A stretch of DNA of 63,052 bases, filler included, from Chiloscyllium plagiosum (taxonomy: Eukaryota): assembly GCF_004010195.1 (NCBI RefSeq). It is 10 parts of 9 records of this genome, joined end to end, with 100 filler letters (N's around TTAATTAATTAA, not from the genome) between each part and the next. Parts side by side here need not be neighbours in the genome. Positions count along the whole stretch, not along the records: positions 52,594 to 59,668 come from NC_057718.1; 9 more parts are not named here. One strand, written 5' to 3'. The notes under the pieces were generated by a model that did not search any database, was not told the origin of the DNA, and was given only the letters and a program-made list of their open reading frames with translations. The position numbers were made by a program, and so were the translations under genes. Shown here piece by piece: positions 1 through 63,052 of this stretch; position 1 is the stretch's first letter; each line of letters opens with the position of its first letter.

Positions 1-71
1 CAGCGCAGTCTATACCTGCCAGGTCACTCATGGAGAGAACATTCAAAATAAAAACATCACCGCACTCCAGG
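1..71 (+). CDS. IGHM: IgM heavy chain CH2 exon, 3' end (truncated by window start)
   Basis: Reads [23 protein letters not shown](G) from position 2, with the YxCxVxH C1-set motif. Phase-1 donor G|GTAAG at 71/72. Near-identical to the CH2 end at 41854-41924 (minus). Confidence 0.9.
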
Positions 72-2037
72 GTAAGAGACACACACTGAGAGAGCTACAA
101 ATCATTCAGAACTCTGATGTGAATCAAACACATTAATTTATCAGGCGTAGTAAACAGCACGGTACTGCTTCTCATTTCCCAACATGCCACGTATCTCATA
201 TTAGTTTGAGTATTACATTTGCATTGCTCATATTTCAGCATTTTGGCAAGTCAGAAAAGCATGTTTCCTCTCTGTTGAAGAAAGATACATAAACAGTGAG
301 CTTTGCTAAATAGTTTGTTGCCTCACCATGCTGGGAGTGGCATTCAGAGTGCTGAATCCTTGCCTGGTAGTCGCTTCAAGGATAAGTTAGGGGGTGGAGG
401 GGGATGTTGGATAGATATCTGATTGAAACATAGAAAATACTGAGAGACTTAGGTCGAGTGAACGTGGAATAGATGTTTTGACTGGTGGGCGAGACTCGAA
501 CCCAAGGACACAGTCTCAGGGTCAAAGGGGCACCGTTTAGAACTGAGATGGGGAGGAATTTCTTCAGCCAGAGGGTGATGAGTCTGTGGAACTTGTTGCT
601 GCAGAGGGCTGTGGAGGCCCGGCCATTGTGTGTACTCAAGCCAGAGATAGATCGGCTCTTGTTTAGTACGGGGAGAAGGCAGGAGAATGGCTTTAGCCCG
701 AAAGATTGATTTTCCTGCTCATCGGATGCTGCCTGACCTGCTGTGATTTTCCAGTATCATTCTGATCTAAACTCTGGATTGGCCGAACAGCCTTATTCTG
801 ATCCTCTACCTTATGATGTTGGGGTCTCAAAATGACGTGGTTAAAATATGCAGTGACCCTGACTTGAAAATAAATCAAAATGCGTTGAATGCTTCAACCC
901 CTGCTCAGGAACGACGTGTTGGCCTTGGACATTGTACGACATCGATTTTTATCTGGTACTGAGCTCTTTAACTTCATTTATGGGATCAGACCACAGACCA
1001 AGTGGGTATCACATTTGATGAACTGGGATAAACGTGATCTCACTGAGCTTCTTTAAGATGCTCTCTGTAATTAGTGGATGTGGCAGGAGAATAAATTCTG
1101 GTGGGAATGCTACAATAGCGATGAATGAACGAGGAACTCGAGACAGGCTGATTTAGCCTTGTTTGGGGTGGCGATGTTTACAAAGTGAGTAGTGGATGTC
1201 TATAAAATTAGTGTACATTTCCATCGCGTTTGTAGATTAATTTAAGACGCTTTTGTTTTTATTTTCTCCCCTGCTCTATGAAAAAATTAAAAACTGCAGC
1301 TTGGTAAATAAAGTGAAAGTACAGACCAGTTATGAACTAACTGAATAGAGGGAAAGACTTAAGGAGATGGGTGTCCTTCTCGATACCCAATGCTGTACTC
1401 AATGTCTTGTTTTCAGATCTCCTCCAAACACAGCCCATGAGGAACAATGACATAAATTAGAGAATGACATCACACCAATTACGCAAAGTATTTTTGATCA
1501 CGTTAAATATAATGAACAGAATTTCCATGGCTGTTCACCGCTCCTGTAATACTTTAGAACTCTGCAAAGAGAATAATTATTATTTATTATAATTTGTCCA
1601 AAATTTGGGATATGATTTGGCAGTCAGCGTGACCAGCAGCACTTGCACCCAAGGGTTATGAACATGGAAACGAACTCATTATATTCAGATTACTCTTGTC
1701 ACAAGTATCAATAGATGGTCTGAAGTGAGAGACAAACTCCGAAAGAAAGGTAATTCCATGGGTTACATGATGGTATCTTCGATGATTTTACTTTTTTCAC
1801 AGGTGTCACTTGTTACAAAGCCAGTGTTCTTTAGGAATAATTACACAGGGTATGTTATAGGTAATAACAAATGCTTTCACAGATCAAAATACATCAACAA
1901 TAGTAAGCATCGTTTCAGCAATGGTTGGGGTTGCCATTTTGAAGTTGGTGTCTTCACCCTGTGAAGGAGTAATCTGAAGATTGGCTGTTTGTATCAGAAA
2001 GGGGCATTTTTCATTGACTTTGATTTTTGTTTCAGAG

Positions 2038-2346
2038 AAGATACCGAGTGCCACATCAACACCGTTAAAATCCTCCCACCGCCAGTAGAACAAGTCTTAC
2101 TGGAGGCGACGGTGACGTTAACCTGCGTTGTGTCCAATCTTCCTTCTGGAGTCAACGTGACCTGGAAACAAGAAAAGAAGCCTCTGAAATCAGAGATTGC
2201 TGAGCAGCCTGGACAGAATCCCGACAGCGTGATCAGCAAATTAGACATTTCTACTGAAGCCTGGCTGAGTGGTGTTACTTTTGAATGTGTGGTGTACCAT
2301 CAGAGTCTACCGACTCCGCTGAGAGACTCCATCCACAAGGAGAAAG
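2038..2346 (+). CDS. IGHM: IgM heavy chain CH3 exon
   Basis: [32 protein letters not shown]...W...[22 protein letters not shown] matches shark Cmu3. Donor G|GTGAG at 2346/2347. The acceptor is ambiguous (TTTCAGAGAAG); in-frame starts are 2038 or 2041. Confidence 0.9.
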
Positions 2347-2788
2347 GTGAGCAGTGAGATTAAACCACAAAGGATCCCATGTGTAATCCGGATCCAGTTC
2401 CATCAATGACAGGCTTTGATTGGAAATGAACCAACACCGTTAGGAGCATTAATGATGCATCTGAAGGCAGGATAGCTAAGTAGCTGATTCAGAAAAAGAT
2501 GGACCAAAGGATATTGTATTCTGATTAAGTCAGATAAGGTGGGAAGAAGCCTGGGTTGTGACGCCACCATCAGCAATGTCCTCGTTGTGGGCTGGAAACA
2601 TGGAGACAACTTTCACATTAAACTTTCTGTTTTTTTACTGAACAGAATGTGTACCATACTGCTCCTTTCAAAAAACGAAAGTGAATAAATCCCAAATTAA
2701 ACATGGCGCATTTTAATATTTAGCGAAATTGTGATATCGGTTCAGGATTTGTTTTGGTTGATTTATATTTGTCTCAAATATTCTGCAG

Positions 2789-3180
2789 TGATTAATCCGC
2801 TGGAGCCATCAGTGTCGGTCCTCCTGCCACCAACAGAAGAAATCTCCGCTCAGAGGTTTCTCTCCCTCACCTGTTTAGTGAGAGGTTTCTCCCCCCGAGA
2901 GATCTTCATCAAGTGGACAAACAATGACAAGCCGGTGAATCCCAGTAACTACAAGAACACCGAGGTGATAGCGGAGAGCGACAACACTTCCTTCTTCATC
3001 TACAGCCTGTTATCCATTACAGCGGAGGAGTGGGCCAGCGGTGCTTCTTACTCCTGTGTGATGGGACATGAAGCGATTCCATTGAAAATCATCAACAGAA
3101 CAGTCGATAAATCCAGCGGTAAACCGAGTTTTGTAAACATTTCACTTGCACTGATGGACACAGTTAATTCATGTCAATAA
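2789..3180 (+). CDS. IGHM: IgM heavy chain CH4 exon plus secretory tailpiece
   Basis: Acceptor TTCTGCAG|[17 protein letters not shown]...[18 protein letters not shown]...[23 protein letters not shown], then tail [20 protein letters not shown] with an NIS sequon and penultimate Cys. Internal G|GTAAA donor for the membrane form at 3118/3119. Confidence 0.95.
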
Positions 3181-3222
3181 AAATCTCAAAGTTACATTTA
3201 ATAATTCAACAAAAGTAATAAA
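3176..3222 (+). promoter_or_regulatory. Poly(A) signals of secretory IgM
   Basis: AATAAA overlapping the stop codon (3176-3181) and a second AATAAA at 3217-3222 followed by a T-rich tract. Confidence 0.6.
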
Positions 3223-3541
3223 GGTTTTTTTTCCTCCAGTTGAGTTAAATATTGAATTAATTGTTTCTCACTCTGACTTACATTCCATCTGTGTAGTTAA
3301 AGTGGATTATTAACAGGTCGAGGATGAGTGTCTTGTGCAGTTAATGTTCTCTGCTCAGATACACCCTGGGTCAGAGACAGAGTAAAGCTCACTCATTGCA
3401 GGATTCCACCAAGTACATTATTCATCCTAAATCCCTCTGTGACAAAATCTGACAATGTCCACGTAGGGCACGAGTTTTGAACTTGGTGTTTTTGATTCAC
3501 CCGATTGGACATTCTTACAAAATTCATGTCAGTTTTAAACT

Positions 3542-3641
3542 NNNNNNNNNNNNNNNNNNNNNNNNNNNNNNNNNNNNNNNNNNNNTTAATTAATTAANNN
3601 NNNNNNNNNNNNNNNNNNNNNNNNNNNNNNNNNNNNNNNNN
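3542..3641. other. Artificial contig linker (first of nine)
   Basis: N44-TTAATTAATTAA-N44, with stops in all six frames. Identical linkers at 29887-29986, 34728-34827, 37503-37602, 39403-39502, 50651-50750, 52494-52593, 59669-59768 and 61685-61784. Plain N gaps at about 32693-33046, 40135-40634 and 57158-57794. Confidence 0.97.
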
Positions 3642-4775
3642 ACCTCTTTTGATACTTCCAAATTCGAGATTTTATACAGAAGAAGACTACGTTATTAGAT
3701 AGTCTTTATAAATCCGATAGAAATCCGATGGAGAATGTAGTGTCCTACGACCAGTGGGGGTATCTTCCGTCAGTAATATTTATCATTTATTACATGATGA
3801 AGTATCGGGAGATATGGATAATCTGTTTAAAACATGGGATCAGGATCTGGGACTAGAAATCTCCACAGAAACGTGGAATGATATCTGGGAAAATGCTAGA
3901 AGAATTACTATTTGTAACAGAACCCAGGCTATCCAGCTGAAGATACTTCATAGGTCCCATATAGCACCGGTTCGATTGGCAAAATTTAAGGCAGGAGCAT
4001 CTCCAATGTGTCCTAAATGCAAAATAGAGGTGGGCACTCTTGTACATTGCTTATGGACCTGTCATAAGATCCGTAGATATTGGGCTAAAGTAGCAAGTAC
4101 CCTGACAGAAATTTTAGGAACGGAAGTAAAAGTGGACCCCGTATCTCTCCTTTTGGGCTTTTCGAACTTTCCCTCCCTGGACACGTATGGGAAGAGACTA
4201 TTTTCTATTCTTTCTTTCTGTGCAAGGAAAAATATTTTGATGAACTGGGTGGTGGAGGGCCCCCCTGGACTTTCAAATTGGCACAGACTAATTATGGAAT
4301 GTATTCCCCTTGACTTCCTTACAAATATGGTGCACTGAAAGACCGAATTATTTTATAAAATATGGCAGCCCTTTTTGAATTACATAAATACAGATATTTC
4401 GGCTATCCTAACAAGGGCTTTTATTTAATTGAGACTACAGACCTGGCTGGTCCGCGGCCCCTCGGGGGAGGAATCCCGCACGAATACGGGTTTTATCATA
4501 TCTGATGTTAACACATCCCGAGCATGTAAGAGACTTAAATATACACCCTGGTTAGTTGTAGGTTAGATTAGTAGATAGTTGAGTTTTGTTTGTTTGTGTT
4601 TTTTTTTCTTTTCGTTTTTTTTTGTTTTGTTGTTTTGTTTTGTTTTTTTTGTCAAATTTTGGTTATTGTATATTTGAGCTAATTGTATATCAATGTTTAT
4701 ATCTGAGAGTTTTGTTTATTTTTGTAAACTTGTAAAAATGTTAAATTTCTAATAAAAATATCTATAAAAAAAAAA
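3642..4775 (+). mobile_element. L1/Tx1-clade LINE 3' end (ORF2 C-terminal Cys-rich domain, 3'UTR, poly-A)
   Basis: ORF 3754-4338 has W..DLG...W..IW, QLKILHR and a CPKC-x8-HCLWTC zinc knuckle. T-rich 3'UTR ends in AATAAA and an A-tract near 4765-4775. Confidence 0.85.
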
Positions 4776-5044
4776 GAAAAGGAAACAACCTTAGTCAGAA
4801 TAGGAATTAGGAAAAATCACCAAGTAGGAATTCATTCAAGTGGGAATTCTCTTTCCCAGAAATTTGTGATGGCTGAATCTTTATATTATATTGATGCTGG
4901 CTTCGTCTGGTTGTCCATAGGTGGTGAATCAGGGATAGTAGTACGTGGAGATAAAAGTGCTGCTGGGACCACAATGAGATGAGCCACGACCTTATTTGCT
5001 GGTGGAAAAGAAACAAATTACTGTGGATGCTGGAATCTGAAACC

Positions 5045-5310
5045 AAAAGAGAAAATGCTGGAAAATCTGAGCAGATCTGGCAGCATCCGTAAGGAGAGAA
5101 AACAGCTGATGTTTCGAGTCTAACTGACCCTTGGTCAAAGCTAAAAAAAGGGGAGAAATAGGGAGGTATTTATATGAAGAAAAATACCTCCCTATTTCTC
5201 CCCTTTATTTTTAGCTTTGACGAAGGGTCAGTTAGACTCGAAACATCAGCTGTTTTCTCTCCTTACGGATGCTGCCAGACCTGCTGAGATTTTCCAGCAT
5301 TTCCTCTTTT
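5045..5310. mobile_element. Palindromic Penelope-derived non-autonomous element
   Basis: Arms of about 127 bp (5045-5171 and 5182-5310) are near reverse complements. Each carries a degenerate hammerhead core (TTGACGA-GGGTC/GACTC-GAAACATC). Confidence 0.7.
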
Positions 5311-6599
5311 ATTTACTGGTGGAGTAGTTTCAAAGGGCCGAATGGCCCACTCGTGTCCCTCAGCCCTGTGTTCTGATGTTCCATTCAGCCCTTCAGACCT
5401 GCTATACAAGGGCAGATCAAGGTCACTCCGATGGTTAGGTTTAGTTTTGGAAATGTATTTGGAAAATGCAGGTTGGGTCAGGAAGCGACCCCACCCCCAA
5501 TCACAGTTTCCAGATGTGATCCATATTACAGAACCAGATACGCTGGGAATACAGCCCCCATACCCCACCCGGGGTTAACTCAAACAAATCCTCTGCTCTC
5601 CCTGAATGCAACATTGTACAACACGACTTCCAGGAAAATAACCTGTTACTTTCCAAAAGCATAACATGTGAAATTAATAAATAGTAACAAGAGTAGGCTA
5701 TTCGGCCCTCAGGTTTGCCCTGTCATTTAATAAGAACATAGCTGATCTACTCCAGGACTCAGCTCCACTTTCTTGCCGACTCGGTGTATCCCTCCACACC
5801 TCTCTGGGTTATGGAATTCCGGACATTTACTACCTTCTGAGGGAAGACATCACACTGTGTCTCAGATTGAAATTGATGTTCCATATTCGGTAAATATATC
5901 CTCGAGTTTGAGTCTCCACCCAGGAGTGGAAACAATTTGTCAATATCAACCTTCTCAAGCCCCTTCTGTGTCTTGTATTTTTCAGCGGTATCACTCCTCA
6001 TTCATTTAAATCCAAATGAATAATCACTTCACCATCTTAGGGATTCTTAATAACTCAACCCTTTCAGCCCAGGAAGCCGTCTAATGAACCAACGTAGTTA
6101 CTTGCTGAAACAACATGCTCACTTTATGTTTCCAATCTCTTTGTACTGCTCCTTTTCTGGAAGTCCCCTCCATTAAATAACAGCCTGCCTTTTGATTCTC
6201 AGAGTCATCCACAACCTCGGATGTGTATTGCACTTAGCTCCCGCCGTCAGGCTATCGGTATAGAATGCAAATAACTGATGCCATTCGACTGATATTTGTG
6301 GCACTCCTGCAGATACACCTTGATCATGAAGATCCATTAATCCTGACTCTCCGATTTCTATGTGTTAACCAATCATCATCCCATGTTACCACATTAGCCG
6401 TCATCCTACGAACTTCTGTCTTGTGTAAGAACTTTTATTCTGTAATACCTTGTGGAAAATCTCTGGAAAGCCTAGTTTCTACCAGATCCCCTTTATCAAA
6501 TCCGCTTGTTACATTCTCAGGCATCTCCAGAAGTATTTTGCATGATTTTACAGGGCAAACTATAATTTCCCTTTCACAAAACCACACTGACCTTCATGA

Positions 6600-6965
6600 A
6601 GCTTTTCTAAATGTCCATGCTGGCCATGACTTCCAAATTAAGCTTGTCTCATCTGCTTTCATTTGGCCCATATGCCTCGAAATGTTCCCATTCATATGTT
6701 TGTCCAAATGACTTTTACATGTTGCAGCTGTACATGCATCTACCACTCTTCCTCTGGCAGTTCATTCCATACTCACACCACCCACTGTGCAAAACTGTTG
6801 CTCCTTCGTTCCTTTTAAATCTTCCCTCTTTCACCTTAAAACTATGCCTTCTATGTTTGAACTCCCCCATCCCTTGAAAAAGACCGTGGCTATTCACCCT
6901 ATCCATGCCTCTTATGATTTTATAAACTTCTATAATGTCACCCCTCAACCTTCTACACTCCAAAA
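6600..6965 (-). mobile_element. CR1-type LINE 3' fragment
   Basis: LECRRLRGDIIEVYKIIRGMDRVN...HSFKVK, the typical CR1 ORF2 C-terminus. Boundaries approximate. Confidence 0.8.
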
Positions 6966-7779
6966 CTAACTTCAAGAACGAGCATTTAAAGATAAGCACT
7001 GCAAATTTGACACTATATTAAACATGACAGAAAAACAATACTCAGCCCAAATTTCATACTGTTATTTGTTTTTCTCCATATTACAATACTAAGACAGCCA
7101 GAAACGTTTACTAGTGCCAATAAGAAGTCAAACACATGAATTCCTTTGTCTAAATGGGGTGATGATCTCGACAGTGAAAACGTAGTTATGGCCAGATCTA
7201 TATAACGTCACATAGTCAACATTCTCCCTCCTGGCCTCCCTATGACCTTGTGTGATTGTGTCTTCTTTATCTTGCACTCAGTAGAGAGAATCCCTTTCCC
7301 TTGGCCACGTCTTAATTTAAACCCGTTCTTTATCATCTTCTTGTTCACCACTGTTAAAAGCTTGTTTATCTTTGCCACACCCTCTTTTCCCTGTCACCCA
7401 TCCCCCGCCTCTGGCAAGGGATTAAAAATCCCAGTTTCCAATCCTTTTCAGTTCTGAAGAAGTGTCACACTTGGCTTGAAATGCTAACTCTGTTTCTCTG
7501 TCTCTGCAGATGCAGACAGACCTGCTGATTTTCTCCAGAAATGAATAGGCACAGAACAAATTTTCAATTAAACAAATAACTGTGGATACTGCAAATAAAA
7601 GTACAAAAATTGCTGGAGAAACTGGGAGCTTTGTAGAGGGTTACAGGACCTGAAAGTTTCACTCTGCACTCACTCCAGAAGATGCTGCAACATCATCTGC
7701 ATTTTCTTCAGCAATTTCTGTTTTTGAACAATTTCCAAAGAAGTATGTCAAAGATGCTCAAACATCGCATCCAACCTGG

Positions 7780-8340
7780 AGCACTGTACACTGGGGCTGA
7801 ACGATAATGCATGGTGACAAATTCCTTGATTCTGAAAATGCATAAGACTGGCATCACTGACACCACGGACCTCTTAATCATGGTCAGGGATAAAAACAGA
7901 GGGAAACATATTCACTTCGAACACAGAAGATGGCATTACGGATGAAACATTGTTGAGTGGATGAAACACCTCGCCCTCATCATGATACCACAGAATCACA
8001 GATGCCAGTTTTCAATCAATTCGATTCGCTGCACGTGACATGAAGAAATAGCTGAACACAATTGAAACGGCAAAGGCAATGAGCCCTGACACCATTCCTG
8101 CAATAGGACTGAAGACTTGTGCTGCACAATAAGCTGTGTCCCTGAGGAAGCTGTTTCATACCAGTTCCAACTCTGACATCCCCCTGGCAATCTGGAACAT
8201 TACTCAACTATGTCCAATCCCCTAAGAGAGGAATAACTACAATCTGACCATTTACCACCGTTCAGTCCCATCACGACAGTCAAATTGGTGGGAATTCTTT
8301 TTGACAGAGCTTTCAAGCAGCACAAAACTAACCAGGCCAG
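7780..8340 (+). mobile_element. Decayed LINE ORF2 fragment (CR1/L2 group)
   Basis: Disrupted KAMSPDTIPAIGLKTCA...KLF...IW stretch, the pre-RT motif region. Boundaries approximate. Confidence 0.6.
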
Positions 8341-9079
8341 TGTGGTTTCCGTTAGGTCCCCATGTGGAGATGGTGCTGTTGTGGAAATGTCAATAGATTA
8401 CTAATCCAGACCAGGCTAATGGTCTGGCAGCTGGTGGAAGTTAAAATTAATTAATAAAATATCGAAACCTAAAATCTGGTGTCAGTAACAGTGATCTTGT
8501 GTCCAATGTTGATTGTAAACATTGATCTTCTTCACCAAAATACTTTCAGGAAGTGAGTCTCCCGTGCTTTCTTGGTCTGGCCTAAAAGTGACTCCAGACA
8601 CACAGACATGTGATAATTTTTTCAATGGTCTCTAAATCGGCCAAGCAAGACACTCTATTGTATCAAACTGCTCCAAGGTCTGAAAGGATATAACCGGACA
8701 GAACACCCGGCCCCAGCCTCAGTATCGGAAAAGGGAGTGGGAAACACAGTCCTGTTAACCCTGCAGAGGCCTCCTTCCTAACATCTAAGAGCTTATGACA
8801 ACATTTACTGAGCTTCCCCACAGACTGCACAGAAACATCGGGAAAGGAGGACGTCATTCAACATATTGAGCTTTCCCCATACTAATTCATGGCCAAAAGT
8901 CTCCTCAATGCAGTTTTCCCTTACAGTGTTCATTTCTCTGAATATGTTTAAACATTGTGAAATATAAAATAGGAACTGCTGTAATCCCTTTGTTCCATCA
9001 ATTTTGCTCCTCCATTCAATATACAGGCAGTTCTCCGATAACACGTATTTATTAAATACGATATGCTGTGGTCCCTTGT

Positions 9080-12000
9080 TTTAGGCACCCTAACCCGGGG
9101 AATTATCATCCCTGCTTCCAATTTGTCTCGCCCTGTCAGAGTTTTATATATTTCAATGATATCTCCACTCATTTTCCTAAAACCCATAGAATACAGGCTC
9201 AGTTGCCCCAAACTCTGCTCCCACAACAAGCCTGTCATCCCGGAGATCAGTCTGGCCATCCTTCGCTGCACTCCCTCAATGTCAGGTTTGTCCTTTATTA
9301 GGTAAGGACACCAAAACTGCACACAATATTGCACAATGTTCGAGATGGGGTCTTACCAAGGCCCTGTACAGCTGCAGTGAATGACCCATACTCCTGTATT
9401 CAAATCTCCCTGAAATGAATGTCAATACACCATTTATCTTCCTAACTGCTTACTGCTCCTGCAACATTGCTTTCAGTGACTGGTGTGCAGGGAGATCAAG
9501 ATTCTTTTTAATGTTACAGCTCCCCACTTGCTGGGTCTATGTACACTGTATCCAGCGTGCCAATGCCATTCCCAGTATTGATTTCCGTGTTCAGAACTCA
9601 CTGCCCTACTTGGACTCAGAGGGCTGCACAGAAATAAACAAAAATGCAGCTTAAGTTTCTTTATAGAGCAACATTTTTCAACCAATCTCTTTTCAAATGA
9701 TAGACTGCCATTCTATTGTTCCCATCAACGTACACAACATCACATCTCTGCCATTGCTCTCCATCTGCCAGGTATTTTCCCAGTCACTTCACTTGTCTCA
9801 ATGATTTTGGAGCTTTTTTTTACATCCTCCTCATCCACTCACAAGCTGACATTGTTTAGTGCTGTCAGTAGACTTGGTAATATTGCATTTGAGCCCCTCA
9901 ACCAAAGATATGATGTGTTCTGGGAATAGCTGGATCCCAAATCCTGATCCTTGTTATATCATCCAAGCCTTCTGTTAAAAAAATATGGTTTTATTCCTAC
10001 TCAGTGTTTCCTGCCAGCTCTCCCATTCTAAAAGCATGACCATATAGTAGCCCCAGTCCCATAAGGTTCAAATTTGCACAAAACGCTTGGGGCTTTATCG
10101 AATATCTTTCTGAGATTTCAATCGTATTGCATTAATACCGTCTCCATAATTTTGCTAAAAGCCACTTTCTCAAATATGATTCCCATTTCATAAATCTCTG
10201 TTCATTTTGTCTATGCCCATTACTTTCAATCCAATACTTTCTCTAAAACTGTTTGTTGCTAATTTCATTCTATTCCCTTTTTCTCATCAGACTAAAGTTC
10301 CATAGTATTGCTAGGAAGGTTTTTTTTTGTTTTGCTTTCTTCTGTGAAGGCATAACTGAAGTATTTGCTCTATAGTTCTGCTATTTCCCTGTCCTCAATT
10401 ATCCGGTAACAGTCTGTAAGAAAGCTGCACCTTTTTCTCGGAATTTTGCCACTGATATATTTTCAGAAGATATTAGAAGTTCACTCATGTAAGTTTTGAT
10501 AAGATATTCTTCAAAAACCCATCAATTCCTATCTTAAGCTACTCAATGACTGACCTTCCACAGCCATACAATCACAGAAGCACAGAATCTGTGCAATCAG
10601 AAATACAGCACGGTCTACATTAGCCCTAATTTCCGACGCAAGGCGTGTAGCCGTGAATCTTATGGCATTTCAAGTGCACAACCGTGTATTTTCTAATGGT
10701 TGTGAGGTTATCATAACAACTCCCGTCTCAAGAAGCACATTCCAGACCCCAAGACACTCTGGGTGAAAAACAGTCCTCAAATCTGCATGAAACCGCAAAC
10801 CCTTAACTTTAAAATTGTGGGCCTTCGACTAAAAGGAACAGCTGCTGTCTATCCACCCAGTCCATGTCGCTCATAATCTTATCCTTCTGAATCCCGGCCC
10901 CCTCAGCCTTCTTTCCTCCAAACTAAAAAAACCCGAGTTTATCCAGCCTCTCTCCATGGCTGATATTCTCCATTCCAGGGAACATCCTGGTGAATCCCCT
11001 CTGCACCTCCTCGAGTGCAATCACATCGTTCCTGTAATGTGGTTCCCAGAACTACACACAGTATTTCATCTTGGCCAAACCAAAATTCCACATGGCTCTG
11101 ATAATCTATGCTTCGATGAATAAAGGCTATGTTAACAGTCCACTTTGCTTTCTCAAATTGTGTATTAACTTGCCCGGTCACATTCAGGGATGTGTGGAGA
11201 AGCACCCTCTGACCTTCCTAGTGTGCTGCCATTCATTGAGTACTCCCCTGTCTGGTTCCTTCTTCCAAAGTACATCACCTCATGTTTATCAGGGTTACAT
11301 TCCATCTGCCATTGATCCATCCATCTGACCATTCCATCTGTATCTTCCTGAAACATAAGACTTTCCTCCTCACTGCCAACCACCCAGACAATTATTGTAT
11401 CAAACACAAATTTACTTATCACCCGCCCCACCCCTCGTCCATATTCACAGCTGCATCATTTATGATTACCACAAGTAATAAGGTTAAAAATCACAACATC
11501 AGCTTATAGTCTAACAGGTTTATTCAGAGGCACGAGCATTCGAAGCGCTGCTTCTTCATCAGGTCGTTGTGCATTTTGATGAAGAAACAGCGCTTCGAAT
11601 GCTCGTGCCTCTGAATAAACCTGTTAGACTGTAAGCCGGTGTTATGCGATGTTTAGCATTGTCCACTCCAGTCCAACACCAGCACCTCCGAATCACAAAT
11701 AAGAAGGGGCACAGCACTGATCCCCGGGGTACACCATTGGACACTGGCCTTCAGTCACACAAACAGCCTTCTTCCACTACCTCCTGTCTCCTACCACTAA
11801 AGTTGATTTGGATGCAACTTGGCAAGTCACGAACGAGTCCTAACTGTTCCCTCGATATTCTGTTCCGCTTGACACACGTGCAGATTATCTGCGGATTCTC
11901 CATAATCTTACCCTGCCAGGAGGTTTCCATGCCCCTGTGTTTGTTACTCCCCTCTAAGTGAAGAATTTCCTCCTTATTGTAGTCTTAACTGTCCTGTCCC

Positions 12001-12320
12001 AGATCAAGTCATTATTTGCCTTGAATGTAGATTAGACAGCCAGGGAAGCATTCTGTTAATTTCCAACTTGTCATATGTTTTGTGAATGTTCTAAATTTCA
12101 CTGTGACCCACTTCTCATTCTTTGAAGCACTAGAGAAAATAGGCCGAGTTTCCTCATCAGGCAATCTCGCTATCTGAGGGATTAATCTGGAAAATGCCCA
12201 ATGCACATCCTCTGTGGTCAGTATATTCTTTCTGAGATTCGGTCACCAAAACTGTGCACAATACTCCAGGTACAGTCCCACCAACACGCTGTGAAACTGC
12301 TTCAACATGTCTTTACATCA
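9080..12320 (-). mobile_element. Several nested, decayed CR1 LINE fragments
   Basis: Translations include QYCVQFWCPYL..D...EGVQRR, ISKFVFDT, WQMECNPDK and NGVPRGSVLCP. Boundaries approximate. Confidence 0.7.
11483..11696. mobile_element. Palindromic Penelope-derived element, same family as 28041-28256, opposite orientation
   Basis: Imperfect inverted arms around 11565-11575, followed by the reverse complement of the unique tail seen at 28041-28078. It interrupts a CR1 fragment. Confidence 0.75.
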
Positions 12321-13439
12321 GTGTTCTGATTCTTTTAAATGAAGGCGAACCAAACTTTAACTTTCCACTTACATATATTCCTCCGAATGCCCTTCACATT
12401 CATTGCATTTGCGAACTCATTATTTGAGTTCTTATAGAAATCCTTCCGAAAATCCAACATATGCCACTTCTAGTGGTTCCCCATTATCTATGCTGTAAGA
12501 AACAGTTTCAAACAAATCTGAAGTTTATCAATTTTGATTTCTTTCTCAGAAATGTATGCTGATTCCCTCCATTGTTGCAGTTAATTTCTAAATATCAAAA
12601 TCTCATCCTGTGTAATAGATTTCAAAAGTTTCCCTACAGATGTCAAGTTAATTGGTCTGCAGTTCTCCACGCTATGTCTTTTTCCCTTTGTCGCTGTTTG
12701 GATCCCTTCCATTCATCTATAGTGCTTGGATCACGTTTACTAACTTCCATTTATCTACAATAGTATCTACACTCTGCAGAATGTACAGGACAATAAAACA
12801 CAGTCATCGCCAGAGCAATTAATGCTCCTATTGGTGATTTATTTCTGACATTTTGATAGGAAGTACATCTGTTTCGTCAGACTTAGCAATGCTCAATCCA
12901 ACTCCATGGTCAAGTACTACCTTGTTACTGATATGAATTAACTTTATGTCTTTAGTTCCAGAAGGCCGATATGATCACTTGGTATTACCGGGGGATTTTT
13001 TGGACATTCCTCCATGAAAACAGATGCAAAGTAACTGGTTATTTCTCAGCCATTACCCTGTTCTACACAATAACCTCTCATCTCCTGATTACAAATTTCC
13101 ACATTTGACCTTGCTTTTATTTTGTTTCCATTCAAATATAAATCGTAGATTGATGCAGTCTTTGTGTTCCTGTTTGTTAGCATGTATGTTCTCTTTTTGA
13201 TTTCCTTTTCAGTTTCATGGCCTTTCTTTTTTGGATCGTTAATTTCTGAGAATTCTCAGGTTTCCACAATATCTGGAATACTTCTGAAGTCACTTCCTAT
13301 GATTAACATATTTTCTAATTTGTTATGTTAACCATCATTCAGTCACTTTCTGGCTCTGGTGTTTGTACCTGAAATAAATAGACGTATGTTTCAGACTTTG
13401 CAGTATTTCTAAAACCTCCTGGTCCTGACCAGATATATT

Positions 13440-15455
13440 CAGGAACACTGCAGGAGGATAGGAGGATAGAGAAGAAACTGCTTGGCTCTTTTCTATCATC
13501 GCTGGACAACGAGTGAGGTCCTGGACGACTGGAGGGTAGCAAATGCTGAGCCGTATTCAAGAAAGTCTACAAAGATAAACCTGGGAACTAAAGACCAGTA
13601 AACCTAAAATCCACTTACTGCACGTCCTCCTCTGTAATATGGACATTTTTCAAGATGTCACCATCTATTTCCCCACATTCTATATCTGCTGTGTCTTTCT
13701 CCACAGTAAACATTGACGCAAAGTACTTGTTTAGTATCTGCCCCATCTCCTGCAGTTCTACACATAGGCTGCCTTGCTGATCTTTGAGAGGCCCTATTCT
13801 GTTAATTATTAGTCTTTTGTCCTTAATGCATTTATAAAATCCCTTTGGATTCTCCTTAACCCAATTAAGCAAAGCTATCTCATGTTCCCTTTTTGCCATC
13901 CTGATTTCCCTCATAAGTAAGAGGAGTAAGCAATTCTGGAAAGTGTGAAAATATTTAAGTTCCCTGGGCCGGATGGGACTTATCAAAGGATTCTCTGGGA
14001 AGCCAGGGAGGTGATTGCCGAGGCTTTGGTTTTGATCTTTATATCATCATTGTCGACAGAAACAGTGCCAGAATACTGGAGGGTAGCAAGGGTTGTGTCT
14101 ATTCCCCTTGTTCAAGAATGGGAGTAGAGACAAACCTGGTAATTATAGACCAGTGAGCTTACTTCGGTTGTGGGTAAAGTGTTGGAAAAGGTTAGAAGAG
14201 ATAGAATTTATAATAATCTAGAAAGGAGAAAGTTGATTAGAGATAGTCAACATGGTAGATCGGGCCTGACAAACCTTATTGAGTTCTTTGAGAAGGTGAC
14301 CAAGCAGGTGCATGAGGGTAAAGCGGTGGATGTGGTGGATATACACTTCAGTAAAGCATTTGATAAGGTTCTCCACAAAATACGGGGGCATGGGATTAAG
14401 GGTGATTTAGCGGTTTGGATCAGAAGTTGGTGAGCTGAAAGAAGACAGGGCATAGTTGTTGATGGATAATGTTCATCCTAGAGTTCAGTTACTAGTGGTG
14501 TAACGAAACATCTCTTTTGGGGCCACTGCTGTTTGCCATTTTTAAAAATGACCTGAATGAGAGCATAGAAGGATGACTTAGCAAATTTGCGGATGACACT
14601 GAGGTTTGTGGAGTAGTGGATAGTGCTGAAGGATATTGCAGGTTACACAGGGACATGGATAAGTTGCAGAGCTGGTTTGAGAGGTGGCAAATGCAGAGTT
14701 TAATGCAGAAAAGTTGAGGTGATTCACTTTGGAAGGAGCAACAGGAATAAAGAGCACTGGGCTAATGGTAAGATTCTTAGTAGTGTGGATGAGCAGAGAG
14801 ATCTCGGTGTCCATGTACACAGATCCTTGAAAGTTGCAATCCAGTTTGATAGGGTGGTTAAGAAGGCCTATGGTGGGTTAACTTTTATTGCTAAAGAGAT
14901 TGGGTTTAGGAGCCATTAGGTCATGCTGCAGCTGTACTAAACTCTGGTGTGGCCACAATTGGAGTATTGCATACAGTTGTGGTCACCGCATTAAAAAAGG
15001 ATGTGGGAACTTAAGGGTTTGGAGGAAATAAACTCGGATGTTGCCTGGCATGGAGGGAAGGCCTTATGAGGAATGGATGAGGGACTTGTGGCTGTTTTTG
15101 TTAGAGAGAAGAAGGTTGAGAGTTGTATTAATTGAGACATACTAAGATAATCACAAGGTTGATAGGGTGAGCCTTTTTCCTCAGATGCTGAGGGGGCATA
15201 GGTTTAAATTGAGGGGTGATAGATATAGGAGAGATGTCAGAAGTAGTTATTGACTCAGAGACTAGTAGGGGCATGGAATGCACAGCCTGCAACTGTAGCA
15301 GACTCGCCAACATTAAGGGCATTTAAATGGTCACGGGATAAACATATGGATGAAAATGGAATAGTGTAGGATAGATGGGCTTCAGAATGGTTCCATAGGT
15401 CGGTGCAACATCGAGGGTTAAAGGGCTTGTACTGCGCTGTCACGTTCTATGTTCT
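13440..15455 (+). mobile_element. CR1 LINE, 5'-truncated, with an inverted segment at about 13615-13915
   Basis: RT motifs GPDG, SQHG, LTNLIEFF, FSKAFDKV, KFADDT and DLGV with stops and frameshifts. Ends in a TTCTATGTTCT tail. Confidence 0.9.
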
Positions 15456-17919
15456 CGATATGACATTGCTCACCACCGCCCTCTCTAGGACAATTAGGGA
15501 AAGACAACAAACAGCAGACAAATCAAAGCTTGCCCCATCCCAGGAGAAATCAAAATAAATGACGTACAATTCAAATTATTAAACTGGTGAGGCTTAAGTT
15601 CATCTCTTTGAAACACTGGAGCCTCGGCCATGACATGGGTGAACCTGCATTTTTAAATTGCAGATCTACAGATCAGGCACAAAATAAATTACACTCAAAG
15701 ACCAAATAAACGGCTACCAAAGTGTGTCACCAAACTGCAATAAACAGCAATTTGTCAGGAAGAACTCAAGAGAAAGCCATTAGTGGGTGTAAGAGGATAA
15801 GACAGACAAGTGTCAGATGTCATTGAATGCACCATAAATGCACTAAAACTGTTGGGATAGAGCAGGGCATTGGGATTAATTGAATTTTTCTATTGAGAGC
15901 TTTCCTGGTTGTAATGACTTAGAACGTTAAAGGATGAAGTGTAGCTCATATTGTAAACAATATACTGCAGTGGGGAAGAAAGGATGTTGAGCAACATAAA
16001 TTCTTAAAATTGGGAAAGAAAATCGGAAAAAACATGGGAAAAGCCAATGGGATTTTGGAATTAATATTGTGAGTGAGGAGATGGAGGGGAGAGTGGCCAG
16101 GACAGCTGTACTGAAGAATGGTTAGGTCACATCAGGAATATGGTGTACAGTTATGGGCTTCTTTGAGGGACAATGCAGAATGGGACAGGGTTAGGGATCT
16201 AGGTTACAAGGAAACACCAGAAAAGGATCTGGAGGAGGGAGGGAGGGTATTCTGATAACAAAAACTCTTTATGAAATCGACCCAGTAAATGTAGATTTAC
16301 TGTTAATGCCGACAAACAGAAAGGCAAAATGACACATTCTCCGGTCATACACCAGGTACAGGAAGGAGATCAGGAAAAGTATTTTGATGTAGAGATTGGA
16401 ATTTTGTAAGTACTGGTAAACTGGGTCCTCCTTTCAAAATGGGACAGAATTACCTCTTGGAATTTGAACAGGTCTGAAGCAAAAGAGCAAATTAAGATTA
16501 AATAGTTATTTGAGAATATTGAACTGGCCTGAAAAATGCCTGGTTTTTGGAAGCATTTGACAATTGGAAAAGTACCAATCAAAGGGGAAAAACATGACAT
16601 TTATATTGCATATGAGGAAAGTGCTGATCGGTTGAGGTGTTGTCACTATGAACACGTCAGTTTAAATATTGTTTTCCTTTGCTATGGCATTTCTTGTAAA
16701 TTGTCCTAATGCACGCAAGTCAAAAAGCTTCAACAAAATGTTTGTTTTTCAGCAACATTCAAATTAGGATCAGTTTGGAGAGAAAGAATGAACATGGAAA
16801 TGTATTAAGTTAACAATGAAATTTTTCCTAAATTCGGCAGAGACCAGGATAGCTTCACCTTGAACTTAATACAGGAATTATCAGGTGAAATTTAATCACT
16901 GGAATGATTTAACCACCTTCCACCAGTTTGATTATTTGAATTGTCCATCAGTTATATTGATTACTCCTGGGATGGGGAGGGCATTGACGTGTCTGCTGTT
17001 TATTGCCCTTCCCTAACTATCCTGGAGAGGACGGTGGTGAGCCATGAGTTTCCAGAAGAGAATCTGACAGAGGGACAAGATCATGTGCTGGGCCTGAGTA
17101 CAGCTGTCCCTCAGTAGAATGAGCTGTGGCACAAGGGAAAATCTGGGAGTGGTGGAAAGGCACATGCAGCCCGGCTAGGCTGCAGAGGGGCAGAACCAGT
17201 TCTGTCGATTGATCTGATGTCCTTCTGAGCTGAGTTGCAGACTCAGGCTTTTATGGCTGCACAGCTTACACTGTTACTGACCATGTCTCCATGATTGATG
17301 AGGCCTGCCCCAGGAGAACATCCACAGAAAGCTGCCTCCTGTGTGTCTGATGTGTCTGCGTGTCTCTCAGACATGACTGAGCAGGCAGCAAGGGTTTCAG
17401 CAACAACAAAGGTGTTACTCTAGTGCCACTCCAAATTTTACCCATCGACGTACAAACTCTTCTGGGGAAAGGGCTCAACACCCGCCATAGCCTGCTTCAA
17501 TGTCCCACACCCCACCTCAAGACACCAGACCCCACTGTTCCCTGCCTCCTTGTCCCCATCATCTGCTCTCCATCTCTCTCCTGAAGGCACTATCTCTGGC
17601 TGGGAATCAGCTACAGCCTCCCCAGGTGGTCTCATTCCTCCAAATGTGAGCTGGGATGGGGAAGCAATGCAGGCTATTGGACCGGGAGATGTCAGCCTGG
17701 TGTCAGTGGGGAGCACTCTTCCCTCAGACTCACCATGTTGCAGACTGGGTGGATGAGCCATTGGGAAATGTAGGGTTACAGGGATAGTGTAATCGTTTGG
17801 ATCTGGGTGGGATGCTCTTCGGAGGATTGGTGTGAACTCATTGGAGTGAATGGCCTGCTTCGACATTGCACAGATTCCATCATTACATGATTCTATCCTG
17901 AAGCAAACATCCAGGCTGA

Positions 17920-18210
17920 GAGTGCAGTGAGCGCTGAGGGAGTGCAGCACTGTCAGAGGGTCAGTACTGAGGGAGTGCTGCACAGAGGGATCATTACTGT
18001 GGGACTATTGCACTAATGTTGGGTCAGTACTGAGGGAGTGCTGCACTGTCAGAGGGTGAGTACTGAGGGAGTGTTGCACTGTCAGAGGGTCAGTACCAAG
18101 ATAGTGTCACACTGTCAGAGGGTTCGTACTGAGGGAATGCCGCACTATCAGATAATTCATGCTGATGTGTCAATACTGAGGGAGTGCAACACTCAGAGGT
18201 TCAGTGCTGA
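17920..18210. repeat. Degenerate minisatellite, unit about 33 bp
   Basis: Repeated CAGTACTGAGGGAGTGCTGCACTGTCAGAGGGT-like units. Confidence 0.85.
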
Positions 18211-18705
18211 GGTACCATCTTTCAGATGGGATGTTCTGATGTCTGCCCTCTCAGGGGACAGAAGAAGATGCCATGACACGATTAGAAGAGCAGAGCAGAT
18301 CCCCACGGTCAATATTTTAAAAATATACCTTTTAAAAAATACCTGGATGAGCACCTGAAATATGTGAACATTCAATGCTTTGGGCCTAGTTTTTGGAAAG
18401 TGGATGGAGAGTAGATTTAGTTTTGCATTGGTGGGACAGACGTGATCGGATGAGGGACCTCTTCTACACTGTATGATTCGCTGATTCTGTGAAACCTCTG
18501 GCTGATGACCACGTACTGTCCTCCCTCGGCTGATGAGTCAGTCTCTCCTCCATGTTGAACAGCACTTGGAGGAAGCTCTGAGGGTGGTGAGGGCACAGAA
18601 TGTACTCTGGGTGGGGGACTTCAATGTCCACCATCAAAAAGGAATTTTAAAAACATCAGGTTTGTTAGGTATTGGATACAAATATTCAAAGTGATACTTT
18701 TGCCT

Positions 18706-18792
18706 GTCCAATGCTCGCTTCGCCTGTGCCCTCACCCACGTGACACTCCCCTCTGATGCAGCAAGAGCATCAGGAGATCAGAATGTGTGTAG
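18706..18792 (+). pseudogene. IGKC: Remnant of a kappa light-chain C exon (3' quarter only), followed by its 3'UTR to about 19390
   Basis: SNARFACALTHVTLPS then a frameshift, then KSIRRSECV*. Directly preceded by J-C intron homology (about 18640-18704), so the acceptor and most of the exon are deleted. AATAAA at 19355-19360. Confidence 0.85.
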
Positions 18793-21700
18793 TGTTGGAG
18801 ACAGTCCACGGAGGAGACACAACTTTAAATAGAACAGGGCTGAGCTGGTAGGTCAAAGGTCATTGTCAGCACTGAATTTCAACTCTCCTCCTTCTTGAGA
18901 CTGGCCTCTGGGAGACTCTGAGGTTCAGGGGTTAAGGCAGGTTACTGTGACACTGTAGACAGAGCTTCACTCTGTACCCAACCAGTGCTGTCCCTGTCCT
19001 GGGAGTGTTTGACAAGGAAAGTGTGGAGACAGCTTTATTCTGTTTCTTATCTTGTCCCTGTCCTGGGTGTAATAACAAGCATATTCTTTCAAAGATATTG
19101 AAAACTGTCAGCTGTATAAAAACAATGTGCACCTTCGAAGTCTCTGCTTCAGTAAACCAGATCTCCTTCCTGCTCAGCCACCAGTTCCAATTTAAGGTTT
19201 TGTCACTGTTTAAAGGGACAGGATTCTCATGTTATTGAGAAAATCTCCACAAGTGTTTTCCTCAAGCTCCTTTGTGGCTGTGAATTTGAGCAGCTTCCTC
19301 TGTCTGGGCTGTTAATTGCAGTCTGTTTTCTGTCAATGTCAATCTGGAAAAGGGAATAAAGATGAAGAAGATTCAGTCTCTGCCTCTATGTGCTTTGGAA
19401 ATGGCCCGAGCTGAAGCCTCAGGGAAAGGGTGTGTGAAGTGAAACCCTCCACCCTCAAGGCCTGGAACACGACGGGGAGAATAGAGAGGGCAATGGGGTC
19501 CCGGGAGCAGGAGGGCAATACTACAGTTAGGGCCAGAAGGGGCACTTTCAGCAGGAATGCAGGGCCCCGAGAAAATCATCCCCAATAAATGGGGAAAAGA
19601 AGAAAGGTATGTTGGAGTTCAGAAAGTTCAAAGAATGATGCCGAGAGTAAGCTGAACTCAGAGTGTAGATGGGGAAGATCCAACCCAGAGTGGGGAGGGT
19701 ACCTTTCAATCCACAACACCCCCATCCACCATGGTGGTGCTTGAAGGGGCAGTACCCATCCTGAATACCTGTATCTGATGGTGTACGATGAATGGAGAAG
19801 AGCCTGTGTCCATATGTGTGTGGGTGGGGAACGGGGAACATATTGAGTAGACCCCGTTATATCTCATCCATCCATAGAAACCACTGAGACCAGCCCTCTC
19901 CAGTGGAGAACGAACTGAAGGGGTTCACGGGGGGACTTTGTGATGGGAGGGCTATCAAAACACTGGAATGGAAGGGTGGGCTCTCTGGGCACTCAATGGC
20001 AGTGTATCTGAACACAATGGAGTGAGCTCACTCAGTGAATTTTCAGAGCAGATTGGCTCATTGCTGATGGACTGGCAATGGGTCTTTACACAGTTGGTCA
20101 TTTCGAATGTGCCCTGGTCCATATCGGGGCAGGGAGGGCTGAGGACCAGGACAAATTCACTTTCCCGTTTAAAGACCAACAATATTGATGGAGCTGCCTG
20201 CTACAAGGGCTTCCCAATTGTCCCTCCATCTTCCAGCAGAGCATGGCACAAGGGCTGTGAGAGATCAGTTCAGTTCCCCCAAACAGTTTGGACAGTGTGT
20301 GGTTGACTTGCTGCTGTTTGTGGGAACTGAGGAGGAGGACTTGTCCCTTTGGAATGACAGAATTCCCAGGAGTTGCTCTGAGGGATCCAGATGTTGATCC
20401 TTTCCCTGGAACAGCAGGTGAAAAGCTGCTGCATTGCTCAGGCTCCTTGATGCCACACACCATCAAAGAGGCTTTGATGTCAAGGGCTGTCACTCTGCCC
20501 TCACCTCACTCGCATGGTCAGGAAGAGCTCAGTCCACTGACTCACATTTATCTGAATGAATTCCACTTGTTACTAATCAGACCATCTGACCCTCCCAGCC
20601 CGTCTACATCCTCATGTCATCTTGTACTGCTTTAGGATACCCACATTCGGGAGGGTCAATAAATGGAAAGCACTAAAACCTTAATTCAGATACTGAAGAC
20701 AATTATTGGATTAATAGAGTAATTCTAAAAAAGTAATTCTGTCGGTTTTTGAATTGAACACTTAGTTCATAATCATCAAATTCCAATAACTACATCAAAA
20801 CATTTTTCCTGATCTCTTTTCTGTACCTGGTGTATGATTAGAGAATGTGTCATTTTGCCTTTCAGTTTGTCTGCACTGATGGTAAATCTACATTGACTGA
20901 GTTTCTTTGTTTAAGAATTTTTGAACATCAGAATACCCTCCCTCCACTGTCGAGATCATGTTCTGGCCTTCATAGAGTCATAGAATCGAGGGATTCCTAC
21001 AGGATGGAAGGAGGCCACACAGCCCACAGTGAATAAATCTGCTTCTCAAATTTCCCAGCAACACTGAGAGCTCGGGGTTAAGACATGAAGGAGGCAGGGT
21101 GAAGAGTTGAGGATTTTTTTCACACAGTGTGCATGAGTGGGTCCAGAGAAAAGAATATTCAGTTGGTTTGAACTTACAAATTAGAGACTAAATTAGGCCA
21201 TTTAATCCATCAAGACTTCTCTATCAATTGATAGGACCAGGGCTGATGTGTTTGTATCTCCAATTCCACATTCCCATCTATCTTGCATAACTCTTGACCC
21301 TTTTGTGCAACAAAAGTCTGCTACCTCCACTTTTAAAATATTCAAGTTGTTGAAATTTTGAAACAGTGTTCCCTGAAGGGAATATCCTTTAGAAGACTGG
21401 CAGCCCAGCAGGGAACAGTGTCCTGAGAGAAGCCCTTTCAGATTGGCTGCACGTGCCGAGTGTAACCCACAGCGCTCAGTACTGTGCCCTCAGCCGTCAA
21501 CTTTTCTCACTGGCTTCAGTGAGGGAATTGACAGCATGGGGGCAATACTTACAGAGGATTCAAAGAAAAGGAGGAAAGCATGTTGTGAAGGTGACATGGC
21601 AGGGGGCAGACCGATAGAGTTCGGTTCACTGAGGAGACAGAATTCAAGCAGATGGTGTATAATTTGGGAAAATGTGAAGTTGTTCACTTTGACAGGAAGA

Positions 21701-21954
21701 ATCAAATTGTTGTGCATTATTGCAGTGAAGAATGACTGAGGAGTTACACACAATTACTGGACCTTGGTGAGACCACATCTCAAACACTGTATGCAGTTAT
21801 GGTCTCCTTATTGAAGGGAGAATATAAATGCATTGGAGGTTGTTCAGAGGAGTTTTACCTGATTGATCCCTGGAATGAGTGGGTTGTGTGATGAGGAAAG
21901 ATTGGAAAGGCGAGCCCTGTCCTCACTGAAGTAGAGAAGAGAGAGGGGTTCAAG

Positions 21955-23165
21955 GTTTGTGCACAGATTTGTAGCTCTGGTGCTGGTTGCCATGGTTGTT
22001 GGTGTGTTCGCCGAGCTGAGATGTTGATTTGCAGATGTTTTGTCCCCTGCTTAGGTGATACCTTCAGTGCTTTGGAGCCTCCTGGGAAGCGCTGTTGCAA
22101 AGACTAGAACAAACAGCCATCCGAGCAATCAAACCCAAAATATGGATCAGATACACGGACAACACTTTTATAATAATAAAGACAACAGAGATCAAGTACA
22201 CAAACTCGATCATCAACACCATGTTCTCAGGGCTCAAATTTACGAAAGAGGAAGAAATTAACAACCAAATCCCACTCTTGGAAGTGATGGTAGAAAGAGC
22301 ACAGAATGGTGAATGCACAACAAAAGTGGACAGAAAAACCAGATCCTGAACTACAACAGCAACCACCCAAACACACACAGGCGAAGCTGCATTAGGCCTC
22401 TGTTCCTAAGGGCTACAACACACTGCAGGACTCCCGACCTGCAAAGAGAAGAACACTTCTACAAAGACTTTGTCAAGAACGGATATCCCTGCAACTTCAT
22501 CCACACATGCCTAACAGACAAACAACGCGATGAGGACATGCCACGACCTAACTCACTAGCCACGCTACCTTATATAAAAACATCACAGAACTGACAGTTC
22601 GACTCCTCCAACCACTCATAAACTGCCCAGAAACTGACAGCCACCCTCAGACAACGACTCACGAGAACAAAAGATCCAAAACCCACCGTGTGAAAGACAG
22701 ATGTAGTTTACAAGATTCCATGCAATGTTTGCACGAAACACCTCGGACAAACAGGCAGACAACTAGCCATCCACATCCATGAGCACCAACGAGCCACTAA
22801 ACCCCATGAGCAGCTGTCCCAAGTAGCTATACACACAGATGACAAGAACCACAAATTCGATTGGGCCAACACTATGATCATAGGACAAGCTCAACAGAGG
22901 ACAGCCAGAGAATTTCTAGAGGCATAACACTCATCCATGGGCTCCATCAATAAGCACATTGACTGAGACCCAATATACCGACCACTGCAACGACCATCAG
23001 GAACCAGTAACTGGAAACAGCAGGAATGGAACCAAATAAATTCCAGAAGGCACAGCACAACAGCACTTCACAGGAGGCCCAGTGCACTGAAGATGTCACT
23101 TAGACGGGGGACAAAATGTTTGCAAATCAACTTCACAGCTCGGTGAGCATACCCAAGGCTACAGC
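21955..23165 (+). mobile_element. Penelope-like element, 5'-truncated, with inverted terminal repeats
   Basis: RT motif WIRYTDNTF (YVDD-equivalent) and GIY-YIG VVYKIPC..C...GQTGRQL...IHEH. The 21955-22095 segment is an inverted copy of the 3' end; both ends hold degenerate hammerhead cores. Confidence 0.88.
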
Positions 23166-23768
23166 AAGAGTGAGGGGTTTTCCTGTCCTACAGTGCTCTC
23201 CAAAACCTTACCTGCCCTCCTCATTGTCATACCCTCCTGCCATGGAATGGAACTGCCCGGTCCTGAGGCTTATAATTTCCTTCTGGAACACCTCCCTGAT
23301 GTGTCACCAATTATTTCAACTTAGTCTCCAATCCAAACACCCTGTGTGGGATTTGTTGTAGATTTATACATTCACTACAGATGTATTTAACCTGAGTCAC
23401 TTTAATTTAATTTAATTTAATTTAATTGAAATCCTTGTTCCCGAACCACCTCATCAAACCTAAATACAATTGAGAAAATATAAACCAAACCCAATTCCCA
23501 AGGACATATGTCACAACAAGAAAGTGGGGAACAGACAGTTACTGTTCGCTGTCTCTGGGGAGCGACGCTTTTCCTGTCTCCTCTCTCTTTGCGGGATATC
23601 ATTTTTACCGTCCTTTCTGTCTGAGAATATTACTGTTCCTGTCCCCACTCTCTTTAGGGAACAGGGTAGGGGTGTCACATCCACCCAGTTTGTTAGTTCC
23701 ATTTACTCTCATGAAATGTGTAATCCCTGCTTCACTATGTGTGTGAGCCATGTGTGAAAGCCCAGCAC

Positions 23769-24000
23769 AGCTAACCCTTCACTTAAATCAGATCACAGGA
23801 TCTGAGGTTGGTCCATACTATCTGGACCCAGACAAAAACACTGACTGACTGGATCATGATCAAGATAACCCAAATCAAGTCACAAGCTAACCCTTCACTT
23901 AAATCAGATCACAGGATCTGAGGTTGGTCCATACTATCTGGACCCAGACAAAAACACTGACTGACTGGATCATGATCAAGATAACCCAAATCAAGTCACA
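23769..24000. repeat. Exact 116-bp tandem duplication
   Basis: 23769-23884 is repeated at 23885-24000. Confidence 0.9.
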
Positions 24001-24894
24001 ATGAGACTGCTGTTGATCTTCACCCTCAAAGCCCACTGAGGAGGTGGTCATTAATCCCAGTGTTGTCACAGAGTAAGTTCTCCCAGGGATTCATGATTCA
24101 TTCTAGATTTTACATAAGTGTGTGATGTTGTCAGATGACAGTTGGGAAGACATGAAGATAAAAGATAAAGGAGAGAGAATTATATATGTGTTATATGTTC
24201 TTTGAACTTAGGATGTTTGGAAATGTTTTACAGCCAATGGAATACTTCCAAAGTCCAGACATTATTGTAATGTGGGAATTGTGACAGCCTGGGCAAGGCA
24301 GAACATTTGGCAGCACTACCTAGAGACTGGAGGCTGCTACTGCAGGCAGGCTCCAACCAGCTCTGCTGTGAGGGAAGGACACTGGAGCACACAAGGACAT
24401 GGGAAATAGGAGCAAGAGGAGGACTCCAATAGCTGTCCATCCTTTCTTAAATACAGGGACCAAAATTGCACACAATACTTCAAATGCAGGCTCACTAACA
24501 CCCTCCATCGTTTTAACAGGATTTCACTACTTTTAAATTCCAACCCCCAGCAATAAAGGTGAAAATTCCATCCGCCTTCTCGATTACTTGCTGTACCTGC
24601 ACTGACATTCTGTGTTTCATGCACAATACTACCCAGGTCACTCTTTATTGTACTTTGTTGGAATCTCTCACAATTTAAATAATAGTCGGCCTTTAGATTA
24701 TTCTGACCCAAGTGCATGGTCTCACACTTTCTGACATTCAATTCCATCCACTGTGTATTAGTGTTTCATTTCCAGTTTGGTCTTCTCTTTGTAATTGACC
24801 ATCTCAATGCATCTATCTGTAGCATGCCCCATTCCCATTTGTTGATGGCCCTGACACTTGATGATCTAACCCTTTCCTGCTGGTTCCATTCAAT

Positions 24895-26460
24895 GACAGA
24901 CAAGAGGTTAGAAGAACACAGCAAGCCAGGCAGCATCAGGAGGTGGAGAAGTTGATGTTTTAGGTGTAACCCTTCTTCAGGAATGGGGTTAGGAGTAGAG
25001 GAAGCTGCAGATAAAGGGGGTAGTGGGGAACGGATGATGAAGTGGGGATAGGTGATGAAAGGTAGATGATACAACTGGGTTGGTCAATGGGAGGAATGAA
25101 TCTGGTAAGTGGCAGGGAGGAGTGGAAGGGAGGGATAGGGGCTTGGAAGAGAGTTGGGGGAAGGAAAGAGTGGTTATTTGAAATTGGAGAACTTAATGTT
25201 GAGTCATCTGGGCTGTAGGCTGCCCAGACGGAAGATGAGGTATTGTTCCTCCAATTTGTGGTTTGGTTTATTATGATAATGGAGGAGGCTGATGATGGTC
25301 ATGTCGGAAAGGGAATGGGAAGGGGAATTGAAATGGGCGGTGACTGAGAGGTCTGGTCGGCCCCTGCAGGCCTGGCTGAGATTCTCGGTGAAACATTCCC
25401 TAAGTTTATATTTGGTCTTTCCAATGTAGAGAAGACCACATCGCGGGCACCTGATGCAGTGAACTAGGTTGGAATGGCAGAAGAGTTGGGGCACAGTGCT
25501 TGTATAGTCACTGAAGAGGGACTGTTCGACACAGCTCAACCAGGTGCCCATGGCCACCCCTTGGACCAGTTTGGCAAGATGGAGGGGGACTGGATGGGTC
25601 TGTTGCAGACGAAAAGGTGTTGGGCCTGGAGGCCATCCTTGTGGGCTATGGACATATATAAGGACTGCACATCCATCATGGAGATAAAGCACTTAGGGCT
25701 GGGGAACTGGACGTTACTGAAGAGATGGAGGACATGGTTGGTGTAGCGGATGTAGGTGGGCAGTGCCTGAACCAAGGAGGTTCAGGTAGGCCGAGATGAG
25801 TTCGGTGGGGCATGGTGAGACGATGGGTCAGCCGGATAGTTGGGCTTGTGGATCTTGGGGAGGAGGTAGAACTGGGCTGGGGGACTTTGAGATTGGAGAC
25901 AGTGGAGGGGAGAACACTGGAGGCAATGTGGGGCACTGACAGTGCGAATGATTTTGGCCTGATGGGTCACGGCGGGGTTATGGGCAAGGGGGAGTAGGGC
26001 ATGGTGTCTGAGATTTGGGGTTTGGCCTCTGTGACATTTAGGTCTGTTCTCCAGCCTAACAGCACCCCACATTTGTCAGCCGGTTGGATGGTGAACCAGG
26101 GGTTGGCGCAGAGAGAGTGGAGTGCTCGATCGGAGGGAGTGTGGTTGGAGTGGGTGAGGGGAGAAATTGAGGCGGCTGATGGCACATCAACAGTCAGCAA
26201 TGAAGAGGTCTAAGGTGTGTACACAGCTGGTGGTGGGGGGTGGGGGGGTGACCAATGGAGGACGGGAGAAAGGGTCCTCAGAAGGAGTTTGGGAGTTTTT
26301 GTTAAAGAAGAAAACATGGAGGTAGAGGCGGCGGAAGAAGAGCTCTGCGTTGTGGTGGGTGTGGGTTTCGTTGAGGTGGGGTCGGGCGGGACCCCTTTCC
26401 TGAGGATAGACCTTTTGGCCTCAGAGAGTTCGAGGTCGGGAGGATAGTAAATATGGGGCA
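24895..26460 (-). mobile_element. Penelope-like element, decayed and internally deleted
   Basis: IQPADK, FYLLPKIHK, MDVQSLY and GVAMGT RT motifs, plus NLVHCIRCPRCGLLYIGKT...HFN GIY-YIG domain. Confidence 0.88.
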
Positions 26461-26582
26461 AGGCTCAAGGGTGAGAATTTCCGGGTGGGCCAAAGTTGGC
26501 TGAAGGAGGGGAGGGGGGAAGGGTGATGGGGCCAGAAGTGGAGGCCGAGGCTGGAGCGAAGTCAAGGCCAGTCCGAGTGTTT

Positions 26583-26885
26583 TGACCCAGGTTCAATTCC
26601 AGCCTCAGGCAACTGTCTGTATGGAGTTTGCACATTCTCCAAGTGTCTGCGTAGGTTTCCTCTGGGTGCTCTGGTTTCCTCCCACAATCTAAAGACATGC
26701 GGGTTAGGTGAATTGGCTGTGCTAAGTTGCCCATAGGGATCAGGGATGTGTAGATTAGGTTCATTAGTCAGGGCAAAAGTAGAGTAATGGGATTATGGAT
26801 TGGGTCTTGGGTGGGTTATTCTTCCAAGGATCAGTGTGGACCTGTTGGGCCAAATGGCCTGTTTCCTCACAGTAGAGATTCTATG
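26583..26885 (+). mobile_element. tRNA-derived shark SINE (HE1/V-SINE-like)
   Basis: B-box GGTTCAATTCC and core GGAGTTTGCACATTCTCC...GGTTTCCTCCCACA. Other copies at about 29987-30150, 31352-31560 and 45560-45872 (minus). Confidence 0.8.
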
Positions 26886-28040
26886 ACAGTCCATTCCAGA
26901 TTCCCACCACCCACTGAGTGAAAACATTCTTCCCCAAATCTTATTTGCAGTGTCCATGATGAAATCTTTCAAACCATTCATTTTGTCTAGTGTCGTTTAG
27001 CTCTTGAGCTCCTTGAACAATAAATGTTTTATTCTTTTTGATAAAATATGAATTCCTGACAGGGACAGTTAACTTAGTCCAATCAGGAAATCCTGGCTGA
27101 CAGATAAAAAGGGGAATGTTAGAAGGACTGATACTCTGGGACCTGACTCTGAATAACAACCTGCCGACCAACCCCCTCCTTCTGATACCCTCAATCTCCC
27201 CATGCTTACTCTTGATGCACCTTTGATCCAGCTTGTGCTGCCTTTGGGAGAGGTTGACCTTCCCTCCATCACCCAGGAATGTGGTCATCATCCAAGAGCA
27301 ATCGCACTTTTAACCTGAGGGTCATTATAGCTGGGGCAGGGGGAGTGAACATGGCACCTTCATGGTGGTCATATCTATCATTAATCCACCGCAACCTCTC
27401 TTGGGGCTGCAAGAGTCCAACCTCCCTCCCTCAGACAGCTCCCCTCCCTGGAAGGTAATATTGTTGCACCTAGTTTTGGGTTAACTGACCACTGAAATAC
27501 AACTATGGGGAGGCAGCATTGGCTGAGCAGGCAGCCACGACTGCTCTGACCCTGGATTCAGAAAATCTCCTCGGAATTGAGCAACACATTCGGGAGCACA
27601 GTGCCCACTGCCTCTGAAATCCCTCACTTACCGAGAATTCGCTCTCAGTATTCACCTTTTCAGCGGTCATCTCAATTTACCATAAACTCTGTGTCCAATG
27701 ATCCTGCCCTCCAGCTACCTGATGAAGGAGCAGCGTTCCGAAAGCTTCTACTTCCAAATAAACCTATTTGACTATAACCTGATGTTGTGTGCTTTTTAAC
27801 TTTATGGATTTGGCCATCTGAATGAACTGCCTCTCAGACTGAATCAGCTGAACTGTTTTTCATTCATGATTTGAGAAGATTAAAGCCTCATCTTCAATCC
27901 CCAGCACAAAGCCCATTCTCAATCCTTCGCTCGGAGACCCATACCTCAGAGAGACACCTACAGACAGCACAGAGTAACACACTTGCACTGAGAGAGACAC
28001 CTACAGGTTGCACTAAGTAACACACTCACATTGTGAGACA

Positions 28041-28256
28041 TGATTTGGAGATGCCGGTGTTGGACTGGGGTGTACAAAGTTAAAAATCACACAACACCAG
28101 GTTATAGTCCAACAGGTTTAATTGGAAGCACACTAGCTTTCGGAGTGACGCTCCTTCATCAGGTGATTGTCACCTGATGAAGGAGCGTCACTCCGAAAGC
28201 TAGTGTGCTTCCATTAAACCTGTTGGACTATAACCTGGTGTTGTGTGATTTTTAAC
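28041..28256. mobile_element. Young palindromic Penelope-derived element with target-site duplication
   Basis: Arms 28079-28166 and 28170-28256 are reverse complements except one indel. ACATTGTGAGACA is duplicated at 28028-28040 and 28255-28267. Confidence 0.9.
28171..28205 (+). ncRNA. Minimal hammerhead ribozyme motif; identical copy on the minus strand at 28131-28165
   Basis: CAC-CTGATGA-A-GGAGcgtcaCTCC-GAAA-GC-TA-GTG: stem I, core, stem II, GAAA, loopless palindromic stem III (AGCT) and CUA cleavage triplet. Confidence 0.7.
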
Positions 28257-29282
28257 ATTGTGAGACAGGCAGCGCTGAGTAACATGATCACACTCCATGC
28301 TGCTTGCAGGTGTCTCTCTGAGTAACATACCCACACTCAAAGAGACACCTACAGGCAGCATTAAGTTAAACACTCACACTCAGAGAGACACAGCCAGTAA
28401 TGTCTGTGAATATCCAAGATTGTTTCAGCGGCTACCCAACATGTAGCAGAGATTGCACAGTGCGATCCCATCAGCTGGGCCAGGACCAACAGAGTGAAGA
28501 GGGAATGCGTCAGATTGTACTTATTGAGTCCTAACAGCTTTCAGTTTCTGTTCTTTTTGGAAACTTCTAACCTGCATTAATTCCTGATTAAAGGGACCAT
28601 TTGAAAATGAGTAATGATTGATGATTGTAATTGATTGACAGGCCAACCAGCTAATCTTGACAATGACTTGCTGAAATGCAGCCAATCATCTAAGGGGTGG
28701 GAGGTGGTCTATTTCCAAAGCACTCAGAGACACCGACTGAATCTTCATCTTTATTCCCTTTTCCAGATTCACATTGACAGAAAAAAAACTGCAATTAACA
28801 ATCCAGACAGAAGAAGCTGCTCAAATTCACGGCCACAATGGAACTGAAGGAAAACACTTTTGGAGATTTGCTCAGTAACACGATAATCCTGTCCCTTTAA
28901 ACAGTGACAAAACCTTAAACAGGAACTGACAGCTAAGCAGGAAGAAGATCTGGTTTACTGAAACAGAGAATTCTGAGGTTCACATTGTTTTATCCAGCTG
29001 ACAGTCTTCAGCAACTTCAAGAGATTTTATTTGGCATCACAAGTCAACACTGACCCCCATCAAACACTCCCAGGACAAGGACAGCATGAGGTTTGACATA
29101 GCATCAAGTCCTCTTGACACTGTCACATTGACCTGCTTTAATATCCAAACCTCAGAAGGTTCTTTGAGCAGTCCTGAGAAGGAAGAGAGTTGAAATTCAG
29201 TGCTGACAATGACCTTTATTCCTGCCAGCTCAGCCCTGTTCTGTTTAAAGTTGTGTCTCCTCTGTGGACTGTCTCCAACACT

Positions 29283-29611
29283 CTACACACATTCTGATCT
29301 CCTGATGCTCTTGCTGAGGGGAGAGGGGAGGGTCACGTGGGTGAGGGCACAGAAGAAGCGAGCGTTGGACTCCCAGTCAGACCCAGAGAGGGTCAGCAGG
29401 CTGCTGACACTGTAGGTGCTGTCCGAAGCTCGAAGGTAGTTGCTGGTCTGAACCCCGTCCGAAATGACTGCACCGCCCTTCTTCCACTGCACCTCCAGCT
29501 CATCGGGATAGAAGTGATTGGCAAGGCACACCAGGGTGGCAGTGCCCTTGGCATTGACCTGCTCCGGGGAGGGGGGCAGCAGGGTCAGCTTGGGCTCAGA
29601 GTTCTCATGGC
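29283..29611 (-). CDS. IGKC: Ig light chain constant exon, kappa (type III/NS4-like), intact
   Basis: Acceptor TCTTTCAG|GC. HENSEPKLTLLPPSPEQVNAKGTATLVCLANHFYPDELEVQWKK...YSVSSLLTLSGSDWESNARFFCALTHVTLPSPLSKSIRRSECV*. AATAAA at 28755-28750. Confidence 0.92.
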
Positions 29612-29986
29612 CTGAAAGACAAGAGAAACAATTTTAATCCCTGCCATTCAAAGGGATTTCAACTCTGAACATTCACTGGCAAAACAATCCATTTGAACAT
29701 TTGTAGTCAATACCTAACAAACCCGACAAAAGAACAGACATTGTTTAAATTGCTTCTTGGGATGTGAGTGTCACTGGCAGAGCCAGCAATTAGTGCCCAT
29801 CCCTAATTGCGCCTGAGAAGGTGATGGTGAAAGAGAAGGGACAGTTTTGGACCATCATTTAGGGAATGAATGTGGGCAGCTGGAAGNNNNNNNNNNNNNN
29901 NNNNNNNNNNNNNNNNNNNNNNNNNNNNNNTTAATTAATTAANNNNNNNNNNNNNNNNNNNNNNNNNNNNNNNNNNNNNNNNNNNN

Positions 29987-31983
29987 TGATTCCAGCCCCA
30001 GGTGACTGCTTCTGCATAGTTTGCACATTCTCCCTGTGTCTGTGTGGGTTTCCTCCCACATTCCGAACATGTGCAGGTTAGGTGAATTGGTCATACTAAA
30101 ATTGCCCATTGTGTTCAGGAATGTGTGAGTTTGGGCCTCTTGGGGCTGCAAGTGTTTAACCTCCCTCATTCAGACAGCTCCCCTCCCTGTAAGGTAATAT
30201 TGCTGCATCTAGTTTAGGGCTAATTGACCATTGAAATATGACTATGGCTCACCAGGATCAGCTGAGCAGGCAGCCACTACTGCAATGACCCTGGCTCCAG
30301 AAAATCCCCTTGTAATCGGGAAACACATTAGGGAACACAGTGTGCACTGATTCTGAAGTCCCTCCCTTAGTGAGAATACACTCTCAGTATTCACCTTTCT
30401 CAGCTACCATCTCAATTTCACGGTAAATTCTGTGAACTATGATCCTGCCCTGCTAGCTACCAGATGAAGGAGCAGCACTCCAAAGGCTTGTACTTCCAAA
30501 TAAACCTATTGGACTCTAACCTGGTGTTGTGTGATTTTTAACTTTAGCCATCTCACTGAGTTCTGTTGCAGTAATCTCAATGGAATTATTGGATACAATC
30601 TTACAACAGCAGAAATATGGGAGGTGTAAATGGAGGGTGCAGACAATGGCTGTGGATGCTGGGTGCAGACAGTGGGTGCAGACGGTGGTGTAGATGGTAG
30701 TGTAGACACGAGCAAGGCTTTGTGTGGTGACCAGACAAGTGGCTGTGTGGAATCACACAAAGAGCAGCCAGTGAGCCTGACACAGTCAGGGACACCCCCT
30801 GGTGCTGAAGGTCACGTTGCTGCTGGTAAAGGTCGCATTTCATCTGGAACTGCACTCCCTCCCTCCACACTCCCCTCTTGTCCCCACATGCCTCATTACA
30901 ACTCCTGGAGATGCCAGCCAGCACCCTGTGCCCTCGCTCAGTCTCCATTGACCTTGTCTCCATTAGCCTTGACCCTCCTTCCAAGCACCTACTTGGGCCT
31001 TCACTGAAGCTTGAGCCATTTCCTCTGATCCTTGATGATGAGTTTGCCGTCTTGGAACAGCTTAACCTAGTCACCATTAACTTGCACTGCCCTCTCAGCA
31101 TGAAGCATAGGTTGACACAGCGCAGAAGAGGCCTTTTGGCCCATTGGGTCTGCACCAACATAGCTACCACGAAAGGCACTCTAATCCCAATTTCCTGCAC
31201 TTGTCCCAGATCCTTAAATGTTATTCTATTTAAAGATTGTGAGGTTTCCACCCTCCACGACCTTCCCTGGCAGAGGGTTGTGTGTTTATAGTTTATATCA
31301 CCTCAGGCTCATGGAGATTAACAAAAGCTTAACTCTTTGGGCTTTTTTCATGGATGGCAAGGTAGCTCAATGGTTAGCACTGCTGCTTCACAGCACTAGG
31401 GACCTGGGTTAATTCCAGCCCCAGGTGACTGCTTCTGCACAGTTTGCACATTCTCCCTGTGTCTGTGTGGGTTTCCTCCCACATTCCGAACATGTGCAGG
31501 TTAGGTGAATTGGTCATGCTAAAATTGCCCATTGTGTTCAGGAATGTGTGAGTTTGGGCCTCTTGGGGCTGCAAGAGTTTAACCTCCCTCATTCAGACAG
31601 CTCCCCTCCCTGTAAGATAATATTGCTGCATTTAGTTTAGGGCTAATTGACCATTGAAATATGACTATGGCTCACCAGCATTAGCTGAGCAGGCAGCCAC
31701 TACTGCAATGACCCTGGCTCCAGAAAATCCCCTTGTAATCGGGCAACACATTAGGGAACACAGTGCGCACAGATTCTGCAGTCCCTCCCTTACTGAGAAT
31801 ACACTCTCAGTATTCACCTTTCTCAGCTACCATCTCAAATTCACGGTAAATTCTGAGAACTATGATCCTGCCCTGCTAGCTTACAGATGAAGGAGCAGCA
31901 CTCCGAAAGCTTGTATTTCCAAATAAACCTATTGGACTCTAACCTGGTGTTGTGTGATTTTTAACTTTAGCCATCTCACTGAG
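29987..31983. repeat. Diverged direct duplication of about 570 bp (29987-30560 and 31410-31983)
   Basis: The same SINE, unique sequence and half-palindrome occur twice. Part is also homologous to 27423-27800, the 3' flank of the other kappa C. Confidence 0.8.
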
Positions 31984-33607
31984 CTGCCATCTCAGACTGA
32001 ATTATTTTTCATCTGAGATTTGAGAAGATTTACGCCTAATCTTCAATCGCCATCACAAAGCCCATTCTCTATCCACCGCTAAGAGACAAATACCTCAGAG
32101 TCACCTGCAGGCATCACAGAGTAGCATTCTCACACTCAGTGAGATACCAACGATCAGAATAGAATAACACACACACTGAGAGAGCCAGACAGCACTGAGT
32201 AACATGCTCACACTCCATGCTGCCTGTAGGTGTCTCTCTGAGCGTGAGCAGGTTACGCAGTGCTGCCAGTCAGTGTCTCTCCTCAGGCAGCTGAAGAAAT
32301 TTGGCCATCTCAATGAGCTGCCATCTCAGACTGTTTTTCATTCATGATTTGAGAAGATTAGAGCCTAATCTTTAATCTCCAGCACAAAGCCCATTCTGTA
32401 TCCACCAGTAAGAGACAAATACCTCAGAGAGATACTGACAGGCTGCACTAAGTAACACACACAGTCAGCGAGACAGGCAGCACTGTGTAAAATGCTCACA
32501 CTCCATGCTGCCTGTAGGTGTGTCTCTGAGTGTCAGCATGTTACTCAGTGCTGCCTGGAGGTGTCTCTCTGAATGTGGGTGTGTTACTCAGTGCTGTCTG
32601 TAAGTATCTGTCTGTGTAACACACACACATACTCATACTCATACTCATACCTCAAAGAGACATGTACAAGCAGCATTAAGTAATGCACTCACNNNNNNNN
32701 NNNNNNNNNNNNNNNNNNNNNNNNNNNNNNNNNNNNNNNNNNNNNNNNNNNNNNNNNNNNNNNNNNNNNNNNNNNNNNNNNNNNNNNNNNNNNNNNNNNN
32801 NNNNNNNNNNNNNNNNNNNNNNNNNNNNNNNNNNNNNNNNNNNNNNNNNNNNNNNNNNNNNNNNNNNNNNNNNNNNNNNNNNNNNNNNNNNNNNNNNNNN
32901 NNNNNNNNNNNNNNNNNNNNNNNNNNNNNNNNNNNNNNNNNNNNNNNNNNNNNNNNNNNNNNNNNNNNNNNNNNNNNNNNNNNNNNNNNNNNNNNNNNNN
33001 NNNNNNNNNNNNNNNNNNNNNNNNNNNNNNNNNNNNNNNNNNNNNNCACGAGACAGAGACTGAATCTTCTTCATCTTTATTCCCTTTTCCAGATTGACAT
33101 TGACAGAAAACAGACTGCAATTAACAGCCCAGACAGAGGAAGCTGCACAAATTCACAGCCACAATGGAGCTTGAGGAAAACACTTGTGGAGATATTCTCA
33201 ATACCATGAGAATCCTGTCCCTTTAAACAGTGACAAAACCTTAAAATGGAACTGGCGGCTGAGCAGGAAGGAGATCTGGTTTACTGAAGCAGAGACTTCT
33301 GAGGTTCACATTGTTTTGTACAGCTGACAGTCTACAGCATCTTTGAAAGTTTTTACTTGGCATCACAAGACAACACTGTTCCCATCATACACTCCCAGGA
33401 CAAGGACAACATGAGATTTGACACAGCATAAAACTCTCTCTAACCTGTCCCAATAACTTGCCTTAACTCCTGAACCTCAGAAGTGTCTCTGAGTCAGTCC
33501 TGAGAAGGAAGAGAATTGAAATTCAGTGCTGACAATGACCTTTGACCTGCCAGCTCAGCCCTGTTCTGTTTTAAGTTGTGTCTCCTCTGTGGACTGTCTC
33601 AAACACT

Positions 33608-33936
33608 CTACACGCACTCTGATCTCCTGATGCTCTTGCTTAGGGGAGAGGGGAGGGTCACGTGGGTGAGGGCACAGGAGAAGCGAGCGTTGGACTCCCA
33701 GTCAGACCCAGAGAGGGTCAGCAGGCTGCTGACACTGTAGGTGCTGTCCGAAGCTCACAGGTAGTTGCTAGTCTGAACCCCGTCCGAAATGACTGCACCG
33801 TCCTTCTTCCACTGTACCTCCAGCTCATCGGGATAGAAGTGATTGGCAAGGCACACCAGGGTGGCAGTGCCCTTGGCATTGACCTGCTCCGGGGAGGGGG
33901 GCAGCAGGGTCAGTTTGGGCTGAGAGTTGTCACGGC
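33608..33936 (-). pseudogene. IGKC: Kappa light-chain C exon with a premature stop
   Basis: Same 329-nt exon as 29283-29611, but CGA is replaced by TGA at 33757-33755 (SNYL*ASD). Confidence 0.9.
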
Positions 33937-35332
33937 CTGAAAGACAAGAGAAACAATTTTAATCTCTGCCATTCAAAGGGATTTCAACTCTTCGAACATT
34001 AACTGGCAAAACAATCCATTTGAACATTTGTAGTCAATACCTAACAAACCCCATAAAAGAACAGGGCCTTTTAAAATTGCTTCTTGGGATGTGAGTGTCA
34101 CTGGCAGGACCAGCATTTATTACCCATCCCTAATTGCGCCTGAGAAGGTGATCGTGACGCAGCAGAGAGAGAAGGGACAGTTTTAGATCATCGTTTATAG
34201 GATGAATGTGGGCAGCTGGAAGGGCTATCAATGGGGGAGCATTTCAGTGACAGTGATCAGAACTCAGTGAGATTGAGAATAGGGAAGGAAATGGAGAACC
34301 ATAGAGCCTGTGTAAAAGTTTTCATTTGGAAATGAACCATTTTACTAAATTGTGCGGTGATTTGGTAAAAATGGACTGGAAACAGCGACTGGACGGGAAC
34401 TCAGTGTCAGGGCAGTGGGAGGCCTCGAAGAACGAGACAGAGATTGTTCAGAATCTGTTCCCACAAAGAGTAAGGGTGGGGATGTACAAATCTAGGCTCT
34501 CAGTCCGGAATGTGTCAAAGCAGGCAGAGTAGGGCAGACCAAACAGGGAAGGTGATGTTGGTTATCTGGTGTTCAATCCTGCAGAAAGCTGAGAGGAGGA
34601 TAGAAAATGCAGGAGTTTAAATGAACAAGAGGAAGGCAAAGAGCTGACAGGATGAAATGGAATAATAGAATTTATAGTACAGAAGGAGGCTATTCCATCA
34701 TGTCTGTGCTGGCTCTAGAAAGAGCTGNNNNNNNNNNNNNNNNNNNNNNNNNNNNNNNNNNNNNNNNNNNNTTAATTAATTAANNNNNNNNNNNNNNNNN
34801 NNNNNNNNNNNNNNNNNNNNNNNNNNNAATGCAATATAGCACCGCAAGAAAATTTTATGACCTGCTTGTCATCAACAAAATTAACAAAATAAATGAAAAA
34901 ATATAATCAGGGTAAGAACATATATTCACGAAGTGAATAATGACATTTTGGCATATTTTAATCATGTTTAGTAATATCTCGAACATCTTTGAATTCTTAG
35001 CGTTTGTTGTTGATAATAAAACTCACAGTCAGGGTGTCACTGACATTAAACATTATTTATAGCTGACTGATTAAGAGACATTAGGTGTTTCAAGTAACCC
35101 AGCCACACAGAAAGACCATCTGATCAAAAAAAGAGATACACCGAGTAACTGACTCCATCATCCCCATTGTAACTATTTGCTGAGCCTTAACTGAAGTCCG
35201 TAATCAGTCTGAACAAAAATCAATCTGAACCAAACCAAACTCAGCACAGAATCTGAGTTTCATTTAATTCAGAAATTAGTCACATGAATAGAAAGTTTTT
35301 AAAAAGTCACTAAGAAAGTTCAAGGGTCTGAC

Positions 35333-35380
35333 CTGAAGTCACTGTCACCATGGTCCCTTGGCCCCAGTAATCAAGATAGT
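35333..35380 (-). CDS. IGHJ: JH segment
   Basis: YLDYWGQGTMVTVTS with the WGxG motif and donor G|GTCAG. Heptamer CACAGTG abuts at 35381-35387; its spacer and nonamer are abnormal. Confidence 0.93.
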
Positions 35381-35723
35381 CACAGTGTTACATTCAGACA
35401 CGTTCTGTCAAATACTATTACAGACTGTAAACTGTAAAATGCAGAGAATTTCTTCACTTCCTAGAAAGCAGTGATTCAGACTCCTCTAAAAATGATTCAG
35501 TGTTATTTCAGCTTTTCAGAGTAACACATGAGCTGATTCTCAAAATCCCCAACTGGGGTATCGATAATTACCCAACACTTTCACAAATTAAATAGTGATA
35601 CTGGCATTAAACCGCACAGAACTAATACTGCAGTGCAAGTTAAGACGGTTTGTCGAAGTAATCACTGACTAGTTTCAAACAATGGAGGCTGAGTAGGTTT
35701 TTGTATTGGTCATAATTGCAGTG

Positions 35724-35738
35724 TCACTCCAGCTATAT
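35724..35738 (-). other. DH2 segment ATATAGCTGGAGTGA with flanking RSS
   Basis: J-facing RSS is CACTGCA-12-ACAAAAACC (35723-35696). V-facing heptamer CACTGTG is at 35739-35745, with its presumed nonamer displaced by an insertion. Confidence 0.85.
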
Positions 35739-36131
35739 CACTGTGAGACACGTTGTGTGTGTCTTCGATCTTCAGGTTCGTTGTGTCAAATACTATGACA
35801 GACTGTAAACTGTAAAATGCAGAGAATTTCTTCACTTCCTAGAAAGCAGTGATCAGACTCCTCTAAAAATGATTCAGTGTGTTATTCCAGCTTTTACGAT
35901 CCATTGTATTTTGAAAGTTTGGAATACTTTTCCAGGTTTGGTCTGCATTGAACTTGACAATCAACACGAAGAAGGTAGAAAAATTATACATTTGTACAAA
36001 CTAGCATACTGGATTGCGTTTAAATTGCATCTCACATTATTTCTCGCTCCTGCCATGGTAGAAATCACCAATTTGAGATAAACACTTGTCAGTGGTTTTT
36101 GTATGAGGATGTCGCTGTGCACAACGCTGTG

Positions 36132-36145
36132 ACCCACTGTAGTAT
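36132..36145 (-). other. DH1 segment ATACTACAGTGGGT with 12/22 RSS
   Basis: D2-facing RSS is CACAGCG-22-ACAAAAACC (36131-36094). V-facing RSS is CACAATG-12-ACACTCATT (36146-36173). Fits the shark V23-12D22-12D12-23J layout. Confidence 0.88.
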
Positions 36146-36533
36146 CACAATGATGTAGACAAGTACACTCATTCTCTGTTCTTTACTCGAGGTCTCAATT
36201 TTCATTTGAAAGAGCCATTTAGTACTGATCATGTTTAGAATTAATGCCATAGTTGACATAACAATTAGCAGTGATTTCCTGAGCTGTCAGATATATTAAA
36301 ACTAACATTTTGTCAGAGCATTTAATTGATGGAAGTGTTAGCAGTACATATGACATGCCCAAAACATTGTCCCATTGTGTCAGCAGTTTGCTAGTTTAAA
36401 TGGTACATTTCCTCTTTGATAGTTTTGTAAGAGGCAGCCTGAGGTCTGCTTCAGATCGCAGTTGGTTTAATTGCATATAAAACTCTTACTGACCGTCAGT
36501 TTATGATGGAATTGACAAAATGTTCCCTCGAGC

Positions 36534-36572
36534 TGTTTTTGAACGGGTCCAGCCCTGGTTCCTCTCGGTGTG
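36534..36572 (-). promoter_or_regulatory. VH 23-RSS
   Basis: CACACCG, 23-nt spacer, TCAAAAACA, directly after YYCAG(D). Confidence 0.85.
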
Positions 36573-36877
36573 GTCTCCTGCACAGTAATAGATGGCGGTG
36601 TCTTCGATCTTCAGGTTCTCCATGTCCAACGCGAAAATGTTGTTTGAAGTGTCTTTGGACGCAGTAAATCGACCCTTAATCGCTGGTGCATAGTTACTGC
36701 TGGATGAACTATAGTAGTACAGCAGCCACTCCAGACCCTGTCCGGGAACCTGTCGGACCCAGTACATGTCGTAGCTGCCAAGATCGAACCCGCTGGTTTT
36801 ACAGGTCAGTTTCAGGCTGCCTGCGGGACGGCCAGTCTCTGCCTCTGGCTGGGTCAAAACAACCTCCGATTGGACAC
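36573..36877 (-). CDS. IGHV: Unrearranged IgM-type VH exon, open frame
   Basis: Acceptor TTTTAAAG|[102 protein letters not shown]. Confidence 0.95.
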
Positions 36878-37004
36878 CTTTAAAAAGAAAACAAATAAAC
36901 CATGAGCATTAATGTTGGTGAATTGATGGCTGAGTCTTTTACATTCCTGCCGTAGACTAACATTGAGACAGTCACAAAGAGAGACTTGAACAAAAAACAC
37001 TCAC

Positions 37005-37053
37005 ATGATAAGAAAGTCAGTAACAAACTGAGAAAAAGTGTCGACACAATCAT
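37005..37053 (-). CDS. IGHV: VH leader exon
   Basis: MIVSTLFLSLLLTFLS with phase-1 donor T|GTGAGT; splices in frame to 36877. Confidence 0.92.
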
Positions 37054-37140
37054 TCTGATAACTTGTGGGAAGTGTTTCTGCTAAGATCTTTCTAAACAGA
37101 GCCGACCCAGGAGTGTTGAATTACGGTCCAGTGCCCAGGA

Positions 37141-37195
37141 TTTATATGGCCATCGGAAGGGGCAGACTTACAGCTTCCGCGGGTTGGTTTCCTGC
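37141..37195 (-). promoter_or_regulatory. Putative VH promoter
   Basis: TATAAA at 37146-37141, about 90 nt upstream of the ATG, with GGAA (Ets-like) motifs just upstream. No canonical octamer seen. Confidence 0.5.
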
Positions 37196-38831
37196 TGGAG
37201 GCTGAGACTGGATCCTGGTATCAGCTTGGACAGCCCGAACACATGGGATCATGTCTTTACATGAGGTTCTGCTTAAACATGGACACATACGCATCTTGGG
37301 ATATTTATTTTGCTGAATAGCTTCTTTGGAAGTAAATTTGAGTAGCTTCAGGTCTGTTTCACATGATAGTTGCATGTATTTTGTTTAAAAAAACAACAAA
37401 TTCAACTGGAAGTTAGCTCCCTTTATTCCTACATTCATTCACAAGCAGATAAAACTAAAATCAAAGTTGAAACATATTACTAGCTAATAAAACAGTTGAG
37501 CTNNNNNNNNNNNNNNNNNNNNNNNNNNNNNNNNNNNNNNNNNNNNTTAATTAATTAANNNNNNNNNNNNNNNNNNNNNNNNNNNNNNNNNNNNNNNNNN
37601 NNGCTGTATTGTTCTATGTTCTATGTTCTATAAATATGTGTCTTTAGGTGAGAGCCAGTATATGTGTCATTACGTGTGTATTTGCGATCATCTCTCTGTA
37701 TCTGCTCTGATACCAGACTGCAATTTTTATTATTCTAATTTATTGTTCTAATTTTACTGGATTGCCCATAATTCGATTTGACCTTGGTGTTGTAGGAAAC
37801 ATTTCCAAACGTCGTGGAGAGACAAGTGTTTTATGAGCAACTCTTCTGTTGCAGTGATAGAACTTCCATCTCTGAGAGAAAAGGCGTGAGTTCAAATCCC
37901 CACTGATAACATTTCTGAATATGTTTATTATAAAATGTCTACTTGTATTCTGTATGTGAAACAAAATGATATCAGGTATTTGAATACCAGAATTGATCGC
38001 AGTATGGAATTCAAACTGGGACGATGCAAACACCAGTTTTGGATTGTGGGAATCAATGTTAATCATTTGTTAACAGAGCCAAGCGTGTCCAACATGCTTC
38101 AAAGGTATTATTTTTCATGGAAATGTTAAATTTTTGGACAGTAAGCAAGAAGCGGACTGTTCCTGTTAGTAACTGGGTTACATTACAGAGGACATCTACC
38201 ATGAAAACTCTGCACAGGGAGCAAGAGGACAGACCATTCATAGTTCCCCTCCCCTCTGCTCCACGACAAATTATCTGTTGATTGTCTTTGGTGTGAAAGT
38301 GAAGATACATTCTGTCAACTCATGCGCTAGCGCAAGATCCCAGAAACAAAGGTTACATTCAAACTGTTCTGCACTATTTACGATTGGTATGTTCCAATCG
38401 AATTTAATTTTAAAGTGTCTTAAATTTACATTTCCAATTGGTGCAATGTGGCAGTTTAAAACTGACATGAATTTTGTAAGAATGCCCAATCGGGGGAATC
38501 AAGAACACTAAGTTCAAAACTCGTGCTCTACCCTTGACATAAAATGGACTTTGTCAGATTTTGTTAAGAGGGATTTAGGATGGATAAGGTACTTGGCGGA
38601 ATCCTGCAATGAGAGAACTTTAGTCTGTCTCTGACCCAGGGTGTATCTGAGCAGAGAACATTAACTGCACAAGACACTCGTCCTAGATCTGTTAATAATC
38701 CACTTTAACTACACAGATGGAATGTAAGTCAGAGTGGGAAACAACTAATTCAGTATTTAACTCACAACTGAAGGGGAAAGAAACGCTTCATTGCTTCTGT
38801 TGAATTATTAAATGCAACTTTGAGATTTTTA

Positions 38832-39220
38832 TTAACATGAATTAACAATGTCCATCAGTGCAAGTGAAATGTTTACGAAACTCGGTTTACCGCTGGATTT
38901 ATCGACTGTTCTGTTGATGATCTTCAATGGAATCGCTTCAGGTCCCACCACACAGGAGTAAGAAGCACCGCTGGCCCACTCCTCCGCTGTAATGGATAAC
39001 AGGCTGTACATGAAGAAGGAGATCTTGTCACTCTCCGCCATCACCTCGGTGTTCTTGTAGTTACTGGGATTCACCGGCTTGTCATTGTTTGTCCACTTGA
39101 AGAAGATCTCTCGGGGGAAGAAACCTCTCACTAAACAAGTGAGGGAGAGACACCTCTGAGCGGAGATTTCTTCTGTTGGTGGCAGGAGGACCGACACTGA
39201 TGGCTCCAGCGGATTAATCA
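38832..39220 (-). CDS. IGHM: IgM CH4 plus secretory tail, divergent paralog (possible pseudogene)
   Basis: Paralog of 2789-3180 with F>C (QRCLSL), S>F (GFFP), H>P (CVVGPEA) and terminal Q>stop (ends NSC*). Confidence 0.85.
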
Positions 39221-41853
39221 CTGCAGAATATTTGAGACAAATATAAATCAACCAAAAACATCCTGAATCAATATCACAATTTCACTAAATATTAAAATAG
39301 CAATGTTCAATTTGGGATTTATTCACTTTTGTTTTCTAAAGGAGCAGTATGGTATACATTCTGTTCATTAAAAAAAATAAAGTTTAATGTGAAAGTTGCC
39401 TCNNNNNNNNNNNNNNNNNNNNNNNNNNNNNNNNNNNNNNNNNNNNTTAATTAATTAANNNNNNNNNNNNNNNNNNNNNNNNNNNNNNNNNNNNNNNNNN
39501 NNGGTAAATGTAGGGGTATGGGTGGGTTGCGCTTCGGCGGTGCGGTGTGGACTTGTTGGGCCGAAGGGCCTGTTTCCACACTGTAAGTAATCTAATATTA
39601 AAAAAAAACAGATTCATTTCGACCGCAACCTAATCCTCTGGCTCCATTCCAATAATAATACTTAATGGGCATTACTGTTTCCCATATTATTCTTTTATGA
39701 ACGAGCCTGTGTCGTCTTAAAATATTTTCCTTTATTTTGACTGCTATTATTTTCTCATGGTCCCTTTTGCTCTTCTCATGGTCTGTTTGATGTCGAGAGC
39801 CCGCTACATTCTTGGTCCCACACAGTGGCTTCCTGGGAAATGTCCTCCCTGTGCTTTTCCTATTTCTTTCTTAAATGTGTCACACTGCTATGATTTAGAT
39901 TTACCACTAAGTTCCAGTCCACTCTGGTCCAATCATTACCTGATCTTATTAACATTGTCCTTCCCCCTTCAGAACTTTGGGCCAATTTCTATCTCTTTCC
40001 AGAACAATCTGGAATCCAACAGATTTATGATCACTGTCTGCACTGTCCATTAATGTTTTACCCACTGGGTCGACTTCATTCCCTAAAGTTAAGTCCAGGT
40101 TCACCCCTTTCTTGCAAGGTCTGGATTAAAATTCNNNNNNNNNNNNNNNNNNNNNNNNNNNNNNNNNNNNNNNNNNNNNNNNNNNNNNNNNNNNNNNNNN
40201 NNNNNNNNNNNNNNNNNNNNNNNNNNNNNNNNNNNNNNNNNNNNNNNNNNNNNNNNNNNNNNNNNNNNNNNNNNNNNNNNNNNNNNNNNNNNNNNNNNNN
40301 NNNNNNNNNNNNNNNNNNNNNNNNNNNNNNNNNNNNNNNNNNNNNNNNNNNNNNNNNNNNNNNNNNNNNNNNNNNNNNNNNNNNNNNNNNNNNNNNNNNN
40401 NNNNNNNNNNNNNNNNNNNNNNNNNNNNNNNNNNNNNNNNNNNNNNNNNNNNNNNNNNNNNNNNNNNNNNNNNNNNNNNNNNNNNNNNNNNNNNNNNNNN
40501 NNNNNNNNNNNNNNNNNNNNNNNNNNNNNNNNNNNNNNNNNNNNNNNNNNNNNNNNNNNNNNNNNNNNNNNNNNNNNNNNNNNNNNNNNNNNNNNNNNNN
40601 NNNNNNNNNNNNNNNNNNNNNNNNNNNNNNNNNNCATTTTTTAATTTCTTCATCGAGCAGGGGAGAACAAAAACAAACAAAAGCGTCTTAAATTAATCTA
40701 CAAACGCGATGGAAATGTCACTAATTTTATGGATATCCACTACTCACTGTGTAAACATCGTCACCCCAAACCAGGCGAAATCAGTCTATCTCGAGTTCCT
40801 CGTTCATTCATCCCTATTGTAGCATTCCCATCAGAATTTATTCTCCTGCCTCATCCACTAATTACAGGGAGCATCTTAAAGAAGCTCAGTGAGATCACGT
40901 TTATCCCAGTTCATCAAATGTGATCACCACTTTGTCTGTGGTCTGATCCAATAAGTTAAAGAGCTCAGTACCCGAGAAAAATCGATGTCCTACAATGTAC
41001 AAGGTCAACAGGTCATTCCCGAGCAGGGAATTAAGCATTGAATCCATTTTGATTTATTTTCAAGTATGGGTCACTGCATATTTTAACCACGTCATTTTGA
41101 GACCACAGCATCATAAGATAGAGGATCAGAATAAGGCTGTTCGGCCAATCCAGAGTTTAGATCAGAATGATGCTGGAAAAGCACAGCAGGTCAGGCAGCA
41201 TCCGACGAGCAGGAAAATCGAGGTTTCGGGCTAAAACCATTCTCCTGCTTTCTCCCCGTACTAAACAAGAGCCGATCTATCTCTGGCTTGAATGCACACA
41301 ATCGCCTGGCCTCCACAGCCGGCAGCAGCAATAGGTTCCACAGACTCATCACCCTCTGGCTGAAGAAATTCCTCCCCATCTCAGTTCTAAACGGTGCCCC
41401 CTTGACCCTGAGACTGTGCTCTTATTTCCTAGTCTTGCCGACCAGTCAAAACACCTATTCCACGTTCACTCGATCTCAGTTTCTCAGTATTTTCTATGTT
41501 TCAATCAGATATCTATCCAATATCCCCCTTCACCCCCAAACTTATCCTTGAAGCGGCTACCAGGCAAGGATTCAGCACTCTGAATGCCTCTCCCAGCATG
41601 GTCAGGCAACAAACTATTTAACAAAGCTCACTGTCTACATATCTATCTTCAACAGAGAGGAAACATGCTTTTCTGACTTGCCAAAATCAGAATTATGAGC
41701 AATGCTAATGTAACACTCAAACTGAAATGAGATACGTGACATGTTGGGAAACGAGAAGCTGTACCATGCTGTTACTACGCCTGATAAATTAGTGTGTTTG
41801 AGTCACATCAGAGTTCAGAATGATTTGTAGCTCTCTCAGTCTGTGTCTCTTAC

Positions 41854-42141
41854 CCTGGAGTGCGGTGATATTTTTACTTTGAGTGTTCTCTCCATGAGTG
41901 ACCTGGCAGGTATAGACCGCACTGTTGTACCATTCACCATAAGGGACCATCAGCCGACTCGTCACCGAGAAGTTCCCGTTCGCCTCACACACGGGAGACG
42001 TGAAGAAGCCAGAATCCAAGGGTCGGCCATTTTTCAACCAACTCACGGAGATTGACTTCGGATGGAACTCGATGATTGAACAGACGACAGTATCAGAAGG
42101 GAGATAGCAACGTTGGATGGTATTCGTTTTAATGACAGAGT
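41854..42141 (-). CDS. IGHM: IgM CH2 exon with an aberrant N-terminus
   Basis: Acceptor TTCATCAG|AC and donor G|GTAAG give 288 nt in frame. [22 protein letters not shown]...[21 protein letters not shown]. The downstream intron aligns with 72-1290. Confidence 0.85.
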
Positions 42142-42659
42142 CTGATGAACAAGGCAGACGAATTACTGGCATAAATGAAGAAATGATGCCGTTGCTATCA
42201 CTGAGACATATTGAGAGCCGGGCAGGAGTGGCTATTCAATATTCCAGGATTTAGTGCCTTCAGGCGAGACAGGGAAAGATGGAAAATGATGGGGGCGGGG
42301 GTGTGCGGTACAGAATGTTGCTTCTGTCGCAATTCTGACAAGAGTATTTTAGGCTGTAAAGAGAAATGAAATCATGGATACCTCCTTGAACAAAGGCAAA
42401 TGGACAGTACTTCAAAACCAAAACACAGCAAACATAACTATTGGGAGAGCACGATAGACCTTACTATAGGTCCAAAATACCAACTGCAAATACATGGGCA
42501 AATTTCAGAGACGTGTAAATTAAATAGGGAATGAGAAAAGAGGTTTTTAACTTCCTCAGCATAGGCTTGGATATTCATTTTGTCAAAAATTTAGAGGGAG
42601 CACAATTCTGAAAATGCCCCCAGGAGAATATTTTAACAAAGTATGTGTTTAGTAGTGAG

Positions 42660-44820
42660 AATTTTAATCCAGACCTTGCAAGAGAATGCTGAACCTTAGG
42701 GAATGAAGTCGACCCAGTGGGTAAAACATCAATGGTGGAGCACTTTGCAGACAATGATCGTAAATCAGTTGGATTTCAGATTGTACTATAAAGCAATAGA
42801 AATTGGCCCAAAGTTCTGAAAAGGGGAAGGACAATTATAATAATATCAGGTAATGACTTGACCAGAGTGGACTGGAAGCTGACACTTAGTGGTAAATCTG
42901 AGTCAGAGCAGTGCGACACATTTAAGAAAGAGATAGGAAAATCACAGGGAGGACATTTCCCAGGAAGCCACTGCGTGGGACCAAGAATGTAGCGGGATCC
43001 GGACACCAAAGGGCATGGAGGGTGAGATAAAGAGAAACAAGGGAGGCCTCCGGTCTATACTGAAATCTCAAAACAATAGAAACTACTATGGAGTACAGAA
43101 AAGCAAGGGGAAGTTTGAAAGACAAAGGAATTAGAAGAGCAAAAGGGACCATGAGAAAATAATAGCAGTCAAAATAAAGGAAAATATTTTTTTAAAGTTA
43201 CAGGCTCATTTATAATAAAAGAATTATTCTGGAAACAGTAATGCCCATTACGTGTTATTATTGGAGTGGACCCGGAGGATTAGGTTGTGGTCAAAACGAA
43301 TGTGTTGTGTCAGTGTTCACTAGTAAGAGGGACAATGTGGGGACAGAAATTATGGAGGGGTGTTGTGATGTAGTTTTCAGAAATTAGGACACATGACGTG
43401 ATGTGCTGTGTTGTCTTGCTGAATGAGAAGTGGTTATATTTCCAGGGCACATGAAAAGTATACCTAGCGATTGATCGATGCAAAAGATGAAGTAGTTGTG
43501 TCGCTGACAATAATGTAGAATTACATCAGCCAACGTTGCACTGTTATGTAGGATGAAGGAAGGGATAAATAATGAAAACATAGATCTGTCAAGCTAGTCT
43601 CAGTGGTAGGGAAACTATTGAGAAGTGAAATTAGTCTTCAGTTAGAAGATAAATCAACAATTTTCAGCACGGTTTTATTGAGAGGAAGTCATGTGTAACA
43701 ATTTGATAGTAGTTTTCAGAGAGATAACTCGATGTCCAGATGATAGCAATAATCAGAGCCAATGGGATCCGAGTTAATTTGACAGATTGGATCTAGAACT
43801 GGCTGAGTGGTGGGAGCAGGGGATAATAGTCATCGGGTGTCTGCGTGACTGGAAATCTATTCTCCTGGTGTTCTGTAGGGATTGGTGTTGATTTCCTTGC
43901 TATTTCTCTTACATACCAATGATTGAGACTCAAATTTAGATGAATTCACAGATGAAATGAAAACTGTCATGTTGGTAAGTCATGAGCATAATGGCTTTAG
44001 ATTGCAGGAGGATATACAAGGGTTGGTTGTATGTGAAGAGAAGTGGCAAATGGAAATTATTCTGGATAAATGTAAGGTGATGTAATTCGGCAGAAGAATC
44101 TATGAGGTATGACGTTTTGAATGGTGGAACCCTGGAAAGGCCTGAGAATCTTTGGTGCATGTACCCACCGATCCCCTATAGTACTGTGTCATCTGGATAA
44201 AGAGGCTAAGAAAGTGGCAGGATATTTGCTTTTATTAGCCTAGACATTGACAATGAAATGTAGGGAGATGATACTGGAACTTAATAGAACACTGGTTAGG
44301 CCATACTGAAGCGTTTTGTGCATGTTATCGAAGGAATGTGATTACACTGAAGGCAGTATTGATGAGATTTGCCAGGATCTTGCCTGGGTTGGAGGGTTTT
44401 AGTTCTGAAACTAAATTAGATAGACAGGGGTGTTCCTTGGAGCAGAGGAGAATTAGGGAGAAGATTATCATGATGTCTAGAATTATTTTAGGCATAGACA
44501 GGGTAAACTGGATGAAACCTTTCCCCTTGATGGAGAGATCAATGCCTCAGGGTGAAGGTAAGGCTAGGAGGTTCCAAGTGGATCTCAGGAGAAAACAAAA
44601 TCAAACAGATGGTGGTGTTAGCCTGGAGCTCAGTACTTAAAAGTCTTGGACAGACTGAGCCCTTCATAATAAGTAAGAAGTATTGAGATGCATCCTTGCA
44701 AAGTCAAGTCACACAAGGCAATGAATCATGTGATGGCACATGGGACTGGAATAGTTAGGTGGCTGTTATTGATAGGCGTGAACTGGATGGATCAAAGGGC
44801 CTTTTTCCTGTCCTGTATAG
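42660..44820 (+). mobile_element. Old, heavily decayed CR1 LINE in the CH1-CH2 intron
   Basis: Residual QHGF, WQME and LEQRRIR-type CR1 motifs. Boundaries approximate. Confidence 0.65.
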
Positions 44821-44906
44821 GGTGATTCTACGAAAACGGTTATAAATAATGCCTTATTAATGTTAATCCCAGATGCTCTGTTTATCTCAGTTCCCACAAC
44901 ACGTAC

Positions 44907-45212
44907 CTGGACATGGCATTTCTTTGCTCTTGTGTGACCCGCTGTGTTGAATCTCATAGTAGATTTTGCTGGGGCAACCTACCGCTGACTCGGGCAGGGT
45001 TAACTGGCTGTTCAGGGTGTAGGTTCCCTTCTTGTTTCTCACTGATGGGTAAGTCTTCAATCCAGTCTTGATTAGCTCCCCACCTTTCTTCCAGGTTACC
45101 TTTGTGACGTCAGGTGAATAGTCCATCGCCAAACAACCAAAGATCACAGAACCGGTGCTGTGCTCCTGACAGGAGGAGACCAGGCCATAAAGCATGGGTA
45201 GCGATGGTGTCT
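44907..45212 (-). CDS. IGHM: IgM CH1 exon lacking the second canonical Cys
   Basis: Acceptor TTGTAG|AG and donor G|[48 protein letters not shown]...[20 protein letters not shown]...[20 protein letters not shown]. Confidence 0.88.
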
Positions 45213-46704
45213 CTACAATAGAATGACCAATTGAGCATGTTAATTTCTGTTAATTTGACCTTATCAGTTATGCAAATGTATCCTCAGCTGTAAACGTTTG
45301 CCAGTATGCTCCCGCTGAGTCTACAGCATAACTGGAGTTTGTTTTTGTTTCCTACCAGTTGCTGATCATGATCATTGGTTCCCTCTTTAGAAACATGCCC
45401 TCGACCTTGACCATTGCCATATAATTTCGGAAAAAGAACATCCTGATCCCACCCCAGTAAGTGTTTGAAGATCTCACCAACTGACACTTTCACTGGATTG
45501 CTGTGAAGAGCAGTGAAGTTTCACAAAATACACCAAGGAAATGAAGATACATCGAAATTCTACAGTTTGTGCAAACAGGCCATTTGGCCCAACAAGTCCA
45601 CACCCACCCTCTGAAAAGTAACGCATCCAGACCCATTCCTCTGTCCTATTATGCTACAGTTAACCCTGACTAATGCACCTTATCTCCCAATCACTGAACA
45701 CAACATTTGCAATTCCCCCAGCTTGCACATCTTTGGACTGTGGGAGGAAACGCACACAGACATGGGGAGAAAGTGCCAACTCCATACAGACAGTCACCCG
45801 AGGCTGGAATGGAACCAGAGTCCCTAGCACTGTGAGGCAGCAGCGCTAACCACGGAACCAGCGTGCTGCCCCATTAGGTACCGTGCTGCTGGAAATACCC
45901 AACAGCTGGCAGTAACCCCGGAGAGAAATCAGAGTGAATCATAGAACATAGAACATTACAGCGCAGTACAGACCCTTCGGCCCTCGATGTTGCGCTGCCC
46001 TGTCATACTAATCTGAAGCCCATCCCACCTACACTATTCCATGTACATCCATATGCCTGTCCTATGACGACTTAAATGTACTTAAACTTGGTGAATCTAC
46101 TACCGTTGCAGGCAAAGCATTCAATACCCTTACTACTCAATGAGTAAAGAAACTGCCTCTGACATCTGTCTTATACCTATCTCCCCTCACTTTAAAGTTG
46201 TGTCCCCCCGTGTTTGCCGTCCCCATACTTGGAGATCAGGCCCAGTGAGCCTTCCTCACTTATCAATGCAAGGCAGAATGTTCTCTCTGGGAGCAAGGTC
46301 ACTGCCGCAGCAGGACAGGCAGGAGCTGAGCACTGGGACTAGGAGGATAACTGTCACGGCTGAATTCATGCCAATTGTCTGGAAGTTGAAACATCTAATT
46401 AACAATTATCTGAATTCTGGAGGCCTCTGAGAAATGGAGGACCATTAAGGTTCAGAGACTTTGGAGTATTACAGCTGAGTATTTACGTAAATATGAATTG
46501 AGAAATGAACAAGTAATCTTTAACTTTAATAACGATCAAACTGACACGCAGTTCACCACCAAACCTCATCTTTCAGACTAACCACTGCACTTACTCTGTC
46601 TAGACCTAAATTTCCACTCACATTGACAAACCCTACCCTGCTATACATCCATTCATGCCCGGAACACACAACCCCTATCACACGAAACACATCCAAGGCA
46701 ATCC

Positions 46705-47385
46705 ATATTGGTAGTGTAGTTGAGCAGAGAGATCTCGGTGTCCATGTACATAGATCCCTAAAAATTGCCAGCCAGTTTGATAGAGTTGTTAAGAAGGCAT
46801 ACTTTGTGTTGGCTTTCATCGATAGAGGGACTGAGTTTCAGAACCACGAGGTTAGGCTGCAGCGGTACAAAACTCTGGTGTGGCCGCACTTGGGAGTATT
46901 GTGTACTGTTCTGGTCACCACATTATGGAGAGAATGTGGAAGATTTGGAAGAGTTCAGAGGAGGTTTACCAGGTTGTTATTTGGTATGGCGGGAAGGTTT
47001 AATGAGGAAAGGATGAGGGTCTTGAGGCTGTTTTTGTTTGAGAGAAGAAGGTTGAGAGGTGACTTAATTGAGACATAAAAGATAAACAGAGGGTGGACAG
47101 TGAAACTCTTTTCCTTGAATAGTGATGGCTAGCAGGAGAGGTCATAGATGACAGGTGTCAGAGGTTGTTTCTTTCCTCAGAGAGTACTAGGGGCATGGAG
47201 CGCACTGCCTGCAACAATAGTACACTCGCCAACATTAAGGGCATCTAAAAGGTCATTGGATAAACATATGAATGAAAATGGAATCGTGTAGGATCGATAG
47301 GCTTCAGATTGGTTCCACAGGTCAGCGCAACATTGAGGTATGAAGGGCCTGTTCTGCACTGTAATGTTCTATATTCTATATTGTA
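46705..47385 (+). mobile_element. CR1 LINE 3' fragment
   Basis: EQRDLGVHVHRSLK...ERRRLRGDLIET with a TTCTATATTCTATA tail. Similar fragments at about 56090-56890, 58640-59330 (minus) and 62455-63052. Confidence 0.85.
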
Positions 47386-50300
47386 GATAGACATATGATC
47401 TCAATTTCTTTCACTCATTTACACCCCTGCCGCCCTGCACCTGGCCAATGGTGAATCTGGCCCTGACTGGACCTGACACCATCATTTTCACAACCTCTGA
47501 CAAAAGCCCACTACCCAAGACATGACCTCAGCCCTTGATCACTGACCTCTCATCTTACCCAAGTCAACCTGTGCACATTGTATCCCAGCTCCTTTCGCAT
47601 CTTCCTTTACCACCGACCATTTTGCAAGACTCCGAGCTTTGCATTTTGACAACACGTCCCCCTGTCACTTCATTACAGTGACCTTCCACCCCCGAAACAT
47701 CCTGGCACTCTGCCCACCTCTACACTAACCAGCCTGGCACTCTTCCCACCTCTCCACAAACCAACCTGGCAAAGACAGACCTCCTGCCTTTCAGCTCAAA
47801 CTACCCCTCACCTACCAAGCACAATTCGACCAAATTATCCTGTGACCATTACCATTTACCTTGATGCCACCTTGCCAGACAGAGTGCATGCAAGCTTACC
47901 CAGCAGCCAGCCAACACCTCACAGCCTACCAGCCCAAACTCTCCCACATGCCCAATCTAGCACCTCACCTGCTCACCACCTTCCAACTTTGAGCCTACTC
48001 CACCATAAAGTCAGTGAGTCATAACGTCGTACAGCACAGAAACAGTTCCTTTGGTCCAGCTCATCCATGCTGACCAGAGTTCCCAAATTAAACTAATTCT
48101 ACTTGCCTGCCTTTGTCCCATATCCATCCAGACCTATCCAGTTCCTGGAGCTGTTCAAATGTCTTCTAAATGTTGGACCTATCTCTGCATTTACCACTTC
48201 CTCTGGCAGTTCATTCCAATGTTTTGGACAGTTACAATATGAAGCCCTAACTCCTGCACTCGGTGCTCTGACCAATGATGGTACATGTGCCAAACACCTT
48301 CAACACACTAGGTACTTGAGACAACGCTTTCAAGAATCTATGAGTCTGAACCCTCAGGGTCCTCAGTGTTCAACATCACTACCCAGTGCCCTACCATTAC
48401 CTCTGTAAGACTCTATGAGTTTGGACCCTCAGGGCCCTGTGTTTAACATCACTATCCAGTGCCCTACCATTAACTCTGTAAGTCGTGACCTGATTTGACT
48501 TCTCAAAAAGCAACACGTCGTATTCATTTAAATTACACTCCATCTGCCACTCCTCAGCCAATTGGCCCAGCTGATCACGATGTCATTGTATGTTTAGATA
48601 ACTTTCACTGCCAATTATACCACCAATGTCGGCGTTACGTGCAAACTTACAAACCATGCCCCATTCAATGTTTTCATGGCTTTCAACCAAGATTGTACCC
48701 TGTTTGTCTTTCTCCCACATATCCATAGCATTTTTTAAGGATTGAAGGAATCTATCTCCTTATTGAAATCATTTAATGTTTTGTCCTTAATCAATTTCTG
48801 TAGTGGAGAATTCCAAAGGTTCACCATTCATTTGCTGAACAGTAAACAATCAGGTTCAATGTTATCGGTGTGTTGGGAAGACTGGTGAGCAGCAAGATTA
48901 ATGAATAGCCTTCGAGAGGGGCCGAGATACCTTCTTCAGCTTCCATTTTGCATGCTGACATGTCCCTTCAGCAGCATGTTCCAAAATTGTGATCCTTGAT
49001 GATAAGGGCGCACATGCATGTAAATGCTTCACCTGAAAGCTCTCCTCCAAATCAGACTTTAACTTGACTCTCAACTATTTCCCTGCTCGTTTCTTCTTCC
49101 TCAATCACAGCCATGGGACTCACTTCCTAACAGCGCTGTGAATGTGCTAATACCACACAAACTTCAGCAATTCAAATAGACTGGTTTCTCAAGGCGATAT
49201 AAAAAGTCCGACACTTCCACACCTGTCTAGAGATTCAAACAATCACTGGTAGAATTGAAAATTATTTGAGGCACTTGTGTGTCTACACAAGATGACATGG
49301 TTTCCTTTTGTGTGATTTGACTGTGTTTTCACTGAATGAACAGAGATATTTCTTAATCATATAATAGGAATGAAGCTTCCCTCATTTTTAGCAAGGCAAT
49401 CACACATTAATATTTCTTTATTCCAGGGAACTATAGTGTTAAATTAAAGAAATATGATGATTGGGATGTTTCAATTGGAAATTGTCAGAGATTTAAAGTT
49501 TACTTTCATGAGCAATTAATTCCAGCCTCATTGTGTCACAGTACTCACAGGAATGTCTTTCAGAAATGGTGTTTTGTTATGGGCAGTCGAATCAGTAAAT
49601 CTGGGATAGTTTTTGCTTGTTAATCAAAGGTGTTAAAGAGTTTTAGCCAAAGGGAGACCTGTGGATTTAGCTCACAGATGCTCCATGATCGAAGTAAGTG
49701 GTGGAACAGCTCGAGGGGCTGAGTGCCCTCCTCTTGCTCCTACCTTCCTATCATTGTGTCATTCATTAAGCTAGCGCTGGCGGTGAACACTTTTTATCAA
49801 AATATTTCAACAAATTAATTGTTTCACACATGCTGTAAAAAAGCCTTCTGTTGATTATTTCGAACGTGATCATTGACATTCTCTATTTGAGTGATCAAAA
49901 TAACTTCCACCCAATTACAGCAGCCACTGCGCTCTGGAGTGTGTTGTTACTTCATAATAGTTTCTTTTGAAACTACAGCTCGAGATCAGGGCGGTCAAAT
50001 TCAATGATTCTCTGATATTTAATATCTCTGAACATTCGCAATTTGTTCAAATGCATTTTTTCTCTGAAGAACGTGTTTCATCGAACACAACTTTTTTCAA
50101 TGAAACAACAAACTTTAAATGCTAGAAAACCAAAATAAAGACAGAAATTTCTGAAGAAACTCAGCAGGTCTAGCAACTCCTGTGGAGAGAAGGCAAGGTT
50201 AACCTTTCACATCCAGAGACCCCGCCCCCTTCACCAAATTGTTTTCATGTTTTTGGCACAAGAGCTCACACCTGTTGAGATAAACAGTGATTACGTTGGC

Positions 50301-50955
50301 TTGACTCCTGTTGGAAAAAGAATTCTTAGCAGAGGTTCTGGATGGTCTGAGATAGCAATTGAAGACCAACTGAAAAGCTGCTGCAAGTGTTGGATTCAGC
50401 GGAACTCCCACCGTACTGAACAATCAAATTCAGCTACAGCACTGGTTTAATATAAAGTAAAACAGCCGAAGCATAATCTCATCAAATATGCTGCGAAAAT
50501 GATCTATTCTGGATTAGTTATAAATGATATTGCTAGAACAGCAAGTCAAAAGCTGGGATTTCTTTGAGCACTTACTCCATTAACACCATCTAGCGATGCC
50601 CAAAAGCTTGTGAACAAATATTGATCTGGAAAAAGCTGCTAACCACCAAANNNNNNNNNNNNNNNNNNNNNNNNNNNNNNNNNNNNNNNNNNNNTTAATT
50701 AATTAANNNNNNNNNNNNNNNNNNNNNNNNNNNNNNNNNNNNNNNNNNNNGGGATGTTGTTTTGGGGGGTGGGTTAGGGGCTGGGAGAGCGGACATGGTG
50801 ACCCAGACGGGATCACTGATGGGGAATATTCCTCCTGGAGCGACCCTCTCCATCAAGTTGGTGGAGGGGAGGGGTGGAGTTGGCGCTATTTCGTGATAAC
50901 TACCTTCACTTCTTGGGGAGTGCTGTTTGAATGGGATCTTCCTGTGCCACTGCAG

Positions 50956-51294
50956 CCCAGCTTTGGAAGCAGCCCTCTGTCCAGGCGCTGGTGATAGAGA
51001 CGGAGGATGAGGACGAGGAGGGAGAGCTCCCTGGCAGAGGGAACACTACACTGGCCTGCTTCGTGTCTGGCTTCTACCCGGGAGATGTCTACCTGAGCTG
51101 GAGGAGCCAGGGCCGGGAGCTCTCTGAGGGAGTGACTACTTTCCCAGTAACACCAGACCCTCATGGGACCTTCCACACAGTCAGCCAGCTCTCTGTGCCA
51201 TCACGAGACTGGCACAGTGGGTATAACTTCACCTGCCTGGTGGGGCACCAGACCCTGGAATGGCTGAAGGAGACTCAGCTCCGGAAGGATTCAG
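50956..51294 (+). CDS. C1-set Ig-superfamily domain exon of an unidentified membrane protein
   Basis: Phase-1 acceptor TGCAG|CC and donor G|GTATAG. PSV...TLACFVSGFYPGDVYLSW...GVTTFP...GTFHTVSQLSVPSRDWHSGYNFTCLVGH. Confidence 0.88.
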
Positions 51295-52245
51295 GTATAG
51301 TGGCATCGTGGCCAGAGGCAAATCCCCAGGGAGGGACAGTGTCAGTGCTGTCTCTCCCACTCCCCCACTCACTGTCCCACTTCCTTACTCACTCACTCAC
51401 TTACTTCCTCCCTCATTCACTGACTCCCTCCCTCACTCCCTCATCCCTTCACCCACTCCCTCACTCCCTCACTCACTCATCACCACACGAGGAAGGTCAT
51501 GAGGGAGGGATTGGCTGCGATTGTGTAGATGCTCAGTTAGACCCCAGACGGATCCTGGGAGTGGATTTGACGGGGAATGGAATGTAAAATCCAGGAGATT
51601 TTACCAAAACTGCACGAGTCAGACTCCAGCTGGAATACCGTGAATACTCGGGGCTCTGTATCCAAGCAGGGATGGACCAGCCATCGTGGGCAGTCCAGAG
51701 AAGGTTCACTTGGCCGATCCCAGGGATGCAGGGATTGTCTGATGAGGGAGAGGGCGGGTCAGTTGGGATCTGGCTTTGTCAGGAATTTAGATGAACCAGA
51801 GACGACCAGATTGAAACAGACAAGATTCAACAAGGAAAGATGGATTCCCCGCTCCACCCACCGCCCACCTGCCGTGTGGCAGAATCTGCGATCCAGAGTG
51901 TGGGGGGGGGGGGGGGGGGTCACCCCATTATTAAAGAGGGAGATGGGGGTGAAACCCCTTCACCCTCCAGGGGGAACGGGGAGTGAATCTGTGGGATTCT
52001 TTATCGCAGAGACTGGGGCATTGAGGGTATTCAAGGCTGAGACAGAGAGGGAGCAGGAGGGGGATTGAAGGGGAAAGGGCAGGAGGGTGCGACATTGAGG
52101 GTATTCAAGGCTGAGACAGAGAGAGAGGGGTTTTAGAGGGAGGAAGGGGGCGAGGAGGAAGGGCAGGAGGCAGGGAGTTGAGGTAACTCACGTTGTGAAC
52201 CTTCCTGACCCTGTTTCCCCCCCCCCCCCCTCTGTCTGTCTGCAG

Positions 52246-52377
52246 GCTGGATTGAGATCCTCCGGAAGTCTCCATGGCTCTGGGGCTCTATCATCGTCAG
52301 CCTGATCATTCTCTGCATTGCTTTAGCCACTCTCACCGGTCTGCACTGTGGCAGGAGGGGCTGCAGGAAGAGGAAAG
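52246..52377 (+). CDS. Transmembrane exon following the C1 domain
   Basis: Polypyrimidine tract then TGCAG|GC. In frame with the C1 exon: GWIEILRKSPWLWGSIIVSLIILCIALATLTGLHCGRRGCRKRK. Donor G|GTAGGT. Confidence 0.8.
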
Positions 52378-52764
52378 GTAGGTTCCCTCAGGACAGAGAG
52401 ACAGCAGCGAGAGGAACGGGAACAGGAGCACAGGCCGGAAACTGGGAGCCTGCTCTATCACTCACTCATACTCACTCTCACACTCACTCTCACNNNNNNN
52501 NNNNNNNNNNNNNNNNNNNNNNNNNNNNNNNNNNNNNTTAATTAATTAANNNNNNNNNNNNNNNNNNNNNNNNNNNNNNNNNNNNNNNNNNNNGCCCCGC
52601 ACCGCCTTCCTGTCCTGCAGTCTTCTTCTTGACCTCTCTGCCTCCATCCTACTCCGACCTATCACCCTCACCTTGACCTCTTTCCACCTATCACATTTCC
52701 AACGCCCCTCCTCCAAGTCCCTCCTCCCTACCTTTTATCTTCTCCTGCTGGACACTCTCTGCTC

Positions 52765-52800
52765 ATTCCTGAAGAAGGGCCTGTGCCCGAAACGTCGAAT
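52765..52800 (+). ncRNA. Minimal hammerhead ribozyme in a Penelope 3' terminal repeat (about 52594-52895)
   Basis: ATTC-CTGAAGA-A-GGGCctgtGCCC-GAAA-C-GTC-GAAT. A degenerate sibling lies at 57903-57938. Confidence 0.75.
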
Positions 52801-54074
52801 CTCCTGTTCCTTGGATGCTGCCTGACCTGCTGTGCTGTCCCAGCAATAAAGTTTCAACTTTGATCTCCAGCATCTGCAGACCTCACTTTCTCCCCTAATC
52901 ATTCCTTGCCTTTCTAAATCCTCTGATTCAGAATCCCTTCCAATAACTTGTTCATCACCGATGTCAGGCTGACTGATCTATAATTCTCTGGTTTTTCCTT
53001 ACCTCCTTTCTTAAATAGTGGCACCATGTTAGCTAAACTCCAGGCTTCCAGTGCTTCACCTGTGCCTATCGATGGTTCACATATCTCAGCAATGCGTCCA
53101 GCAATCACTTTCCTAGCTTCCCACAGAGTTCTGGGTACATTTGATCAGGTCCCAGGGATTTGTCCACCTTTTTGCATCCAACAGCTCCTCACTGTTTATT
53201 TCTCCACATTCTTGAGCTTCCATTTGCTACTCCACAGTAAAAACTGAGGTGAAATACTCATTTAGTGTTTCACCCATCTTCTGCTGTTCCACAAATAAAT
53301 GGCCTTGTTGATCTTTAAGGGGCCTTATTGTCTCCCTAGTTTCACTTTTGCCTTTACTGTTATTATATAGTCTCTGGTTTCTCCTTAACCCCATTTGCCA
53401 AAGTTATCTCATGTCTCTTGTTTGCATTCCTGATTTCCCTCTTGAGGGTACTCCTACTGCTCTTAGACATCTCAAGGGATTAACTTGATCCTTACACTCT
53501 ATACCTGTCATATACCTCTTTCTTTTTCTTGACCAGAGCTTCAATTTCTCTAGTCACCCTGCATTTCCAACATCTACCAGCCTTGCCCTATGGTCTTTGG
53601 ACTTATGCTACCTCATTTTTGAAGGCCTCCCACTTTCCAAACCCTCCTTTACCTGTGAATAGCCTCTCAGAGTCAACTTTTGAATGCTCTTGCCTAATAC
53701 CATCAAAATCTACCTTCCTCCAATTTAAAACTTTAACTTTTAGATCAGGTTGATCCTTTTCTATTACTATTTTAAAACTAATAGAATTATGAGCACTGAC
53801 CCCAAAGTGCTCCATCACTGACACCTCAGTCTCTTGTCCTGCCTTATTTCCCAATAGAAGGTGAAGTTTTGCTCCACATACTGAATAAAAAAGTTTTCTT
53901 GCACGCACTTAACAATTCCTCTCCATTAAAGTCCTGAGCTCTGTGGCAGTCCCAGTCTATGCTTGGAAAATTAAAATCCTCTATCATTACAACCCTATCA
54001 TTCTTACAGATAACTGAGATCTCCTTAAAAATTTGTTTCTCAATTTACCACTTTCTATTGTGAGGTCTGTAGTA

Positions 54075-54600
54075 CAGGATGTGGATGTAGGTTTGTTCAT
54101 TTTCAGATATTTCATCGCCATACTAGGTAACATCATTAGTGAGTCTCCAGATGAAGCACTGGTTGTATGGCCTGCATTTTATTTATGTGTTTAGGTTTCC
54201 TTGTGTTGGTGACATTGTTTCCTGTTGTGATGTCGTTTCCCATGGTGATGCCATTTCCTGTTTTTCTCAGGGGGTTGTAAATGTGATCCAAGTCAATGTG
54301 TTTGCTGATAGAGTTCTGGTTAGAATGCCATGATTCTAGGAACTCTCGTGGGCGTCTTTGTTTGGTTTGTCCTAGAATGGATATGTTGTCCCAGTCGAAG
54401 TGTTGTCCTTCCTCATCTGTATGTAAGGATACTAGTGAGAGTGGATCATGTCTTTTTGTGGCTAGTTGATGTTCATGTATCCTGGTGGCTAGTTTTCTGC
54501 CTGTTTGTCCAAAGTAGTGTTTGTTACAGTTCTTGCAAGGTATTTTGTAAATGACATTAGTTTTGTTTGTTGTCTGTATAGGGCCCTTCAAGTTCATTAG
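54075..54600 (-). mobile_element. Penelope-like element 3' part (GIY-YIG), inserted in a minus-strand CR1 (about 52900-54980)
   Basis: NVIYKIPCKNCNKHYFGQTGRKLATRIHEH...HFDW...REFLESWH. Confidence 0.88.
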
Positions 54601-55286
54601 TTACAGTTTTAAAACAGCTCCTCAGTTATGTATTCATCTGCTCTATCTTCCTATTCCTACTGTCATTAGCTCATGGCACCAGGAATAATGTAAATATTAC
54701 TATCTCGAGGACCTCCATTTTAATCTCCTGCCTATTTTTTCTGCATTCTCTCATCAGAATCTCATCCATTTCTCTTCCTATTTTGTTGATATCAATGTGA
54801 ACAACAACCTCTGGCAGTTACTCTCCCCTTTGAGAACATTCTGCAGCCTCCGTTGAGATATTCTCGATCCTGGTACGAGGCAGGCAATCCATCATTCTGA
54901 TGACTTGCTATCTTCCGCAGAAGCATCTGCCTGTGTCTCTGACTAAAGAGTACCCTATCACAGTCGATCGCTTGGAACCTGACTCCAAAATGATCCACTC
55001 GGTGCTTCCCCTTCCTCAGCTTGCTCCGTACCGAGCAACATTCCTGAGAAAGATCCACAAACAAGACATCCTTCAGATCAAGGTGATGGAGACTGTGGGA
55101 TAACACTCGCACATTGTCCTCTTGTGACAGAGGTCATTTGTCAAATGGCTGTCTTGGAGCTCCTACACTGAGAGTGGGCCTTGCTGAACAGGTTGAGAAC
55201 CAGCCAAAGTCCCTGAAGCGGCTAGATCCCTCCCTCAGAGGCCTTAGTCCAAAGCCCTACGTCACACACAGGTGGAGAGACACAGA

Positions 55287-55380
55287 CTACACTGCACCTT
55301 CCTGAGGAGTGTCCCTTTGACAGATGAACAGACTCATCACCACAATCACCCCCAGCAAATCAGGAGGGGATCACTGGGCT
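55287..55380 (-). pseudogene. Frameshifted transmembrane-like exon downstream of the VJ exon
   Basis: Acceptor ATCAAG|AG gives EPSDPLLI in frame with the V exon. The neighbouring frame reads LLGVIVVMSLFICQR. Confidence 0.5.
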
Positions 55381-55646
55381 CTTGATATTTTAATTTGGTG
55401 AATAATATATTGGGATATTTCGCCAACAATCACGAAATGAAGAAAAAGTGAAATATAGAACTACTGATTTAATTCATTTAAGACACTTTACAGCTCAAGT
55501 AGAAACATTGTTTTTGAGATTGTGGAAGACATTTTAAAACATAAATTAAAAATAAAAAGCAAATATTAGGATTGGATCCCCAAATTGCAGCCTGTCCATC
55601 ACCCACACAATCAGAGATCAGTTAGTATCATGTAAACAGGACTTAT

Positions 55647-55991
55647 CCATTAGAGTCAGTTGGGTTCCTGTCCCACTGATATCAATCCACACTTTACAGT
55701 AATAGACCCCAGTGTCTCTGGGCTGCGTGCTTGTGATGGTCAGAATGAAGCTGTTATTGGAGGGGTCTCTGGAAGACTGGAATTACACAGTGAACCCTGG
55801 ACTCCATTGTGTGATGTTCCTCACGTGATGTGTTAAAGCCCACTCCATTTTCTTCCCTGGTTGCTCCTGGTCCCAGTGAACATCGGTGTGTGTCACTGCA
55901 GCGTTCCTCATAGTGCACTGTAACCGGGTAGTGTGACCCTCAGTGACACGTTCCAGGCTTGGAGACTGGAGAAGGACTGGGGCATTTTCAA
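55647..55991 (-). pseudogene. Non-rearranging, germline-fused VJ-type V-set domain exon
   Basis: Acceptor TCTCTTAAAG|TT; 345 nt. ENAPVLLQSPSLERVTEGHTTRLQCTMRNAAVTHTDVHWDQEQPGKKMEWALTHHVRNITQWSPGFTV*FQSSRDPSNNSFILTITSTQPRDTGVYYCKVWIDISGTGTQLTLM. TAA at 55785-55783; donor mutated to G|ATAAGT. Confidence 0.88.
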
Positions 55992-58900
55992 CTTTAAGAG
56001 AAAATATGTGATTAAATTAAAACTAGTCTGAAAGCTGGTAAAATCTCAAATACTTAACAAAGGACATATCAGTTCATGCTATCTTGGGTAATATCTCGAC
56101 CTAGTGCGGATGATACTAAGGTTGATGGAGTTGTGGATAGTGACGAAGGATGTTTTAGACGACAGAAAGACATGGATAAGCTGTAGAGTTGGGCTGAGAG
56201 GTGGCAAATGGAGTTTAATGTGGAAAAGTGTGAGGTGATTCACTTTGAAAGGTGTACCAGGAATGCAGAGTACTGAACAAATGGTAAGATTCTTGGTAGT
56301 TTAGATGTGCAGAGAGATCTCTGTGTCCATGTACATAGATCCCTGAAAGTTGCCACCCAGGTTAATAGGGTTATTAAGATGGCATTTGGTGTGTTAGTTT
56401 TTATTAGTAGAGGGATTGAGTTTCAGAACCATGAGATCATGCTGCAGCTGTACAAACTTTAGTGCAGCCACATTTGGAGTATTGCGTCCAGTTCTGGTCA
56501 CCGCATTATAAAAAGGATGTGGAAACCTTGGAAAGGGTTCAGAGAAGATTTAGTAGGATGTTGCCTGGTATGGAGGGAAAATCTTATGAGGAAAGACTGA
56601 TGAACTTGAGGCTGTTTTCACGAGAGAGAAGAAGGTTGAGAGTTGGCTTAATTGAGACATACACTATAATCAGAGGCTTAGATAAGTTGGACAATGGGAA
56701 CTTTTTTCCTTGCATGCTGATGGTTAGCAAGAGTGGACATAGCTTTAAATTGGGTGATTGATGTAGGACAGATGTCAGAAGTAGTTTCTTTACTCAGAGA
56801 ATAGTAGGGGTAAGAAATGCCCTGCCTGCAACAGTAGTAGACTCGTCAACTTGAAGGGCATTTAAATGATCATTGAATAGGTAAATGGACATCAACTAGC
56901 CACAAAAAGAATGAAATAGTAGAGGTAAAAAGTCTGTTTGGAGGTGGTGGAAATTTGGATAATTTGGTTTATGCGGATGATTTGGTTTATGCGAAGGTTG
57001 GTAGGGTGGAAGGTGAGCACCAGGGGCGTTCTGTCCTTGTTGCGGTTGGAGGGGTGGGGTCTGAGGGCGGAGGTACAGGATGTAGACGAGATGCGTTGGA
57101 GGGCATCTTTAACCACGTGGGAAGAGAAATTGCGGTCTCTAAAGAAAGTGGCTATCTNNNNNNNNNNNNNNNNNNNNNNNNNNNNNNNNNNNNNNNNNNN
57201 NNNNNNNNNNNNNNNNNNNNNNNNNNNNNNNNNNNNNNNNNNNNNNNNNNNNNNNNNNNNNNNNNNNNNNNNNNNNNNNNNNNNNNNNNNNNNNNNNNNN
57301 NNNNNNNNNNNNNNNNNNNNNNNNNNNNNNNNNNNNNNNNNNNNNNNNNNNNNNNNNNNNNNNNNNNNNNNNNNNNNNNNNNNNNNNNNNNNNNNNNNNN
57401 NNNNNNNNNNNNNNNNNNNNNNNNNNNNNNNNNNNNNNNNNNNNNNNNNNNNNNNNNNNNNNNNNNNNNNNNNNNNNNNNNNNNNNNNNNNNNNNNNNNN
57501 NNNNNNNNNNNNNNNNNNNNNNNNNNNNNNNNNNNNNNNNNNNNNNNNNNNNNNNNNNNNNNNNNNNNNNNNNNNNNNNNNNNNNNNNNNNNNNNNNNNN
57601 NNNNNNNNNNNNNNNNNNNNNNNNNNNNNNNNNNNNNNNNNNNNNNNNNNNNNNNNNNNNNNNNNNNNNNNNNNNNNNNNNNNNNNNNNNNNNNNNNNNN
57701 NNNNNNNNNNNNNNNNNNNNNNNNNNNNNNNNNNNNNNNNNNNNNNNNNNNNNNNNNNNNNNNNNNNNNNNNNNNNNNNNNNNNNNNNNNNNNNCTATCA
57801 CCTTCATCCCCTCCCCCACTCACCTATTGTACTCTATGCTACTTTCTCCCCATCCCCACCCTCCTCTAGCTTATCTCTCCACGCTTCAGGCTCCCTGCCT
57901 TTATTCCTGATGAAGTGTTTTTGCCCGAAACGTCGATTTCACTGCTCCTTGGATGCTGCCTGAATTGCTGTGCTCTTCCAGCACCACTAATCCAGAATCT
58001 GGTTTCCAGCATCTGCAGCCATTGTTTTTACCACAGCAATGTTTGTGCTTTCTCTGAGAACATGAGAATCTGGGAATGGGGATTGTGTTATTCACGAGTC
58101 TAAAAGGTACTATTATGTACAGCTGCTTCAGAAATGGAAGGGGCTCCTATTATACATAAACATGACCATCTTCAGGCACGGCAATATCTGGGCTAACAAT
58201 AGTGATTGGGTGACAGAGAGCAGGATTATTTCTCATGCTTCATATGATCTGTTGCAAGATAGAGTCGGAGACTTTTGTACTCTCAGGTCATAGGGTGTGA
58301 TGCAGTGATGATGCTATCAGCATGTAGAATAACAGATTCAATCAGTACAGGAGAGGCCTTTCAGCCCATCAAGTGGTCCCATCAAACACTCCATTGAACC
58401 TACTCTAGTCCCAATTGCCATTACTATGCTCACAGCCTTGAATGTTGTGACATTTCAGTTGCTCCTGCAAGGACATTTCAAAGGTTGTGAGATTTCCAGC
58501 CTCAGCTCTCTTCCCAGGCAGTACATTTCAGATTGTCACCATCCTTTGTGTGAAAAGACCTTTCCCCTCTCAACCTCCTGCCTTTTATAGAATTATCGAG
58601 TCATACAGCATGGAAATAGAATCTTCAGTCCAATTCGACCACATTTCCCAAATTAAACTGGTTCCATTTGCCGGGCATTTGGCCTGTATCCAATGAAACC
58701 TTTCCAATTCATTGACCTGTTCAGGTGTCTTTTGAATGTTGTAACTGTACCTGTATCTATCATGTTCTCTGTCAGTTCAGATACGAATCAGTCTCTGTGA
58801 AAAAATTGCTCCCCAGGTCCCTTTTAAATCTTTCTCTTCTCACTTTAAAAATCTGTGCTCTAGTTTTGAATTTGCCTTCCGTAGGGAAATGGCTGTTGCT

Positions 58901-59980
58901 ATTCCTCTTATCTCTGCCACTTCTAATCTTCTGCACTGCACTCAGATTCCCAAACCCCATGACCTTCTCTGCTCCAAAAAAAACAGCCCAAGCTTATCTA
59001 GCCTCTCTTCATCACTGAAATGCTCCATCCCAGGCAACATCCTGTTGAATCTCCTCTGTACCCTCTCAATTTCAATTACATCCTTCCTATTGTGTGGTGA
59101 CCAGAACTACACACAGTTCTCCAGCTGTGGCCTGACTAATGTCCTGTATAGCCCCAACATCACCTCCCTGCTCTTACAGTTTATGCCTTGACTGATAAAG
59201 GCAAGTATCCCATTTGCCTTCGTATCAACCCTTTTACCCTGTCCTGCCACCTTCAGGGATCTCTGGATAAGCTCTCCAAGCTCCCTCTGTCCCTCTGAGC
59301 TTCCTCGTGTCCTGTCATTCATTGAGTCCTCCATGTCTCAGACAGATGACCTGACACACTGACTGTGAGACTGAGAACAACAACCAATGAAGTGGAATTA
59401 AAAACCCAACCTAATGGTGACAATTGAAACCTGGTCAATGGTCATCAATAACTTCCCAGTTAATGAACACATCTGTCAGAGAGGGAAACCTGTTGGTTAT
59501 AACTTTGAGTGCGAGCAGCAGCTAAGGTAAGACTGTTTGTTTTAAAATTACTTACCGGTAGTGGGCAGCGGTGTTTTTTTTTCTCTCTTTTACAGAAAGA
59601 GCGGGAGCAGCAGGGGGAAGTGACGAAGACCGGAGGGGCAGCCGGGTAGGTTTTTTCCTATAAAAGCGNNNNNNNNNNNNNNNNNNNNNNNNNNNNNNNN
59701 NNNNNNNNNNNNTTAATTAATTAANNNNNNNNNNNNNNNNNNNNNNNNNNNNNNNNNNNNNNNNNNNNGGAGCTTGAGGAAATCACTTGTGGAGATTTTC
59801 TTAATAACATGAGAATCTTGTCCCTTTAAGCAGTGATAAAAACCTTAAATTGGAGCTGGTGGCTGAGGGTGGCTGAGCAGGAAGGAGATCTGGTTTACTG
59901 AAGCAGAAACTTCTGAGGTTCACATTGTTTTGAACAGCTGACAATCTTTAGCAACTTGAAGAGATTTTACTTGACATCAC

Positions 59981-60551
59981 TGTTAGAAACGAAAATCGCT
60001 TCTCAATAATCGCTCTAGACAAATTCAGGAAAACAAAGTTTTATTAACAAGTCAAGTCTGCAGAGTCGGGCACCCTTAAAGAAAAGGCGCGCTGAGGCTT
60101 ACAAAGTCTCCATTATTTATAGGACAAGTCCCTCCTCTCCTTGGCTCCAACAAGCCATGAGGTTCACATTCTTAAAAACATCATTATTTTTATCACAAAG
60201 TCTGCAACAAAAGGCTCCAGAGTCTCCAAAGTTTGTTGTTTTTCTCACCCTGTAGTCTTATCAGTCAAAAGCTTTTTAATCTTGAAACAGATGTCTCAAG
60301 TCGTCCTCCCATCCTGGAGTCTTATCAGAGAAGGACTCATCCTTCTCTGCTGTGTGAATGGCTTCATTAATCAAGAGCCTGCATGCTTTTACTATAGCTC
60401 ACAAATTGTCAGCATTCTGCACAATTTAAACTACTCTACTTTTGAGTATATAAAATGGTTGTTAGAAAAGAAACAAAGGTTTTGTCTTTTATTATAGATC
60501 AGTCTGTGGTCCAGGCACATCTTAAAGTTTAAACCGAAATTACCTCTTACA
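59981..60551 (-). mobile_element. Solo LTR in the 3'UTR of a kappa C pseudogene
   Basis: TGTTAG...CTTACA termini and a 5-bp duplication ATCAC (59976-59980, 60552-60556). Minus-strand TATAAA (60121-60116) and AATAAA (60045-60040). Absent from the paralogous UTRs. Confidence 0.85.
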
Positions 60552-60796
60552 ATCACAAATCACCCCTGTTCCCATCAAACACTCATCGGACAAGAACAGC
60601 ATGAGGTTTGACATACTGTAAAGGTCTCTCTACACTGTCCCAATGACGTGCCTGAACTCCTGAACCTCAGAAATGCCTCTGAGGAGTTCTGAAAAGGAAA
60701 ATAATTGAAATTTAATGCTCACAATGATCTTTGTCCTGCCAGCTCAGCCCTGTCCTATTTAAAGTTGTGTCTCCTCTGTGGACTGTCTCAAACACT

Positions 60797-61127
60797 CTAC
60801 ACACATTCTGATCTCCTGATGCTCTTTTGCTGAGGGGAGAGGGGAAGGTTACGTGGGTGAGGGCACAGGAGAAGCGAGCGTTGGACTCCCAGTCAGACCC
60901 AGAGAGGGTCAGCAGGCTGCTGACACTGTAGGTGCTGTCCGAAGCTCGCAGGTAGTTGCTGGTCTAAACCCCGTCCGAAATGACTGCACCATCCTTCTTC
61001 CACTGCACCTCCAGCTCATTAGGATAGAAGTGATTGGCAAGGCACACCAGGGTGGCAGTGCCCTTGGCATTGACCTGCTCTGGGGAGGGGGGCAGCAGGG
61101 TCAGCATGGGCTGAGAGTTGTCACGGC
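60797..61127 (-). pseudogene. IGKC: Kappa light-chain C exon with a stop and a frameshift
   Basis: CAG is replaced by TAG at 60966-60964, and there is a 2-nt insertion near the 3' end (331 vs 329 nt). Confidence 0.9.
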
Positions 61128-61784
61128 CTGAAAGACAAGAAAATCAATTTTAATCCCTGCCAGTTTCAACTTTCAGAATATTCACTTGGAAAACATTTGA
61201 ACATTTGTAGCCAACAGCTAACAAACCTGACGAAAGAACAGACATTGTTTAAATTGCTTCTTGGGATATGAGTGTCACTGGCAGGGCCAGCATTTATTAC
61301 CCATACCTCATTGCCCCTGAGAAGGTGATGGTGAAAGAGAAGGGACAGTTTGGACCATAATTTAGGAAATGAATGTGGGCAGCTAGAAGGGTGATCAATG
61401 GGGAAGCATTTCAGTGACAGTGATCAGAACTCAGTGAGATTGAGAATAGGGATAGAAATGGAGAACAATGGAGCAAGTGTAAAAGTTTTCATTTGGGAGT
61501 GAAATATTTTACTAAACTGTGCGGTGCTTTGGTAAAAGTGAACTGGACCAACGACATGATGGGAAATCAGTGTCAGGGCAGTAGGATCCCTCAAAGGAGG
61601 AGAAAGAGATCGTTCAGAATCTGTTCCCACAATGAGTAAGGGTGGGGACTCCCAAATCTAGACTTTCAGCCTGGGATGTCAAAANNNNNNNNNNNNNNNN
61701 NNNNNNNNNNNNNNNNNNNNNNNNNNNNTTAATTAATTAANNNNNNNNNNNNNNNNNNNNNNNNNNNNNNNNNNNNNNNNNNNN

Positions 61785-61975
61785 GTTGTTCCAGGAATCA
61801 TCAGAATTCCATTTCTCCTTAGTCATCACTGCAATGGGATTGGACGTGATCCATCTCATTCTGTCTGGGTCTAAACTGATAAAGTCTTCTCCATCAAATC
61901 CAAATCTCATCGATGTCTTAATGCTGCCGTCATCACTGACCTCAACAGTAGTTATCCGTTGAAAAATGTGAACTC
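61785..61975 (-). CDS. MHC class I alpha2 exon, partial, probably nonclassical
   Basis: Acceptor TTGACAG|GA. GVHIFQRITTVEVSDDGSIKTSMRFGFDGEDFISLDPDRMRWITSNPIAVMTKEKWNSDDSWNN aligns with class I alpha2 (GxH..Q, DGxDFI, W, TKxKW). Cut by a linker. Confidence 0.88.
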
Positions 61976-63052
61976 CTGTCAATGATCAAACAGTCATAGA
62001 TAATTAATAATTAATAACCAGAGGAACAATCTGATCAAAGGGGAAGGGGGATCCTGTATCAGGCCCAGGAAAAGGGGGTTACACACGGTGCTAATCTCCA
62101 GACTCGGATAGCATTGACCCTTTCTCCAGTGGTTGCTTCACACCTCAACCTGGAGCAGATAGGGAATGGGCTCTCCGATCTGGGTCAGAATTCCAGTGCT
62201 CACATTCCCACTGTCCTGGAACGACAGGCCCAGTCCTTCTGGTCATTTGTTTCAATCACAGGCTGCATTCTGGGGGATGTAGTCCATGTCTGTCCGTGAC
62301 CACTCTGTCAGCCTCCCACAGGCACTGGCCCACGATCGGACTCTGTGTGTTATTTACAAGGACCCTCTCCCTGCGTGGGGCTGTGCAATCTCTTCCCCTG
62401 AGCCTGGCTGAATGGAGATGAGGATCAATCTCTTTAAGTTACTCACTACCTGTGAGTTTTATAAATGACTTGGATGTGCATATAGGAGGGAATGGTTAGT
62501 AATGGTTCGTTTGTAGATGACACCAAAACAGGAAATGTAGTGGGCAGTGAGGAAGGTTATCTCAGAGTACAGTGGGACCTTGATCAGATGGGCTGAGGAG
62601 TGGCAGATGGCAATTAATTTAGATAAATTTTGGGTAAATCATAGCAGCATTTACACAGTTAATGGTAGGGTGCTGGGGAGTGTTGCCAAACAAACAGACC
62701 TTGGGGTGTAGGGTCATAGTTTCTGAAGGTGGAGTTACAGATTGACAGGATAGTGAAGAAGGTGTTTGGTCTCCTTGCCTTTATGAGTCAGTGGATTGAG
62801 TACAGGAGTTGGGATATCATGTTGCAGCTGTACAGGACATTGATTCAGTCACTTTCCGAATGCTGTGTTAAATTCTTGACTTCGTGCTATTTGAAACATG
62901 AAAGGGTTCAGAAAAGATTTACAAGGTTTGGAGCTATAGGGAGAGACTGAATAGGTTGGGGCTATTTTCCCTGAAGTGTGGGAGGCTGAGGGGTGACCTT
63001 TTAGAAGTTTTATAAAACCATCCTATCTGTTGTGAAACTTGAAAGGGTTCAG

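Follow-up and report, generated by a model that had tools for sequence, protein, structure and literature searches.

A pseudogenised VJ exon of Chiloscyllium plagiosum, assigned by sequence to a multicopy family of predicted tandem-VJ receptors in cartilaginous fishes

Single-exon VJ genes serve to reconstruct the gene hit by the RAG transposon's invasion, and several receptor systems are available for comparison with a gene of this kind. PRARP has the architecture VJ-(C1)-TM-ITIM, NITR the architecture V-I and SIRP an ectodomain of the form V-C1-C1, and NKp30 (NCR3) is a single V domain with a charged TM and linkage to the MHC. CD28-family members have a single V, according to the available text of PMC11599192. 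UrIg and UrIg2 are non-rearranging single-exon VJ genes of sharks with 3-11 C1 domains, and the V domain of UrIg2 is without a G-strand bulge and has extra Cys (both from the accessible portion of PMC12227049). The NITR genes of teleosts and holosteans form a clustered multigene, single-exon VJ family with inhibitory, activating and secreted forms, the activating ones carrying a charged TM, as stated in the accessible part of 10.1101/2021.06.11.448072. The MDIR of skate, which are CD300/pIgR-like, are multigene activating and inhibitory multi-V receptors, and V domains of the CD300 type are marked by two Cys pairs plus a WCR motif (excerpts of PMC3031540). Finally, the sigma-2 IgL (sigma-cart, NS5, type I) has a CDR1 of 8 and a CDR2 of 7 residues and is found as joined genes in coelacanth, gar and turtles (available sections of PMC5985310); germline-joined sigma-2 is also described in nurse shark in the portion of PMC4279169 at hand.

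The window analysed here is a stretch of 63,052 nt from Chiloscyllium plagiosum (RefSeq assembly GCF_004010195.1), consisting of ten parts of 1.3-26 kb split by nine identical 100-base linkers (44N-12nt-44N). The features that concern the VJ exon, and the linkers, are as follows.

52594..59668: part from NC_057718.1 that holds the exon (7,075 nt; N gap at 57158-57794; otherwise largely dispersed repeats)
55992..56010, minus strand: pyrimidine-rich splice acceptor with terminal AG, read from the sequence
55647..55991, minus strand: single-exon V+J domain, pseudogenised (345 nt, phase 1/1)
55783..55785, minus strand: in-frame TAA at codon 67 of P0001, the exon translation
55641..55646, minus strand: broken splice donor, AT replacing GT, read from the sequence
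55380..55298, minus strand: TM-like exon of the preliminary description, 266 nt downstream of the V exon; unsupported
3542-3641, 29887-29986, 34728-34827, 37503-37602, 39403-39502: linkers (a 12-base spacer with stops in all frames, flanked by 44 N on either side)
50651-50750, 52494-52593, 59669-59768, 61685-61784: linkers, continued

The preliminary description reported a phase-1/phase-1 exon with a complete V domain, and this is borne out on the minus strand from 55991 to 55647: the translation (with X at the stop) is a V-set domain (Pfam E=1.7e-15) with the B-strand Cys, the C-strand Trp, DTGVYYC and a J-like GTGTQL strand. The CDR3-equivalent had been given as about 5 residues and has to be corrected, as the loop between the Cys and the GxG, KVWIDIS, spans 7. 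The exon is of the 'KVWGDIS' class, the type of an internal or membrane-proximal domain of the tandem-V family described below. Two of the lesions for which the copy was called dead stand, namely the TAA, at a position that is Arg in 99% of the 102 closest family domains, and the donor at 55646, which reads G|AT where G|GT is expected. Because the exon deviates at only 2 of 38 near-invariant family columns (the stop codon and a G>I change in the loop), its decay is probably recent. The absence of a junctional RSS also holds: a tolerant scan of 55500-56100 found none at the V-J junction, and the same scan recovered the 23-type RSS of the VH-D locus as a positive control. The sole weak heptamer in that interval, a heptamer-like CACTGTG at 55792 (minus strand) with a 13-nt spacer and 3 nonamer mismatches, lies inside FR3 next to the stop codon and away from the V-J seam, and is apparently a by-product of decay.

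As judged from its sequence, the exon belongs, as a pseudogenised member, to a multicopy family of non-rearranging VJ receptors that is present in sharks, rays and chimaeras. A search with the exon matched 78 of 160 longer candidates at 60-82% identity, all named ones being elasmobranch, and both of the short candidates (2/2). With a profile of 16 members there were 141 matches among 5,865 candidates, of which 120 were listed, and rays, skates and Callorhinchus were added; among the matches listed, the named sources amount to at least 23 species (13 sharks, 9 batoids and Callorhinchus). The family records carry inconsistent automatic names, some of them SIRP-like. The closest intact relatives of the exon come from carpet sharks, and it is 82% identical both to domain 3 of P0010 and to domain 2 of P0052; in the more careful of two trees (57 rows, 100 columns, LG+G4 without a mixture model) it groups with the latter at 100/88 within a family clade at 87/97. 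Both trees nest it in the family, and its identity to family domains runs from 65 to 82%. The earlier expectation of a multicopy family with intact paralogs elsewhere is upheld by intact predicted members in other sharks. That the family genes form a tandem cluster is suggested by neighbouring RefSeq accessions, by several genes lying on one large contig in each species and by the occurrence of multiple isoforms. The preliminary description suggested that the family may be poorly described, and no account of a cartilaginous-fish tandem-VJ family with ITIM or ITAM tails was found in the literature searched, which was available in part and took in portions of PMC10751288 and PMC6795676 among others; provisionally, the family is probably undescribed. 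The exon by itself adds little, being dead and isolated.

The architecture of the family was read from 138 predicted records, isoforms included, all intact members being gene models. The number of V domains is one in 14 records, two in 53, three in 41, four in 23, five in 4, six in 2 and nine in 1; two or more are present in 124 of the 138, with a maximum of nine. Adjoining domains are nearly always separated by 0-2 residues (first 80 proteins). Of 357 domains examined, 347 were scored, and 345 of these have 7 residues from Cys to GxG; the J-Phe position in the 347 is occupied by S in 122, Y in 105 and F in 65. In the alignment, family V domains show a single Cys pair and W-Y/H/D-R, along with a J-like strand. 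A TM was detected in 107 records, and the 31 without one may be partial. Since the last V is at most 19 aa from the TM in these 107 records, the family has no C1 domain. The TM is charged in 2 of the 107. Tails carry ITIM/ITSM in 59 of the 138 records and an ITAM-like YxxL-x6-8-YxxL motif in 29, while the remainder have other Tyr (9), a short tail (9), no Tyr (1) or no TM (31). The preliminary description had proposed that the number of V domains, the TM charge and the tail motifs of intact paralogs be checked; run on the predicted paralogs, the check gave one to nine V domains, mostly in tandem rather than a single V followed by a TM, along with uncharged TMs and ITIM/ITSM or ITAM-like tails. 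A structural model of P0078 shows a complete V fold of the antigen-receptor type with a helix after it, the best match being a VH (Z 18.8, rmsd 1.2 A, 111 aligned). Generic antibody V domains came up in a PDB sequence search with the exon and in fold searches, neither of which tells the families apart; the absence of NKp30, NITR and UrIg2 from these lists is uninformative. Likewise, ESM Atlas features gave generic V-set look-alikes without discrimination (CD7-, JAML-, CD226- and NCR3-like at 0.94-0.96, the NCR3-like cluster at 0.95).

Sigma-2 provides the best-scoring outside V domains, with a similar framework 3 and the same 13/58 spacing with an 8-residue CDR1 and 7-residue CDR2; in contrast, the predicted family proteins are membrane-bound with signalling tails, have up to 9 tandem V domains and no C domain, and their loop is fixed at 7 residues, their J-Phe mostly replaced and their V never RSS-split in the records examined. 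The spacing itself, found in the exon V and in 253 of 357 family domains, is not diagnostic, as it also occurs in VH and a TCRg-like row. NITR is likewise a clustered multigene family of single-exon VJ genes, but the present family has a charged TM in so few records, an ITAM-like motif in the tail itself and no I-type domain. With SIRP the family shares a tip domain of VJ type and a tail that has ITIM/ITSM in tandem (LYYADI ... TEYATI, which we take to resemble the SIRP tail), whereas its ectodomain contains only V domains. UrIg and UrIg2 are also single-exon and non-rearranging; unlike them, the family has a GxG bulge and tyrosine-motif tails and no C1, and with C1 domains absent from the family, identification of the exon as UrIg2 was rejected. 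MDIR/CD300 are multigene multi-V receptors of cartilaginous fish, from which the family is set apart, by description, by the single Cys pair, the W-Y/H/D-R and the J-like strand of its V domains. It differs from NKp30 in being multi-V with an uncharged TM. By analogy, the family would work as the NITR, SIRP and MDIR paired families do but departs from them in the defining features that were tested, because it has no C1, an uncharged TM and no second Cys pair.

The combination of an uncharged TM with ITIM/ITSM or ITAM-like tails in the predicted proteins makes it likely that family members are paired inhibitory and activating immune receptors. The tandem V domains would engage, as monomers, a ligand on a cell surface or of microbial origin, and binding would not vary clonally, given a loop of constant 7-residue length and a Ser or Tyr, in most cases, where the VH/VL interface has its J-Phe. 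This suggests that the V domains are monomeric, germline-fixed recognition units and not VH/VL-type pairs. From known ITIM and ITSM biology, members with these motifs would recruit SHP-1/2-type phosphatases; from known ITAM biology, those with YxxL-x6-8-YxxL would recruit Syk/ZAP70-type kinases directly, presumably dispensing with a DAP12 or FcRg adaptor because the TM is uncharged. Both forms are candidate NK and myeloid receptors of sharks, a set that is poorly known. The family would have evolved by exon shuffling and by birth and death, the exon copy being one death.

It is quite probable that the exon is the dead V+J exon of such a tandem-VJ family, whose predicted proteins likely act as paired receptors. 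One might instead regard it as an ordinary germline-joined pseudogene of sigma-2 or another IgL, since sigma-2 is the nearest named antigen-receptor V and germline-joined sigma-2 genes are known in sharks (available part of PMC4279169). This is scarcely credible: identity to sigma-2 is 39% on average and 43% at most, against 82% to family domains; the exon pairs with domain 2 of P0052 as described above; family members have no C domain; and no IgL C exon was seen in the 52594-59668 part. The identity and tree evidence already refute the reading as an ordinary IgL pseudogene, and the earlier view that this is not an IgL or TCR gene with a C exon is sustained. A different question is whether the copy was a single-V receptor of the V-TM type, with its TM exon 266 nt downstream, as the preliminary description proposed. 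Of the 102 closest domains, 49 are the last V before the TM or the end of their protein, and a few single-V models are known (P0077, P0078, P0079, P0081); another V precedes in 96 of the 102, however, leaving an N-terminal position in only 6. The best 19-residue stretch of the TM candidate, read with one frameshift, has a KD hydrophobicity of 2.38, which exceeds 97.6% of 372 random 100-nt windows (2.4% match it), yet chance alone would supply about 0.7 equally hydrophobic windows over the 3 kb downstream. Frameshift alignment of the candidate with 60 family post-J peptides, some of which are V starts and not TM regions, gave a top score of 34, and 12 shuffles against the top ten peptides gave maxima of 31-40, so that its likeness to family TM regions is not above chance; its acceptor is weak, being A-rich without a pyrimidine tract. 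The TM-like exon at 55298-55380 is thus probably a chance intronic match, and the single-V reading is improbable. Leader, second V and tail exons were searched for in the 52594-59668 part and none was found, the leader and tail searches giving weak short matches only (best E 0.003-0.03, 88 and 103 queries). Because no other exon was found and a 637-N gap lies upstream, the architecture of the copy to which the tandem-family exon belonged is unreadable.

The origin of the family bears on the logic by which single-exon VJ genes are used: with sigma-2 as nearest kin, the family could be one more relic from before RAG, or else an antibody exon that was reused in innate immunity. In a profile search of 1.84 billion representatives, rescored per domain, the best non-family domains among the top representatives are shark sigma-2-type IgL (95-128 bits; the P0178 cluster includes a record named Igsigma-2). 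Joined VJ-C chains rank second with 75-99 bits (coelacanth, caecilian, turtle and two sharks), and after a gap come lambda/sigma-like, VH, TCR-like and NITR-like domains, none of which exceeds 67 bits (NITR-like rows at most 47 per domain). Rows called lambda/sigma, kappa, VH, TCR or NITR-like are labelled by motif, and these labels are presumptive. The mean identity of 39% between the exon V and sigma-2 compares with 25-33% for the other groups. The family groups with sigma-2-type domains at 75/89 in the careful tree (inner node 66/59) and at SH-aLRT 92 in a quick tree of 94 rows, of which the careful tree omits 37, including two long NITR-like rows; one of these fell inside the family in the quick tree. 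V sequences of NKp30, PRARP, UrIg, SIRP and CD8 are absent under those names from the tree. By scores and identity, the nearest V domains outside the family are those of sigma-2 light chains, and not NITR-like, VH or TCR domains, with moderate tree support.

A tentative account is that a joined sigma-2-type light-chain VJ exon was captured before the chimaera-elasmobranch split; slightly more tentatively, the captured exon would then have lost its C domain, gone tandem and gained ITIM/ITSM or ITAM tails, giving rise to innate paired receptors. Rather less likely is that the family is a surviving, never-split VJ side branch that predates the RAG invasion, its sigma-2 likeness consisting of shared ancestral features. 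That account fits the presence of the family in sharks, rays and a chimaera, the absent RSS and the fixed loop, and single-exon VJ genes have been sought as pre-RAG relics (available portion of PMC12227049). AU tests reject none of seven alternative placements: p is 0.18 for the family, together with NITR-like, lying outside all antigen receptors, 0.38 for its grouping with TCRg-like, 0.14 with lambda/kappa-type and 0.07 with VH, 0.43 for sigma-2 monophyly without the family and 0.14-0.15 for all IgL together. However, the maximum-likelihood tree puts the family in among the V domains of sigma-2 type, an 'all rearranging V' split is seen in none of 1000 bootstraps, and per-domain scores are some 30-60 bits higher for sigma-2 than for all other groups. 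In addition, the family has no C1 domain, which the proposed precursor possesses (same portion of PMC12227049), and among the best 150 representatives no bony-vertebrate member was recognised, 20 of the 126 new ones being named. Because the nearest outside V domains are sigma-2, which is often germline-joined, a post-RAG origin is at least as likely as a pre-RAG one. If the capture of a sigma-2 exon is true, it amounts to recycling from adaptive to innate immunity, and a single-exon VJ structure alone is no proof of pre-RAG age.

Several other light-chain-like proteins came up in these trees. P0236, a joined VJ-C light-chain-like protein of the caecilian Microcaecilia, pairs at 100/95 with the sigma-2-type chain of a turtle, although amphibians are stated to have lost sigma-2 in the accessible text of PMC7916673. 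P0241 (bamboo shark) and P0216 (sevengill shark) are divergent joined VJ-C1 two-domain proteins that are sigma-2-related yet fall outside the shark sigma-2 clade.

The exon is flanked by transposon relics, a GIY-YIG-like ORF at 54136-54600 (minus strand), which we take to be Penelope, and a LINE-like repeat at 56105-56889 with several copies in the window by self-BLAST. Most of the ten parts of the window carry an Ig exon, and this suggests that the parts were assembled according to their content. Because the parts are joined by artificial linkers, gene order across the window holds no linkage information, and linkage of the VJ exon to IgM, IgL, VH or UrIg2 was rejected, as these pieces sit in other linker-separated parts; the VH mentioned in the preliminary description is likewise in a different part. 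This unrearranged VH (35340-36908, minus strand), which has a JH, a 23-type RSS and, at 36131, another RSS, served as the RSS control. Constant exons with a secretory tail, presumably of IgM type, lie in three parts at 1965-3180 (plus), 38832-39281 (minus), 41789-42235 (minus) and 44887-45249 (minus), and three copies of Ig light-chain C exons, all on the minus strand, lie in three parts at 29283-29633, about 33800-33925 and about 60985-61116. The family HMM gave no match to a V-like motif at +17240, which was rejected as a family member. A separate 1.7-kb part contains, within 50931-52493 (plus strand), a UrIg2 C3-type C1 exon with an acidic stretch that scores 166 bits to domain C3 of PDB 9dmx, and a probable TM exon follows about 1 kb after it, near 52240-52400.
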